From contig CBFFRQ010000049.1 of assembly GCA_965644315.1 (NCBI GenBank), positions 116,454-180,453 of the forward strand: 64,000 nt of DNA, given 5' to 3'. The position numbers and the translations under genes are program-made. How positions within the stretch are numbered: the stretch's first letter is position 1; the number at the start of each line of letters is the position of its first letter. Under the pieces are notes generated by a model. The model did not search any database and had not been told where the DNA came from. It worked only from the letters and a program-made list of their open reading frames with translations. This stretch comes from Caecitellus pseudoparvulus (taxonomy: Eukaryota; Protista; Bigyra: Bicosoecida). Positions 1 through 64,000 of this stretch are shown here, one piece after another.

Positions 1-1208
1 CGCTGCCCCCCAGCGGACTGCTGCTCGCCAGCTTGGATGCCAGGTCCGATGCGGGTGTGTGCCCGAATTGCTGCACCACCGCGGCAGTCTCGCTGCCAGT
101 GCTGCTTCGACGGGAAGCAAGTACACCAGGGCTTTCACCAGATATCCTCACCAGTGACTTGGACGCTGGAGCAACGCCCTGACTTGTGTGCCCAGTGGGG
201 GTCACTGAATCCAGCGCCTCCAGCGCAGCGTGCAGTTCACGGCGCCAGCGGAAGAGTGTTCGTTGGCTCACAAGCTTGCCGGGGCTCATGCTTCCTGGAA
301 CAAGCCAGCTCATCGCCCTCGAGCGAGCTCCTTGATGAGCCGGGGATGGGCTCCCCTTGCCGTCAGGTGCAAGGTGCAGCTGCGTTGCCTGCAGCATCGC
401 AGCTGGTGAAGAGTTGCGCCCGCGCCGCTCCCCACCAGACCCCGCCTTCCCACCTGCAGGCAGGGGGACCAGTGGTGACTGTTCTGCTGAACTACTTGGC
501 ATTGAGGGCTGCCCTTCCTCTGCACTGTCATCGTCCGAGGCGGAGCAGGCGCCGGTGCCCTGCCCAGCGCCCTGCTCTGGCAGGTCAGTCAACGGGTGTC
601 TGACCTGAACCCCCGCTCTCCCACCAAAGCCTGGCTGTTGCCAGTGGTCACCAAGGTTTTGATGTGCACCTTGCTGCAGATGGGGTGCGCGTGCTGCAGC
701 CAGGTGCACGCCCCGCAGCACAAACACGTCAGCCAGCAGCCCCTTCAAGCGGTCCAGGGCATCCACTGATGTGGCAACTTCGTACACAGCCTCCACATGA
801 GCAACATGAATGTTTGTCGTTAGTAAGTGGTGACGCAATCGTGGAAGCTCTGCCGTGACGCCTTCCGGCCACCCCATGCGTGCGAAGCACACCAGTGATG
901 ACAAGGATGTGCCCACTGCGTCATCAGGGTCTCTGGCCAGCAGCCTGTCCAAGCAGTTGAAGTCCAGCTTTTCGTACTCCGCAGCTTCGCCGGCAGGGGT
1001 CGTTGGGGTTGCCGTGCTAGGCGACTCGTGCTGCGCCTGGGCTCCCCAGTGGGGCTCTGTCATTGGTGCAGCGCTGCGCTCCCAACTTTGGCGAAACGCC
1101 TGCTGTGACCCAGTCGTGAGTTCGACTTTGAGCAGGCGGCACAGCGCCCGAGTCACGACAAAGCCTATGAGAGCACACTCTTGCATTAATCCTCGCCCAT
1201 CGTCGGTC

Positions 1209-2832
1209 TTACCACCGTTTAGAATTTGCGACACCTGACGATTGGCAAGCCGGGCAAGCCCACTGCCCAGCGGGCACATCGTGCTCTGTCATGCCCACGC
1301 AAGACAAGTGGAAGGCAAGGGGACAGAAGTCGCAGCAAAGCAAACTGCCCACACCTGAGCACTTGCCGCACACTTGCTGGTTGCTGTCAGTGCCTGAGCC
1401 CCGGACCACCCGGTCGCCCCCTGCAGCCTCATCTGCGCTGCCGGTCAGCAGCCACGCTGCAGCCTCTTGCTTCACCAAGTCCCGAACCTCAGGCTGGGCG
1501 AGGGCTGCGCAGCGGGAATACAAGCCCTTCAGCCGCGCTTGCTTGGCCAGGTTGAGCCCCACAGCAGCCCCTGCCCTGCCTCGCTTGAGCGCTCCCCTTC
1601 TCACAGCTCCCACCCTGAAGACTTGTCGGTCCCGCGCGAATCGAAGCTCAAGAGGGGTACTCTGTGATGGAAGCGTGGGAATGCGTCATGCTTACTGACA
1701 TGCGTAGTGTGCACAGGGAAGTGCAGCAACATCACGCACTGTTGAGCCCCAAATGGCGCCTACGGGCCCCACCTGTGCGCGGTGGCCTTGCCCGACAGGG
1801 TACGCCACTTGGTCGCTGTCAGGGTCCCAGGCCGCCCTGGCACCAAACTTGGGGACAAGGCGAGCCCCGCCACGCCTGAGTGGCATCAAAGTCGCCTCCT
1901 TGCTCACAGGGCCAGTTGGCTGCTTGCCCGCCAGCCGTGCCATTTCATCACTGCCTGCCAAGCCCTTCCCCTTGCGTCTGGCTCGGAGAGTTGCCCGGTG
2001 CTTCCTCGCCGCTCCGGCGTCTGCCAAGAAGCCACGGCAGGTCTCTGCCCCACACAAACACTTCCAGGGGCTCTCCCCGAAGTGACACCATTGGTAGTCG
2101 TAACTCAGCTCCTCCCCCGCTGAGATGTCCTTGACGGCAAACATGGCGACGCGTGTCTCATTCCCCACTTGCCACTTTTGGGTCATACAGTTGGGGCCGC
2201 AGCTATGGTTCAAGAACCTGGCAAGCCCGCCAGCCAAGCCAGCGTCGATAGTGACGTCGGGGCCGATTTCCATGAGGTAGAAGTGGGGGTTGCCACTCTC
2301 CTGGTACATCTTCTTACGCCGCTCGACTTCAGCACGGTCGATGACGTCCCCCACATACTCCACGACGAAAGCACCACTTGGAATGTCCTGTGTGGCGAAG
2401 GCCCCCCAGCCCTTTGCCCCGCAGTACTTCAGCTCCACGTTCCATGGGTTCGCGCCGGCAGTGGAGAAGGCGCGGTTGCCACACGCCCCCTCACCAAAGC
2501 TGCAGTTGTTGGCGTTGCACTCAACCTGCACGACCCTATTCTCGCCTGCAGTGGCGCACTTGGGCGTGCCACAGGCCACTGCAACAGCGGCGTAGTCAGC
2601 GGCACTCACACTCCTCGTCACACTGCGCAGCGCCTCGGGCTTTGCAGCTGCAGCCTCCGACGCAGTCCGAGGCAGTTGCCAGAGTCAGGGAAACGTTCGC
2701 CTTCCTCACTGCAGGGCTCATGTACCTCAACTTTTTCAGCTTCTTGTACGGGTGGATTGCCTGCGCAGCGCGCAGCACGTGGCAAAGGCCATTGCGTGGG
2801 GTGCCTGCGGCATTTGAACGGCAGCAGGCCAC
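1209..2832 (-). CDS. SET-domain histone lysine methyltransferase (NSD/ASH1/SETD2 class) with AWS, SET, post-SET and a downstream PHD finger; spliced. Only the supported core is given; the gene probably extends upstream toward ~3100 and downstream toward position 1
   Basis: ORF 1692..2621 has the AWS motif (CNANNCSFGEGACGNRAF), SET motifs (KGWGAFATQDI, FVVEYVGDVI, ARFLNHSCGPN, GEELSYDY) and post-SET CLCGAETCRG. ORF 1209..1613 has a PHD finger (CGKC...LLCCDFCPLAFHLSC...WACPAC). Minus-strand GT-AG sites can join the pieces. Confidence 0.85.
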
Positions 2833-3178
2833 ACCTGACTGCTTCGGCTCATTCCCGCTGAGAATTCACTGGATCCGAGCTCTTCTGCCGCATCAAAATC
2901 AATACACTGCACTGCAAGTGCGTGGCCAAGCATGCAAGACGCATGCCTACTGCTTGCAGGCGCCCATCGCAGCCTGTCCCCCCCTCCACTGGCTCGGCAT
3001 GCTGCCAGCAGGGCCGCGTGCACACCGCTCCTCGCAGTGCAGTCCATGACAACCGTGGTGCACGCTATTGAGCAGGTGGCAAGCAAGTCAGTGCCTCCTT
3101 GGGGCAGGGTAGTTGTTTGGATTTTGGAGCCCCACGCATGCTGCAGCGCTGCAGCCACGCCTCAGAAACCTGCCACGC

Positions 3179-5018
3179 TCACACTTCATCCCAAAGGTGC
3201 TCATTCTCTGCTGTGAGGGCTGCAGCCGCGTCTTTTACGGCGTCCCCCACTTCACCTTCTATGGAGCCATCTTCCAAGATGGCCTTCAAGCAGCTGGCGA
3301 TGTCTGCCTGCCGGTACACGGCCCCGCCCGCCCCGGCTAAATCCAGCCTGCGGCTACCCAGCAAAGCCTTCAGAAGCAACAGGTACTCCACACGCAGGTG
3401 ACTCTCGGGCCCGAGATCAACCAGCTCTCTCAGGCAAATGTCAGCAATGACACGCACATCAGCGCCCATCAGGACGCCCGCCGTGCTGGGGCGTTGCAGG
3501 AGATGGCACAACAGCTGCACAGCTGTTGACAGGCTTGTTTCCGGCACCCGCACGTCATCTTCACCACCAAAGTCTGCCCTGTTACTAAGCACGGCAAGTG
3601 CTCCATCGATCAAATTCTGGCCGCGCGCGTCTCCCACTGCTGCCGCCAAGATTACGTCAAAGTCGCTGCTCTGCAAGCTCAGCAGCGCTGCCAGTGCGTC
3701 CACCCACGCGATTCGAATGGGCACCGTCCAAGGCACGACAGCTGCTGCCTCCAGCAGAACAGCAATACAAGCACACTGAGTCTCCACTGCCAGTGTGGCA
3801 CTAGACTGCGATATTTGCTGCAGAATGGTGGCCAGGAACATCAGCCAGGTGGCGGCTGAATGTGCGTCCACCCCAGGCGACGTCCCTGGAACGGCACTTT
3901 TCACCTCGGCCCCCCCGAGCCTTGGCGGCCAGCAAACTGTACATGGAGCAAACTTGGCACCTGTGATGGCATTCCACAGACCACTGCTCGATGCTGCGAT
4001 GGCATCGTCCACCTCCCATCCCCAGCGCCCATCCCAGCAACCGCTAAGCACCTCTGGCTCCACCTGTCCCAGCAGGTACAGAAATTGTGCTGTTCGAGTG
4101 CACAGAAGGGGCGGGGCCGTCACTTGCCAAAGACTGAGCAAGAGCCGTGGGAGGGCAAAGTCGTCTCGAGCGGCGGCGGCCTGCCACTCCTCATCTTCCC
4201 CAACAGCAGATGCCAGCTCCACGCCTGCTGCCACAGCTCGCGTCAGCGCTGATACGTTGCCACCACCTGTTTGCAGCGCCCCTAAGCCATGCAAGATGTC
4301 GTCACTGTCTGGTAGCCCAGTGGCTCGCAGGGCTTCCCACACCCCCTCCTCCTCGGCAATACTGCAGGCTTCCTCCACAAGCTCCTCACACTCAAGCGTC
4401 GCTTCCCGCTCTGCTTGGCTCACAACGCCTTCCGGCTTGGACCAGGACGTGGCACCTGTCACTGTGTGTACGTAAAAGACATCGCCCTTCCCTGTGCCCC
4501 TGCTCTCAGTGTGCCGCTCCACCCAGGAGCCCCCTGAAGCTCCAGATGAAGGGCCCAAAGTGCAAGGCACCACGTCCGTGTCGTGCCACTGCTGAAACGC
4601 TGCGGGGAGCGATGTGGGGAAGGAGGCGATCATGGCCTCCAAAGCAGGGTCTTCCACTGACTCGTGCAGCACGAGGTGGGCTGCTGCATGAGCTGGCGAG
4701 GCCGCAAGACCACCAGCGCCAGCAGCTTGAGCTGCAGGCTCAGCTGCCAGCGACTCGATTGCTGCTTGCTCTTCCTCATGGGCCTCTTCATCCTCAGGTC
4801 GGAGGAAGTCTTCATCTTCCTTGTCGAAGAGGGGCACGTCTTCCTCATTCAGGCCGTCGGGCGGATCCCAGGAAGTTTCTTGACTTTCCCTGCGAGGGCA
4901 AGGTGGAAGGTGGCGGAACTTGATCCCCGTCGACCACGCCGAGCACGGTTCCGCACACGTTGTAGAAATAGGTCGCAGAGCCGTCACCCGGGACGCAACG
5001 TCGCCAATATGTCTCCAT
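3179..5018 (-). CDS. Protein with two WW domains and a C-terminal SPIN90/Ldb17 (WISH/DIP/SPIN90)-like helical domain; intron ~4890..4956
   Basis: Splicing from ATG 5018 gives METYWRRCVPGDGSATYFYNVESQETSWDPP (WW1). WW2 is SWVERH...FYVHTVTGATSWSKP. The C-terminal DVRVIADICLRELVDLGPESHLRVEYLLLLKALL resembles the SPIN90/Ldb17 signature. Confidence 0.7.
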
Positions 5019-5307
5019 GAACCTGGCACCTGCTGCTGCCGTGTGTCTACCGCTTGGGGGAGCGGGTGCTCGACTCCTGGTCCAAGCACAAGCTTCGTGG
5101 GCGGCGAGGGCAGGGGCTGCTTGATCTGGGACGGTGCTCTTAAAAATGTTTCCCCCGTTCCTTGTGCAGGCACTTGCCCCCAGTTCCACCTTGCGTTATC
5201 AAAAGTGTGCCTTCATGCTGACTTGGGGTGGCTGGCTCCCTGCGGAATTGGACTTGGCGCTGCCAGTCGCCTGGCCTGAAGCTCAGAGCCAGCCTTTCGA
5301 GTGAGCC

Positions 5308-8300
5308 ATGGACAAGGAGCTGCTGAAACCCGTGGATACAGTGGAGGAAAAATGGCGACTGCTCCCCTCCTTCCTGAAGGTGCGTTCAGTCTGCACAGCC
5401 GTGCCGTCAAAGCGAACGTCCACACCCAGCACTGCCTTTCTGCTCCCCCCAGGTTCGAGGTGTCGTGAATCAGCACATCGCAAGTTACAACCACTTTGTG
5501 ACAGTTGGTCTGAAGAGCATGCTGAAGGCTAACGCCGTCGTCAGGAGCGAGGTGCGTGTCTCACGCTCGCGCCGGCTGAGTGGCGCACTGGCTCTCACCG
5601 ATCCAACTCCCCGTCGCCTGTACAGGCTGATCCCAAGTTCTTCCTGGAGTACGTCAACATTTACGTCGGGCAGCCCAACGCAGAGGAACAGGACATGGTG
5701 CAGAGGCAAGGTATGGCTGAAAGGCTGCACAGTTCAGCGCCAAGCGCTGTCTTCATTCCGTGCACCCACCCTGCACAGTAAGCCCGCACGAGTGCCGCTT
5801 GAGGGACCTGACCTATGCGGCGCCAGTGTACGTCGACGTGAAGTACACTCGTGGGGATACAGTTGTTCTGCGTCGCAAGGTGGAGGTTGGGCGGTTGCCC
5901 ATCATGCTCCGCTCAACACTGTGCGTGTTGACCGGCAAGTCCCCGGCACAGATGATTGCCCTGCAGGAGTGCCCACACGACCCCGGTGGCTACTTCGTCA
6001 TCAAAGGGACTGAGCGGGTTGTACTGAGTCAAGAGCAGCTATCCAAGAACCGCATCATTTTGGAGCTGGACCCGAAAGGCGACGTGTCGGCGTCAGTGAC
6101 CTCCTCCACGGCCATGCGCAAGTCACGCACAGTCATTCACCTCAAGAACAACTACCTTCACATGAAGCACAACACAGTGGGGGACGACGTCCCCATTGTT
6201 GTTGTGTTCAAAGCAATGGGCATTGTCAGCGACCAGGAGATTGTGTCCCTCATCGGAGCTGAGGATGGCTTCCAGGAGTACATTGTGGCAGCGCTGGAGG
6301 AAGCGTCGGCCTTGGGCATCTTTACCCAGGCGCAAGCTCTGGACTACCTAGGCAGCTTGATCAAAGCCAAGCGCCTGGCTGGCTCAAGCTCCTCCCTCTC
6401 CCGCACTGACGAAGCGCGCAACATCCTCACGGATGTCGTTTTGGTGCACGTGCCTGTCGTGGCATTCAACTTCAAGCTGAAGGCAACGTACATGGCTCAC
6501 ATGGTGAGACGCATTTTGCTGTGCGCGACAGGAGTCTTGGAGCTGGATGACAAAGATTACTACGGCAACAAGCGCCTGGAGCTTGCTGGCCAGTCCATAG
6601 CCCTGCTGTTCGAAGACTCCTTCAAGCGCTTCAACGGGGAGCTATCCAGGCAGGCGGACAATGTCCTGAGCAAGCCAAGCAGGGCCTCTTCCTTTGACGT
6701 CGTGAAGCATGTCCGCCCAGACATTATCACCAACGCCATGGTGCAGGCGATCGCCACTGGGAACTGGTCCCTCAAGCGTTTCAAGATGGAGCAAGCAGGC
6801 ATGACGCAACAAGTCACGCGCCACTCTTACCTGTCAGCGATGGGTCTGATGGCCCGTGTGCAGTCACAGTTTGAGAAGACCCGCAAGGCTGCTGGGCCAC
6901 GTGCACTGCAGCCTTCACAGTGGGGCATGCTGTGCCCCTCTGACACGCCAGAAGGGGAAGGTTGCGGCCTGGCCAAGTCTCTCGCCCTGCTTACCCACGT
7001 CACGACTGATGAAGAGCCTGCCCCAGTGCACCGCCTCTGCTTCGACCTCGGCATGGAAGACATTGAAATGCTTGCTGGTGAAGAAATCAATGCTGGCAAC
7101 TTCCTCGTGTTCCTGAACGGGTTGCTCGTCGGTGCTCACCGCCGCCCTCACGAGTTTGCGAGGCGCATGCGCCTGCTGCGCCGCCTGGGCATCATTGGGG
7201 AGTTCGTCTCAGTATACCTGCACGAAGATCAGCATAGTGTTCACATTTCCACTGATGGCGGACGGGTGTGCCGTCCGCTGATTATCGTGGATCCCGTCAC
7301 GCGGCAACCCCGCATCACACAGGAACACATCTCGCAGGTGAGAGCCGGGCTGAGGGACTTCAACTCGTTCCTGGTGGACAACTGCATTGAGTATGTGGAT
7401 GTCAGCGAGGAGAACAACTGCCTTGTTGCACTACGCGAGGTTGACATCCGGGAGGGTACGACACACCTGGAAATTGACCCCATGACAGTGCTGGGTGTTG
7501 TGGCAAGTCTCATCCCATACCCCCACCACAACCAGTCCCCACGAAACACGTACCAGTGTGCCATGGGCAAACAGGCCATGGGAACCATTGCGCACAACCA
7601 GCTTGAACGCATTGATACGCTGATCCTGCTTATGTGCTACCCACAACGCCCGCTGGTGCGCACGCGGGTCAGCGACATGATCGGATTTGACCAGTTGCCA
7701 GCGGGGCAGCAAGCCATCATTGCCGTCATGTCATACAGCGGGTACGACATTGAGGATGCCATTGTCCTGAACAAGGCTTCGCTTGACCGTGGCTTCATGC
7801 GGTGCTGGGTCATGCGCAAGTACGCAACCACCATGATGGCATACCAAAACGGCACGTATGACAGGGTAATGGGACCTGCACCCCTCGCTGAAGGGGCGTT
7901 TGCGAAAAGCCGCATGGAGCGCATGCAAGCTCTCGATTCTGACGGGATGGCGAGGGTTGGCTGGCACGTGTACCCTGGCAATATCCTCGTGAACAAGGAG
8001 AGCCCAGCCAACACGACGGAAGCGTCTGGTCTGTCTGCTGTATCGACCACGCAGTACAAGTCAACGCCAGTCTCCTTCAAGTCAGGCAAGAGCACCACAG
8101 CCGTCGTGGACCGCGTCATGCTCACGTCAACTCCAGCTGCAAAGCTCCTCATCAAGGTGGTGACCAGGCAATGCCGCCGCCCCGAGCTTGGGGACAAGTT
8201 CTCTTCCAGGCACGGGCAAAAGGGTGTGTGCGGCCTCATCTCCCCCCAGGAGGACATGCCCTTCACAGATGAAGGCATCTGCCCGGACCTCATCATGAAC

Positions 8301-8924
8301 CCTCACGGCTTTCCCAAGCGCATGACGGTCGGGAAGCTCATCGAGCTCATTGCTGGGAAAGCCAGTGTGCTGGATGGGTACCGGAGGTATGGCACCGCCT
8401 TCGGCGGTGACAAGACAGCAGACATCTCCGCAGCCTTGGTGCAGCGGGGCTACCACTACGCCGGGAAGGAGTACTTGACGAGCGGCATCACAGGGGAACC
8501 CTTGAGGGCGTATGTTTTCTTTGGCCCCATGTACTACCAGAAGCTGAAGCACATGGTCATGGACAAGATGCATGCTCGGGCGACTGGCCCGGTCACCCTG
8601 CTGACAAGGCAGCCAACCGAGGGCCGCTCGCGTGATGGCGGTCTTCGATTGGGCGAGATGGAGAGAGACTGCCTCATTGGCCATGGTGCTAGCATGCTCC
8701 TCCAAGAGCGTCTGATGCTGTCTTCAGACGTTTTCACTGCCTACGTGTGTACTTCAGCCCAATGCGGAGGGCTGCTTGGGTACAAGGGCTGGTGCACATA
8801 CTGCCGCAGCGGCAAGCACGTGACACCTCTGCGGCTCCCATATGCCTGCAAGCTGTTGTTCCAAGAGTTGCAAGCCATGAACATCGTGCCCAGGCTCCAC
8901 TTGAAGCCCATGCACAAGCGCTAG
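5308..8924 (+). CDS. POLR3B: DNA-directed RNA polymerase III second-largest subunit (RPC2); introns ~5380..5452, 5553..5625, 5711..5778
   Basis: RPC2-type N-terminus [15 protein letters not shown] and motifs [68 protein letters not shown]. Confidence 0.97.
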
Positions 8925-9116
8925 TGCGCGATGGGCTTGACGGGTGTTGCTGAACAGACACAGCTCCAATGCATGTTGTTGCGGAGGGTGGCCGTATACA
9001 AAACATAAAAAACATAACCAACCCCTGTCAACGTAAGACTAGCCTGTTGCACAACAAGGGGAGTGAGCTTGATCGCTTGTGCGCGCGGCCGAGCGGTGCG
9101 GCAGCGGGGCGGAGCC

Positions 9117-11475
9117 ATGTCTGCTGCAGAAGCTGCATTTACAGACGGCGCCCACCCAGACAAGCCTGCTGGCTGGCGTGTGGCCGTGAAATGGGACAGC
9201 GGAAATCTATATGAAGGCGTGGTCACTACTGTGGAGGATGGGAAGGCGCGCATCCACTATGGTTTGTTCAGCGGCTCGTCGGCCCTTTGGTGAAACGCGG
9301 GCAAAACGTTGCCGTGCCTTGCCGCCACAGACGACGGCGATCGAGACTTGGAGCCGCTCGGAAGCGGCCGTATTTCTTGGCTTCGAAAGGAAAGTGTTGG
9401 GGCTCTGCAGCTGGCGAAGCAAGTCCGCCGGGCATGGCGAGGCAAGCCCGAAGAGACCACTGAGGTTTCGGCGACAGCCCAGCTCGTCAACATGCTGGTT
9501 GCAGCTGGTGTTGAGCCAAAAGCTGACCTGGCAGCCCTCCTCACGTCAACGGAATCTCAAGCTGGCACAGGCAGGGATCCCTCCGATGTGCCACCGCCCA
9601 CCATTCTGTCTGAACTCGACCTCACCGCAGCCTCTGGCCTGGACTCGAAAGACCACTCAGCACCAGTGTCAATGGGAGACACCCACGGGACCTCCTTCAG
9701 TGACACGGCTTTGACTTCCGTGGACGCAGACGAAACTAGTGGCTCAGAAGAAGAATCCGATGCCGAATCGGAGGAGGAGTCAGACTCTGAAGGAGATTCG
9801 GAGGAAGAGAGTGAGACGGAGTCCGAGTCGGACTACAGTGACACCACAGCGTCAGAAGACAGCAGTGAGGAAGACGCTTCGGACGGCGAGGGTGGTGGCA
9901 AAGACGCCGAAGATGCAGATGAAACGTCAGTGCATGACATGATCCTGCGCATGCGCCGACCTGCGAGGAGCGGCAGGGCAGTCAAGGTCAAGTGTGAGTT
10001 TGAGCTGTGTATGCAGCTCGCCCACGCCTCGCATGCCCCCCCTCACGAACCCGGCATTCAACGGCACAGGGGTTTGGTGCGAGGGAGGGACTCCAGAGCA
10101 CAGAAGCAAGGGGGCCGCGCAGGCGCTCCCGGTGAAGAAAGGAACCCTTTGCGAAGTTGACGGCGTGGACGTTGTGTGTCGACTTGCAAACGATGCATTT
10201 GGAGATCGGACTGCTTCAGGGCAAGGCGGCAAGGCAGGTGCAGGTGACAGCGGCTCGCAGGATATTTATCTGGCATACTTTGACGAAGATGGTGACCTCA
10301 TCTGTGTGGACAGCAATGAAGATGTGCAGCTCATGTACGCGAGTTACTTCAGATTGTTGGCAGAGTCGCCAGCCGGCGCGAAAACCAAGCCCCACTTTCG
10401 GATCATGGTGTCAGACTGCCCCTTTGGTAGCGCTACGCCGGTTCCCCAGCCCTCTCTCGAGCCGCAGACCCCCACAGAAACGCAGCCCTCCTCGGCAGCT
10501 GCTACAGCAGGGCCACAAGGCTCTGTCCAAGACTGGCGAGTTGGAAAGTTGCTGGGGTCGGGCAGCTTTGGAAAGGTGTACGCAGGACTTGATGAAAACA
10601 CGGGTCAGAATATTGCCATCAAAGCCATCCGTCTGCCGGACAGCATGGTCTCAGAATTCCTCATGAAGGCAGGAAGCTGCACGACTTCAAGCCACGCTGC
10701 TGCTGACTTGACTGCTGTCGAAGGGAGCGCAGACTTTGATGACACCCCAGCGCCCTCCCCAGAAGCAGGGACTGTAGACAGCATCGTGCGGGAAATCCAG
10801 CTCATGGAAGGGCTGCAGCATCCCAACATCGTGCAGTACCTGGGCAGCTCGTTCTTGGTCAAGCAGCAAAAGCTGCTCATTTTCTTAGAGTTTGCAGCCG
10901 GTGGCTCGCTCCTCTCCGTGCTTCAGCAGTTCGGGTCTAAACATGTTGGTCAAGGTCTTCCTGCTGCACTCGTCGCACGCTACGCTCGGGACATGACTCG
11001 CGGCTTGGCTTACCTGCACAGCCACCAAGTCGTCCACCGCGACCTCAAGCCTGCGAATGTCCTGCTCCATGAGGGCAAGGCAAAGCTCGCCGATTTTGGC
11101 TGCTCCAAAATTGCCACGGAGAGCGCAGTGCAGACATCGTCAGCTGTAGGCACAGCTCTTTACTGTGCACCAGAGTTGCTCAGTGACTGCCCAACGTACG
11201 GGTGTGCCTCGGACGTGTGGTCCCTTGGCATCACGACAGCACAACTGCTGCACGGCACCTTGCCATGGGGCGGGAACATTGCGCATGCAGTCTACAAGGC
11301 TTGCTTCAGCGAGGATTTGCCCGACCTTCCCGCCGATGTTCCACAAGCGGCTGTCAGCTTCATTTCGGACTGCCTGAAAAGGTCAGCCAAGGTTCGGCCG
11401 ACGGCTGAAGCCCTGCTTCACCATGCATTTCTCCAAGTTGACGATGCCGCAGCAGCGAAGCACCTCTGGAAGTAG
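9117..11475 (+). CDS. Ser/Thr protein kinase of the STE11/MEKK (MAP3K) type with an N-terminal Tudor-like domain, an acidic tract and a PB1 domain; spliced (intron ~9262..9330 and one near 9992-10120)
   Basis: Kinase motifs LGSGSFGKV, AIK, HRDLKPAN, DFG and APE. PB1 acidic motif YFDEDGDLICVDSNED. Exons 1+2 give GWRVAVKW..GNLYEGVV...RIHYDDGD (Tudor-like). Confidence 0.85.
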
Positions 11476-11484
11476 GTCACTTGG

Positions 11485-12051
11485 TCAAACGAGGCCAATT
11501 TCTGTCTCTGCTTGCTTCAGACGTGCGTTCATGCCCTCCATCAGCCGTAACAGCTGTGTTGGGCAAACAAGCGGCTTGGCATGGAGCGCCGCTGCTTGAA
11601 CTTGAGAGGGAGAGCTGAGAACTTACCTTGGACATATCAGAGGCGTGCTTTTGCATCTGACTTTGTAAGCGTTTGTTCTCAGCTACCTGGACACTAAACT
11701 TGTGGTTCACTTCGTCTCTGAGCGCTTGAAGCTGGGTGCACGAGCAGGAGCTGGGTGCAGCAAGGCCAAGCAAAGGGAGCGTCCGCATCGGAAGCTCTCA
11801 CCTCAGAAGTGATTCGAGCATTGATCATGCTGTCTAGTGCTTCAATCAATGCTTTAATCCTCTCCTGCGCCATGTGAATCAAGTGCTTCGCCCGTGTGCC
11901 TCAGTTTCACGCAACAGTCTCGATTTCCGCAGCCCACCTTTTCCTCGTCCAACGCAGCAATCGCGCGCCGCTGCTGATCAAGTTGCAGGTCATGTTCACG
12001 TGTGAGTGTGTTCAAGCCTTCGACTTGGCTCCGAAGTCCAGAAGCAGCCAT
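11485..12051 (-). CDS. Small uncharacterised coiled-coil protein, about 4 exons
   Basis: Heptad-rich segments (LRSQVEGLNTL..., LQALRDEVNHKFSVQVAENKRLQSQM, LLRLMEGMNARLKQAETEIGLV*) can be joined by canonical GT-AG introns. Confidence 0.6.
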
Positions 12052-12614
12052 GGCCCTGAACAGTGGCTGATGGCAAATCTGCGTTGGCGCCTGTTGTGGA
12101 GTCACAAGTATACCCTCTCAGCGGAGAAGGGGAGCACACACAATACACAGGGCAGCCAATGCAATAGATCTGTGGGAGAATTCTGTGGTTGCAAGGGCTC
12201 GGGATTTGTTGACCATACATCTCCCCCGTTACCAAGAAACGGAACTGAGCGCAGAAGCAAACTATCAGTGGGCGATAGAAGGAGGGTACCCGCCAGGGCA
12301 AGAGACTTTCATTTTGCAAAGCGGGCTAATTTCCCACCACTCGCACGTGGAACCGAGCCGTGCACAAGCCCACACAACGAACTCGACGGCCACAGCCAAG
12401 GCAGAACGCCTGTCCACTCAATCAAGCGCGCACACAGCAACAAGTCAAAGCATTTCACCTTTCACCATACCGTTCGTGGCTTTACACCTTTCAGTTCTCT
12501 TGCCGGCACCGTCCAATCGCCAGCTGGCTCTGTCCTCACGCTCCAGCGTAGCAGAACCGCTGCCGGGGCAAGTGAGCCATACCACAAAGCTCACTACCTG
12601 TTCAACCGGACACT

Positions 12615-13379
12615 ATGGCTGCAGAGTCTGGAATGACATGCAAAGTGCTCGTCCTTGGTGACGCTGCCACTGGAAAGACCAGCATGATCAAACAGTGAGA
12701 CCAGCGAAACGGACATGAAACGCCGCGCGCTGAAAGCACCTATTCTCCACATCCCTGCAGGGCTGTGAGTGGAAACTTTACAGACTTGCACAAGCCAACA
12801 GTTGGCGTCGACTTCCACTTCAAACGGGTGCACCATGACGGAAAGACAGTCACTTTGCAGCTATGGGACTTGGCTGGGCAAGACCGCTTCGGACACATTT
12901 ATCGCGTGTACTACAAAGACGCCTTCGGGGCGGTGCTCGTCTTTGACCTGACAAACCCTGACTCCTTTGCGTCTGTTGCAAACTGGAAGCGCGAAATCGA
13001 CTCGAAAGTCACCCTTCCCAATGGAAAGCCGCTCCCAGTTGTACTCGCTGGAAACAAGGTAAGCACACCCTTTGGCGCCCATTCGCAAGTGTCACAACCA
13101 CACTCCTCATGCCTCCCACGCTCTCAGTGTGACCTTTCTTCGGCTTCGTATGACAAAGCTCAACTTGACGAGTACTGCGAAGCAAATGGTTTCGTCGGCT
13201 GGTTCGCGACATCCGCGAAGACCAACCACAACATCACCGAGACACTCTCCTCATTGGTTGGCCACATGTTGCAGCACGAAGATGCGTTTACAGAGCAACG
13301 CAAAGCTCAGGAGGAGTCGTCCAAGCTTGCAGTTAAGCTGAGCCAGCCGAAGGCTGAGGAAACTGGTAGCTGCTGCTAG
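12615..13379 (+). CDS. RAB32: Rab32/38-subfamily small GTPase; introns 12695..12760 and 13059..13127
   Basis: KVLVLGDAATGKTS, PTVGVDF, LQLWDLAGQDRFG, RVYYK, IDSKVTLPNGKPLPVVLAGNKCD, GWFATSAK and a C-terminal CC prenylation motif. Confidence 0.9.
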
Positions 13380-13399
13380 GGTAAGACGGGCGAAGCGAA

Positions 13400-16200
13400 C
13401 ACCCACCACCACACAGAACGGCCAACGTACGCTCTTCAATGCAGCTTTGTTGTTTTTCTCCTTGAAAGTGTTACAGGCCAAAACCTGCAAAACCGAACCC
13501 AGCGCCGAGGGCACACTTACCAACAAAACGCTCAAACCGGCAAGAGACCATCTGGGACCTGCCAAAATTCTCCAAGATAGCGTTCAGAAGCACAATCAAT
13601 CACACGAAATATGAGCACACGGAAGGACACACGCGGCGAGAGCGGTGGCCACAATTTTCCAACACCTACACGCAAAGAGGGTCAAGGCAAGGAAAGAGTG
13701 AAAGACACGAAAGTGGAGCTATTGCTCCTCCCAAGAAAATCCAGTTCAAGCCAATCACCCTTGCGCGAACAACGAATCACCGTGCAAAAAGTGTTGAAGC
13801 ACGACTGTTCTGCAGTATCCAATTAGGCAGAGGAAAGATCAGTGCTGATCAATGTCCTGAGCAGCTTGGCACACAGCGCAAAGAGGTCAACTTCACCCAA
13901 AGCCGAAGCAAGCTGTAAAGTCTTCACACAAAACTTTTCTCAGTACTGCGTGTGAGATCAAGTGGTGATACCGCTTTGGACACTCATGTTGCCGGAGAAA
14001 TTGCAAAAGTTGACGGATGCAGCTGAAAACTCAGATTCGCGCATGTACAATCACCCTAACCTCACAACATGCGTTTCGGTGCCATCAACTGACCGAGTAA
14101 TTGTGTACTGGAGGATCATTTTAAGCTCTTTGGGCATTTGCTTGGTCATAACATTCTCCGTGAAGATGAAAACATGAACAAAAGGCGTAGGGTTTCCTCC
14201 TCCATGTACTTGCATGCTCAGGCACGAATCGTGCCGCCCCCTAGATCTCATGGAGAACAAGAATAGCATGAGAGTGCATTCACGTCAGTCTTGCAAACAT
14301 TCAGAAGAATTAGCCCAGCCAATCACTCTTCTAAGAAGAACAACTCAATGGGATCAGTAGGAAGTCACCGCAGAGCAATTGAAACCTAAACGAACGCGTC
14401 AGATTGTTGTGAGACTCAGAGAAAGCCTTGTGTGAGGAGTCAGAAGGGAAGCATTTTGGTATGGCAACGTCGCAGAAGCAGCTGCGAGGATCAGGGATTG
14501 TTGAGATTGTCAAAATGCACAAATTAACGGAATGAAGGCACCGTTTTCAACTCGTTGATTTTCCTCACTACTGGAACATGTGTTGTCAGGTGCTTGACAG
14601 TGAAACCATAAGTTTTCTCCACTCCTGCACGTTAGGTGCTATAGATTACAGAAGTCGGGCATGCTTCCGACTCTTGCTCGACTCCCAGTTCCAAGGTCCT
14701 ATTTGTTGAGTGTGTTGCGTGATTCCCTTTACAGTATCCACTTTCGTAGCAGTTGCTGGAGTACTCTAGCCATATTGACATGCAATTTTTTAAAATCTTG
14801 CAGTGTTGTGTTGGTGCAGCAACTTCGTTAAATAGCCAAAGTGCTGACCCGACGCAGGTTCTAAATTTGATCGTAGAAAAGAATGGAGCGTCAGCGCAAG
14901 CGTTAGCCTCAGAATAGCTGGAGACCCCGTTTACTTAGTCCAATTCTTTTCGTTGCACTTCGGCACGGCAACTGACAGTTCTTGGAGTCCGTTCTTGATA
15001 GAGTTCCTCAAGCATTCTTAGAGCACATGTAGCAAAGGAAAATCACCCTCAATGTTTCATTGGAGGTCAGCGTTCCTGCAGGCGAATCAGTAGGCAGTAT
15101 GCTTGCAGACCAGGATCAGCCCTTTGCTTGGAACATATTCAATTTCGCAGATTTTCTTGGCGGGAAAAGCACGTGAGTCATGTGCGGCTTAATCGAGAGG
15201 TGAAACCAAGGCATGGAGCTTCTGTGTTGTGAAGAGGTTGGGTGCTTCGACTTGATGCTGAGATCAAGCGTTGCCTACTTCTCTTGACGCATAGATGCCT
15301 TTGCAGAATCGTTGGTTCGGAAATGGAAAAAAGAGGCATTTTTCGTTTGGATGGCTTCGCGACATTGTTCATTGTTCTGGACACACTCTGCAAGTATTGC
15401 TGTTTTCGCTGCTGAATTCTGGAGGGTAGGATGTCAGCTTTAAACTGAAGAAAAATGTCATGTCAGAAGTGCAATATCAATCGACCAACTACTGGACAAC
15501 TCAATGCACCACCGATTGTCGAGAGTAGATCTCATCGTGCATCGTTGTCCACGTTGACCCTACGCTACTGAGTAGGCAGTCATTTCCTGCCGTTCTTTGA
15601 AGAATCGCCTTGTTCACTTGAGGTGCTCTTTCAATGGCCATTCTTTGCAGCGCTGCATGCTTTTCACGACCGAACGCCATCAGCTTGTCTTTTTGACTCT
15701 ATTTGGTGTGTTCCTGAAGGGCATTGTGCCATATTCTACGGATGAGCAGGGTGCAGCTCGTTTGGCTGGAGTCGCACCCATCGCTGCAGTTCTGGTTGTG
15801 TGACAGGAAGGAAGGGGAGTGCGAAGAGCGACTTGCTTCCGAATTGGCCCGTGACTGTGACGGCTCTGACTCGTCCATGTGACAGGACCGCGTGTGTATG
15901 TCGCTCTTTCCCTCTCTTGCTGTCGCATGGTGGCGGCCCCCTTCCTTTCATGTTCATTGTGCAGATGCTGACGAGCTGGCAGACTTTTCATGGCGAGCGG
16001 AATGGATGGTTAGTGTAAGGAGGAGATCCCGCCCATTCAAAGTTGTCAGTGCCTGTCAGCTCTGCTCTTGCTCGTGGCTTGGTTCGATTGCTTTTGTGTG
16101 TTGGATGCCTGGGGCAGCTCTGCTTCGCGCCTGTCTACATTTGGATCAATTCATAAAATTCTGCAACTCCTCCTCTTGGCACCCACATGTGCTAGTGTGC
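13400..16200. other. Low-GC, ORF-poor island of unknown nature
   Basis: A sampled line at 14521 is 40% GC, visibly lower than the flanking coding DNA. No ORF exceeds ~105 aa and no motif is recognisable. Scattered splice-like sites are present. Confidence 0.6.
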
Positions 16201-16332
16201 CTTTGAGTGCGTACTTGGTACACCGGACTGGCAGCTGAGCTGTCTCGCAGTCTGGGTTTGGCGAGCTGTGTGTGTCGTCACCTCAGGAACTCAGGAACTC
16301 GGGCTGCCTTTCTCCTTGCGAATCTGGCCAGG

Positions 16333-19300
16333 ATGAATGGTCCCCGCCTGTCAGGTATCCTACGAAAGGCAACTGTTCCCAGTGAGCTGTGTTGTGATTC
16401 ATCTGCGATCGCTGCGGAGCGGCGGGCTCGTTCAGCAGCAAGTGTTGGCGTGGTGTGGAAGCTGGGGCATGTTTTGACCCAGGGTGGTGCGCACGCGGAT
16501 GCTGAAGCCAAGCGTGCCTTTTCGGCGTTGATCGACTTGATTGAGGCAGCTTGGGGTGAGAGGATTGAAGATGCCTCTTCAGCAGCCCTCATCAGCGAGA
16601 GCTGTGCTCGGGCAGTGCTGTTTGCTGGTGGAGCGATTTCCGCGAGTGTGGGGATCGTGCCCGCCTCCTGTGTTGAAGAGGAAGTCGGGCGCGTGTTAGA
16701 CGCTGCGAACAAGGTCGCTCGCACACTCTCTCTATTTGGATCTGCTCGTGGTGTCTTTGGGCAGTGCCTTGAGTGGCCGCATTGGGGCTCTGGCATTGGT
16801 ATGAGCGCTGGAGAGTCTGGGAGCTCGGCGGTGCAAGCTTTGTCACCTTGGGTGTACAGCATCAGTGTCGCACGTCGCGCCACTGCTGAGAGCATGGCTT
16901 CTGCTCACTCGGCAATGCGGGGAAGTGAGCCGGCGGCTCGAGGTGGCCCGGAATCCTCTGAGCCAGAGGTGTGGTTGTTGGAAGCTGTCAGCGAGCAGGC
17001 AGCGGACCTTGTTGCGTCAAGTGACGCGGGGAGCATTGCCAGCCGCATTGTAGACACCCTTGGTACATCTTCAGATGATGCGGTTCTGCAGGGCAAGCTG
17101 TTTGAGTTGCTGGGTGTTGAGTGCTTAGACTTGATTGCGAGTGTGCTGGAGCACCGGCAGTTGCTGCTTTCTGCCAAGAGCAGGCTGAAAAAGCTGCTCC
17201 AAGGCGACGGCGCAGGCGGGCGGCAAAGTGTGGGTGGCATTTTGGTGCAGAGCTCTTCAGACCGCAAGGCTGCACAGGCTGCGCGCAAGGCTGCCCGGCG
17301 CGGCGGTGGCCGTTCAGCTGGGCTGGGTGAGGCGCGGAAGGGGCAAGCCCCCACCGGAAGCCATGCAATGGGCGAAGCGGCACAGCTTGCGAATCCCATG
17401 AGCGTGGGCCTTCTTGCAGCTGGCGCGTTCATGCCTGTTGGGGGGCTTCCAGAGGGTGCAACGGAGGTGCAGGGGCCAAAGTGGCGCGAAGTGCACGTTC
17501 CCGCACCCCCTGCACAGGTGGCCGAGGCGGGGGACCTGGTGCCAGTGTCTGCCTTGGACCCCTTTGCCCAATTGGCGTTTCGCGGCATGAAATCGCTGAA
17601 TCGCTTGCAAAGCAAGGTGTTCCCTACTGCGTACAACAGCGGGGAGAACATGCTCGTGGCGGCACCGACAGGTGCAGGCAAGACCAACGTGGCAATGCTG
17701 ACGGTGTGTCGTGAAATTGGGCAGCACTTCACGCACGGCATTTTGCAAAAGAGCGAGTTCAAGATCGTGTACGTTGCGCCAATGAAGGCCCTCGCTGCAG
17801 AAGTCACGGCAAAGTTTGGCAAGCGCCTAGCACCGCTGGGCGTCACGGTGAAGGAGTGCACAGGGGACATGCAGCTGACCCGTCGAGAGATCGAAAACAC
17901 GCAGATGCTGGTAGTTACGCCCGAGAAGTGGGATGTCATGACGCGGAAGTCCAACGAAGGGTCTTTGGTGTCAACAGTGAAGCTTCTCATCATAGATGAA
18001 GTGCACCTGCTCGCTGAAGAACGTGGGGCCGTTATTGAGTCGCTGGTTGCACGAACTTTGCGGCATGTTGAAGCCTCTCAGTCGCTCGTTCGACTGGTTG
18101 GGTTGTCTGCGACGCTGCCGAACTTCGAAGATGTCGCCTTGTTCCTGCGGGTAAACCCCAGCTCTGGGCTGTTTCACTTTGGCTCAGATGCCAGACCAGT
18201 TCCGCTTTCGCAACGCTTCATTGGAATTTCTGAGCACAAGTCAGCGGAGCGATCGAAGTTGTTTGCGCTGAAGACGTGGGAGACTGTGCGAGAGGCACTG
18301 AAGCGTGACAAGCAAGTCATGGTGTTCGTTCACAGTCGCAAGAAGACCGCCACGACTGCCAACGAAATCAGAGAGCTAGCACAGGAGGAAGGGGCGCTGG
18401 CATTGCTGAGCCCGTTCACGGCCCCTGGAGATGGGGGCCTCACCTCAGACGTGCCATCTGACGCTCAGGTGAAGTCAGACTTCAGCTCGCTGGCTACTGC
18501 TGTGGGGCGAAGCAAGAACGCCGACTTGCGCACGCTTTTTAGATTCGGGCTGGGGGTGCACCATGCTGGGATGCTGCGGTCGGACCGTACCCTCAGTGAG
18601 ACCCTTTTCGCGAAGGGTGCCATTCGCGTGCTTGCATGCACGGCTACACTGGCATGGGGTGTCAACCTTCCTGCACACACCGTGGTCATCAATGGCACGC
18701 AGGTGTACAATGCTGAGAAGGGTGGCTTCACTGATTTGGGAGTGCTGGATGTGCAGCAGATCTTTGGGCGCGCAGGGCGACCCCAGTTCGACAGTGAAGG
18801 TGAGGGTGTCATCATTACGACGTATGACAAGCTGCCAAAGTACTTGGGCATGTTGACGAACTCCATTCCAATTGAGTCCGCGTTCACGAAAGCCTTGCCA
18901 GACCACTTGAACGCCGAAGTGGTGGCAGGTACGGTCACGTCAGTTCGTGAGGCCATGGCGTGGCTGTCCTACACATACTTGTACATCCGCATGCTGCGCA
19001 ACCCGCTGGCGTACGGAATCAAGTGGGATGAAAAGGCTGCAGATCCACTGCTGGAAGGCAAGCGCATGGCATTGATTCACGAAGCTGCCAAGGTTCTTGA
19101 CGATGCGCGTATGATCCGGTATGACGCAAAGTCAGGCACCCTCGCTGCGACCGATCTGGGGCGGGTCGCATCACACTTCTACCTGCAGCATGAGAGCATC
19201 GAGGTGTTTAACGAAAAGCTGGGGCTCGACACAGCTGCTGGTGCCGCTTCGAGTGCGAGGGGTGTGTCACATGACATGTCTGAGAAAGCCATGCTGGAGC

Positions 19301-22300
19301 TGGTGTGCAGTGCGCAAGAGTTTGAGCAGGTGAGAGTTCGGGACGAAGAGCTTGGGCACCTTGATCGCCTCCGGGAGCACGCGCGCGTGGACATTGCAGG
19401 GGACGTTGCAAATACCCAAGGCAAAGTCAACCTGCTGATGCAGGCCTACATCGCCGGGGCCCGTGTCACGGCTTTCACCCTTGTTTCGGACACCGCCTAC
19501 GTTGTGAAGTCAGCGGGGCGTGTTGCTCGTGGCCTGTTCGAGATCGCGCTGAAGAAAGGCTGGGCTGGACTGGCAGAGCAGCTGCTGAACCTGTGTAAGG
19601 CCCTGGACCGACGGGTGTGGTGGGACTCGCACCCACTTCGCCAGGTTGCCGCAGTGCATGCTCACTCAACCTTGTCTTGGAGCACGCTGGACAAGCTGGA
19701 GGAACGGGGGTGGGCTGCAAGTCCTGATAATTTGAAGAGCATGACTCCAGCTGATGCTGGAGCGCTCGTCGGGGAGCGGCACGCTGGCAGCAAGATCGTG
19801 TCCTTGGCTCAGTCCCTTCCGCAACTGGATGTGGATGTTAGTGTGCAGCCCATCACACGGGGAATCTTGCGCATTACTTGCACCGTGAACCCATCATTCA
19901 AGTGGGTCGACCGTTTGCACGGTGCAGTTCAGGGGTACTGGGTGTGGGTTGAGGATGGTGAGAGTGAGACGCTGTATCATCACGAATACTATCTGCTGCA
20001 CAAGAAGGCTGCTGTTGGTGGAGAGGCCTCGACGTTGGCCTTCACGATTCCTATCAAGGAGCCACTACCACCTCAGTATTGGGTGCGTGTCATGTCAGAC
20101 TCGTGGATCGGCGTCGGCTCCTCGAACGAAGTGTCCTTCCAGCACTTGATCCTGCCCGAAGCACACCCCCCTCACACTCCTCTGATGGATTTGGACCCAC
20201 TTCCAGTTACCGCTCTTGCGAACCAGGCATACCAATCCCTGTATCCATTTACCCACTTCAACCCTGTACAGACACAAGTTTTCCACGTCGCATACCACAC
20301 GGACCACAACATGCTGGTCGGTGCGCCGACTGGATCGGGGAAGACGGCCACTGCGGAGATCGCGCTCATGCGCATGTTCGAAGTGCACCCAGGCACGAAG
20401 TGCGTGTACGTTGCCCCCCTCAGAGCCCTCGTACGCGAGCGACTGAAAGACTGGCGGCAGAAGTTCGGCAAGCTGGGCAAACGGCTTGTTGAATTGACTG
20501 GCGATGTGACCCCGGACATGAAGGCGCTGGAAGCTGCAGACATCCTTGTCGCGACGCCGGAGAAGTGGGATTCCATCTCGCGGGGCTGGCAGCGGCGGGG
20601 ATACGTGCGACAGGTAGGCCTCGTCATTATTGACGAAATCCACCTGCTTGGGGAGGACCGCGGGCCTGTGCTAGAGGTGCTCGTCTCTCGAATGCGGTAC
20701 ATTTCAGCAACCTCAGCAACCAAAGTTCGACTCATCGGCCTCAGCACAGCGCTCGCGAACGCAAAAGATTTGGCTGACTGGCTTGGAATCGAGCGCGTGG
20801 GGCTGTTCAATTTCCGGCCGTCGGTGAGACCCATTCCCATGGAGGCGCACATCCAAGGGTATTCTGGCAAACACTACTGCCCACGCATGGCAACCATGAA
20901 CAAGCCTGCATATGCTGCCATCAAGCGGCACAGTCCTGCAAAGCCGGTGCTCATCTTCGTGTCCTCCAGGCGCCAGACGAGGTTGACGGCACTGGAGCTC
21001 ATCACGCTGTGTGCCGCCGACGACAACCCCCGCACATTCTTGCACATGGACGAAGAGGACGCCGCAGACCTTGCCGCGACGATGAAGGACTCTGCCCTGC
21101 AGCACACGCTCTGCTTTGGCATCGGTGTTCACCACGCCGGCCTGTGTGAGCGCGACAGGAACACAGTGGAGGAGTTGTTTGTCGGTGGGAAGATTCAGGT
21201 TCTGGTGTGTACGAGCACGTTGGCATGGGGCGTGAACTTTCCAGCCCACCTTGTCATCATCAAAGGCACAGAGTATTTTGATGGCAAGTTGTCACGCTAC
21301 GTCGACTTCCCCATCACTGATGTGTTGCAGATGATGGGGCGTGCCGGGCGCCCCCAGTTCGACACACATGGCGTCGCAGTCATCATGGTCGCGGAGGCCA
21401 AGAAAAACTTCTATAGGAAGTTTCTGTATGAGCCATTCCCTGTGGAATCCCACCTTCACGATGTGCTGCATGACCACCTGAATGCCGAAATCGCGGGGGG
21501 TACCATCAAGTGCTTGGGGGATGCGATGGACTACTTGACTTGGACGTACTTCTTCAGGAGACTCGTGCAGAACCCAGCGTACTACATGCTGGAGGACACC
21601 GCCCCTGAGGCCGTGGAGCGGCATATGCATGACCTGGTGGCTTCTGCCCTCAATGAACTGGCTGACAACGGCTGCATTGAGATCGGGGAAGAGGGCGAGG
21701 ATGTATTGCCGGTGGGGGCTTCTCAGTCTGACACAGCCAGCCGCAGCATTCCCTTGTGCGCCTCCACGCTAGGCTGCATCGCTTCCTTCTACTACTTGAA
21801 GCACACGACGGTGGGCATTGTTGCAGAGCGGCTGGAGCGAGAGTCGGCGTTGCTGAGCGGCCCCGCCAGCCGGGCCATGCCAGCACTGCTCAAGCTGCTG
21901 TGCGATGCGTCAGAGTTCGATGAAGTTCCTGTGAGGCACAATGAGGAGCACCTGAATGCCCAACTTGCTGCTGCAGTGCCTTGGCAGGCTGCCACCCTTC
22001 GCATGCAGCATGCGATGGATGATCCGCACGTGAAAGCATTCCTATTGTTGCAAGCTCACATGGCGCGGCTGCCACTGCCCATCGCTGACTACATCAACGA
22101 CACACGGAGTGTCTTGGATCAAGCTGCTCGAGTGCTCAATGCCATGGTGGACATGGCGGCGGATGGTGGTCACTTGATCCCAGCTCTGAGGCTCATGGTG
22201 CTTAATCAAGCACTCGTGCAGGCTCGAATGCCTGACGCGCCATCACTAGACCAGCTTCCACACTGTTCTGTAGCCCTGCGCGACGCACTGTCCAGGAAGT

Positions 22301-23088
22301 TCGCGCCATCAGCCACGGTACTTGCTTGGGATCGAGATCTGGGCAAGGCTGGAGCACGTCCGCACTCCGCAGGTGCTGCTGCTGGGCAACTCTGCCTTGG
22401 CGAGCTGGCCGCTCAAAGAAGTGTTGCTGTCGAGAAGGTTGCCAAGGGGGTGAGGGGTCTTCCGCATCGATCCCGGCAGCAGTTTCTCGCGGCCTTGTCG
22501 GGAGTCCCATTGCTGGACGTGCAGTCCAAGGTCGTGTGCGGTGACAGCCGTGGCAGCGCCCTGCCTGACGGGTCTTGGGTGGTGCCTGCATCATGTGGCG
22601 ACGAAGATGCAGACCCAGCCTTGACACTGAGGGTTTCTCTTCGAGTGGCCAACGCACGAACCGCCTGTGCCACCACGAATGCGAGGGCAGGCAAGCCTTC
22701 ACACATCGGGTGGTGGCTTGTAGTCGGCGCTGGCACAAGCCAGGGCAAAGAAGCAGGTGCGAGTGATGAGCTTCTTGCACTGAAGCGGGTGCGTGTGCCA
22801 TTCAATGGGAGGGTGAGCCAGCACAGCCTCTCCCTGCCCCTACCTACCTCTGCCGGGAAGTGTGGAGTGGTGCTGTTCGTCATGTGTGATGCGCTGGCTG
22901 GCACGGACCAGCAGTACCACATCGCCTTGAACGCCACCGCCCCGACTGCCCATGTGCCCGTGCATGAGAAGAAGATGGGCCCAGCTCTACCAAGTGACTC
23001 TGATTCCTCAGACGATGAAGGTGCCGCGTCGCATTGGGCCGGAGTTGCCAAAGTTGCTGAGGCTCTGACAGGCAGCACTGCTCAGTAG
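16333..23088 (+). CDS. ASCC3: Activating signal cointegrator 1 complex subunit 3 (ASCC3/Slh1), Ski2-like helicase with two helicase-Sec63 cassettes; apparently intronless
   Basis: N-terminus MNGPRLSGILRK. Two cassettes: APTGAGKT/DEVH/QIFGRAGRPQFD and APTGSGKT/DEIH/QMMGRAGRPQFD. ASCC3-typical GKHYCPRMATMNKP. Confidence 0.95.
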   Translation: MNGPRLSGILRKATVPSELCCDSSAIAAERRARSAASVGVVWKLGHVLTQGGAHADAEAKRAFSALIDLIEAAWGERIEDASSAALISESCARAVLFAGGAISASVGIVPASCVEEEVGRVLDAANKVARTLSLFGSARGVFGQCLEWPHWGSGIGMSAGESGSSAVQALSPWVYSISVARRATAESMASAHSAMRGSEPAARGGPESSEPEVWLLEAVSEQAADLVASSDAGSIASRIVDTLGTSSDDAVLQGKLFELLGVECLDLIASVLEHRQLLLSAKSRLKKLLQGDGAGGRQSVGGILVQSSSDRKAAQAARKAARRGGGRSAGLGEARKGQAPTGSHAMGEAAQLANPMSVGLLAAGAFMPVGGLPEGATEVQGPKWREVHVPAPPAQVAEAGDLVPVSALDPFAQLAFRGMKSLNRLQSKVFPTAYNSGENMLVAAPTGAGKTNVAMLTVCREIGQHFTHGILQKSEFKIVYVAPMKALAAEVTAKFGKRLAPLGVTVKECTGDMQLTRREIENTQMLVVTPEKWDVMTRKSNEGSLVSTVKLLIIDEVHLLAEERGAVIESLVARTLRHVEASQSLVRLVGLSATLPNFEDVALFLRVNPSSGLFHFGSDARPVPLSQRFIGISEHKSAERSKLFALKTWETVREALKRDKQVMVFVHSRKKTATTANEIRELAQEEGALALLSPFTAPGDGGLTSDVPSDAQVKSDFSSLATAVGRSKNADLRTLFRFGLGVHHAGMLRSDRTLSETLFAKGAIRVLACTATLAWGVNLPAHTVVINGTQVYNAEKGGFTDLGVLDVQQIFGRAGRPQFDSEGEGVIITTYDKLPKYLGMLTNSIPIESAFTKALPDHLNAEVVAGTVTSVREAMAWLSYTYLYIRMLRNPLAYGIKWDEKAADPLLEGKRMALIHEAAKVLDDARMIRYDAKSGTLAATDLGRVASHFYLQHESIEVFNEKLGLDTAAGAASSARGVSHDMSEKAMLELVCSAQEFEQVRVRDEELGHLDRLREHARVDIAGDVANTQGKVNLLMQAYIAGARVTAFTLVSDTAYVVKSAGRVARGLFEIALKKGWAGLAEQLLNLCKALDRRVWWDSHPLRQVAAVHAHSTLSWSTLDKLEERGWAASPDNLKSMTPADAGALVGERHAGSKIVSLAQSLPQLDVDVSVQPITRGILRITCTVNPSFKWVDRLHGAVQGYWVWVEDGESETLYHHEYYLLHKKAAVGGEASTLAFTIPIKEPLPPQYWVRVMSDSWIGVGSSNEVSFQHLILPEAHPPHTPLMDLDPLPVTALANQAYQSLYPFTHFNPVQTQVFHVAYHTDHNMLVGAPTGSGKTATAEIALMRMFEVHPGTKCVYVAPLRALVRERLKDWRQKFGKLGKRLVELTGDVTPDMKALEAADILVATPEKWDSISRGWQRRGYVRQVGLVIIDEIHLLGEDRGPVLEVLVSRMRYISATSATKVRLIGLSTALANAKDLADWLGIERVGLFNFRPSVRPIPMEAHIQGYSGKHYCPRMATMNKPAYAAIKRHSPAKPVLIFVSSRRQTRLTALELITLCAADDNPRTFLHMDEEDAADLAATMKDSALQHTLCFGIGVHHAGLCERDRNTVEELFVGGKIQVLVCTSTLAWGVNFPAHLVIIKGTEYFDGKLSRYVDFPITDVLQMMGRAGRPQFDTHGVAVIMVAEAKKNFYRKFLYEPFPVESHLHDVLHDHLNAEIAGGTIKCLGDAMDYLTWTYFFRRLVQNPAYYMLEDTAPEAVERHMHDLVASALNELADNGCIEIGEEGEDVLPVGASQSDTASRSIPLCASTLGCIASFYYLKHTTVGIVAERLERESALLSGPASRAMPALLKLLCDASEFDEVPVRHNEEHLNAQLAAAVPWQAATLRMQHAMDDPHVKAFLLLQAHMARLPLPIADYINDTRSVLDQAARVLNAMVDMAADGGHLIPALRLMVLNQALVQARMPDAPSLDQLPHCSVALRDALSRKFAPSATVLAWDRDLGKAGARPHSAGAAAGQLCLGELAAQRSVAVEKVAKGVRGLPHRSRQQFLAALSGVPLLDVQSKVVCGDSRGSALPDGSWVVPASCGDEDADPALTLRVSLRVANARTACATTNARAGKPSHIGWWLVVGAGTSQGKEAGASDELLALKRVRVPFNGRVSQHSLSLPLPTSAGKCGVVLFVMCDALAGTDQQYHIALNATAPTAHVPVHEKKMGPALPSDSDSSDDEGAASHWAGVAKVAEALTGSTAQ

Positions 23089-23590
23089 ACACGAATGCAA
23101 TTCAAACCGAACAAAGCGCACACTGTGGGGAATCCCGCTTGTATGACGGCCTCCCGCATCCTGGACCACAAAGGAGCCCCATCAGCTTTGCTGTGGGCTT
23201 CCTGGCCTCTCAACAACTCGAGCTGGCCTTCGCAGCCCCCTCAAGTGCGGGAGGAGTTGGCCTGTGATGTCCTTGAGCGATGTTTTAGAAACTGGCGCAG
23301 CTCTAAGAGATGGAAACTACCAGGATTCTGCTCGGCATACAGACCCCTCCGTTCTCCTCGCCCGGTGGGGATTGGGAGGCGGCGGTGAGCAGTCTGAAAC
23401 GCTCCAGCTTCGGACGGTGCGAGATGTCCTGTACAGGGGCTACTGTGCTGTGGCTTGCTACCGGAAATGGAAAGCAAACATGCAATCCCGAACAAGACGA
23501 CGAGAGCTGCAGCGTGACAGGGTTTTGCGCTTAGTTGCAGGAGGTGTGGAGGGGGACGTCAGATTGTGAGCGCCTGCGTCGCAGCGACTG

Positions 23591-26500
23591 GTGCGCCCGA
23601 ACCCACACACTCCCTACCTCGCCTGCAGCTACTCTGTGGAGAATCTGCGGAAGCGAGAACACATGCGGTATCATCCTGAAATTCTGGGCCTACTCGATCA
23701 GTGGTTTTCAGCTGCGGGGGAGAAAAGCCGGAGTCATGGTGACGTGGTCTGGCAGGACATGTACAAAGCCATGCACCAGCGCCTGAGCAGCATTCTGGTG
23801 TCCAGCACTCTCTCTGCAGCAGAGAAGCTGCACCTGTTTGCGCGTGACTGGTTCATTGATTCCAAGGGGCGCCCTGAGCGTTATTTCCTGTCCCGGCGGC
23901 AGTTCTGTGACGCCATCTACGTCATGGTGGACCTTTGGGCAGACGGCATTGAGCGCAGCAAATACGCACGGTTCCTTCGTGGCCTGCTCAGACATGTCCT
24001 CGACGTAGCAAGAATCGTCAAAGCAAAGCGAAAAGCCGGGAAGATCGACCCCAACGACGTGGACGGTGCTGCCGTTTGGGGGCGAGTGAGGGCAGCTTGG
24101 CAGCATGGCGGGGCAGCAGCCCTTGCAGCTTTTTTGAAAGGAGTAAAAAGCAAGAACATTGTGAGCGGATCTGTAGCCGTTCAGCCATCAGCTCGTGAAG
24201 GCGCAGAAGCGTCTTTGCGCCCAGGGTCGCAGGACGCCAGCCCGGAGGACGAGGACCGGATGGCGCAAGTCGCGTCAGGGCACTTGCAGGAGCTGTCGGC
24301 GGCCGGCTTTGCTGTCGGCGACTCCCACTCTGATGCAGATAGCGTGTCAAGCGTCCGTTCAGCGAACAATTTCAGCAGGGTGTCGCACCGCCGGGAGCTG
24401 AGTCGAGATGGGGCTGTGCTGCCCATGGCAGTGTCGCTCGAAATGCTCTTGGGCAGCGCCAAAGTGCCAGCTGTTGCGTCGCCCAGTCGTCGCCAGCGTC
24501 GGGAAGAGACTTCCGAGGACGCGTTTCCGTTGCGAGTTGGCGATACGCCGAAGGTCCTTCCCCCCTCCCATGGCCCGCACCAAGCAGGCTCTCTGCGCGC
24601 TTCCAAACCTGCAGGGTCCCGCCCGAGCGCACCCGCTCCATTGCCGCGTCGCTCCAGGCGAAGTGTCAACATGCTATCTTCATTCGGAAGCCAGCAGCCA
24701 CGAAGTCAAGGCTTCACCCCTTTGCTTGATGATGACGAGTCAGGCGCGGCCAGGGCGAGGAACGCTCACTCTTTCATTATTCCCCGCTGGCAGAGTGGCG
24801 GCAAGGTCATCCCAGGCGAAGATTCGACGGTACACGTGCTGCCTGGGGGACAGGGGCAGCATGGGCCAGTTGAAGGAGACTCGGACTCCGCTCCTGAGCA
24901 GGGACCCGTGCGTGGCGAATCCGGGGCAACTTCAAAGGCAAGAACTGAGAGCGCGAGAGAAGAGTCCCAAGGAGGCTCACTTGGATCCCAACACCTTCTT
25001 GTAGATTCCAAGGACAGGGGCAGCTCAGCCACCAGCAGGCTTGCGCCTTCGCCTGTCAATCGAGAAGTCTCCCCTTCGGGAACGCGGAGGCGGCTGATTC
25101 ATGGAAAGCGTGCCATGTCGCGGGCTTCCACTGCAACCTCCGCCTCTGCATCCTCCACAGCTGACGCGCAGCCCATGATGGGATCTCCATCTCAAGATCT
25201 CTTTGCTGGCGTTGATGATGAGCAGGCTGCTAGTCAAGCAGTGGCTTCCCGCCGCAAACCGCGCTTTCGAGGCAGATTCCGCGGCACGAAAGCCGTGGAA
25301 TTGGCTGACGGCGGGCAATCTGAGGAGGCTGAGGAAGACACAGCCCTTCCATCCGAGGAAAACGGCGCAGTTGCAACGCCTCATGCAGTGCAATATGACG
25401 AACATGGGGCCCGGATTCGGAACTTGGCGAGCCAAGACGCTGTGCGCACTCGTGACATGGGCGGCTTCGGCGGCGAGGTCCCGTCTGACGATGATATTCT
25501 CCTAGCTAGTAGTAGTGGCAGCAGCAGCTCTAGTGTTGGGTCAGACGGCTCGGACTTTGCGCAGCAGGCTCGACAAGCAGCACTGCACGGCATTCGATCA
25601 GGCGGCAAGCGTGGGCATCATCGGCGCACGAGCAGTGTGGAGGCCGTGCAGGCAGCCATTGCCCGAGCTGCCAATGAGTCTGGATGGTCGGGCCTCACTC
25701 GTGGCTTTGAAGGCTGGGGTGGGGATGCAGGGGGTGAAGCAGTCGAGTGGGACTTCGAGCAGCATGAGGGACATGCCGGGGCTGCTGGCTCCCTCCTCGC
25801 GGGTGCGACGCATTCGAGGAAGGCCAGCGCGACCCTCCCCTCCAGTCCCCTCCACGCATCGCCTTCACCGTCCAAAGATGACACCCGTGAGTCGTTTCTG
25901 GTTCGCATGAAGCGTCAGCAGGCTCGATTGCAGGAGAAAGCGAGGCGCAGGGCGGCTGCTGCCAAGCACTCTGACAGCGCGGGGGCACTCGTCCGCCGCA
26001 CCAGCCGTGCTGCGATGCTCCCGACCTCCCACGGGTCTGTCATGGACAAACTGCTAAATGGTGATGCTCCTGACTCTGGGAGCGTTCCAGCTGCATCAAC
26101 GGGGGGCTCCTTGCCCTGGTGGGCATCACGAGAGGCACTAGAAGATGAAGCGTTGGCCGTCGGCGCCGTTGGAGGCAGCGCTGAAGCGCGGCGAAGGGTT
26201 TATAGCCGCGGAGGTAGGCGAGTGCGAGATCTTGAGGGTCCAGATGCCGTCGTCATCCCTTCGTACATCGTGCAGCCGGACATTCCAGACGCGGTGTCAG
26301 TCCTGTCAGGGGTGAGCAGCGACGATGAGGTAGGCGAAGCAGTGGAGGCACTGGGCGCCCTCCCCCGGTCCATTGCTGTGCAATCCCTTTCACCAGCAGC
26401 ATCTGCACTTGCCCTGGCTCTGCAGCACGAGGGAGTGCCTCTGCCGGCAGCAGATATGAAGCGCCTCACAACCATCGCGCTGGGCTTGACAGCTGGAGGG

Positions 26501-29038
26501 ATGCTGTCCCTCGCCCGCTTACGTGCTTTGCATGTTACACTCCTCCCGACGGAGGAATTCGCCAAAGGGTGGGTGGATCAGCCCCTGGACCCTGCCACGA
26601 TCGTAGCCGTTCACACTGCAAACCAACAATCTGCACTCAGGCCTTCGTCGGCAGGCAATCTGCAGGCCGAGGGGGCTTCGGCTGGGGAGCCCGCAGTGCC
26701 AGGTATTGCCAGTGGAGGACCTGCACGCACAGCGCTGGAAGTCGTGCAGCGAGTACTTCGGCGCCCTGCCTCAGCTCCAGGCGCCCTGCGCAGGCTGGCA
26801 AGCCGATACATCTCCTTTGGGGCTGAGAGAGGGGGCAGCAGGGGTGGGAGCAGGGGCAATTTTGTGAAGGATGAAAACGTTGGTGGTGGCGAAGATGAAG
26901 AGACTCTCGCCTTCCTCTTGATGCAGAGCCTAGCTGGTAGTGCGCAGGAGCCTGGCACGCCGCCTCGCCCAGCGCACCATGAGAGTGGGGGTCATCCTGC
27001 ACCTCCACGGTCCCCTGCGGAAGTCGTCGAGCAAGTGCTTCCTCTGCGAGTCCACATTCGACCCAGTGGGAAGGGCTTTGCGCGACGCACCCTCGCTGAG
27101 TGGGACGCTCAGCGGCCCAAAGATGCGACAGAAGAGTTTGAGCTGCCCCGCCCCATGACTGGATCTCGCTTGCTTCAAGAATACCGTGTGCCCCTCGAAC
27201 ACGAAGCTGTGCATCCACAAGGAAACATGTTTGGTCGTAGCAAGCAAGCGGCTGATGGCACTGGTGAGAGCGCCGGTCTATTGCCGTGGCTTGAGAGCGG
27301 AAGCGACGCTGGCTTGCACATGTCAAAGGACGATTTGCAGAGCACTCTGCACAGTGCGCCGGCTGGTGGGCATTCTCTGGTGCGTCAAATGGAGCGGGCA
27401 AGGCAAGCTGCTGCAGAAGCGAGTGGGGTGGGGCTGGATGGGCATGCCCCAGCCTGGGTGCGGCAGCGGTACAGGCGTGCAGCCCCCTCAGACTTGCACA
27501 CGTCAAGCACAGCGTATGGTCGGCACCCCCTTCCTCCGGGACAAGCACCGCACTTCCATTCCTCAAGCAGGCGAGTGTGGCCGCTGCATTCAACACACCA
27601 GCCCCCGCAGTTGAGGCAGTCCGACTTCGACGCTCCTCCGCTTGCTGGGACAGCAGAGGAGTTCTCGTCAAATACGCGGCAACGACTTCTGCAACGGCTT
27701 CCAAGTCTAGAACGATTGGTTGGTGAGGCGGGGATTGGGTACCATCCCGCCACTCATTCAGCCCGTGAAAAGGATGTTCGGGCGGCAATGGGGCGTCGGC
27801 GGCACCAAAATGCTGCCTTTGACACCTCCTCCGGCCCTGCTGCCCTTGCGGTGCCAGGTGGGGTGAATCTGTCTGAAGACTTTGGCAGTGAGGGCATTTT
27901 CACGCTTGGGGAATCGCCTGACTCCCCGGCCCATTTGCAGGCTGTGGACGAACAACTTCGCCAGTTCGGCACGAGCGCCAAAGCGAGGCACGTGATCGTC
28001 CCCTTGAACGGCAAATCGGGCGCCACGGTGGCATCCACTGTATCAGTGAAAGATTACCCCCGTGATTTGCTTGTGGGTCCATCTGGCGAGAGCGTGACTT
28101 CACTGGCGGGTGCGTCAGGGGCGCTGGATGGCATTGGAGCCCTCATCGTGCTAGCAGGTCAGGCAAGGTCCAACGGCAAGACAAGTGTGGCTACGACGCC
28201 ATCCCCTTATGATTTTGCGGAACTTCTCATGGGAGGTGTGCAAGCCCCAGGCGGTGGCTTTCCCGGCACACACGCGCTCAAGAGTGTGTGGCTCACGGAA
28301 GCTGTCCAGCACATGCTCGCTGCCAGTCGCGATCCGAGCCATGCAGAAACAACCGTCGATTTGCGCTCTGCGCTCCGAGAGTTCCTTTCTCAGGCACTGG
28401 GAGATGCTGCAATGGGTGCTCATGATCAGGGGCTCCTGGTGGTCGTTGGGCACAGTCTCATGAAGAGCATGATCGCTGCAGCCCAGGAGCAAGCACGCGT
28501 CCGCCTGTCGAAGCACAGGATGAGGACCCACCCCAGTGTCGCAAGCATGAAGAGCACAGCAAGTCTTTCATTCGGGGGTGACCTATACAGCTCACCATCG
28601 CTCAGCATGGGTTCACGTCAACGCAGCACCTCCCCGAAAGCGGCCCACGATGCCGCATGGCAGTCCGGCGTCAGCTTGCTGTTGACCGGCGGAGTCTCCC
28701 AAGAGTCCCTTCCAAAGCCAACGCCACCCACGGTACCATGGAGCCAACCACCGCCGCTGCCGCTGGGCAGCGGCCCATTGATGAGTATACGGTCGCTTCA
28801 GAGCGTGCGTGGGGACAAGCGGTCCAGGCGAGAACGGGCAGTGAGACCACCCATGTACGCCGACTCTGAAGACTGGAAAGACGCAGCAGGCGCAGACCAT
28901 GCTCATGCCGCAGGTCGAGCGGGTGAGGCTTTCCAGGTTCAAGGAGGGACCTCCGTGCTGCAGAGCAGGGGCGGGCGGGGAAAGCCGCTCGTCTCTGCCG
29001 GCCGCAAGGCGCTGTCTTCCAAGCTGCTGTCACCTTGA
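23591..29038 (+). CDS. Large uncharacterised, mostly low-complexity protein with a folded N-terminal region; the true start is probably in upstream exons (~23100-23600)
   Basis: 1815-codon ORF. The N-terminal segment (SVENLRKR...DWFIDS...FCDAIYVMVDLWADG...YARFLRGL) looks globular; the rest is rich in S, A, G, R and P. Confidence 0.7.
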   Translation: MRPNPHTPYLACSYSVENLRKREHMRYHPEILGLLDQWFSAAGEKSRSHGDVVWQDMYKAMHQRLSSILVSSTLSAAEKLHLFARDWFIDSKGRPERYFLSRRQFCDAIYVMVDLWADGIERSKYARFLRGLLRHVLDVARIVKAKRKAGKIDPNDVDGAAVWGRVRAAWQHGGAAALAAFLKGVKSKNIVSGSVAVQPSAREGAEASLRPGSQDASPEDEDRMAQVASGHLQELSAAGFAVGDSHSDADSVSSVRSANNFSRVSHRRELSRDGAVLPMAVSLEMLLGSAKVPAVASPSRRQRREETSEDAFPLRVGDTPKVLPPSHGPHQAGSLRASKPAGSRPSAPAPLPRRSRRSVNMLSSFGSQQPRSQGFTPLLDDDESGAARARNAHSFIIPRWQSGGKVIPGEDSTVHVLPGGQGQHGPVEGDSDSAPEQGPVRGESGATSKARTESAREESQGGSLGSQHLLVDSKDRGSSATSRLAPSPVNREVSPSGTRRRLIHGKRAMSRASTATSASASSTADAQPMMGSPSQDLFAGVDDEQAASQAVASRRKPRFRGRFRGTKAVELADGGQSEEAEEDTALPSEENGAVATPHAVQYDEHGARIRNLASQDAVRTRDMGGFGGEVPSDDDILLASSSGSSSSSVGSDGSDFAQQARQAALHGIRSGGKRGHHRRTSSVEAVQAAIARAANESGWSGLTRGFEGWGGDAGGEAVEWDFEQHEGHAGAAGSLLAGATHSRKASATLPSSPLHASPSPSKDDTRESFLVRMKRQQARLQEKARRRAAAAKHSDSAGALVRRTSRAAMLPTSHGSVMDKLLNGDAPDSGSVPAASTGGSLPWWASREALEDEALAVGAVGGSAEARRRVYSRGGRRVRDLEGPDAVVIPSYIVQPDIPDAVSVLSGVSSDDEVGEAVEALGALPRSIAVQSLSPAASALALALQHEGVPLPAADMKRLTTIALGLTAGGMLSLARLRALHVTLLPTEEFAKGWVDQPLDPATIVAVHTANQQSALRPSSAGNLQAEGASAGEPAVPGIASGGPARTALEVVQRVLRRPASAPGALRRLASRYISFGAERGGSRGGSRGNFVKDENVGGGEDEETLAFLLMQSLAGSAQEPGTPPRPAHHESGGHPAPPRSPAEVVEQVLPLRVHIRPSGKGFARRTLAEWDAQRPKDATEEFELPRPMTGSRLLQEYRVPLEHEAVHPQGNMFGRSKQAADGTGESAGLLPWLESGSDAGLHMSKDDLQSTLHSAPAGGHSLVRQMERARQAAAEASGVGLDGHAPAWVRQRYRRAAPSDLHTSSTAYGRHPLPPGQAPHFHSSSRRVWPLHSTHQPPQLRQSDFDAPPLAGTAEEFSSNTRQRLLQRLPSLERLVGEAGIGYHPATHSAREKDVRAAMGRRRHQNAAFDTSSGPAALAVPGGVNLSEDFGSEGIFTLGESPDSPAHLQAVDEQLRQFGTSAKARHVIVPLNGKSGATVASTVSVKDYPRDLLVGPSGESVTSLAGASGALDGIGALIVLAGQARSNGKTSVATTPSPYDFAELLMGGVQAPGGGFPGTHALKSVWLTEAVQHMLAASRDPSHAETTVDLRSALREFLSQALGDAAMGAHDQGLLVVVGHSLMKSMIAAAQEQARVRLSKHRMRTHPSVASMKSTASLSFGGDLYSSPSLSMGSRQRSTSPKAAHDAAWQSGVSLLLTGGVSQESLPKPTPPTVPWSQPPPLPLGSGPLMSIRSLQSVRGDKRSRRERAVRPPMYADSEDWKDAAGADHAHAAGRAGEAFQVQGGTSVLQSRGGRGKPLVSAGRKALSSKLLSP

Positions 29039-30895
29039 GCTTTGGTGATCCGCTGGCTCTGCTTCAGTAGACAAGGTGGATCGGTGTGAGATAATCTGTG
29101 GACCAAGGGCAGCCTCCTCGGCCAACTCCACCTGGGTTCGCTTCGTTGACAACCGGGATCGCAGAGCGCTCGGCGCGCGCTCGAGGCTGGAGATGACGTT
29201 GGAAACCTTCTCTTTGTTGTCATCCTTTGATAGCCAGGTGTCCAGTTGGGTCCCTACTTGATTCACGCAGGTGGAAACGAGCACTTGAAACGACCCAAGC
29301 ACAGACAAGGCGAGCAATGCAGCAGTTAAAACCGTCGGCTGACGCCGAACTAGGTAGGTGCACGATGCAGGCGCACACTTTTCGAAGTACCGGCTGTAGT
29401 CCGTCTTGAAGAAGTCTGGGTTGATCTTGATGGCATTTGAACCATCATCCGAGAAGAAGTCAAGGTTGCTGACGATGGGGCCGCCCAGTGGGGACGTTGG
29501 CAACGCAGCAGAGTCACCCACGGTGGAGACACCGCTCCGCAGCGGAAGGCCAAACTGCTGAGCAACGCTGGAGTTCAGCTCCACGAAGCCTTGGTATAAC
29601 GACTGCTGGAGGGGGCAGCCGAGGCCTCTGGGGCCGTAGAGAGGGCCGTACTTGAACATGTACTGTGGCAAACTGCGAACGAACTGCTGCTGGTCTGGGC
29701 ACAGCACCCGAAAGGGCTGCGATGGGAGGCCTGCTGGCAGGGGCTGGCCCGGGAAGAGTTCGTTGTGGAGGTGGAACGGGTCGAACCGGGCCTCAAAGGT
29801 GCAATTGCCTCGCGTCAGAGTGCTGTTGCAGTTGCAGCCAGGCGGGTTCGCCGTGCCTGGGACGAAACACACGTCCACTGCAGCAGTGATCCACTCATCG
29901 CCATAGGGAATGGGAATGGGGTTGTTCAGCGAGGTGCTCAGCCCGAGGGTCTGCTGGAAGGTATTGCTCTGCAGCATGAACCCAATAACGGCATCTTGCA
30001 CTGCCGTAGCTGCCGCAGCATCAAACTGCTCCACTGTGAGCAAGGAAAGGCCGAGGCTTGCAGACTGAATGCGCGGCTGCACGGCTGCCCACTGGAAGAA
30101 GAGGGTCTGGGCATACTTCGCCAAGACTGCTGCCAGCGTGGACAGACATTGCCGCACCAGATGTTCTGAGTGGGGCAAGAGGTGAGTTGTGTGGGCCAGC
30201 TCGCAGGTATCTTCGAAAGGGTTGGAGCCGTTGACTGCCTCTGCTCCAAACGCTTGCCCCGGTGCTGTCAACCCAAACAGGGTACGAAAGACGTTGTACT
30301 TGGGATCTGCGGCTCGTGGCAGATGTAGGGACACAGCCTTGCCCAGCCTGACAGGTTCTGATGAGGCACAACGGCATGTGGTGCCCAATTTCGGGGCGAC
30401 GTCTGGGGACCCGTCAAGCCCAAGGATGTACTGCCGGTAGCACTCGTAGCTGGTCAAGTGCGCTGGGCAGTGGATGTGCTCTTCAGCCGCACTCGCCGAT
30501 TCGGCAGCAGCTCGAGCTTCTGCTGAGGCATCTGAACTGAAGTACAGCGTCCCAGACACCGTGCGTTGCTGGGAAAGGATGACAAAGCCATATGCGACCA
30601 GCGCTGACAGCAGCAAAACGCCGAAACACATGGTCTTCCAGAAGCCAACTTGCACACGGTGCACATCCTCGACGTACACAGGTTCTCTGAACAGGTTCAC
30701 CGATCGCATCCACCAAATCCAGGGTGGGATGATGGCCTTGACCCTCGCCCGCACGCCGCCCACATTGGCGCCTCCTGCACCACTGTTGCGACCAGCCGCA
30801 GAGTCTGGCGTCGCTGGGCTCTGCGAGGCCATGGAGGGCGATGTCGCAACGGGGTTGATGACACTCCTTGAGGTGCTTCCCGATGAGCTGGCCAT
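29030..30895 (-). CDS. Uncharacterised membrane protein with two TM helices and a large Cys-rich loop (DEG/ENaC- or P2X-like topology)
   Basis: TM1 MCFGVLLLSALVAYGFVIL, a ~450-aa loop with many Cys and N-x-S/T sequons, then DYSRYFEKCAPASCTY and TM2 TVLTAALLALSVLGSFQVLV. Confidence 0.7.
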   Translation of the reverse strand: MASSSGSTSRSVINPVATSPSMASQSPATPDSAAGRNSGAGGANVGGVRARVKAIIPPWIWWMRSVNLFREPVYVEDVHRVQVGFWKTMCFGVLLLSALVAYGFVILSQQRTVSGTLYFSSDASAEARAAAESASAAEEHIHCPAHLTSYECYRQYILGLDGSPDVAPKLGTTCRCASSEPVRLGKAVSLHLPRAADPKYNVFRTLFGLTAPGQAFGAEAVNGSNPFEDTCELAHTTHLLPHSEHLVRQCLSTLAAVLAKYAQTLFFQWAAVQPRIQSASLGLSLLTVEQFDAAAATAVQDAVIGFMLQSNTFQQTLGLSTSLNNPIPIPYGDEWITAAVDVCFVPGTANPPGCNCNSTLTRGNCTFEARFDPFHLHNELFPGQPLPAGLPSQPFRVLCPDQQQFVRSLPQYMFKYGPLYGPRGLGCPLQQSLYQGFVELNSSVAQQFGLPLRSGVSTVGDSAALPTSPLGGPIVSNLDFFSDDGSNAIKINPDFFKTDYSRYFEKCAPASCTYLVRRQPTVLTAALLALSVLGSFQVLVSTCVNQVGTQLDTWLSKDDNKEKVSNVISSLERAPSALRSRLSTKRTQVELAEEAALGPQIISHRSTLSTEAEPADHQSSR

Positions 30896-31304
30896 CTTGA
30901 CTGCACCAGACGAGGAAGAGCAGGCGCCCGTGAGCCGACAACGGCTGCCCTCCACGCTCAGCAATTTCCGCACACCACGCCGCTACAAGCAGCAAGTGCG
31001 AAATGGATGTTGATGGTGGGGGCCTGGGCGCTGGCGGCCGCTGCTGCCACGTTGGTTTCATGGTAGGATGTTCATTTTGGTGTGCGGCAAAGAACTCTGG
31101 AAGGGCTTGCCAGCGCTCGCCGACAGGGCTCGGCGAAGCCTGGTCCATTTCAGGGGTCTATCCTGCCGACGCTGGCATGGAAGGCGGTCACAATCCCACG
31201 GCCGCCCGCATGAGCGAACTTCGTTATTCAATTCACCCTGTGGAGTGGGCCTTATATTTCCTGTGCACTCGGCTCAGCCGCGCACGCAGCCTTCGTGAAG
31301 CCAG

Positions 31305-31662
31305 GTCACCCTGGCGGGAGCGCCCACTAGTAATTTGCAAGTTCAAAGTGTTTTTTACTAAGTGAGAATCTTGTACTAGTGCGAAGACAATGGAAAAATA
31401 TCGTGCTAGTGTGAGCATGAGGGTCAGTGTGCACGCAGTCAGCTGTGCTAGTGTCAAGTCCGTGCTAGTGAAGTGCTTGAAAGCCGCAGAGGCGATGTGA
31501 AATACTAGTGTGCTTGGGGTTTGCCAAAACTGCACATCACCCTGTTCACTAGGGGTGGGTTGTGCGCTAGTGCGTCAGACCTGTCCAAAGCGTCGCTAGT
31601 GTGAGCGCGGTAGGCAGGATTCACGAGGGCCAGCTGTACTAGTGAGGTGAGCTGTACTAGTG
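31305..31662. repeat. Left imperfect TIR and subterminal CTAGTG array
   Basis: 11 CTAG between 31327 and 31660, 9 of them as CTAGTG. AGCTGTRCTAGTG occurs at 31441, 31632 and 31650. AGTGTTTTTTACTA-N6-AATCTTGTACTAGTG lies at 31347..31381. Confidence 0.85.
31307..31324 (+). repeat. 18-bp direct repeat, copy 1 (CACCCTGGCGGGAGCGCC)
   Basis: Identical to 38157..38174 and immediately followed by CACTA at 31325. Confidence 0.95.
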
Positions 31663-32183
31663 CAGCAGCAAGCTCGAGCTGACGTTGTGGGTGGAGCAGA
31701 CCTCTCTCGTACACACACCAATAAACACAATGTTGGTGCAGTCTTCGACTCTGTGTGCCATCTTCATCGTTGTCTCACAACTACCACGGCTTTTGTTTGG
31801 ACCATGATCATGCTATCGGGCTAGGAAGAGCCCTGCGTCGACTGGTGTGGCGTTTCGCTTCTAACGGGTTCTCCGCGCCTCTCCCATGCGGAACCGGGTA
31901 GGACTCCCACCAGGTCCCCGGCCCCTGGAAAACCTACCATGACTTATGCTTAGGTTTGGCCGGCCCTGGCGCCTTGTGGTGGGCTTGTGCTAGCGGTGTT
32001 GGACGGCTTCGCCGTGATGCAAGTGCCTGGCGCACGCAGCTTCGCAACGTTCGCTGCCACAAGACAGGCTCGGTGCATTGGCATGGATGAAATGTGAGGG
32101 AGGCCTGATGAAAGGTGGTCCATCCGTGCTGCAGCATGGAACTTCTCTTGTCAGCCAGCGTGTGGCGCAAAGCTCTCACAAGC

Positions 32184-35100
32184 TCAGTGCTGCCGCGCTG
32201 TGATGGTCGGCAGCCAGAAGAGAACCGGGTCACCATCCGGCTCCTCTGTGTAAGTGTGCCCCTCCACTACTGTGGGGTGAACCACCGCTGGAGCGATGAG
32301 AACACTGCCACCCACTGCGTTGGCTGGGGGGGCGACATCCAGCGGGTTCACGTACTTCCATCCAGCTATACATGCGTGGGCCTCGTCTGGGTGCAAGAAT
32401 GTCCCCAACAACACCACCTCCTCAATCGAGGCATCTTTCTCATGGTCCTGGGGTGCATCACCAACAAGAGCAGCGACAGCACGGAACAACCCACTCCCAA
32501 TGGCTGGCGCGGCTGCCCCTTGTTGCTGCTCCTCACGCACAACCACGAAAGCGGGGAAGCACAGCGTCGACGTGTTCCCGCCTGGGAAGCACATCAAGAC
32601 GGTGCTGCACAGCCGTACTTGTCCCACCATCCTATCTCCAGTACCAACTGTGCTGGAGACGCTCTGCAGCATGGTATTCACGTCCCCTAGAGGTAAGACC
32701 CCATCCAGAGCCATTCCGGCCACGCAGGGCTCCAAGGCTGCGCGGATTGTGCGGGCCAGCCCACTGTCTTCCCTGTCGAGCAGTTGCCAGACAGTGATTG
32801 GTGATCGGAGGACCTCGCGAGCCTTTGTTACAGGGGACAGGTACGGCATCTCTGGCAGCGGGCTGCCTTGCAGCAGGCAAGCAAGCTCTTCCCCAGCCAC
32901 CTGTGATGAGGCGCTCGTCACCCATGCCTCGCTTACCAGCATGTCTCGGCGGATGGATGCGTACGTCAACAACTTTGGCATATTGGCTGCCCCAAACGCA
33001 GAGTTGCACAGCTTCCACAGGCGGATGAGAGCGGGGTGCCGGCCCTCCCCGTTGTCAGTGTCCAGCGCTGCAACTACCCCAAAGCCTGCCACAGCTGCAG
33101 GAAGGTGCTGTATCTCGTGGGCCTTGGGATAGTGTGTGCTGGTGTCGCATGAAAAACTACTCCCTCCGGACTTGGAGGCTGCCTCTTGCACAAGCTCAGC
33201 GATCAGCTCCTGCGTGCCAACCATCCGAGCTAGCCAAACCTGCATGCCAAGCAGGGCCGCTTCGTCCAGTGTGTCTCGCACATACATGTATGCCTGTACT
33301 ACCAGTGTACAGTGACACAGCACTTGCACCATGGTGTGCAGCTGGGGATCAGCAATAATGTCTTGGTTGTGTCCGACGATGAGTGGCAACCACTGCGCCC
33401 TGCTAACGCGCTCGGCCGACCGCATCATACCCCCAGCATTCTGCCGCCATGGCAGTGCTCTTCCTCCATCAAGCCGAGTTCCGTTTATGGTCACACCCTT
33501 GACGGCCTCCCATCGGCTTTTAAGGAGTGCTTCCCTCGCAGCAAGTCCTGGACCGACAGTCATCGCAGCTAGGACAAACCTTTCGCAGCGGGCCGCTACA
33601 GCCCCCGTGTCGGCCGCGTGGATGGGATCTGGAGGCCTCAGGAAGCACAGCCGGGTTCCTAGTACCTTCTCAGCCGCTTCCCACGCGCTGAGTGCCCCTC
33701 TGCGATGTCCAGTGGCCGCGGCTGCCTCATCGCTGCCGGCTCCCTCTCCCCCTACCCTGAGCTGACAGTGTTTCAGCGATGCCAGCGAGGACAGCTGTGG
33801 ACCGGGGACACAGCGACACTGCACGCACCGCCGATGGAGCAAGTCAAACTGATCCCACGCTTCCACCATGTCCGCCGACAGCTGGATAATGCAAGGCATC
33901 ATCTGCACATACTCCACCAGCTGCCTCGGGCGACTGTGTGCGGTCACCTGTGACACCCTGTACCCAGCAGACTTCAGTGCAAGGGACTGCTCTGGAGTCA
34001 CCTCCTTGGGAATGCCGCCCATCTTCTGGATCGCGAGCAAGGGTTGGAGGACAAGGCTCAAAACCATGGACTGTGCTGCTTGTGCTGTGGCCGCAGCCGA
34101 AGTCAGGCCCGCCTCTCGCAGCACGTTGTCATCCTTGGGAAGTCTCTTTGGGCTCGGGGGCATGGCGAGCAATGTTGCCCTGTGCGCCTTGCGCATGGAG
34201 GCAGCATCCCCCGCAAGCGGCCAGAGCATCATGGGATACAATGCATGCTTCCCAGCCCCATCAGGGTGCACTTCGTCCATGAAAATGACCAGCGGCATGG
34301 ATAGCGCCCCGCGCGCCTTGGCGCGTTCAGCCGCATTGCGCAGGAAGACGCCATTGGATGGATGGCTCCATGTCTGTCCTGCCGCCCCAGCTTCGGATGG
34401 ACGGAACTGTTTTTCAACGCTGACCGGATCTCTGAGGCTACAATGGCCAACCTCGAGGGGGGCAGGGAGCGAGATCTCCCCACCGCCCGGTAGCTGCAAG
34501 GCGTCCTTCATGCGTCTCCAATGCGCTGTCGCCAGCCCGTCTGCAAAGTGGAACTTTTCTTTCACCTTCATGGCAGCGCTATTGTGTGCTGGCAGCTTAA
34601 GTGTTGATGGGAACCACTCTGGACTGGCGACGCCACCTCCTCGGTGAGGGGCGAAGTCCTCCAGTGGTACTTCGGCAGCCGTGCGTATAAGCACGTCCCA
34701 CAGTGGCATGGAAGGCACTTCGCACTGTCCACCTGCCAGTCCCTTGGGTAAAGGTACAGTGATGGAGATCGGGGAGGGGGTTCCTTCCGCGGCGATCTCC
34801 AGCAGCTTGTCGATGCTTGGCACCATGGGACACTGTGGAGCTGTGCGATGCTCCTGACGAAGAAGCACCTCAGAAGTCTTGATCGTCTTGTTGTGCTCCT
34901 TGATGATCTCCGTCAGCACACTCTTGCTGGCGTTGAAGCGCAGCAGACACTTGAGTATGGTCCGGCCCATGCCCCCTCCAATGCCTCCACCACTACCCGC
35001 ACTCTGTGCTGACAGCCGATCAGCGTGCGCTATGGCTCTGGCGACCAGCTCGGTGTGGCGTGGAGGGATGTGCTTTGCTGCTCCGGGTTGCTTTCGTGGT

Positions 35101-35447
35101 CCCCCGGTTGGCTGGGGAAGAGCTGGCTGTGCCATCTGGGCTTGGACGGTGGCGGCGACAGGCTCAACAACCAAAGCAAAGGGTGACCCCCCCCCTTGTG
35201 AGTGCCCGGCTGCCATGCGCTTGGCACCCACATCATGTTGAGGCCGCGCCGCGGCTTGCTGGTGGCGCTTGCGTTCAAGGCGAGTAGTTCGAGCTTCTGA
35301 AGCCAGCCGCTCCTGAACCTCACGAAGCCGTTGGACTTGTGCTTCTTTGTACGCCTTCATCCGCCTGCGACGACAATGGACCATATGGCCGCCAAGAGCT
35401 CGTTCGTCGTCGAACTCCTTGTTGCAGAGCTTGCAGCGGGCGCTCAT
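32184..35447 (-). CDS. Plavaka-type (CACTA/Mirage-related) DDE transposase with an N-terminal zinc finger, ~1087 aa, uninterrupted
   Basis: Zn finger CKLCNKEF...GGHMVHC, then PLVIFMDEV...LYPMML (D1), LSADMVE...RCVQC (D2 + CxxC), DPIHAADTG (DxxH) and YPKAHEIQHL...FG...DTDNGEGRH (E). This motif order matches Plavaka/CACTA transposases. Confidence 0.82.
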   Translation of the reverse strand: MSARCKLCNKEFDDERALGGHMVHCRRRRMKAYKEAQVQRLREVQERLASEARTTRLERKRHQQAAARPQHDVGAKRMAAGHSQGGGSPFALVVEPVAATVQAQMAQPALPQPTGGPRKQPGAAKHIPPRHTELVARAIAHADRLSAQSAGSGGGIGGGMGRTILKCLLRFNASKSVLTEIIKEHNKTIKTSEVLLRQEHRTAPQCPMVPSIDKLLEIAAEGTPSPISITVPLPKGLAGGQCEVPSMPLWDVLIRTAAEVPLEDFAPHRGGGVASPEWFPSTLKLPAHNSAAMKVKEKFHFADGLATAHWRRMKDALQLPGGGEISLPAPLEVGHCSLRDPVSVEKQFRPSEAGAAGQTWSHPSNGVFLRNAAERAKARGALSMPLVIFMDEVHPDGAGKHALYPMMLWPLAGDAASMRKAHRATLLAMPPSPKRLPKDDNVLREAGLTSAAATAQAAQSMVLSLVLQPLLAIQKMGGIPKEVTPEQSLALKSAGYRVSQVTAHSRPRQLVEYVQMMPCIIQLSADMVEAWDQFDLLHRRCVQCRCVPGPQLSSLASLKHCQLRVGGEGAGSDEAAAATGHRRGALSAWEAAEKVLGTRLCFLRPPDPIHAADTGAVAARCERFVLAAMTVGPGLAAREALLKSRWEAVKGVTINGTRLDGGRALPWRQNAGGMMRSAERVSRAQWLPLIVGHNQDIIADPQLHTMVQVLCHCTLVVQAYMYVRDTLDEAALLGMQVWLARMVGTQELIAELVQEAASKSGGSSFSCDTSTHYPKAHEIQHLPAAVAGFGVVAALDTDNGEGRHPALIRLWKLCNSAFGAANMPKLLTYASIRRDMLVSEAWVTSASSQVAGEELACLLQGSPLPEMPYLSPVTKAREVLRSPITVWQLLDREDSGLARTIRAALEPCVAGMALDGVLPLGDVNTMLQSVSSTVGTGDRMVGQVRLCSTVLMCFPGGNTSTLCFPAFVVVREEQQQGAAAPAIGSGLFRAVAALVGDAPQDHEKDASIEEVVLLGTFLHPDEAHACIAGWKYVNPLDVAPPANAVGGSVLIAPAVVHPTVVEGHTYTEEPDGDPVLFWLPTITARQH

Positions 35448-35738
35448 TCTGAGTCTTCTGTAGCGTGAGGGCACCGGCGGAGTTCCGTTGCTTGCGTTGG
35501 CGCCCCTACCGTACGTACGCAGCGCGCACAGCGAGGCGAGAACGCAACACAATGCCAGGCAGCCGTAGCATCTTCATGTTGGTCGTTGGTGTGTGTTGGG
35601 CTGTGGGCATTGAAGGCGCCTTGCAACCTCGTCCAGTGCATTTCCAGTCTGTCTCGACATTCCACCGTTGCATGTACTTTCAGACCCACCAAGTCCTCAG
35701 ATACGCTTTTTGTTGCACACCCACCCCAACCATTCACC

Positions 35739-37947
35739 ATGTCACTTCACTTTGATGAAATGGGCTCTGACAGCGAGGATGCAGGGGACACAACGGCAAG
35801 TGTCGTGGCTTCGTTAAGTATCGCCACACCCCTCGAGGCTGCACACCTCTTCAACCGCAGCACGGCTGCCAAAGCTGTGATGGCCGGGAAACGTCGACGG
35901 GATGTTGTGCTTTGGGCATCTCACCCTGGCAACTGCACTGGGTCCGTCGTTGGGGTGCCTGACGTTCTGGAGGGTAATGGTACGTACTGGTTCGCGCCAC
36001 AGGATCGACGCCCGTGCAGCGCCTCCCCACCCCACCCTAGCATCATGTGCAGGTGATGCCAACGCACTCACATGCCTTGATGACAGGGAGCTATTCGGCA
36101 CAGCTAGGGGCGGTTCTAGTGCTGCCATTGCGGCTCGTACGTACCTGCTCTGCAGTCACGGTAGCCACAGCGTTCTAACGGCCACTGCTAAGCTTCGTTG
36201 GACCGGACCAATCCCGCTCCCCTTCCCCAGAAGCCTTCGCCGCAAATACAATGGCGAGCTGCAGACCGATCAAGGCACCAAGGCCGCTTGACCTTGCTGA
36301 GAAGCTTGAATCGGCGAAGGAGCTGCTTGAGTCTATTGGCACGCCCAGCGAGAAACGTCTCATCGAGTTGTTGAACGAGGTTTTCGTTTGGAGCGCAAAC
36401 ACCATGTCCCTTGTCCAACTCTCACTTGGCCTGGGGCAATTCAGAACTTCACAGGTAGTGGGTATGGTTGGTCCACTAACGCAGAAGCAGGAAGCAAAGA
36501 ACTCCAAGAAACGTGGAGCTCGTGGGGGAGACCAGCTGGGTGAACTCTTAGAGCCCGTGGGGGGCGCAGACTCAATCCCATGGCCCCGAAAGTTCAGGGC
36601 AGAAGCCCGCCGCATCGTGGTCGACCTCATCCTCGAGAACCCTTCGTTCATCTTGGCAGACCCCGAGAACCTGGTAGACACACTACGAGCAGCCATCGAG
36701 GCAGTTGAGGCCGAGCAGAACGTTGCCCGAGAGGTGGCTGGAGCCACAGAGGAAGGGGGAGATGGGGTGCCGGTTGGAGCACAAGCCACGAGCCGGGCTC
36801 TAGACGACCCTAGGTTCTCAGCACCGTGGAAGTTCAAATGCCTCGAAAACGTGATAGCAGCAGCGAGGAAGGTTTCGATACAGAAGGAGCTTACCGAGCG
36901 GGGTGGCGTGCTTTGCGCGCTGAAGGACATGGCGAAGAGCAGCAAGAGTGCGAGTTACGCCGGGCTGAAGGCCGCCATGAGCAATGTCAGGAGCAAGTGC
37001 CGCGCCAAAATCACGAGGTGAGTGCCCAGAGGACTCCTTCCGAGTCCGTGGAGCGCAGCATAGCAGACTTCTGAGCATTGCGCAGTTCGGAATGCCTAGG
37101 AAAGTTCGAACCGTGGCACGAGATGCAGAGGAAGTACGAGCCAGTCCATGAGAAGTGCACCGGAGGTGCAAGCATTCAGCTTGACCACGACCCAGCCTTC
37201 TTCGAGGTGTCTTCCGAGGACCCTGAGTACCGCCACAGTTGGGTGCCCAAGGTAAGTATGTGTGTGAGTCTAGACCCGCACAGGTGATGCTGGGCCCGAA
37301 TGCTCCTTTCTCATGCATTCTCTTTGTGCCACAGGCTGAGAGGGGCAAAAAAAGGGCTGATCGATCAAGGCACCGCCTGTGCTTGCAGGAAGTCAACGTT
37401 GCCCGTGAGGCCATCGTCAATCATACCACCATCAAGGCTGTTTTCAAACGCCGGGGATCCGAGGACTCCAGTAGCGGCCCCCGTTTCGACCCCAGCTTCA
37501 GGCGTTTGGAAGCGGCGCTCAGTGGCCCAGAAGATGTGGCAAAAGGGGCCAGGATTGTCTTACGATGGATGGAGGCTGCGTACAACGTTGCTGTCGACTG
37601 CTTGAACGTGAAGAACAAGCAGTGGGTGACTGATTGTGGGGACCTGAGCAGCCTGACCGTTGACGACAAGGTGCGTGCGTGCTGTATGTTGGCCATGCTG
37701 TGGACGTCGTTACGCATGAAGCACCACGTACAGACGGAGATGGCCGTGCTTACGCACAAAATTGTGTCCAGGATAACCTGACATGCCCTCCCTCGACCTG
37801 GCGCCGAGCCATCCGTGCTGAAGCTACTTCATTGTTCTTCAGGTTGTCAAGGTGTGTTTCAATGCAATCGATTCACGGCAGACCGAACTTGTTGCGCTAG
37901 CGAAGAATGTACTACTAGGAAAAATGTCCAGCTGGGCGGTGCGCTAG
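35739..37947 (+). CDS. Transposon-borne spliced orphan gene, ~570 aa; exons 35739-35979, 36053-36136, 36231-37017, 37086-37251, 37335-37670 and tentatively 37843-37947 (alternative stop at 37781)
   Basis: Canonical donors (GTACGT, GTACGT, GTGAGT, GTAAGT, GTGCGT) and CAG acceptors join separate ORF-track fragments into one reading frame. No domain recognised. Confidence 0.65.
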
Positions 37948-38154
37948 TAGTGCGCTGGGCGGCCCTCCGTACTAGTAGCGCCTCGCCCAGCGAAATTTAC
38001 TAGTACCGAGCACAACCACCCCCGCTCACTAGTGTGCCTCTGGGCATGCATTCTCACTAGCATTGCAGTCGCCCCACTCACTTCACTAGCGCAAAATTGA
38101 GCTCTAGAAAAAAAACACTCTTCAAACTCTCCTTACAGAGCGCGCTCAGGTGAC
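37897..38154. repeat. Right subterminal CTAG/CACTAG array and imperfect TIR
   Basis: 9 CTAG between 37897 and 38107, three as TCACTAG. The reverse complement of 38084..38119 reads AGTGTTTTTTTTCTA-N6-AATTTTGCGCTAGTG, matching the left end. Confidence 0.8.
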
Positions 38155-38156
38155 GG

Positions 38157-38174
38157 CACCCTGGCGGGAGCGCC
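38157..38174 (+). repeat. 18-bp direct repeat, copy 2 (CACCCTGGCGGGAGCGCC)
   Basis: Identical to 31307..31324. Confidence 0.95.
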
Positions 38175-38220
38175 GAGCCCTCCGCTGCCTCTCGCTGACT
38201 CTTGCACGCCTTTGCTGAAC

Positions 38221-41200
38221 ATGGAGACCAGTCAGGCAGCTGGCTGTTGTGGCGGGTGCTGTGGTGCAGGGAAGCAAGACGAGTACACAGCCATGGACAG
38301 CACCGCTGAAGAAGGCTCAAAGTGCTGTGGTGGCTGCTGCGGGCCATCCCCCGCAGCACAGGTGAACATCGTCTCCCGCTTTCAACGGGCAGTGGCTCGG
38401 CTACAGGCAGTCATGAACTTCGCTGGTCGTGCCAGTGGTGGCGATAGTGCCTTTTACGTCGTGGCCAAGCTGTATGCTCATGAGGTGAGGGGCTGCTGGC
38501 AGGGCGCATGTCCCCGCAGTTTCCGCCCTGTGCTCGTGCTAGCTTCCCACGCCATTGAGCTCCATGCCGCTTGTGCGCAGAATGTGGACGCGGAGTTGTA
38601 TGACTACCACGATAGATTTCCGAACCAGTTCCGCTTCTACGCCCCCCAGGTGCGTTTTCTCAACATCCACTGCTGCCTGCTGGGTTCCATGTGTGGCTCG
38701 CGCACCAGGCAGGAGGCACGCACGCCGCCCGCCAGGCAAGCCTTCTCTGTCACCCCCCTCCCCTCTCCCTGACACCCCACCAGCTCATGAACGTCTTGCT
38801 GCATGGCGGCATGGCCGACTCTCAACTCCTGGCGACCTTCCTGCTGGGCCAGGCAGAGAAGTGCGTTTGGCCGGGAAGCGCTTGCGGTGCAGCGGCCACT
38901 GCACCGCCCCCGCCCCTCACAGGTCCCTCCTCTTCGCGCACCGCTTGCACTGGTTCCTGAACTCATATGCTGTGCGCACTGCGCCAGCCTTCACCAGCCC
39001 CCTGGTGTCCTCTGTCGCCCAGCAGGTGCGCCCAGCAGCCCCTGGCACAGGTGACCCCCTGGCTGACTTCTATGGCAACCCGTGCCCACTCACGCGCGCC
39101 ATCACCGCCACAGGGCGCACAGCCGCCCGGCGCTTCATGGACTCAGGCCCTGGGCGCTTGGTCTTGGCCGGCACGGCGGGGGCGGGCAAGTCCAGCATGC
39201 AGCTGGTGGCCAGCCCGACACCCGACGCAGCCGCCGCTGCTGGCGCCCAGGACACCCTGGCCTCCCAGGCACTGCTGTCAGACAGCAAGGGCACGACGCC
39301 AGTGCCGCCCCCCGCCAGTGACGCGTACCATGCCCTGGAGGGTAACGGCAGTGAGGAGGAGCAGCCGGTGACGCTGGTGGCGGCAGCGCTGCCTGCCCGC
39401 ATCGCGCCACGTTCCGCCACTGCCCGCCCCGCAGCCTGGTACGGCGCAAACCTCATGTTCTGGGATGAATTCCTGCAGCTCTCACGGCGGCTACGGGAGA
39501 CAGAGGCCGACCAGCGCAACCCCACCCTGCGCAGTCGCTTGGCGGGCATCTCCGCGGCATACCTTGGAGCCCATGTGGGGGACAGAGTGCAGGCGACGCT
39601 ATACGTGCCCGTGGGTGACCCCCATAACCGCATCGTGGCGGTGCACCCCGAGCACAGCTTCTGCTTCAAGACCAAGGAGCGCGTGCCGTTCATGGCAGTG
39701 CTGGAGGTGGTGGGGCTCAGCCCCGTCCTCTTCGGACACACCAAGGCCGCCGCCCGCCGCGCAAGGGTGGGCGCCTCCAACCTCGACGCGTACCTGGCTG
39801 GGCAGCAAACACATGCGCTGCACACGACAGCGGCATACGCGTCGGCTGCCCGGGCCCGGCGGCAGCGCAGGGGCCGCAAGGCCGCACCAGCACCAGCCCA
39901 CCCACCGCCCTCTGCTCCGGAGGCGCACGGGGCCTCCCGCTTCGCTGCGTACACGTGGGGCCTGGGGGACAGCGAGAGCAGCAGTGAGGAAGACGGCGAG
40001 GGCAAGCGCGACCGGGGGGAGTCGGGCAACTTCGCAGACATGTTTGCTGACGCCTCGGAGCGTATGCGGGAGTTGGGGCGAGCTGCGGGCGCCGCCGCAA
40101 CCGCCGCGTTCCAGGGCCTGCACATGCGTGCCCAGAGCGCGACGGGGGCGGCGGCGGAGGGCGCGAAGCGGCGGCGCAAGCGCAGTGCCCGGCAAGGCTC
40201 CGTGGCTGAAGCACTGCCTGACGGCGGTGCGTCGCCAACCAGCAGTGACGGCGGGGGCACCAGTGCCTCCGAGCGCGGGCATGTCGAGTTGATTTCGCCC
40301 CCTCGCCCGGCAGGAGGGAGCGAGGGGGCACGCGGCGGCGCCTGGGGCGACGCCAAGGGTACAGAGGCATCCCCTACACGCCCCATCCTGCCGCCCCGTG
40401 GCATCCGGCCCAAGCGCAGGGGCGGCGCAGCGCGCAAGCAGGCGCCACTCGCGGCGCAGCAGAGCCTGCTCCCCCCCACTCAGCACGACAAGCCGCCAGG
40501 CACCGGGCAGGGGCGGACCCTGAAGGCGCCTTCCCGAGCTCGAGCTGCGCTGGACCACAGCACGCGGTATGGCGTGGGCAGCAGTGTCGACCGTGCCAGC
40601 GCACCGCCGGACCTGGAGGAGGGGGACGGCGACTCCGTCTTCTCAGACAGCGACGGGCAGAACACGCCACCTGCGGCACAGGCTGTGCATGCAGTGGATG
40701 CCCACCTGCACTCGCCAGGCGCGCAGCGGCCGGGAGCACACCCGCTGGGCATGTGGCAGCACGGGCGTGGCGATGGTGTCGGAGCAGGCGCGTCCCATGC
40801 TGCGCCCACCTCCAGCTCGGCGGGGGAAACGCGCGCCTTGAAGGCGGACGCGCCCAGCCGGCGCCCTGCTGCTCTGCGCTCCCCCCCGCCCGGCATGACA
40901 GACTTCGAGGCCAATGGCGGCGTGTCAGACATCGACGAGGCCATCGCTGCCGGCGTGGGGGCAAGGCGAGGGGGTGGTGGTGCAGCTGCTGCAGATAGCC
41001 ACAGACCCCGTGGGGCGTCTGAGGTGGGGTCTGTGGTGGAGGAGGGGGGCGGGGAGGAGGGGCAGGTGGTGAACGTCGCCTTCACGCAGCGGTGGAAGGA
41101 CAAGGCCGAGGAGGTGCGGGCCAGCTCCCCCTACGGACACCACGAAGGCTGGCGCCTTGTGCCCGTCATCATCAAGTCCCACGACGACTTGCGCCAGGAG

Positions 41201-41965
41201 CAGTTCACATCCCAGCTGCTGCAGCAGATGGCAGGCATTTGGAAGGCGGCAGGGGTGCCAGTGTGGCTGCGCCCGTACGACATTCTGGCCACAGACGAGG
41301 ACGGCGGCATCATCGAAGCCATCCCCGACACGGTCTCCTTGCACGCACTCAAGAACGGCGATGACTCCTTCACTGACTTGTCGGACTGGTTCACGCGGCA
41401 CTTCCGACGTGGGCGCCACGGCAGCAAGCGGGACTCCCTGGCTCGGCAGAACTTTGCCCGGAGCCTGGCTGGGTACAGCCTGGCTTGCTACCTGCTGCAG
41501 ATCAAGGACCGCCACAACGGCAACATCCTCCTGGATGCCAACGGGCACATCATCCACATCGACTTCGGGTTCCTGTTCACCTCCTCCCCTGGCGGCAACA
41601 TGAACTTTGAGGCGGCGCCGTTCAAGCTGACGGCAGACTTTGTCAGCGTGCTGGGGGGCAAGGACAGCAGGTTGTTCAGCTACTACCGGTCTCTCTGCAT
41701 TCGAGGCTTCATGGCCCTGCGCAAGGCAGCTCCCAAGCTGCTGCTCCTCGTCGAGATGACGCTGGCCGGCAACAGCCACCTGCCTTGTTTCCAGAAAGGC
41801 CCCGCAGCGGTCATGTCCGAGCTGAACAGCCGCTTCGCGCCACACCTCAACACAGACTCGCAGGTCGCTGACTTCATGAACGGCCTCATCAACAGCAGCG
41901 CCGAAGCCTTCTCGACGTCCATGTATGACACGTTCCAGTACCTGAGCTTGGGCATCCGCGCGTGA
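38221..41965 (+). CDS. PI4KB: Phosphatidylinositol 4-kinase type III beta (Pik1-like); several 5' introns
   Basis: FYAPQ and LFAHRLHWFL (LKU region), FKTKERVPF, IIKSHDDLRQE, YLLQIKDRHNGNILL, HIDFGF and FEAAPFKLT. Confidence 0.93.
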
Positions 41966-41978
41966 GGTGGCGGCCGCG

Positions 41979-44900
41979 TCACAACAAGCTCGTGTCAAGC
42001 GTGGCGCTTGTGTCCAGGGGAATGCCATCGCTGTGGTTGCTGGTGTTCACCTCATCCTCCGAGCCTGCAGGCTGTGAGTGGAGGGGGGCCTCGCCAACCG
42101 CGCCGGGCACGGCACCGCTGGACCCTTGGGCGAAGCCGCCGTCGCCTGACAGGCTGTGGAAGCTGGGCAGTGCGTCAAAACCAGGCACCTGGCCGGCAGC
42201 TGCCGCCAGGGAGATGCGCTGGGGGGTGCGAGACCCCTGCATGCTGTCAATGCCCAGCCTCCCCTGCCTGTCCCCGCGCTGAGCAGCATCGCCAGGGGAA
42301 GGGAGCGGCGCCGGCATGGCCAGGGATGCTGGCACCTCCAAGTCACCAATGCAGTCTCCATCGTCTTCAGTGGTCAGGATGAGGCCGTCGATCACGCCGC
42401 CCTCCCCAAAAGTCGGCTGTGCAGCAGGAGCCCGTGACCCAGCTGCCCCTCCCCGGGTGGGAGGTTGCATGCTGCCCTCGCCCTCTGCCCGCTGCCCCTC
42501 GTGGATGGGCATGCTGCGCCCCACCACCGCCAAGGGAGCAGCCGCGTACACTCCCTCCGTGGCAGGCTGGCCAGGAACACCGGCACGCCCCTGCCCGCCA
42601 CCCTGCCCGTTGCTGGGGCTCCCCACCGTCATGCCGCCGAAGGAGAGAGACCAGTCCACGTCCAGGCCGGACGCCTCATCCCCCCCTTGCGACAGGTGCA
42701 GGTCATCAGCACTGTCGCTGGGCCCGCTGGGGCTGCTCATGCTGCTCTGTGCGCGGGGCATGGGCAGTCCAGGCGCCGAGGCGTGCAGGGCAGCTGTGCC
42801 TGGGACGGGGAAGCCCACAGATCCCAAGGCCCCTGCGCCAGGGGAGAAGGCAGGTGCCAATCCTGCCGCGGGGGTCGTGGAAGGTGCCCCCCACAGCATG
42901 ACGCCCGGCCCCAGGTGGGCGTGGGCTGGGGTGTGTGCGGCGGCCTGGGGACTGGCGGGTGTGCGGGGTGGGTGCCGGGGGCTCATGGTGGCGCCACGGG
43001 GCCCTGCAGCAACAGGCACTGCCTGCGGAGCACCGCCCTCCCCACGCGCGTGCGAGCCTGCCAAGAAGGCATCCCCTGCGCCTTGGCCCCGCGTGCCATC
43101 CCCCGCCTGGAAGTCCCACATCACGCCGGGGCTACCCCCCTGGCTGGGCTGCACTGTCGCACCCAGTGCTGAGGCGATGTCCTCATCACTGTCGCCACCG
43201 TCGCCGCCTGACGCCCCCGCTGAGCTGGCCCACGGCTCCATGGCTGACTGCACGCCTGAGCTGACGCCTGAGGCCGCAGAGACGCCGGAGGCACCGGACC
43301 CCCGCCGGGCTCGCAGGATGGACCGCCTCTCCGAGGGCGCCGTGGCGGCGTCCCCTGTCGGGCTGATGGGCCACGGTGCCTCGCCCTGCGTGGAGGCATT
43401 GCTGCTACGCCGGCTGGAGTCGTGTGCATCGCGCTTCTTCCCACGGCTACCCTCACTCAGTGCGCTGTTGGAGCGCTGGCGTGTGCCGCCCGCACTCCCA
43501 GCATCAGGATACGCAGTCGGTGTGGGTGTGGCGGTCCAGTCAATGTACCCCTGCTCTTGGGACGGCGTCAGGGTGGGCGTCGCGGCGGTGCCGTGCCCCA
43601 GCACACCCCCCGCCCGAATGCGCAGGCCAGAAGAGTCGTCAGTGCCGCTGCGGTGGCGCCTGCGTCGCCCGCTGGCGGCTGGCGAGGGCGGTGCACTGGT
43701 CCGCTGGGCGCCGTGGCTGGCAGAGGGTGCCGTCTGCCACAGCATGGCCGGCGCTGTGGCGGCCAAGAATGCTCCAGGCTCCCGGTCATCCACGCTGTCG
43801 TCCCAGTCGAAGGACGTGCCGAGGTCGCCGCCGCCGTCGCCGGTCGCATCTTGGGGGGGGCTGGGCAGCGGCACGCCGTTCCCCTTGGCTCGGGCACTCA
43901 AGTCCCTGCGCTTCTTCTGGTGGTGGTAGTCTGAGATGGTGTCCACCGATGCCTCCAGCGTGTCCGCTCCCTCTGCCTCAATGCCCGTCACGTCAGGCAC
44001 CGCCACTGGTCGAGGCGTGGGCGTGACTGCACCGGATGCGCGTGCTTTGGCTGCCGCCACAGCCGCGCTGATGCTGGCTTCTGTGCTGGGGCGCGTTGTG
44101 GTCGTGCTGCCAGAGCTGCGTGCCGCAGCAGCTGCAGCAGCGACCGCTTGCTGCTGCAGGAATGCTGCCTGAGCGGCAGCTGGCATGCCCTGCGGTACCC
44201 CGCGCGGCAGCAAGTGCATGGGCACAGGCTGGCCATTGGGAAATACGGGCACGTTCACGGTGATTGGCTTGCCGTGGGGGCCCATGGTGGCCACTGGCCG
44301 GAGCAAGACTGGGCCCACGCCAGGCATGAAGGCCATGGGCCTGGGCATGCCCTGCGCAGGCGTTCCGAAGGCTGGCACAGTGGGGGGCGCCAGGGGGGCG
44401 GAGGTGCTGGGCGCCTGGGACGAGGGGGCGGTGGGCGTGGACCCCGCCGTGGAGGCTGCCAAGTGGGCTTGCATGGCTGCGACAGCCGCTGCAGAGGGCA
44501 TGCCCATGCCACGGGGCATGCCTTGCGGCAGCAGCATGAGGCCACGCGGCGTCTGCACGAAGGCGCCGGAGGGGGGCGTCATGACCATGCCAGGCGCCAT
44601 GCCGGGCGGCCTGGGGAACAGCGGCACATGCATGAGCACCCCCCCTGGTCCGGGGACAGCCACCATGCGAGGCATGCCACGCGCTGCCATCATCTTGGCG
44701 GCGGCCATGGGGAAGGGCATGCCCCGAGGCACGCCAGCGGAGGCTGCCGGCTGGCTTGTGGGGGGCACAGGGGGGGGCGCAGAAGAAGTGGCAGCCTTGG
44801 GTCGCGGCGCAGCAGCGGGGGCTGGCGTGGGGCTGCTGCGCTTGGGCACACGGCGCCGGGTACCGCGCCGCAGCGCTGGCGTGTTGCCCTTGGAGCGATC

Positions 44901-45927
44901 CGAGCGCTGGCTGGCTTCGGAGGAGGCGTCTGACATGCTGCTGTCGCCCTCTCCCTGCCCACTGGATCGTTTCTTGCGCACAGCAGAGTTCCACCGATTC
45001 TTCACCGAGTTTTCGCTGCGGCCAGGCAGCTTCTTGGCTATCTCACTCCAGCGGTTGCCTGCGTGGTGCGCAGTGGGTCAGTGATGGCCACAGCAGGCAG
45101 GGCAGGCACACATTGAGGAACAAGTGCAGCGAGGGCGAGCTGCCAAGCACGGCTCCACGAAACACAGGCAGCGCCCTGCCCTGCAGACGAGGGTGCAGCC
45201 TTCGGGCAAGAAACGCCCCCAGCATTGTGAAGCGCGCAGTGCTCCAAGGGCCAGGCTCACAGGCCATGCACCAGCGCGCACACCACCACGGTGCATCGCA
45301 CAGGGCAGCCTGCAGTCCAGGCTGTGGCTCTGAAGCAGTGCCTGGCACCTCTGCTCACCCCCACGGGGCCCGCAGTCAAGTGCAGCCTGGCTGGCGTGTG
45401 AATGCACAGCACATCGCGACAAACAGTGCAGCGCCGAACGCACCGACTCTGCGATGGCACTGTTCAAGGATGGCATCTTCCTCTGCTGTCCATGGCGTCT
45501 TGAGCAGGTTTGGGTCCAGGTGATTGAACCACCTCTCGCGACACTGCTTGCCGATCCGGCCTGGGATGCGAGCGGCGATGTCTGACCAACGCGTGACGCC
45601 CTCCTTGATGGCCAGCACGATGACCTCATCCTCCTCTGACGTCCATGGCCCCTTCACCAGCCCTGGGCGCAGCACCTGCTCAGCACGTGGCCCCGGGAAG
45701 GTGATGACTGCTGCCCAGTCGGGCTGGCAACGCGCATGAAACGCTGTCGCAGTTGTGCTCACCTTGTTCCATCGGTGCAGGCACTGGACATCAGTACGTT
45801 GGCCCTTCAGGTACTGATCGCTGATGGCTCGCCAATTCCGAGGCCCACAAGCTGCGACACCCTTCCGCAGCGCCTCGTCCTCCTGGGCCGTCCATTTGCC
45901 GTTGCCTCGTGTGTTGCGAGAGGCCAT
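41979..45927 (-). CDS. R1R2R3 (3R)-MYB transcription factor with a long Pro/Met/Ser-rich C-terminus; introns 45676..45762 and 45059..45443
   Basis: KWTAQEDE...[28 protein letters not shown]...GRIGKQCRERWFNHLDP...WTAEED...GNRWSEIAKKLPGRSENSVKNRWNS. Confidence 0.93.
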
Positions 45928-46304
45928 GGCGTGGTGGCAGCACCGCACTGCACAAGATGGGGCTGGCCGCGAGGCGGCATGTGGAGGCATGAGCGCATGG
46001 TGTATGTGGTGCCTTTGTTTTGGGGTAGCCACCTCGGCGCCTCCAGACGGGGTGCACCAGGCGACCAAGGCCGGCTGATGTCCAACCTGTCAAGACTGCA
46101 CACAGAAACAAGGGCGCGGCGGGTTGCCGCTGCTGGGGCCCAGCGGCACAGCAGACGTGGGTTCGAAACACTTCCCCAACTCCTAAACTTGGCATTTGAT
46201 GCCGACAGGCATTCCCTTCCCGCCTGGGTGTCCCTGCTTTTGCTGCGTTCGGGCTGTACAGGCCGCGCCTTCCCTTGTGCTTTGCCCAACGTAACGCGTG
46301 CGCC

Positions 46305-49300
46305 ATGGCTGGTGACAGCTCTCCGCCAGCCTCCGCTGGCCCTGTGCGGAAGAATTTCGGTGGCATGACCCTGCAAACCAAGGACAAGTACCTGTTGCGA
46401 GCAGGGCTCACCTTCGCCGAGTACCCCTGTGTGCGTGCAGCTCTCCGGCGGGGTCTCCCTGCACCGAAGGCGTGTGTGCGGATTTTGCACCCTTCTGTTT
46501 CCCGCTCCCCCCTGTGCCACCCAGGCTGTCATTCCGTGCATGCTGCTCGTGATCTTTGCGCTCATTGGTATCTTGGTGGGTTCTGGCCAGCTGGACTTCA
46601 GCCCAACTGTGAGTGCGCGCCCCAGTGCGGTGCCAGAGACTCAGTTTCGTTGCAGGCCGGAGAAATATTCACCCGCAACCCTCCACCTCCGCCCCCCTGC
46701 AGAGTGGCTCTGACTACATGATCAAGTGAGTGGAAGAGCACCTGCGAAGCAACTCTGTTTGCTTACCAAAGACCTTGCTTCCCATGCCTTGGGTCTCTGA
46801 CCCCTCAGAACGGCAATGGAGCCGGCAGGAGGCCGCAAACACACGTCACGCACTTTCCGCCTTGCCACACCCTCCCCTCTCGCTTGCACCACAGGGCAGA
46901 CCGCAGAGTGAAGGAGTTCGATGCCGTGGACGAGGCTCGTGAGAGTGTGCTGGGCTCTGCACAAGAGGTGAGCGCCGACGCACAATGTAACGCGGGCTGC
47001 AGCTTTGCAGCCACCGGCTTTGGTGCTCCCTACAGGCTGCTTCGAACGAAACGGTGGCACAGCAGAGCCAGGGCAGCTCGGACTTCGACGTTTTCTTGCT
47101 GTACCACGACCGCAAGGGTGGAAACTTGCTGACCCCCTCCCGCCTGGCATTCATCCAGCGCCTGGAGCAGCGCTTCACCACTTCTGACTTCTACCCGGAC
47201 ATCTGCCACAAAGTGCCCTCCGTGCCAGGGGATGCGTCCTCGCAGCGCAAGTGCTCTAGGCCCTCCTCCATCGTGCAGCCAAGTGCAGTGGCCGCGGCAG
47301 GGCTGGCTGTGGACCCCACCTCCTCCCTGTTCGTGCCCAAGCAGGTGGACCCCACAGCGTCCCAGGCTGACATCGACGTCACCCTGCAAGAGTACGCCGT
47401 GAACTCCACCCTGGGCGCCATGGTGCCCGTGAACCAGCCAGACCCTGCCCAGTGGACTGCCGAGCAGCGCACTCATGTGCTGGCCCTGGCATCCAGGGGC
47501 CTGCTGTTCGGGCGAGACTTCGGCTCCTGCGACGCCAGCCTGACCACCTGCGACCTCACAGCGGCGTACATGCGGTCGTACTTCCCCATGGGCCTGCCCC
47601 TGGACGGCTTCGACAACGAAAACGACCAGCTGGAGAAGCAGGAAGCTGACTTCGACTTGGCCATCGCGCCCTTCCGGGACTACGTCATCTCCGAGCTGGA
47701 CGACGCCAACGTGGAGGTGATCATCTTCGGCACGCGCATCCTGCAGCACGCCTTCGACACCGTCGTGCAGACAGACCTGCTGTGGGCAGGCGGCTCCATC
47801 GCCTTCGTCGTCGTGTACCTGTGCGTGCACACGACGTCTCCCTTCCTGGGCCTGACGGGCATGCTGCAGATCCTGCTCAGCCTGCCCCTGGCCCTCTTCT
47901 TCTACCGCCTCGTCCTGCAGGTGTCCTTCTTCCAGACCCTGCACAGCCTGGCCATCTTCATCATCCTCGGCATCGGCGCCGACAACATCTTCGTCTTTGT
48001 GGACGCATTCATGCAGGCGCCCACGCCGTCCCCGGACGCCTACCTCAAAGCGGCAGGCATCACCGCCTTCACCACCGCCTCCGAACAGCTGACGGAGGAA
48101 GATGCCAAGACTGTGCGTGCAGCCAAGTACGCACACCTGACGGACCGCATCGCGTACACCTACCGCCGGGCAGTGCGGGCCACCGCCGTCACCTCCGGCA
48201 CCACCGCCGCTGCCTTCCTGGCGACGGGCGTGTCGGAGATCATGCCCATCGCCACCTTCGGCTACTTCGCCGCCTCCCTCGTGGTGGTGGCGTGGCTCCT
48301 CAACCTGTCCTTCCTGCCGCCCCTCGTCACCTTCTGGCACATGAACGTGCGGTGGGTGGAGGAGGCGGTGTGGGCGCACACTTTCGGGATGTGCTGCAAG
48401 CCGAGGAGCGGGGCTGCCACGCCCAAGGACTCAAGTGCACACGCAGCAGCTGGTGGCACGGCATCCCCCCTGCCTGGCCACGAGACGGAGGGTGAGCTGC
48501 CCGACGTCAGCAACCCCATGCGGCAAGGCGTGGCAAAGACCGCCACGGTGGCCCCCCACGGCGAAGCAGGGGCTGACGAGTTCTCCGTGGACCGAGCCAT
48601 GGAGCTGTTCTTCCGGGACCAGTGGGCGCCCCTCATCTTCAAGGGTCGCTACGCCATCGTGGTCGTGTTCATGGGCATCCTCATCGCGGGAGTGGCCTTG
48701 GGTGCACAGTTGCAGCCCCTCAGTGAGCAAGAGCAGTTCCTGCCCGACACACACTACACTGGGCGAGGCCTCAAGTGGACCGACGAGCGCTTTGGCTTGA
48801 CGGCCCAAGACAGGACCGTGGAGGTGACCATCACCTGGGGCGTCTCCGGTATCGACCGGGACGGCACAGACGTTTACGACCCCCTGGACAAGGGCACCCC
48901 CATCTTCGACAGCACCTTCGACCCCTCCAGCGCCCAGGCCCAGCAGGACTTGTTGAACACGTGCGATCAGGCCAGGAACGTCAGCAGCTACGCCGACGAG
49001 CAGTCCTGCTGGGTGCGCAGCTTCGCCGAGTGGCTGCAGCTGAACAGCGAGACCTTCCCCTTCACCGCCCCCAGCGGCCAGTCCCAGCAGGCTGCCTTCG
49101 TGGCCAAGGTACAGGCCTTCTGTGGCACGCCGATTGGTGCGCCGTTTTGTGCTGCCGGCCGCATCGGCATCGTGGACGGCGCCTTCAAGACGTGCGAGGT
49201 GAAGTTCAAGCTGAGCCTGAAGCTGAACCAGCCCTACGCCATCAACAAACCCGTGTACGACGCGTGGCAGGCGTTCGTGGACCGCCGCAACCGTGAGAGT

Positions 49301-50044
49301 GCGCCTGGCGTGTCCAACGCCATCCAAACCGGCGGCTCTGCGTGGCAGTGGATGATCACCGAGCGAGCCATGGTGCGCAACGCGCTGGTGGGCATGGCCA
49401 TCTCCGTCTCCGTGGCGCTGGTGGTGCTGATCCTGTCCACTCACAACTTCGTGGTGGGCGGCCTGGCCACCCTCACCATCGTCGGCATCGTGGCCACCAT
49501 CATGGCCACCATGTACTTGCAGGGGTGGGAGCTGGGCATCACCCAGTCCATCAGCAGTGTCATCCTCATCGGCTTCTCCGTGGACTACGTCGTGCATTAC
49601 GCCAACTCCTACATCGAATCGGAGGACGACAAGCCAGAGGACCTGCCGCCCCGCAACAGGTACGAGCGCACGCGCATCGCCCTGGCGCAGATGGGTGTGA
49701 GCATTCTGGCGGGCGCCATCACCACCTTCGGCGCGGGCGTCTTCTTGTTCGGCGCCATCGTGCTCTTCTTCACCCAGATGGGCATCGTGCTGCTGGCCAC
49801 CATCTCCTACGCCCTCATCTGGTCCACGGTCTTCTTCCCCGCCGCCCTCATGACCTGCGGCCCCGAAGGCGACTTTGGCAACTTGAGCCACATCTACGCC
49901 TCCTGCCGCCGCTGTGCCGGCTGCCCCCTTCCTGAGGCTGAACAGAAACCCGGCTCCAAGGAGGCTTCTGCCGGAGCCACTGCTCCTGAGGAAGACTCGA
50001 AAGCAGGACCTCCTTCCCCTGATGCTGCCGAAAAGCAGGCCTAA
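46305..50044 (+). CDS. Dispatched/Patched-family (RND, sterol-sensing domain) multi-pass membrane protein; 5' exons spliced
   Basis: Two TM bundles with IILGIGADNIFVF, VTSGTTAAAF, LIGFSVDYVVHY and GVSILAGAITT. TM1 lies in an exon near 46525-46608. Confidence 0.9.
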
Positions 50045-50071
50045 GCCTGCTCTGTAGAAATGCATGGATCA

Positions 50072-50981
50072 TCACCACAGATCCACTACGCTGTCGTGGC
50101 GAAGGATCTCTTCCATACTACTCGCTTTCTCCTGCTTGCGCCGCCTGGCAGCTGCCTCCCATGCTCTCGACTTTGGACTCGTGAAACGCTGGCGTAACGC
50201 CGCAGTGCCCAGTGTGAACTCATTGGCTGTCTTGGGAGGTGCCTTGAGCTCAGGAAACGGTATGAACACCTTGCCTGCCTCGTATGCCTGAGCATTGCGC
50301 GGAAGCTGCAGGCGACTCCGCCTCGTCGCCACAAAACTGGCCTGCCCAATGTCGGCCGGGCCCAAGCTGCAGGCTGGCGTGCGCGGAGCAGCCTCGCCGA
50401 GGCGCCCCTGCGAGCGCATGGCATGGACTGGTGGTGCATGGTACCGGCAGTGCCAGTACACTGCCGTGCGTGGCATCACTCACCAGGCACGCTTCCAGTT
50501 GCTCTTGGAACTGCCGGCGCACGTCACTGCTGGAGCAAGACAACAGGCCGGCATTCGCCATGACCGCAACCACCAGCCCTGCAGGGGCCTGCTGGGGCAG
50601 GACAGCGCGCGCAGCTGCCCACAGAGCTTTCACTGCTGCGGTTCGGTGCACTGCCAGCGGTGACAGCGTCTTTTTCCGGGCAATGGCCGTGAAGACCGGG
50701 GCGCAAGGGGGTGGCCCAGCGGGCGCCGCTCGTGAGAGAGCTGCAGAGGAGAGCGGGGCGGAATGAGGCACTGGTGAGAGGGGCAGGAGAGAAGGGGCCA
50801 CCCACCGCTGCACCACATCATGGCATGCATGTTCATGTTGTTGCCTGTGCTGCGCGCCGCGGCAGGGTGGCACGCCAGCACCTGCAGGGCGTGCCCTGCG
50901 TCCGCAGTGACTTGGCTCAGGCGCTGCACAGGGCGGGAGGGCGGGTGCTGGTGGGAGCAGGTGCTGGCAAGGGCACATCAT
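50072..50981 (-). CDS. Probable small uncharacterised spliced gene; boundaries uncertain
   Basis: Overlapping ORF fragments fill the gap between two plus-strand genes and end in a charged C-terminus (AARRRKQEKASSMEEILRHDSVVDLW*). No family recognised. Confidence 0.35.
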
Positions 50982-51256
50982 TCAGCGTACGAGCATGGTG
51001 ACGAGCCTGCAGTGCACATAGGGGCCAGCCTCGGTCTTGTGAAAGGAGCGAGTTTTGACCAGCTTGCGCTCTCTGCTCATGATTGGCGGAAAAACCCACG
51101 GCAGATGCAACGAGTGGGGCATTTTTCACCACCAACCCATCTCATTCACCGCGGAAGCTGAGCGCTGGCTCTGCTTTTGTTCGCCTGCTGCTGCCTCGCG
51201 TGCCGCGCAAGGCCACTGGTGTGAGGCACTGTCCGCAACACCACCACACCGACGCC

Positions 51257-53656
51257 ATGGCAACTTTCGGCGCCGGAATCGAGGACTTGAGGGCAGCCAG
51301 GGAGCACGCGATGCACCCTGCTGTGGCTGATTTTCTGCGGGAGTTCAAGGCTGCCGTAGAGTCAGAGCGCCCCTACGGTGCGTGCCGCGGTCTGCCGTCT
51401 CATCCCTGCCGCGGTGAAACGCCAGCACCACCCCCAATGCCGGTGCACGGCTGGCACCAACGCCAGCTGGCCCTTGGTGGCGATCTCGCACGGAAAGCAC
51501 TTTGATGCCACTCTGTTGCCTGCCGATCGCCCTGAGTCATCGCAGCCTGCCGCCCAGCAGTCGGAGGCTGCCCTGCAGCGTGTTCGGACTGTGCACGCTG
51601 CCACGCTGCCACCCTGCGCAGACATCCTGAACATGTACGAGAAGGGCTTCCGCACCATCAGCAAGGAGCACTTTGCTGAGTCCACGTGGCCTGAACGGGA
51701 GGAAGTCAAGGAGCTGCTGGACGCTGACGATTCGTTCATGGTGCTGTACAACTTGCTGTATTTCAAGCACCTGCTGGTGACGCTGCCAACTCCTGAGAAC
51801 CCCGCTCGCTCCTCGGACTACGCGGATGCGTGGGACCGCTACCGTGACTTCTTTGACTTCGTCCTGGGTGAGTGCCTCTGCCCTGGCCCCCTGTGCATGG
51901 GGAGCTGCGGAGCGCGGAAGCATGCACTGTGCGGCTTTTGAACCACGCCGGCCCTACGCTCCCTTTGCTCCCAGCACGCGTCGAGGCTCCCCCTGGGGGA
52001 GCAACTCTGAACCTGCCCGCCAAGTGGGTCTTCAACATCATGGACGAGTTCGTGTGGTACTACGAGACTTTCCATAAGCGCCGCAACGAGCGCGCTCGGG
52101 CCCTGGTCGCTGCGGATGACGGTGACGCAGCCTCCATTGCATCGGAGGACTCAGAAGGGGAGCAGAAGCAGCTGCCGCCCAAGGAAGACTACCACGACGT
52201 GCCTGATGAAGCCCTGGCTGATGTCTGGGGCACGCATGATGTGCTGCAGTACCTGTACGAGATTGTGGACAAGACGCAGATCCGGGAGAAGCTGCGCGGG
52301 GAGGTGAAGCCAGCGGCGGTGGTGGCCGCCCTGGCAGCGGGGGAAAGCTCCGCTGACGCCGACGCCACGGAGGGCAGCCGGGGAGCTGCGCCCACCGCTT
52401 TGGACAAGCTGTCCAGCACGATGGGCAACTCCGCCCACATCATGCAGTCCTTCGTGGACACCAGCGGCTTCTTCGCCCTCATCTGCCTCACGCGCCTGCA
52501 CGCCAAGCTGGGCGACTACGGCTCTGCCGTGGCAGCAGCCAAGGACATCGACCTGGCCGCCGACGCCCTCTTCGCCCGTGTGCAGAAGTGCCACATCTCC
52601 CTGTACTACTACTTCGGCTTCGCCCTGCTCATGGCCCGCCGTTACTCCGACGCCGCCGCCGTCCTGAGCCGCATCCTGCTGTTCTTCGACAGGACGGAAC
52701 ACTTGTTCAGCGCCGCTGCCAGCACTTCTCGCTTCGTCCAGAAGCAGGCTGACAAGATCATGGCCCTGGTGGCAGTGCCCCTGGCCACCTGCCCTGGCCT
52801 GAACGTCGTGGACGAGGTCGTGGCCACTCGCACCCGCGCCAAGTACGGCGAGAAGATGCAAGCCATCACGGACATGGGGGAGGCGGATGACGAGCAGCGG
52901 GTGGCGGCCGCCACAGCTGCCCTGGAGGAGCTCTTCGACTTCGCCGCGCCGGGCTTCATTGACGGCGCCTTCCGCATCGACCAGCCAGGGGACGCGTCCA
53001 TCGTCGCGGCGCGCCAGCTGAACATGTTCAAGCGCGAGGCGCTGCAGCGTGCCATGGGCCTGGAGAAGCTGCGCTCCTTCCTGCGCCTGTACACGACCAT
53101 CGACGTGAGCAAGGTGTCCACCTTCCTGGGCGTGTCCACCGGCAAGGTGCACGACATGCTCGTGGAGCTCAAGGTGAAGAACTGGCAGCCAGTGCAAGGC
53201 ATCCGCGGCGCCAGCTTCGAGAAGTCCTCTGGGGATGCAGCGGCGACGGGCGGTGAGGAGGAGGCCAGCGGGGCTGAGGAGAGCAAGGCTGACTCTGTGG
53301 GCTACCGCTCCTCCGACCCCATGCACTTCTACGTGGAGGGCAGCATGATCTCCATCCGCCCGCGTGACGAAGGCACGGACTTGGGCAAGTACTTCTCCAC
53401 CTCCGTCAGGGAGCTCGCCTCCATCCGGGAGTCCACGGAGAAGGCCCTGCTGACAGACAAGTCGAAGGCCTCCTTGCCCAGCCGCGTCACCATGTCTGCT
53501 TCGGCTGGAGCACCCACACAGGGCGGTGCTCAGCGCCGCGCTGGCTTCGGCGCCTCTGCAGGACAGGGCAGCCGAGGCGGCGCTGGCTCTGGATTTGGCT
53601 CAGCAGCCAGTTCCTGGGGCGGGCGCGGCTCTGGCTCTACATGGGGCCGCAAGTGA
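51257..53656 (+). CDS. EIF3L: Eukaryotic translation initiation factor 3 subunit L; introns ~51378..51621 and 51868..51975
   Basis: LNLPAKWVFNIMDEFVWYYETF, GFFALICLTRLHAKLGDY, YYYFGFALLMARRYSDA and LRSFLRLYTTI; strong GC3 bias. Confidence 0.92.
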
Positions 53657-53778
53657 GGCAGCCAGGCAGGGGTGTCAAACTCCTCCGTGCATGCGAACCT
53701 CGTGGCCGCACCTCAATGCACACACTGGATGCTGCTGCCTGGATTCCCCGTCGATGCAACGCTGCTTGTTTTTGTGCG

Positions 53779-54449
53779 ATGGGAGCATGTTGCTGCGCAG
53801 CACGTGAGCCAGTGGACGATGTGCCCATGAGGAACCTGGCGAGACTCATGGAGTCTGTCTCTTCGCTGTACGCGGATGTCCACTTCTTCAGCCTCATCAC
53901 GGCCTCAGGGGAGGTGCTGTGAGTGCGCTGCCGTTTCACTGCCGTTTCGAGGCCCGCTCACGCTCCTTTGCGAGGCTGCGCAGCTTCTTGAAGCACGTTT
54001 CTGAGAAAGACCTTGCCAGAAACACCATAGCGCTTGACAAGATTCGCAAAGCAGGAGTTGCTGTCAGTGCGTGACGTACCAGCGCGCACCCGACCCTGAA
54101 GGCAAGCACTGCCTCACTCCCGTCCCGCTTGCACCTGCAGGTGACCGCCTGAATCACGGGGCATTGCCCTCCATCACGAGAGTACATGGGACGTACAATT
54201 GCCTGGCAAGCGTGGACTTCAATGGACTGGTCCGTCGCGCCGGAGGTGTGGCAGCCGCCCCCGCAGTCCCACCGCACACCTCGTCTGCACGCACAGACCC
54301 TGCTGTGGTCGACAGCGACGAACCAGCCACACGTCCCCATCATGGGCGAGACACACAGTGCAGACAAGCAGCTGCTGGCGTCACTCCCCCGCATTTGCAT
54401 TGCTGCCAGGGAGGTGGAGCGCGAGGCGCTGCGCACCGCGGAGCCTTGA
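53779..54449 (+). CDS. Small uncharacterised spliced protein with an MGACCC N-terminus
   Basis: Exon MGACCCAAREP...HFFSLITASGEVL ends at a GTGAGT donor. A last exon ends ...REALRTAEP* at 54449. Confidence 0.5.
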
Positions 54450-54459
54450 CGCCCTGCAC

Positions 54460-55934
54460 CTACAGCGCCTTCTTCTTCTTGTGGGCGGAGGCATCGCCCT
54501 CTGCAAAGCGCACAAATGTCGCGTGGTCGCTGGCGTCAAGCTGCACGGCCCCCACCCCGTGCCGGAGCAGGCTTGCCAAGGTGGTCTGGGCCAGGGCGCA
54601 CCACCGCTCAGCAGCTGCTGCGTGTGCCTCTGAGCTGTCTACGGCTGACAACTGGGGCGCATCGCCCGCACCTGACGCTGCCATGCAGTCCAGTGGCTGG
54701 GGGTCCAGTCCGGGCTGCAGGGAAGTGATGGTCATGTCGTTGACCACCCTGCTCATCAGCTGCAGCGCATGCCACACGACAGAACCATGCACGAAGCTCG
54801 CCGGCGAGTCCCCCGCCCCATACCTGCACAGGAAGTAGTGAGAGCCGCGTCGGTGTCGTGGTTGTCCTTGGTGCACTAATGCGCGGCGCTGGCGGACAGC
54901 ACGCCTCACCTTATGCCCAGGTACCGCACATGAGGGGCCAGGTCTTGAGGGAAACGCAGTAGAGCTCGTGCCAGGTCAGTGGCAGAAGGGCAAAATCGCA
55001 GGACTCCCTGTGGACAGCGCGCGTGGTAGATTGTGGCCCTCATGCGGCGCCGTATATGTGCTGCTGCAGGGCGTGAGCACATACCTTGCCATTCGTCGGC
55101 GCGCCCTCTGCGAACAGCACCAGGGGACCAGCAAGAGTGCTGCGGGCCCACTCCAAAGTCTGCAGTGTGGACGCCTCCCGCCCCTCCTGGAAATGGACTT
55201 GCGAGATGCAGCCCGTGACCATGAGCAGCGCCTCCACAGTGGTCACCCGCCGCAGTCCGCCTGCTGCCGACACCCGCGCGAAAGTAGGCGCGAACCGCGA
55301 TGCTAGCCACAGCACATCAATGTAGGACTGGCAATTGACAATGTACACCTCAATGCCGGGCAGTCCACGTCCTCCGCTGGCCCTTGCTTTCAGCGTGGGG
55401 GAAGGCCTGCGAACGGCAGGGAGGGCGGGTGGCTGCATGCTGACTGCGCAGGCAGCCACTTGCGCCTGGGCCACGCACTCCAACTCGGTGTGAACGAGTG
55501 GCAAAGTGGCCTCTTTGGGTGCGTAGTATCCAAACATGGTCATGGCCACCCGAGCAGCTGGCACCTCGAACATAAAGCGCACGATTCGCTCCAGCCAGGG
55601 GAAAGGAGTCTGCGGAAAGGACGCCAGGCCGGCGTGGAGCCCCCCAACGCTACCGTTTGCGAGCGAAACACCAACCACGTGAGAGAGTGCTGACGTTATC
55701 ATCAAGATTCCAGCCAATATGCACAAGCATGGCACTCGAAGCCTGCGGGCTCGGGTGGCAGGGTCTTGACAAGCCTGCGTTTCGCCCGCGTTGCCACGAC
55801 ACGCACAGGCACAAGATGCAAGCCAGGACGCTTTGACCTGCGCAGGCCAACCAGCCCCGGTTGACGGGCTTTGAGTGTGTGACAAAGGGGTTTATCCCCG
55901 TGGACTCATCATTCCACCCGCTGAACTTCTCCAT
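54460..55934 (-). CDS. LOA1/VPS66-like lysophosphatidic acid acyltransferase (PlsC fold); spliced
   Basis: MEKFSGWNDESTGINPF, YIVNCQSYID and LFAEGAPTNGK resemble yeast Loa1 motifs. The C-terminal KKKKAL is a dilysine ER-retrieval signal. Confidence 0.8.
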
Positions 55935-56696
55935 CACGTGTCCTGCAAAAGCGGCCGCGGGTACTTCACAGGGTGCTGGGCGCGGCAGCTCTTCCGCGAC
56001 CGCGCAACCCCAACTGCAGCAACCGGGTCAGCAAAAGTAGTGATACCAAATCCTGCTTCATGGCATGGAGCTGCCTGTGAACTTTGATTTTGCACCGCCG
56101 GGGCAGAGCTCGCGCTTGCCGTCTCTCGCGATGCACCTCGTTTGCACTCCTTCGAGTGCCAGTCACACGAGCACCCCAGGGGCTGCAGGAGCCCAGACAC
56201 ATCATCATTGTCCTCTGCTCCCTGACACAGTTCCATGGCACGTGCGATGCCGAAAGTCGCTGCGCGTGCAATGCAACTTGGAGAGCTGAACGCCGCACAC
56301 CCAGCTAGCACCCCTGCACCTTCAAGCCCCATCCGGAATCATTTCAACTCGTAAATGGTGCTGCTTTTGTGATTTCTGAGACCTCAGCTCTCACAAATAC
56401 GGTCAACTTGGGCCTGCAGAGGTAGCGTTTCATGAGAAACGCAGCAAGCGTGCCCGCGGTCGCAGACTGAACAGCAGAATCCCTTGCGACACAAAAGTGG
56501 AAAGCCTATTGTCACTGTTCGAAAGCGTAACTATTTCAGGCGCTGCCTCAGCTTATCACTCTTGAGCCGGGCACAACGGCAGCTATTTGAGGATTGGACG
56601 CACCTCGCATGTGCTGCTGCCCCCAAAAGCCGCGCCAGGCTGCGCGCCCCAGTGTGTAGGGGCCAACAGCTCAAAAAGGGGCCAAAGGAGTTGACA

Positions 56697-59057
56697 ATGA
56701 AGACCTCTTGGGCTCTGCGACCGGGCCAGCAGGCGATGATTCTGACAGCGCTCGTCGCTGTTCTCACATTTGCCAACACGCTGCCAGCTGGCTTTGTGTG
56801 GGACGACCGCGCAGCGATTGTGCTTAACGATGACATCTCCTCATCAAGCCCGTGGAGCAACCTGCTTGTCCATGATTTTTGGGGGCAGAACATTTCAACA
56901 CCGTACGTTGGCCCATGCAAGCTAGCTTGGCGACCCTCCGCAGACCTCCCGCTGTGCGCGTGCAGATCAAGTCACAAGAGCTTTAGGCCTCTGACAGTTG
57001 CTTCATACAAGCTGAACTACTTGATGGCCGGAAGAGAGCCCTGGGTCTTCCACGCAACCAACGTCGGGCTGCATGCTGCTGTCAGCGCGCTTCTCATCCC
57101 GCTGGGAGAGCTCGCGGGACTGCCAGGGCCTGCAGCGGCTTTTGCTGCGCTGCTCTTCGCTGTGCATCCTGTTCATGTGGAAGCCGTTGCAGGCATAGTG
57201 AGCAGGGCTGACTTGCTCAGCGGTCTCTTGTTTGTCGCGGCACTGCTCGCATACGGAGCCAGCCATAACGGGCAAGCCTGGACCTGGAAATGGGCTGCTG
57301 TGGCTGCTGCCTACGCTCTCGTTGTGGCTGCATCCCTTGCAAAGGAGGTGGGATTCACAGTTCTGGCTGGTTTCGTCCTCTACGACTTGTGGCTGTGTGA
57401 TCCTGCCCAGCTCTCAGGGCAGGCGCGAGACGGCAGCAGCCCGACATGGCTGCTGAGTGGTTTGCACGCCACACACACGCGGAGCCGGGTCGCGTGCTCC
57501 TTCCTATTTGCCGCAATCTTCATGCACTTCCGGATGCAAGTGCACGGAGGTGCGCCACTGTACGAGTGGAGCATCATGGAGAACCGCATGGCCCTCATGC
57601 CTGCGGGCCTAGCCCGGACGCTGACGGTGGTGTACACCCATGTTGAGTATGCTTGGCTCTTTGTGTGGCCCAGCGATTTGAGCTTTGACCATGGCTTCGA
57701 CACTCCGAGGATCATCGAGGCAGTGACTGACCTTCGCAACGTGCTGAGCGTCGCGTTGTACGCTTGCGTATTCGTAGTGCTGTGGGGGTCAGTGGCGAAG
57801 CGGCAAGCCACACTCCTGTGGTGTGTGGGGATCGCTGCTGCCAGCTTCTTACCTGCCTCAAACACAGTCATGTTCGTGGGAACAGAGGTTGCTGAGAGGC
57901 TCCTGTACATTCCTAGCATTGGACTCTGTCTCGCTGTGGCTTGGGCAGCGCCCATTCCGCAGACTTGGGAGCAGATGCAGTGGTCCAGCATCAGGCGAGC
58001 AACATTGAGAAGAAAGGGCACCTGGGCGCTTTTTGCGTGTGTGCTAGTTGCCATGCTCGTGCGCAGTGTGGTGCGGAACGAGGACTGGAGGGATGAGCTG
58101 TCGCTGTACAAGGCGGGCGTGGCAGTGCGCCCTCGATCCGTCAAGGCACTGAACAACTATGCGAACATCTTGCTCAACTCGAAGAGACCAGACGCTTTGC
58201 CCCTCGCTGCAGACGCTTTGCAGGCTGCCATTGACATCTACCCTGACGCAGGTTCTGCATGGCACAACTTGGGCCTGGTGCACCAGCGAATGCGCAACAC
58301 ATCAGGGGCTGCACACCACTTTTGGGGCTGCATCTATGCTTCACATCGGACGCCATGTGACTGCAAGCATGATCTTGGACAGGTTTACCTGTCCGACTTC
58401 CTGGCGACCAAACTGCAGTCCACGGGTCAAGACATCCTTCTCGGAGAAGGCGGCTGGGCCGAACGCTACCTTGCCGAGCGCCACAACCGCACATTGCCGG
58501 GCCCCAGGTCGCTCTTGCTAGCCAAACTTCTGCTGGAAGACTTTGGGGCCTGTGGGACCATGACTCCCAACGTGCACTTCCATCGTGCCCAGGTCGCACG
58601 GGAGTTGTTGGGCCCACACGCCGCCATCGCCGAACTGCGCCAAGGTTTGCAAAGCGCAGGCACAGCCAGGGTCACCCACGTGCACAACCTCCTTGGTCTA
58701 ACACTCCAGGCCATCGGCAAACCGCATGAAGCATTGGAGCATTTCGAGGCAGCGCTGAGGGACGAGCCATGGGACGCAGCGCTCTGGAGCAACGCCGGGA
58801 ACTGCCTCCATGAGTTGGGGCGCTTCTCGCAGGCGCTGGAGCGGCATCAAAAAGCCTACTCAACAGCCCCTGCAGACTCTGGCATTGCCAACAACCTGGC
58901 CTTCTCCCTGGAGCTCTCTGGTCGGTACTCTGATGCCCTCCTTGTTCTTCAAGCAGCCTTGGCGCACCACCCGACCAGCGCCTGGCTGCAGGCCAGGCAT
59001 GACGTCTTGAAGGACAAGCTCGAAGCCCTTGCTAGCCTGGGTGTGTATGGATTGTAG
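56697..59057 (+). CDS. TMTC: TMTC-family transmembrane/TPR protein O-mannosyltransferase; in-frame intron 56903..56965
   Basis: FVWDDRAAI, DFWG, SHKSFRPLT, LLFAVHPVHVEAV, LAKEVG, WPSDLSFD, VAERLLYIPSIG, RNEDW, followed by TPR repeats. Confidence 0.93.
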   Translation: MKTSWALRPGQQAMILTALVAVLTFANTLPAGFVWDDRAAIVLNDDISSSSPWSNLLVHDFWGQNISTPYVGPCKLAWRPSADLPLCACRSSHKSFRPLTVASYKLNYLMAGREPWVFHATNVGLHAAVSALLIPLGELAGLPGPAAAFAALLFAVHPVHVEAVAGIVSRADLLSGLLFVAALLAYGASHNGQAWTWKWAAVAAAYALVVAASLAKEVGFTVLAGFVLYDLWLCDPAQLSGQARDGSSPTWLLSGLHATHTRSRVACSFLFAAIFMHFRMQVHGGAPLYEWSIMENRMALMPAGLARTLTVVYTHVEYAWLFVWPSDLSFDHGFDTPRIIEAVTDLRNVLSVALYACVFVVLWGSVAKRQATLLWCVGIAAASFLPASNTVMFVGTEVAERLLYIPSIGLCLAVAWAAPIPQTWEQMQWSSIRRATLRRKGTWALFACVLVAMLVRSVVRNEDWRDELSLYKAGVAVRPRSVKALNNYANILLNSKRPDALPLAADALQAAIDIYPDAGSAWHNLGLVHQRMRNTSGAAHHFWGCIYASHRTPCDCKHDLGQVYLSDFLATKLQSTGQDILLGEGGWAERYLAERHNRTLPGPRSLLLAKLLLEDFGACGTMTPNVHFHRAQVARELLGPHAAIAELRQGLQSAGTARVTHVHNLLGLTLQAIGKPHEALEHFEAALRDEPWDAALWSNAGNCLHELGRFSQALERHQKAYSTAPADSGIANNLAFSLELSGRYSDALLVLQAALAHHPTSAWLQARHDVLKDKLEALASLGVYGL

Positions 59058-59068
59058 TGCTGCAGCCT

Positions 59069-62000
59069 TTATTCGTGCTGTGCGGGCTCAGCTACACCCT
59101 CCTCCCGCTGCGCTCGACGGGCTTCCAGCCCAATGATGAAGTGCATGTGCTCGTCCTCCTCCGCCAGAGATCGCGCGAAATCGCCCGCTCGCATAGGGGA
59201 TACACTCCCTTCATCACCATGGAGCAGCTTCCGTCCCTGGCCGTGGGGTACACCTCTCGTCGGTGACTTGGGCATCGCTTTGAGGAGCTCGCCCACACTG
59301 CCAACGGGCTGGGCACCTCCTCCAGGAACACCAGGCAGGTGAAGGTGCTGTTCCAGCCGCTCCCGCATGTCCTGCATGAGTTTTGTCGTCCTGGCTTCGT
59401 CGTGGAGCTCCGCATCCCACCTGGACCGCATGTCCACGGGCACACTGTTCAGCACTTCCTGCACATTGTCGTCATCCAGCAGACCTCGCTCCAATGCAGC
59501 CGAAGTGCCCTTTGTCGGGGCCGCCTCCTGGATGCCGCCCATGCCGACACTTGTGGGTGTAGCATGCCCTTTTCGTTGTGCAGATAGGCGCCTCGCCTCC
59601 CTGCGTTCCAGCGCGCTTGAGTATGCCAACTCTTTCGCTTGCACCAACGGCTGCTGCTTCAATGACGCGGCGGCTTCTTTGGCTTTCCTTGCCTCCTGCT
59701 GTGCTTCATCAGCCGCCAACGCCTGAACAACCTGCCTGTCTGTTTGGGAGAGTGCCTTGGACACTGACAGGAACACAGATGATGGCGTGAGCTTGGGCGC
59801 AGCTCGCTTTGGGGCGCTCCCAGCTTCCTCTCCGAAGGCGCCAACATTGCGCTCCAATGGTCGCGCTTTGGCGGCTTGCATGAGAGCAGTCATGGGTGAA
59901 GCTGCAGTGTGTGGCAGTTTTGGGGGGTGCAGTGGGGTTGAGAAGTTGAAAAACTCGCCAGAAGCTCTGGAGGGTGACCTGGGCTCAACGCCTGTCGGAG
60001 ACGGCGCCCCGTGTTCGTCACTGAGGCGCCGCTGCTGGCGCAGCACGGCTCGAACAAAGTCCTCGTTCGCCGCGCGAAGCACAGACATGGAGTGTTTGTG
60101 CATGCTTGGGGCTAAGTACTGACCCCCTTCTAGGTACGAGAGCTTGGCTGGCTGCACTCGCACCCGCGCCACCGTGGCTGACGTGGGCCGGGAGCTCTTC
60201 GGACTGCGTGGCGTCGCCGACACCGCTTGTCCGAGAAGCCCAGCTGATTCGGACTTGGACAAAACAGCAGCCATGGCACTGGCCGCGCGAGAAGCGTTTG
60301 CCTGTGCCTTGGCTGCCTGCAAGCCGCCAGGCCCCCGTGCTGACACCAGGGACGTATCTCGTGCACTCGCCTCCTCTGCAAGGCTCTGGCGGTGGGCGCC
60401 TCGCTGCACTTGGGGCAAGGCATTGTGATTCCCCAGGTTACTTAGGAAGCGCTCGGCTTGGTCGGCGGCCCGCCCGCCGCCAACAGTCGCGCTGAGCAGG
60501 GCGTGGTGGGAGCCTCTGTAGCCCGAGGACGCCAGTCGTAGCTGGGCATCGGAGTGGCCATGCCTCTGTCTCTTGGAGCTCCTCAGCTGGTGACTGGCCA
60601 GGATTTCAATTTGGCCCACAGGGGCAGCCATGCCGGCGCCGGCAGACCGCGCTGCCACCACATTCACCACTGTGCTGAGGGATGGCTTGACCGCTCCAGC
60701 CCGGGCGGTCTGTCCAGCTTCCACGCTGGCTCCTCCTGCAGCAGCTGAAGTGCCCAGCGTGGCAGCCTGGGGCGGTGCTCCGTCTGGAGATACGCTGGCA
60801 GCAGCTGTCGCCGCCGCCGCCATCTGCAGGGAGCTGGCGCCAACACTGTTGCCTTCTGATATGGCGATGAGACGCAGGCGCAACAGACCCCGCCGGTGCA
60901 CCATGAAGTGTCCTCTGGGGCCCATGTGTGGCACGGTGCCTGCGTCTGCGTGTTCCAACTGCACGGTGGAGTGGCCTTGCTCGACAGGTGCTGTGGGTGT
61001 CTGCCCAGGCTGGTCCGCCTCAGCAGCTGCTGCTGATTCCGTGGATGCAAGGGAGAGCGTTGAGGAGGAAGCCTTCTTCAGGGTGGGATGGGTAGACTGG
61101 GTGCCGGGAGGGGCCCTGCCACTGCGGCGCGAGCTACGGCGCCGCAGCAGGGTTGGCTTGGGCCGCTCACCCTTCATGATGTGCGAAAACGTACGCTTCA
61201 GCCCAAAACGCTTCTGGTACGCGGAGGCCATCTGTGCCTGGTGCAGGGCGGCGGTGTAGCCGTCCTTCAGCGCGAACTTCAACTTGCGCCCCAACGCTGC
61301 GTGGCGCCGCTGGGCCACTTCTGCCAGGGTGTCTAGGCCCTGCGTGCCCTGCTCCACCATGTGCAGCCGGCGCCACATGGCAGCTTGGTGGGCTGGGGAG
61401 TCCCGGGACGCCAACTGCAGGAAGCGCATGGTATGCAAGTCCATGAAGGCCAGGCGCGACTGCGGCAGCAGCAACTCCAGAAGCTGTGTCTGGGACGGAG
61501 CAGGGAAGCCTGGTCTGGCAGGCGCTGCGTGCCCTTGGCCGGAAGCCACAGCTGCCACAGCAAGGGCATCATGCTGGGTGCTGGGCGGCACCTTGCGGTG
61601 GTGCGAGGCCAGGAACAAGGAGCCGTGACTGAGCACCACCACATCCATGTTCCGGACATCCCGGGCGTGTTCTGGCGACACGTTCACAGGCACGTTGCCG
61701 ATGAAGGAGGTGCCTTCGTCTTCGCTGGACGAGTCGCTGCCGCCTGCTGGCCCCAGAGCCCCATCGCCCTGGTCGGGTGTGACATCGGCATCTCGCGTGT
61801 TGGAGGGGTGCCGGCGCAGGGCGGCGGTGATGGTCCAGCACCCGACGCGCTCAGCCGCCGCGTTCATGTCCCCCACCAACGCCTCAAAGGCAGGGCTGCC
61901 CAGCTTGTAACTGAAGGTTCCGAAGGGATGGCGGGCCGTGCACGCTGCCGCCGTTGGAGGGGGTGGGAAAGCCACGCCCAGGCACAAAGGCAGGCACAGG

Positions 62001-64000
62001 TCGCGGCACGCCATAGTCGTTCCCCACGACGTCCAACAGCGGTGCTAGCTGGGACTCGCGTTTCTTGCCGTGCAAACTTGACAGCAGGGCCGCCTCTGTG
62101 GCAGAAAACGTCCACCGCGGCATGCGGGGCGGGCCGGTCACAGCCAGGACGCGGGGGGAGCCGTGGGATGCGCCTTCCAGCGCGGTGCCTGCGCCGCCCG
62201 TGCCGCCTGCTGACAGGCTGCGCGAGTGACTCACTCGCATGCTCCCGCCAAAGCGACCGGAGGGGTCTGCTGCGCTGGGGCTGGGCGATCGGGGGGAGCC
62301 GCTGTCCAGCAAGGGCACAACTCGCTGCTCGCCAGTTGTTGTGAGCTGCACGCCCTCTGGGGGCACATGCCAAGGTGTGCCGGCAGCGAGGGCAGTCTCC
62401 AAGCTGGGGTCGCGTGCCACGACTGCTCTTGGGCGCCGTGTGAAGGCGGAGGCTGACGCCCTGTACAACGGGAAAGCGGACACAGTCGTCTCTGCTTCCG
62501 GGGCGTTCATGGCAGTGTGGCGGGTGATGAGGCCGCTGTCGGGAATGGGCACGTTCTGCGCGTCCCCCACGCCTCCAGCCTGCGTCAGGAACGTGGTGGA
62601 GCCGTCCCCAGCCTCGCCGTCCTCGGCGTGGGCCTGTGAACGGGCCTTGCTGTCCGCTTCCGCCAGGCGCTCGCGGATGCGGTTGTCCACGAGCGCCTCC
62701 TGTGTCGTCACATCCAGGAGGGCTGGCTGGCTGTGGTCTGCTGCATCCAAGGGCACGCCAGAGGCGAGGCTGGACATCTCTGTGGCGCGGGACAGGCCCA
62801 CGCCCAGCACGGCGCCGCTGCTCCAGCCCTTGGTGCCTGGCCCCGACACCAGCTGCAGCCACAGGGGGCCACCGTACTGCACCACGCCGCGGTTCTTGGG
62901 GTTCTTCAGATCAATCACCCGAAAGATGTACAGAGGCGCTGCAGGTGTCACGGGGCGGCCGGTCTGACTCAACGCGCTCGTCGCGTCCAGTGCCGCCCGC
63001 ACCAGCTGCTGCACTGCCCGGCGGGGCGCCACCGTCAGCGCCGAGGCTGCCTCGCCAGCAGGCAGGCCCGTCGTGGGGAGCCTGTGCCCTGGGATGGGAG
63101 GCGTCGCCTCCTCCGCCTCCGTCAGGCCGCGGGTGCTGGGCTGGACCTTGCTGTGGCGCCCTGCGCCGCCGGCCCGCGGGCTGGCCCCCGCCACACCCTC
63201 TTTCTGTGCCAGGCTCTGCTGCATCCAGCGGTCCATGGCAGCGCACGTGGCAAAGGTGGGGAAGGGCTCCACCCCCTTGCTCTCCCATTCCGGCGTCGGT
63301 TGTTGGAAGGCGACCACGCCGGTGCGGGGGTCCACTGTAAGGAAGGCGCCGTCATCCGCCTCCAGGGCGATCAAGGAGCCGTAGTAAATGTTTGCAGAAG
63401 TGTCCTTTGGGAAGAGGGGGTGCGTCACCTCGCGCTGCCGCCGGGGCGGCGGGCGCTGGGCACCTGCACCCCCCCTCCCCACAGGCTCAGTGGACTCATC
63501 GTCGCTACTGCTGTCATCATCCTGTTCCGTCGCCAACGGACTCCGGCGATCTGCCCGCCGACCACTGCTGTACAGGCTGGAGGCGCGGGTCGTGCGCGTG
63601 CTGCCGCGGCTGGCGCTGCTGACTCGTGGACTGAGCGCCTGGCCTCCTGCGCCGGCGGTGGGCGCGGAGCTGGCCGTGTCGGCGGGGACGCATCCCGGAA
63701 GGCGTCCGAGCCCAGCCGCGTGTCCTGCAGCTGCCACGTCTCGTCCACGGGAGGCGGCACTTCCCCTCGACCCGCCCGCTGCCTCGCGCTGCGGCTTGAC
63801 GGGTGTGCGCTCCAGCTTGGGCACTGTGCGGTTTCGTCGCGTGCGGGGACGGACACCGACTTGGAGGGGGGAAGGGCAGAGCCAGGGGCAGCGACTGCGG
63901 GGTCAGTCTGCTGTGTCCGCCGTTCCGCAGATGCACGAGACCGGGGCAGCTGGCGACTGCCCGCACGAGGACTGCCCCCTCCTTCGCGGGATGCGGTTGG
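59069..64000 (-). CDS. Large uncharacterised low-complexity protein, 5'-partial; ORFs 61884..63824 and 59069..62014 are probably one spliced gene
   Basis: Two long overlapping same-strand ORFs. They contain beta-strand-like islands (IYYGSLIALEADDGAFLTV, FRVIDLKNP...VQYGGPLWLQ) and a C-terminal coiled coil. Confidence 0.6.

Follow-up and report, generated by a model that had tools for sequence, protein, structure and literature searches.

A putative insertion of a recently active DNA transposon family with a very divergent Plavaka-like transposase, a spliced partner gene and an aberrant left end

The CACTA/EnSpm-Mirage-Chapaev-Transib (CMCT) clade of DNA transposons includes RAG1. CACTA (En-Spm) elements are recognized by Transposase_21 plus DUF4218, and encode the transposase TnpD as well as TnpA, a protein binding the subterminal repeats. 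For Plavaka, the element ends and the target site duplications (TSDs) were published in 2025, the latter being 2-3 bp (PMC12730594), and PlavakaA and PlavakaB have been described with the termini TGT..ACA and CATCA..TGATG (Kojima, 2025; PMC12730594). Plavaka has been reported from red algae, where giant elements carry the accessory genes PAG1-3 (bioRxiv 10.1101/2025.02.11.637652), and also from green algae and an ichthyosporean. Counter-silencing or chromatin-directed roles have been proposed for TET/JBP of the fungal elements and for PAG1-3. A sequence-only reading of the present locus regarded Plavaka as mainly fungal, with poorly defined ends and partner genes, and this is now outdated. A literature search on Plavaka found no report from stramenopiles.

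The window, that is the whole 64,000-nucleotide stretch of DNA analysed, contains at 31325-38156 what we consider, with a probability of about 80%, to be one insertion of a recently active family of cut-and-paste DNA transposons. The family would have a very divergent Plavaka-like DDE transposase of the CMCT clade, canonical ends with a 2-bp TSD and a spliced partner gene, while the window copy would be of aberrant origin. The element is Plavaka-like and lies within the CMCT clade; it is not a new class. Its features are as follows.

31307..31324, no strand: left member of the duplicated 18-bp target site, CACCCTGGCGGGAGCGCC (exact repeat; single in the empty site on scaffold L059)
31325..38156, no strand: the transposon copy proper, 6,832 bp, lacking the left terminal inverted repeat (99.90-99.97% identity to other copies)
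31325..31662, plus strand: left subterminal array, about 10 RCTAGTG motifs, all facing the same way (clustering compared with shuffles)
32184..35447, minus strand: intronless gene for the transposase, 1,087 aa plus stop (intact ORF; dN/dS against the C44 copy)
32835..34385, minus strand: DDE catalytic core, residues 355-871 (paralogue invariance; Plavaka alignment; RAG1/Transib folds)
35373..35435, minus strand: N-terminal C2H2-type zinc finger, residues 5-24 (Pfam zf-C2H2_6, E 0.006)
35448..35738, no strand: divergent intergenic region of 291 bp between the two ATGs (partly conserved in 68%-identical relatives)
35739..35979, plus strand: partner exon 1, ATG at 35739 (GT-AG model; weakly conserved, 37% protein identity to the C44 copy)
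36053..36136, plus strand: partner exon 2, 84 nt (the least certain; acceptor of the following intron shifted relative to relatives)
36231..37017, plus strand: partner exon 3, 787 nt, predicted to be all helix (relatives 46-50% identical in protein; donor GTGAGT conserved; dN/dS 0.50)
37086..37251, plus strand: partner exon 4, 166 nt, best conserved in the gene (relatives 64-70% identical in protein; dN/dS 0.18)
37335..37781, plus strand: partner exon 5, stop TGA at 37779-37781 (54-63% protein identity; dN/dS 0.37)
37897..38100, minus strand: right subterminal array, the same motifs mostly in opposite orientation (CACTAG / ACTAGTA; clustering, and invariance in 68%-identical relatives)
38150..38156, no strand: right terminal inverted repeat GTGACGG, partner of CCGTCAC at the canonical left end (comparison with other copies)
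38157..38174, no strand: right member of the duplicated 18-bp target (exact repeat; L059 empty site)

The uninterrupted ORF of about 1,087 aa and the zinc finger noted from the sequence alone are both there. The minus-strand frame runs over 32184-35552 with its first ATG at 35447, and the ORFs of the copies on contigs C60 and C102 are intact and identical to it. Intact open frames of 1,122 codons are found in three of the approximately eight full-length loci, and the transposase displays a dN/dS of 0.29 against the sister copy on C44. The finger, CKLC...HMVH, is N-terminal and C2H2-like; its match to zf-C2H2_6 is below threshold, and a C2H2 finger occupies the same position in the paralogous family on L044 and also in P0004 and P0010. 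The protein further carries D-D-E plus C(2)C and H(3)H motifs, and the candidate catalytic residues D391, D526, and E801 are invariant in five paralogous families.

When it comes to family, the Pfam searches for Plavaka, Transposase_21 and DUF4218 that had been proposed do not find the protein. A Pfam scan of the 1,087-aa transposase gave no significant family match; PF18759 (Plavaka) matched neither the transposase nor any six-frame translation of the genome at E values up to 10, Transposase_21 neither the transposase nor anything elsewhere in the genome, and DUF4218 gave no match either. The genome-wide silence of the Plavaka model would suit a separate, so far unnamed CMCT lineage, sister of Plavaka or Mirage, which has only the CMCT core in common with Plavaka; we hold this to be a real contender, if the less probable one. 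The ends CCGTCAC..GTGACGG, unlike those of PlavakaA or PlavakaB, speak for it as well, and so does the rarity of the protein: a profile made from the five paralogous families found only 12 matches among 1.84 billion proteins, most of the close ones seemingly this same organism as sampled in marine metagenomes. However, the distant matches having a Pfam domain were all Plavaka and none Transposase_21. An hhalign comparison with two Pfam-positive Plavaka proteins gave a probability of 98.4% (E 1e-14, 426 columns) across the whole core, pairing both D residues, C(2)C, H(3)H, and E and taking in the stretch on which the Plavaka domain lies. The language-model neighbours (Atlas features) are also mostly Plavaka (16 of 30), but the nearest Atlas clusters by features include Transposase_21 beside Plavaka, as they do in the shape search, which again fits a separate lineage.

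The proposed structure prediction of the core returned a RAG1/Transib-like fold, in a low-confidence model (mean pLDDT 55.6, TM about 0.24 to RAG1). The top 41 Foldseek matches in the PDB to this model are all RAG1, Transib or BbRAGL, and VIA-align gave a Z of 10.5 over RAG1 residues 569-959; a residue-level equivalence with the RAG1 active site is suggested by the aligned ranges only. Sequence and predicted fold together point to a DDE transposase of the CMCT clade that is Plavaka-like and very divergent. The Plavaka likeness claimed earlier holds in that the family profile aligns with Pfam-positive Plavaka proteins, but the enzyme is a very divergent relative and not a plain member.

About eight full-length loci are found in the 30.6 Mb genome, with 99.90-99.97% identity and only 2-3 mismatches per 6.8 kb between them, and the family is therefore very young and multi-copy. 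Besides that in the window, whole-length matches are located on contigs C102, C69, C60, C15 (two), C63, and C19, and their flanks are mutually unrelated. The genome also contains one internal-deletion derivative, one diverged sister element (the C44 copy) and seven transposase-less relatives. The syntenic site in the metagenome scaffold L059, from a related strain with 99.3%-identical flanks, is unoccupied and uninterrupted and has the 18-mer once, while the allelic haplotig C123 stops exactly at the element junction. This indicates a mobile element with a polymorphic insertion. Both the further copies and the empty site had been suggested as checks, and they bear out the earlier view of a young autonomous-type Plavaka/CACTA (CMCT) DNA transposon with a partner gene.

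Canonical copies measure 6,851 bp, with the ends CCGTCAC...GTGACGG and a TSD of 2 bp. At the three loci with both flanks the flanking dinucleotides match (CG, AT, AT), and four more flanks, left-only or right-only, pair as CA, TT, GC, and AT. These ends are common to all copies other than the window copy, canonical left ends being seen in eight. CACTA(G) was rejected as terminus: the CACTAG at 31325 lies 19 nt inward of the true end and opens the series of about 10 subterminal RCTAGTG motifs. The ends are repeat-rich as described, as 24 of the 28 RCTAGTR matches in the window lie within 31325-31662 and 37943-38090. About 11 would be expected by chance in the whole 64 kb, and none of 100 shuffles reached 28. 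The motifs of the right-end array are invariant among four elements only 68% identical overall, while their spacers diverge (alignment A2). The arrays are candidate protein-binding sites.

Going by the family, the transposase would bind the ends, probably via the zinc finger at its N terminus and via the motifs of the subterminal arrays. Excision would be performed by the D391/D526/E801 active site, with C(2)C and H(3)H forming a zinc site that stabilizes it, and both 3' ends would then be joined to the target DNA with a 2-bp stagger.

The window copy departs from this scheme. It had been called apparently complete, which is true of both genes but not of the left terminus, since the first 16-19 nt are missing as assembled. 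It is flanked by a perfect 18-bp direct repeat (0.02 matches expected) at 31307-31324 and 38157-38174, against the usual 2 bp of the family. The left 18-mer takes the place of the terminal 16-19 nt CCGTCACTGGAGGATGGCC of canonical copies, and its last 3 nt (GCC) are common to the canonical end. In three other runs contig matches begin exactly at 38157 and continue for 268-3,059 nt into non-element DNA. The ATG of a PI4-kinase is found 64 bp past 38157, where the right repeat starts. The copy would be the product of an aberrant event and begins at the first internal CACTAG, not at the true left end; it might have arisen by pseudo-end or one-ended integration, or by end-joining repair. The repair route, which we rate as possible but short of an even chance, has the repeat and the lost tip postdate a normal insertion with a 2-bp CA duplication: the left end would later have suffered an abortive excision or a break, repaired by polymerase-theta-type end joining that copied 16 nt from the nearby right flank and rejoined at the GCC microhomology. 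The 18-mer begins with CA, so that a normal 2-bp TSD followed by a templated patch of 16 nt would reproduce the observed sequence exactly; the shared GCC fits, and the left flank (CAGGT) resembles the right tip of the element, CAGGTGACGG, and could offer microhomology. However, a 3-nt microhomology arises by chance about once in 64, the empty site is equally compatible with aberrant integration, and a start exactly at the first CACTAG would be equally consistent with an internal pseudo-end having been used. With its left inverted repeat missing the copy is probably immobile in cis, but as far as its sequence indicates it can still provide both proteins in trans.

The partner gene is found exactly where it had been placed, head to head with the transposase, its plus-strand ATG at 35739 being 291 bp from that of the transposase; the region between them is presumably a bidirectional promoter. 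The gene has five exons and a predicted product of 574 aa. Because its GT-AG sites are conserved, its phases consistent and its dN/dS 0.41 overall (0.18 in exon 4), comparison with relatives indicates that it is a real gene under purifying selection, travelling with the element. Positions 37359-37625 in exon 5 are matched by a contig of 267 nt from a sequencing run presumed to be of RNA. A divergent upstream gene is also present in other families of this transposase, and there is no detectable similarity between their products and the partner. The partner protein gave no domain and no recognizable family, its structure model is unusable (pLDDT 41.7), and for exon 3 no Pfam, PDB or Atlas family was found.

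By analogy, the partner may tentatively be seen as an accessory factor comparable to CACTA TnpA, which binds the subterminal motifs or aids the transposase; conserved motifs of this kind require some binding protein. That it is instead a counter-silencing or chromatin-directed factor, as proposed for TET/JBP and PAG1-3, and not a DNA-binding transposition cofactor, seems unlikely. Such accessory genes are documented in Plavaka elements, and exon 3 resembles helical repeats and not a known DNA-binding fold. The transposase-less relatives also have a common premature stop in the partner and still reached seven copies, so the partner is not needed in cis. However, none of its exons gave an enzymatic domain, be it oxygenase, methylase, SET or another. 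As for a domesticated or single-copy host locus that does not move, no supporting point was found, and the near-identical copies at different loci with unrelated flanks, together with a strain precisely lacking the 6.8-kb unit at the syntenic locus, rule it out.

Compared with known systems, the element has 2-bp target duplications and clade membership (CMC/CMCT) in common with Mirage, but among the profile and Atlas matches none points there. Transib and RAG1 (6pqn, 6cik and others) are the best and almost sole structural matches of the low-confidence model and have the same order of D, D, C(2)C, H(3-4)H, and E. They differ in that the sequence identity is about 10%, that Transib and RAG make 5-bp TSDs, and that RSS-like heptamer-nonamer ends and a RAG2-like partner are absent here.

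Like CACTA/En-Spm, the element has terminal inverted repeats that are short and, inward of them, arrays of short subterminal motifs whose orientation at one end is opposite to that at the other, encodes two proteins and has a transposase of the same clade, Transposase_21 clusters being returned also by the Atlas shape search. It lacks CACTA termini and a match to Transposase_21 or DUF4218, its TSD is 2 bp instead of 3 bp, and its proteins come from separate divergent genes and not from alternative splicing of one transcript.

From Plavaka it differs in its transposase, missed by the Pfam model, in its ends (CCGTCAC..GTGACGG against TGT..ACA, CATCA..TGATG or the usual CA..TG), in its accessory gene, a spliced orphan without TET/JBP, methylase, SET or ParB-like domain, and in its host, a marine protist. 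What it shares with Plavaka is a DDE core collinear with that of Pfam-positive proteins, the block YPK.H...H...FG...DT..GE..H...N, 2-bp target duplications, an N-terminal C2H2 finger and an accessory gene carried by the element.

The transposon at 31325-38156 is one of a set of nearly identical copies. A search of the organism's own 30.6-Mb assembly identified full-length copies on contigs C102, C69, C60, C15 (two), C63, and C19, and right-hand element parts only on C51, C200, C36, and C27. The window copy and the other full-length copies are separated by 2-3 mismatches per 6.8 kb (99.90-99.97% identity), and the few 1-nt gaps between copies may be assembly errors. The full transposase frame is open and intact in the window, C60, and C102 copies. 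Since the right-hand parts and the left ends found at contig ends have matching flanking dinucleotides, they are probably halves of the same loci, and counting them as pairs gives a probable total of about eight loci in the genome. In the C19 copy a ~4.4-kb insertion is nested within the transposase gene, towards its 5' end (L008:5379-6881 and L013:1-1495, at the equivalent of window position 35199). This insertion has inverted ends TAGGTCTCGTGAAACC, is flanked by the 5-bp direct repeat CTTGT, and contains one ORF with a PIF/Harbinger-type DDE_Tnp_4 domain (30 bits). The end of contig C51 coincides exactly with the point of the nested insertion.

More distant members were recovered by the same kind of search, which had been proposed from the sequence alone as a way of finding further copies. 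Contig C18 holds an internally deleted derivative of ~2 kb that is 81-88% identical to the element. Seven relatives of ~3.4 kb, 97-100% identical among themselves, have the partner gene and ends of the type found in a diverged sister element on contig C44, and lack a transposase. The C44 transposase displays 82% protein and 86% nucleotide identity to that of the window copy, and the element appears to be the autonomous one from which the seven short copies derive. It spans C44:140500-152350 (loci L014, L017, and L026; ~11.9 kb), with ~5 kb of extra DNA between the transposase and the left end.

The site without the element was found in scaffold L059, a 139-kb scaffold from a public metagenome that was reached through the PI4-kinase gene adjoining the element. 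L059 runs collinear with the window, at 99.25-99.3% identity on both sides of the element; window 22011-31324 corresponds to L059 1-9314 and window 38157-45000 to L059 9297-16140. At this point the scaffold lacks the element precisely, and the 18-mer that flanks the window copy on both sides is found there once. L059 thus represents the empty site that the sequence-only reading had proposed to look for, so the 18-bp repeat is target DNA that was duplicated, and the insertion is recent. In contigs of three other public runs the match begins exactly at 38157 and continues for 268 to 3,059 nt into non-element DNA. Within the assembly, an allelic right flank is found on contig C123 (locus L053, C123:46024-48567); it corresponds to window 38157-40700 and differs from it by 26 mismatches over 2,544 nt. 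This contig, which is ~1% diverged, breaks off exactly where the 18-mer begins (38157), and the assembly contains no second copy of the left flank. The genome is apparently diploid at the least, with ~1% heterozygosity. The empty-site junction gave no match as an exact pattern in the JGI metagenomes, nor did exact look-ups in public contigs with the transposase and with two ORFs of the flanks. The multiple copies and the empty site demonstrate mobility and bear out the suggestion of a young DNA transposon, and the near identity of the copies together with L059 leads us to reject the reading of the locus as a domesticated gene. The summed contig depth of the element relative to the single-copy flank (window 32401-38400), which is not a measure of copy number, is ~1.3x in run X3, ~2x in metagenome X4, and ~20-30x in run X6; such differences between runs would be compatible with a recent burst confined to some strains.

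The ends were noted early on as repeat-rich, and they are indeed marked by clusters of a short motif. RCTAGTR has 28 matches in the 64-kb window, where ~11 are expected, and 24 of the 28 are located within 31325-31662 and 37943-38090. On either side of the window copy, at 31307-31324 and 38157-38174, stands the 18-bp sequence CACCCTGGCGGGAGCGCC, repeated perfectly in direct orientation inside the bounds drawn by the sequence-only reading. All other copies reach 19 nt further to the left; they start CCGTCACTGGAGGATGGCC|CACTAG and finish CAGGTGACGG. The canonical element is 6,851 bp long and has the terminal inverted repeat CCGTCAC/GTGACGG, followed by ~60 nt of loose inverted similarity. The CACTA sequence is therefore part of the first subterminal motif, CACTAG, 19 nt inside the canonical end, and is not the terminus. 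At the three loci where both flanks are available the target duplication (TSD) is 2 bp (C102 CG, C69 AT, and C18 AT), and a 3-bp reading fits none of them. Four inferred pairs of left-only and right-only flanks have CA, TT, GC, and AT. The idea that 18-bp TSDs are typical of the family was accordingly rejected. The inverted repeats are only 7 nt long, and an inverted-repeat search meant to delimit metagenomic relatives was for this reason uninformative.

The window copy thus deviates from its relatives. It starts at the CACTAG motif, the canonical 16-19 terminal nucleotides being replaced by the 18-mer, and the 18-mer and the canonical left terminus share their last three bases, GCC. The copy lacks the left inverted repeat, and its target duplication measures 18 bp rather than 2 bp. 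This structure could have come about in two ways. The transposase may have integrated the element from an internal pseudo-end, or in a one-ended reaction finished by host repair. Alternatively, a normal insertion with a CA duplication would have come first, and templated end joining would later have mended a break at its left end. Both routes fit the window copy, and the empty site is equally compatible with either. By either route both proteins are still encoded, so that the element is complete in its coding capacity, though not in its ends as first assumed, and the missing left inverted repeat makes it probably immobile in cis. With its truncated end and 18-bp duplication the window copy would be a rare case, found in nature, of such a transposase leaving an aberrant product.

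The transposase is encoded by an uninterrupted ORF at 32184-35552 on the minus strand, giving 1,087 aa from the first ATG at 35447. The length of the frame and the zinc finger were correctly described from the sequence alone; the latter is C2H2-like and located at the N-terminus. A Pfam search (hmmscan) gave no family match for this protein; the Plavaka family PF18759 had no hit at E up to 10 and so did not reach its gathering threshold, and neither Transposase_21 nor DUF4218 was matched. PF18759 also had no match at E up to 10 in the whole genome translated in six frames. Similarly, a word-indexed homologue search with the transposase core returned nothing at E 1e-3, and a PDB sequence search with the transposase profile returned nothing meaningful.

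The genome does, however, encode at least eight further transposase families that are 24-29% identical to the window protein. Several of these are multi-copy, and most have intact frames of 943-1,240 aa. They are found at the following loci.

Loci L044-L050, on contigs C68, C147, C161, C149, C141, C30, C190, C43, C12, C18, C40, C111, C133, C50, and C169: further transposase families

An alignment of five paralogous families (A1) revealed the invariant motifs FxD (D391), LSxDxxEAW (D526), CxxC (CVQC, 541-544), RPxDxxH, YPKAH...H (H777-x3-H781), and DxDxGE..H...N (E801). When the profile of A1 was scored against 1.84 billion representative proteins only 12 were matched. The closest of these come from marine metagenomes that also contain C. 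pseudoparvulus, and one contig shares 99% identity with a copy of family D. Four more distant matches have the Pfam Plavaka domain: P0010, from the yeast Sporobolomyces (103 bits), P0008 (46 bits), P0011 (29 bits), and P0004 (22.7 bits, just below the cut-off). P0010 and P0008 were reached by the profile at E 5e-7 and 1e-7, respectively. Aligned by hhalign to a Plavaka side made up of just these two sequences, A1 gave a probability of 98.4% (E 1e-14, 426 columns), with both aspartates, C(2)C, H(3)H, and the glutamate in register. The Plavaka/CACTA-like assignment made from the sequence alone found no support in Pfam, but the relationship to Plavaka-positive proteins did emerge in the profile comparison. 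P0010 used as query for a reference alignment recovered only itself at a strict cut-off. P0004 (1,043 aa; E 3e-41 to the family profile) is encoded on L058, a 7.4-kb ENA metagenome contig where the adjoining ORFs have no Pfam domain. Among relatives that probably belong to another organism it is the closest, and it bridges the clade of the window transposase and the Plavaka family of Pfam.

Atlas and structural comparisons appear to point in the same direction. Among the language-model neighbors of the transposase in the ESM Atlas 16 of 30 are Plavaka clusters and three are Transposase_21, and the Atlas shape search likewise returned Plavaka and Transposase_21/DUF4218 clusters. The AlphaFold model of residues 340-880 is poor, with a mean pLDDT of 55.6. 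When this poor model was used with Foldseek the top 41 PDB matches were all RAG1, Transib, or amphioxus RAG-like (BbRAGL) proteins, the best having E 9e-4 and TM 0.24. VIA-align gave Z up to 10.5 over RAG1 residues 569-959 for the same low-pLDDT model (265 residues, rmsd 8 A), placing D391 near RAG1 D600 and H777/H781/E801 near H937/H942/E962.

The second gene had been seen from the sequence alone 291 bp from the transposase and head to head with it. It does start at 35739 on the plus strand, 291 bp from the transposase ATG. The window copy, C44, and two short relatives were aligned at 68% nucleotide identity, and the alignment displays coding-conserved blocks between short stretches bounded by conserved GT...AG, from which the following exons were derived.

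35739-35979, plus strand: partner exon 1
36053-36136, plus strand: partner exon 2
36231-37017, plus strand: partner exon 3
37086-37251, plus strand: partner exon 4
37335-37781, plus strand: partner exon 5

The introns are 73, 94, 68, and 83 nt long, and the coding length of 1,725 nt corresponds to 574 aa. All phases agree with the conserved frame, exons 1 and 2 being the least certain part of the model. Between the window copy and C44 dN/dS is 0.41 for the partner (0.18 in exon 4) and 0.29 for the transposase, and judged from these ratios both are real genes under constraint. The corresponding dS values are 0.78 for the partner and 0.35 for the transposase, which suggests that transposase and end-plus-partner modules have been exchanged between families; the ends and partner gene of C44 are only 68% nucleotide-identical to those of the window copy. 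The seven short relatives have a common in-frame stop in partner exon 3 and the C18 derivative also contains stops, so the partner is not needed in cis.

The partner was compared with known proteins exon by exon. No exon matched Pfam, and a PDB sequence search with the partner profile gave nothing meaningful. For exon 3 the Atlas feature search returned only weak helical-repeat look-alikes with recognition below a useful level, and the AF2 model was unusable (pLDDT 41.7). In two other families the metagenomic copies likewise have a divergent upstream gene, encoding 427 and 453 aa; these proteins are mutually homologous (E 8e-13). Homology of the window partner to them found no support (BLASTP E 0.24 and 0.73, hhalign probability 0.3%). 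In run X9, which is only guessed to be RNA, the sole element contig equals window 37359-37625 in the last partner exon at 100% identity, with the transposase uncovered, and this may hint at transcription of the partner.

The element thus has defined ends with a 2-bp duplication, conserved subterminal motifs, and two selected genes, and the conserved DDE core is probably of the RAG1/Transib/Plavaka type. Judging from the biology of the clade, the transposase would bind the element ends, excise the element, and join it to DNA elsewhere, the stagger being 2 bp. The RCTAGTG motifs are invariant while the spacers between them diverge, which makes the arrays candidate protein-binding sites. TnpA assists the transposase in CACTA elements. 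By analogy, the partner might read the RCTAGTG arrays or otherwise help the transposase, a guess to which we give somewhat less than even odds. The main alternative is that the partner is a counter-silencing factor, a role that has been suggested for accessory genes in the Plavaka elements of fungi and red algae.

One far-reaching interpretation of the data is the following. The families, at least eight in number and nearly absent from 1.84 billion representative proteins, would constitute an undescribed deep branch of the CACTA/EnSpm-Mirage-Chapaev-Transib (CMCT) clade, which includes RAG1. This branch would be sister to Plavaka and currently active, with its own CCGTCAC..GTGACGG and RCTAGTG ends and with an accessory protein peculiar to it, conserved, encoded by a spliced gene, and new in fold. 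Its families would exchange transposase and end-plus-partner modules, and the window copy would be the record of a pseudo-end or one-ended integration by a RAG1-like transposase. We regard this combined reading as tentative, with a probability of about 0.3.

The material offers a fully delimited and apparently live RAG1-related CMCT element in a small protist genome. The ends, TSD, motif arrays, intact transposase, partner, non-autonomous derivatives, and empty site are known, which suffices for the design of a transposition assay or of a genetic tool for the organism. It also indicates that whole lineages of the CMCT clade are missed by current Pfam models. What is new is a lineage from a marine protist that is very divergent and apparently active, with its own terminus and arrays, an orphan spliced partner, and an aberrant insertion. 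This leaves the understanding of how such elements work unchanged and is a modest extension of the known range. Elsewhere in the window, 13000-16000 is a low-GC island (46-51% vs. ~60% around it) with a change in AT skew.

When it comes to known systems, the CMCT clade is defined by C(2)C and H(3-4)H motifs and 2-5 bp TSDs, and its termini are in most cases 5'-CA..TG-3' (PMC12730594). The D, D, C(2)C, H(3)H, and E motifs and the 2-bp TSD of the element agree with this, while its termini begin with CC and end with GG, a deviation that the wording "in most cases" allows for. CACTA termini were rejected, as CACTAG is internal; the TSD is also 2 and not the 3 bp of CACTA/EnSpm, and Transposase_21 and DUF4218 gave no match. 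Conserved subterminal arrays and a second protein are present, and the latter may bind the former as TnpA does. Plavaka had been considered mainly fungal with ill-defined ends. However, such elements are on record not only from fungi but also from red algae, green algae, and an ichthyosporean, and their termini and TSDs were published in 2025. PlavakaA has 2-bp TSDs and termini 5'-TGT..ACA-3', while PlavakaB has 2-3-bp TSDs and termini 5'-CATCA..TGATG-3' (PMC12730594). The catalytic core of the element is homologous to that of Plavaka by hhalign and the 2-bp TSDs agree, but CCGTCAC..GTGACGG is neither of the two termini. Since motifs, homology, and TSD agree, and the termini and the Pfam score do not, the element is best described as Plavaka-like within the CMCT clade, and as neither PlavakaA nor PlavakaB.

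Follow-up and report, generated by a model that had tools for sequence, protein, structure and literature searches.

An exact 18-bp repeat around a Plavaka/CACTA-like transposon copy in Caecitellus pseudoparvulus: a one-off scar or an assembly error, not a family habit

The transposon copy described here lies in a stretch of 64,000 nucleotides from one contig of Caecitellus pseudoparvulus (hereafter the window, in whose forward-strand coordinates all positions are given), and the question that it raises is how an 18-bp direct repeat came to bracket an element for which a target-site duplication (TSD) of 2-3 bp, or of 2-5 bp in the wider CMC clade, is expected (PMC12730594). The sequence CACCCTGGCGGGAGCGCC is found without mismatch at 31307-31324 and again at 38157-38174, and no further site was detected in the window with up to two mismatches allowed. 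None of 100 dinucleotide-preserving shuffles contained two matches to it, and the perfect repeat claimed in the original prediction is confirmed. The same prediction had noticed that CACTA follows the first copy directly, which is the case (CACTAG begins at 31325), and that the right end does not finish in TAGTG, which is also the case, as it closes in ...GGTGACGG. The origins of the repeat that had been considered were an unusually long TSD made by a different cleavage geometry, targeting of sites that resemble the element's own end, a remnant of a second left end, and a repair footprint.

The genome contains at least eight near-identical 6.85-kb copies of the element, and their comparison shows that the element does not start at CACTA, as had been assumed, since the true left terminus is located 19 nt outward of it and the tip is missing from the window copy. 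In 16 other left ends of the genome, which belong to two subfamilies (8 of 8 other left ends in family A and 8 of 8 in family B), CACTAG is preceded by the 19-nt tip CCGTCACTGGAGGATGGCC and is itself internal, at element positions 20-25. Additionally, element contigs from four independent public runs begin with this tip (loose ends at 31322). The termini CCGTCAC...GTGACGG were observed in 16 left and 10 right ends. Of the left tip, the outer 14-19 nt are absent from the window copy, and the body without that tip extends from 31325 to 38156. The right tip, CGCGCTCAGGTGACGG (38141-38156), is intact; it is identical in all seven family-A right ends that have a flank and is conserved in family B, and it ends in GTGACGG, the inverted counterpart of the CCGTCAC that the left end has lost. 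Read on the opposite strand, the right tip is CCGTCACC, and the weak inverted homology reported earlier is therefore partly the real terminal inverted repeat of the family; the rest of that claim, a resemblance between target and element end, is at chance level.

The flanks of the other copies, which the original prediction had proposed to compare, carry 2-bp TSDs and no 18-mer; TSDs of 2-3 bp at other copies had been named there as a result that would speak against it. Five complete same-contig copies have the TSDs CG, AT, CA, CA and CG, and four orphan left ends match four orphan right ends one-to-one by dinucleotide (TT, CA, GC and AT). Beside intact termini, a duplication as long as that of the window copy was seen at none of these insertions, and the window copy itself is without its left terminus. 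A 2-kb derivative on contig C18 is a second end-damaged copy, which has kept its AT TSD but whose right tip is short of its last 5 nt.

Exact copies of the 18-mer number three in the whole 30.6-Mb genome: the two in the window and one on C123, a contig allelic to the right flank. All three thus belong to the insertion locus or its allele, whereas the other family copies have unrelated flanks, and a core common to the flanks of every copy, as expected of an att-like site, was not found. Moreover, the site without the element can be observed in contigs from three public runs (X1, X3 and X6; the X3 contig measures 10.3 kb). In these contigs the left flank is followed by a single 18-mer and the right flank, the sequence of 38157-38174 occurring once, directly after ...GCCAGGT, with no element sequence. 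The original prediction had stated that removal of the insert and one repeat copy leaves an ordinary-sized divergent intergenic region, and these contigs confirm that such a removal gives the natural empty site. One 18-mer at the unoccupied site is likewise what a true 18-bp TSD predicts.

The insertion point of the window copy is ...GGT/CA/CCCTGG..., in which CA is the dinucleotide duplicated. Since the empty site holds one 18-mer between the flanks, the apparent 18-bp TSD is, as read from these sequences, composed of 2 nt that are the normal TSD and 16 nt copied from the sequence past the insertion point. The left copy of the TSD (CA, 31307-31308) corresponds to the CA with which the right flank also begins. 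The patch CCCTGGCGGGAGCGCC (31309-31324), which stands in place of the 19-nt left tip, matches 38159-38174 at 16 of 16 positions, and these 16 nt, which follow CA in the original target at 38157-38174, would be its template or source. The patch is bordered by the shared microhomologies CACC and GCC. Its first CC and last GCC are common to the lost tip, which leaves 11 nt of unambiguously foreign origin and 14 nucleotides of the tip as unambiguously lost.

The junction thus combines identity to a template, microhomology and loss of bases at the break, as in a templated-insertion repair scar. We favour, as a reading that is somewhat probable, a break at the left end whose repair, by templated synthesis over a short stretch and joining at microhomologies, left an immobilised copy; the repair footprint is accordingly the one earlier proposal that the evidence favours, with an assembly chimera as its main competitor. 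The element would first have inserted normally, and its left end would then have been broken by the transposase or by another nuclease. Through its CACC, the flank end ...GGTCACC could have annealed to the identical sequence of the empty homologous allele or of the element's own right flank, and would have been extended by about 11-14 nt and then released. The process would be completed by joining to the trimmed end of the element, with GCC as a 3-nt microhomology, and overall would be a synthesis-dependent end joining of the polymerase-theta type with a templated insert. The right flank in cis and the homologous allele would give the same junction as templates, as would a lesion made at insertion and one made later. 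With one good end only, the window copy should no longer be able to excise, which fits the fact that it is the sole copy with private substitutions. These are two SNPs in comparison with six near-identical copies (C instead of A at 32711, which changes Ser948 to Ala, and G instead of A at 35522); the differences of the six other copies are confined to homopolymer lengths and one SNP.

The alternative that survives best, and that we regard as a serious if doubtful one, is a chimera of the empty and occupied alleles that arose in assembly or consensus calling. On this view the insertion would be polymorphic in the sequenced sample, and the true occupied allele would have a 2-bp TSD and an ordinary left tip. 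The last ~18 nt of the shared left-flank edge would come from empty-allele reads and would be joined to a repeat edge ~19 nt inside the element, and polishing would retain the join, since it is supported by reads of the empty allele. Such a chimera would yield an identical sequence with the same microhomologies. The assembly was made from noisy long reads, as the family copies differ almost only in homopolymer length, and the sample is multi-haplotype, the right flank being present in two to three versions (C49; C123, 98.7%; C119, 97-98%). The empty allele occurs in X1, the best-matching run. Additionally, the right tip is where five contigs break off, 8-21 nt inside it and in three cases at exactly -16; four contigs end within +/-10 nt of element position 3875. 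These stops indicate that the assembler places its repeat boundaries within the element, at a depth close to the length of the tip that is missing. The junction GAGCGCC/CACTAG is absent from independent contigs, and in the Logan contigs of X1, a type of assembly that drops minority variants, the empty junction and the canonical tip alone are seen. Neither the left flank nor the left end of the element was matched in exact-pattern scans of metagenomes, and exact-protein look-ups with the transposase and the two ORFs that span the left junction gave no match.

Several observations argue against the chimera. It requires that sequences sharing only 3 bases were joined, something that the usual overlap or de Bruijn steps do not do. 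According to our own scoring estimate, empty-allele reads would align to a normal junction as far as ~31310 at most, so that ordinary polishing should not produce the patch. Eight other family-A left junctions are canonical. Moreover, at 30605, 700 bp from the junction, the assembly reads T, whereas the contigs of X1, X3 and X6 that continue into the empty site read C; this suggests that around the junction the consensus represents the haplotype with the element and not the empty one. Finally, C123 begins at the first base of the 18-mer and not past it, which speaks against a graph node displaced on the empty haplotype.

Microhomology-primed break-induced replication on the empty homologous chromosome, after a transposase-made break at the left end, is an unlikely variant of repair. 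Priming by the nibbled element end ...GCC would take place at the GCC of the allele, 16 nt beyond the insertion point, with leftward copying from there, and this one event would cover the lost tip, the 18-bp duplication and a sharp change in heterozygosity at the junction. When allelic contigs were sought with probes of 0.6-1.5 kb, the left flank was found in one version only (1 difference in 1.5 kb in run X1) and the right flank in two to three versions, which diverge by 1.3-3% from the first base of the 18-mer on; no allelic contigs were found for the canonical insertions on C102 and C69. If it took place, such replication would be a natural case, in a marine protist, of a transposon end that seeds loss of heterozygosity.

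An aberrant one-ended integration also appears improbable. A copy with an already damaged left end would have been joined by the transposase at its right end only, the nicked target strand would have primed 18 nt of displacement synthesis, and host end joining would have attached the truncated left end via GCC, giving a genuine 18-bp target duplication at insertion. The resulting sequence would be the one observed, with an intact right junction at the TSD position, a lost left tip and the GCC microhomology, but this route is longer, since among other things the target must be broken a second time 18 nt away, offers no reason why the first two duplicated bases should equal the normal 2-bp TSD followed by the shared CC, and is seen at no other copy.

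That the 18-mer is an att-like or terminal sequence, that it remains from a second left end or that it was targeted for its likeness to the element end is very improbable: GTCAC, TGG and GCC are common to target and tip, but the 18-mer is missing from all other copies, the empty site is one 18-mer without element DNA, which leaves no remnant of a second end, and 41-90% of random segments match or beat the alignment scores of both tips against the empty site. An att-like site and self-resembling targeting were ruled out by the distribution of the 18-mer, the empty site and the controls with random segments and shuffled positions. Long TSDs (~18 bp) as a habit of the family, made by an unusual staggered cleavage, have the window copy alone in their favour and hardly any probability, and were ruled out by the 2-bp TSDs of the five complete copies and the four dinucleotide pairings, the window copy being without a terminus that all others have.

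The 18-base repeat is therefore real in the assembly, and it is a one-off scar or an assembly error and not a habit of the family. If the junction is real, it offers a clean case, from nature, of a false long TSD, in which a templated patch at a broken end imitates a long TSD and immobilises the copy. For annotation, ends and TSDs taken from a single copy may be off by the length of a lost tip, and polymorphic insertions in multi-haplotype long-read assemblies call for checks at the level of the reads.

The element itself belongs to a cut-and-paste family that was active recently and whose transposase is probably of a distant Plavaka/CMC-like type, and the insertions of the family are polymorphic between strains. 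The left subterminal array (31325-31662) has 9 CTAGTG motifs in ~340 bp, and the right subterminal region (37897-38140) contains CACTAG and ACTAG[TC] motifs in mirror orientation to it; of 24 occurrences of the subterminal motif in the window, half are in the two element ends and one is in the 6-kb interior. An uninterrupted ORF on the reverse strand (32184-35552; 1122 codons from TTG) encodes the putative transposase, whose translation is likely to start at the ATG at 35447, giving 1087 aa. A region of ORFs without Pfam match, which may be a second gene, is located at 35739-37947 (no strand assigned). The start codon of a PI 4-kinase gene is 64 bp downstream of the insertion, which lies within a divergent promoter, and given this location the empty and occupied alleles may differ in expression.

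An N-terminal C2H2 finger, a weak match, is the sole Pfam result among the transposase and the other ORFs. An exhaustive protein search with the transposase gave only 6 hits in 1.84 billion representative proteins, and D426, H812/H816 and D833/E836 are invariant across its five relatives. A word-index protein search returned nothing for the transposase or for its best homologue, P0002 (32% identity; phmmer E = 1.8e-32 to the query), and a profile of the 6 hits retrieved zinc fingers only from PDB sequences. The Pfam Plavaka model (PF18759) had no match on the transposase or on the six-frame translation of the whole genome, and P0002 scores 22.7 bits against it, under the cut-off of 26.3. In a language-model feature search (Atlas; score 0.97), 15 of 30 hits fell in Plavaka clusters. 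The AlphaFold model of the transposase core, built from a 5-sequence alignment, is poor (pLDDT 45.5). The contigs of the distant relatives showed no CCGTCAC termini and no clear terminal inverted repeats. The CCGTCAC termini are unusual, and the family is very divergent, with almost no relatives in public protein data, which together with its recent activity makes it a family of interest.

The favoured reading can be compared with known templated insertions. Templated extension by polymerase theta in trans is known to produce short sequence duplications at repair junctions (PMC4912351). The window copy resembles such insertions in that the patch of 11-16 nt is a direct copy of nearby or allelic sequence, is flanked by microhomologies of 3-4 nt and is accompanied by the loss of a few nucleotides at the break. 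It differs in that a template in cis would be 6.85 kb away, so that the allelic empty site would be the more natural one, and in that the process is inferred here from a single junction. Maize Ac/Ds and Mutator and Drosophila P elements can lose a terminus after a transposase-induced break, leaving an immobile copy with filler DNA at the junction. Such filler DNA has been described in Ds-like elements (PMC3260210). The window copy shares with these fractured copies the loss of one terminus and the filler; unlike theirs, its filler duplicates the target sequence and so mimics a long TSD.

With regard to the Plavaka lineage of the CACTA/EnSpm-Mirage-Chapaev(-Transib) elements, the family differs in that the Pfam Plavaka model does not match its transposase, in its host, which is a marine protist and not a fungus or red alga, and in the six relatives of its transposase among 1.84 billion proteins. 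Its termini are CCGTCAC...GTGACGG and not TGT..ACA, CATCA..TGATG or CACTA (PMC12730594), and a 5'-CA..TG-3' terminus was found at none of the 16 left and 10 right ends. The likenesses are the large single-exon transposase, the dense oriented subterminal repeats (a left CTAGTG array mirrored by CACTAG/ACTAGY on the right) and the 2-bp TSD, established in five complete copies and four dinucleotide pairings; PlavakaA families have 2-bp TSDs and PlavakaB families 2- or 3-bp TSDs (PMC12730594). The family thus behaves like other Plavaka/CMC elements, with 2-bp TSDs and no new integration geometry.

The 18-bp direct repeat bracketing the element (CACCCTGGCGGGAGCGCC) was found as the original prediction had described it, in two perfect copies with zero mismatches at positions 31307-31324 and 38157-38174, whereas two matches were obtained in none of 100 dinucleotide-preserving shuffles. 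A third match was absent from the window when up to two mismatches were tolerated. Genome-wide, three exact 18-mers were detected, two at this locus and one on contig C123, and none was found next to any other copy of the element. The sequence CACTAG begins at 31325; at the other end of the element, the second 18-mer is preceded by ...GCGCTCAGGTGACGG.

The left flank and left end (29800-32800) were aligned to Logan contigs (not raw reads) of four public sequencing runs. A 10.3-kb contig of run X3 leads from the left flank via the 18-mer straight into the right flank (GAGCCCTCCGCTGCC...), and a 612-bp contig of run X6 likewise joins left flank, 18-mer and right flank. The best-matching run, X1, differs at only two positions across the 3 kb; its flank contig also continues from the left flank through the 18-mer into the right flank, and ends 12 nucleotides past the 18-mer. 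As 1 + 18 + 12 = 31, the Logan word length, this end suggests that a second path with another preceding base merges exactly where the 18-mer starts, which fits the occupied right junction being in X1 too, and the insertion would then be polymorphic within the X1 sample. Thus, an unoccupied site with one 18-mer exists besides the occupied allele with two in the assembly, and the proposal that the natural locus is obtained by removing the insert and one repeat copy was confirmed in X1, X3 and X6.

The assembly of this marine eukaryote comprises 30.6 Mb in 215 contigs, the window being C49:116454-180453, and the public runs with matching sequence include marine metagenomes. The 376 bp that follow the 18-mer are present with 100% identity at eight places (the window locus counted) and with 96% identity at one more, and a subfamily B of about 3.4 kb, with about 76% identity to the element, has at least eight members. 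In all the other family-A left ends (8/8), the 19 nucleotides CCGTCACTGGAGGATGGCC directly precede CACTAGTAATTT, and the left flanks differ from one another only outside this tip; in family B its place is occupied by CCGTCACTGGAAGTCGGCC. All right ends of both families terminate in GTGACGG. This gives CCGTCAC/GTGACGG as the terminal inverted repeat, with CACTAG internal at positions 20-25, and the element does not start at CACTA, as had been assumed, since the other left ends reach 19 nucleotides further out. Element contigs of four independent public runs start with CCGTCACTGGAGGATG, then GCC CACTAG (loose ends at 31322). Only the window copy lacks the left tip.

Target-site duplications (TSDs) were scored on copies having both ends on one contig, and were CG (C102) and AT (C69) in family A, and CA (C44 and C18) and CG (C13) in family B. 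Additionally, four left ends on contigs stopping within the element match four orphan right ends one-to-one (TT, CA, GC, AT), with an estimated chance of so perfect a dinucleotide pairing of about 4e-4. The target duplication of the family is 2 bp, and the alignment of the flanks of other copies revealed the 18-mer at none. The expected normal left junction is ...GGT-CA-CCGTCACTGGAGGATGGCC-CACTAG, whereas that of the assembly is ...GGT-CA-CCCTGGCGGGAGCGCC-CACTAG, and the right flank begins CA-CCCTGGCGGGAGCGCC-GAGCCC. The 18-bp repeat consequently consists of an ordinary 2-bp TSD and a patch of 16 nucleotides in place of the 19-nucleotide tip, identical to the 16 nucleotides past the TSD on the far side of the element. 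Tip and patch both have CC first and GCC last; unambiguously, 14 tip nucleotides were lost and 11 foreign nucleotides gained, with CACC and GCC as the flanking microhomologies.

In an alignment of seven copies, the differences amount to three substitutions and a handful of changes in homopolymer length, which indicates very recent transposition of the family. Two of these substitutions, at 32711 (Ala in place of Ser948) and 35522, occur in the window copy alone. The predominance of homopolymer-length differences indicates an assembly made from noisy long reads; the variable C5, C9, G6 and A8 runs (33748, 34208, 35187-35188, 36559 and 38107) look like residual error, so that indels in the repeats of this genome are not to be trusted. 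A 2-kb non-autonomous derivative (L064, C18:1078957-1080965; identity of 96% on the left and 84% on the right) has a right tip that stops five nucleotides short, with the final GACGG missing, and retains an AT target duplication; end damage has thus occurred at least once besides the window copy. In a family-B copy (C94:119766-123157), the left tip is changed to CCGCCAC and the right tip to GGCGGCGG, and the flanks of this copy contain no matching 2-bp duplication.

Over 8.5 kb, the right flank is 98.7% identical to C123 (C123:1-48567), the differences being 110 mismatches and one gap, and the end of C123 coincides exactly with the start of the 18-mer. A third version of this flank (C119:1-7042; 97-98%) starts 18.8 kb further right, and probes 30700-31324 and 25000-26500 detected no second version of the left flank in the genome. 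Several haplotypes are therefore present in the sample, and sequence diversity shifts sharply at the insertion; this shift may mark a boundary of recombination or of loss of heterozygosity, or identity blocks may happen to meet here. The left flank of X1 shows one difference in 1.5 kb, at the CpG site 30605, where the assembly has T (GCGC[T]GAC) and the X1, X3 and X6 contigs have C; the T either marks the haplotype that carries the insertion or is an error of the consensus. About 64 bp separate the right end of the element from the downstream ATG of a gene whose product has a PI3/PI4-kinase domain (38157-38221 and 38555-41965; Pfam E = 7e-39), and 6.85 kb of promoter-proximal DNA sets the occupied allele apart from the empty one.

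On balance, we favor a repair scar at the left end, a possibility already raised in the original prediction. After a break at this end, a short stretch would have been synthesized with either the empty allele or, in cis, the right flank as template, and the synthesized end joined to the element via the GCC microhomology, so that the copy was left with one end and immobile. Such a scar accords with the microhomologies, with the exact match to the template, with the private substitutions and with the second damaged copy (L064), and templated extension in trans by polymerase theta is known to make short duplications (PMC4912351). An assembly chimera would produce identical junction letters, and we consider it rather unlikely: in five contigs the assembler's repeat boundaries fall within the right tip, by 8-21 nucleotides, the empty allele occurs in the sample, and the patch junction is in no independent contig (Logan contigs of the four runs, not raw reads), but the join would need just three shared bases, ordinary polishing is not expected to produce the patch, the other family-A left junctions are normal (8/8), and the consensus at 30605 departs from the allele in contigs entering the empty site. 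Metagenome exact-pattern scans with the left flank and the element left end gave no match. One-ended integration at the moment of insertion would reach an identical product through more steps, and is improbable. The remaining proposals were rejected: an unusually long TSD by the five complete copies and four end pairs, an att-like or terminal sequence by the restriction of the 18-mer to this locus and C123 and its single occurrence in the empty site, and targeting of end-resembling sites by a likeness of the target to either tip that is at chance (as high a score is reached by 41-90% of random window segments).

The putative transposase ORF (32184-35552, minus strand) has 1122 codons, a likely ATG at 35447 and an N-terminal C2H2 finger. 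Pfam gave no transposase match for it, a word-index protein search retrieved nothing, exact-protein look-ups with the transposase and two ORFs spanning the left junction gave no match, and the predicted structure of its core was too poor for use. An exhaustive search of 1.84 billion representative proteins retrieved six relatives at E <= 0.001; the contigs of two of them, P0002 and P0004, belong to ENA metagenome assemblies and to a Logan run. Hardly any of this lineage has been sampled. In the C19 copy (L057:3999-8413), a 4.4-kb nested DNA transposon splits the ORF at element position 3871-3875; it has perfect 16-nucleotide terminal inverted repeats (TAGGTCTCGTGAAACC), a 5-bp duplication (CTTGT) and a 736-aa ORF with DDE_Tnp_4 (Harbinger-type) and SAP domains, and contigs C200, C27, C51 and C36 break within 20 nucleotides of this position.

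A language-model search placed the transposase among Plavaka clusters with a very high score. D426, H812, H816, D833 and E836 are invariant among five relatives, in motifs of the types VFMDE, YPKAH...H and DTDxGE, and a CTAGTG motif occurs nine times in the left 340 bp, with mirrored motifs at the right end. The element may be read as a very divergent Plavaka/CMC-like transposon with atypical termini, below Pfam's own membership criterion; the best full-length relative (32% identity) scores 22.7 bits on Pfam Plavaka, under the cut-off of 26.3. The published TSDs are 2 bp for PlavakaA and 2-3 bp for PlavakaB, and a 2-bp TSD is common to the published Plavaka families and the family described here (PMC12730594).
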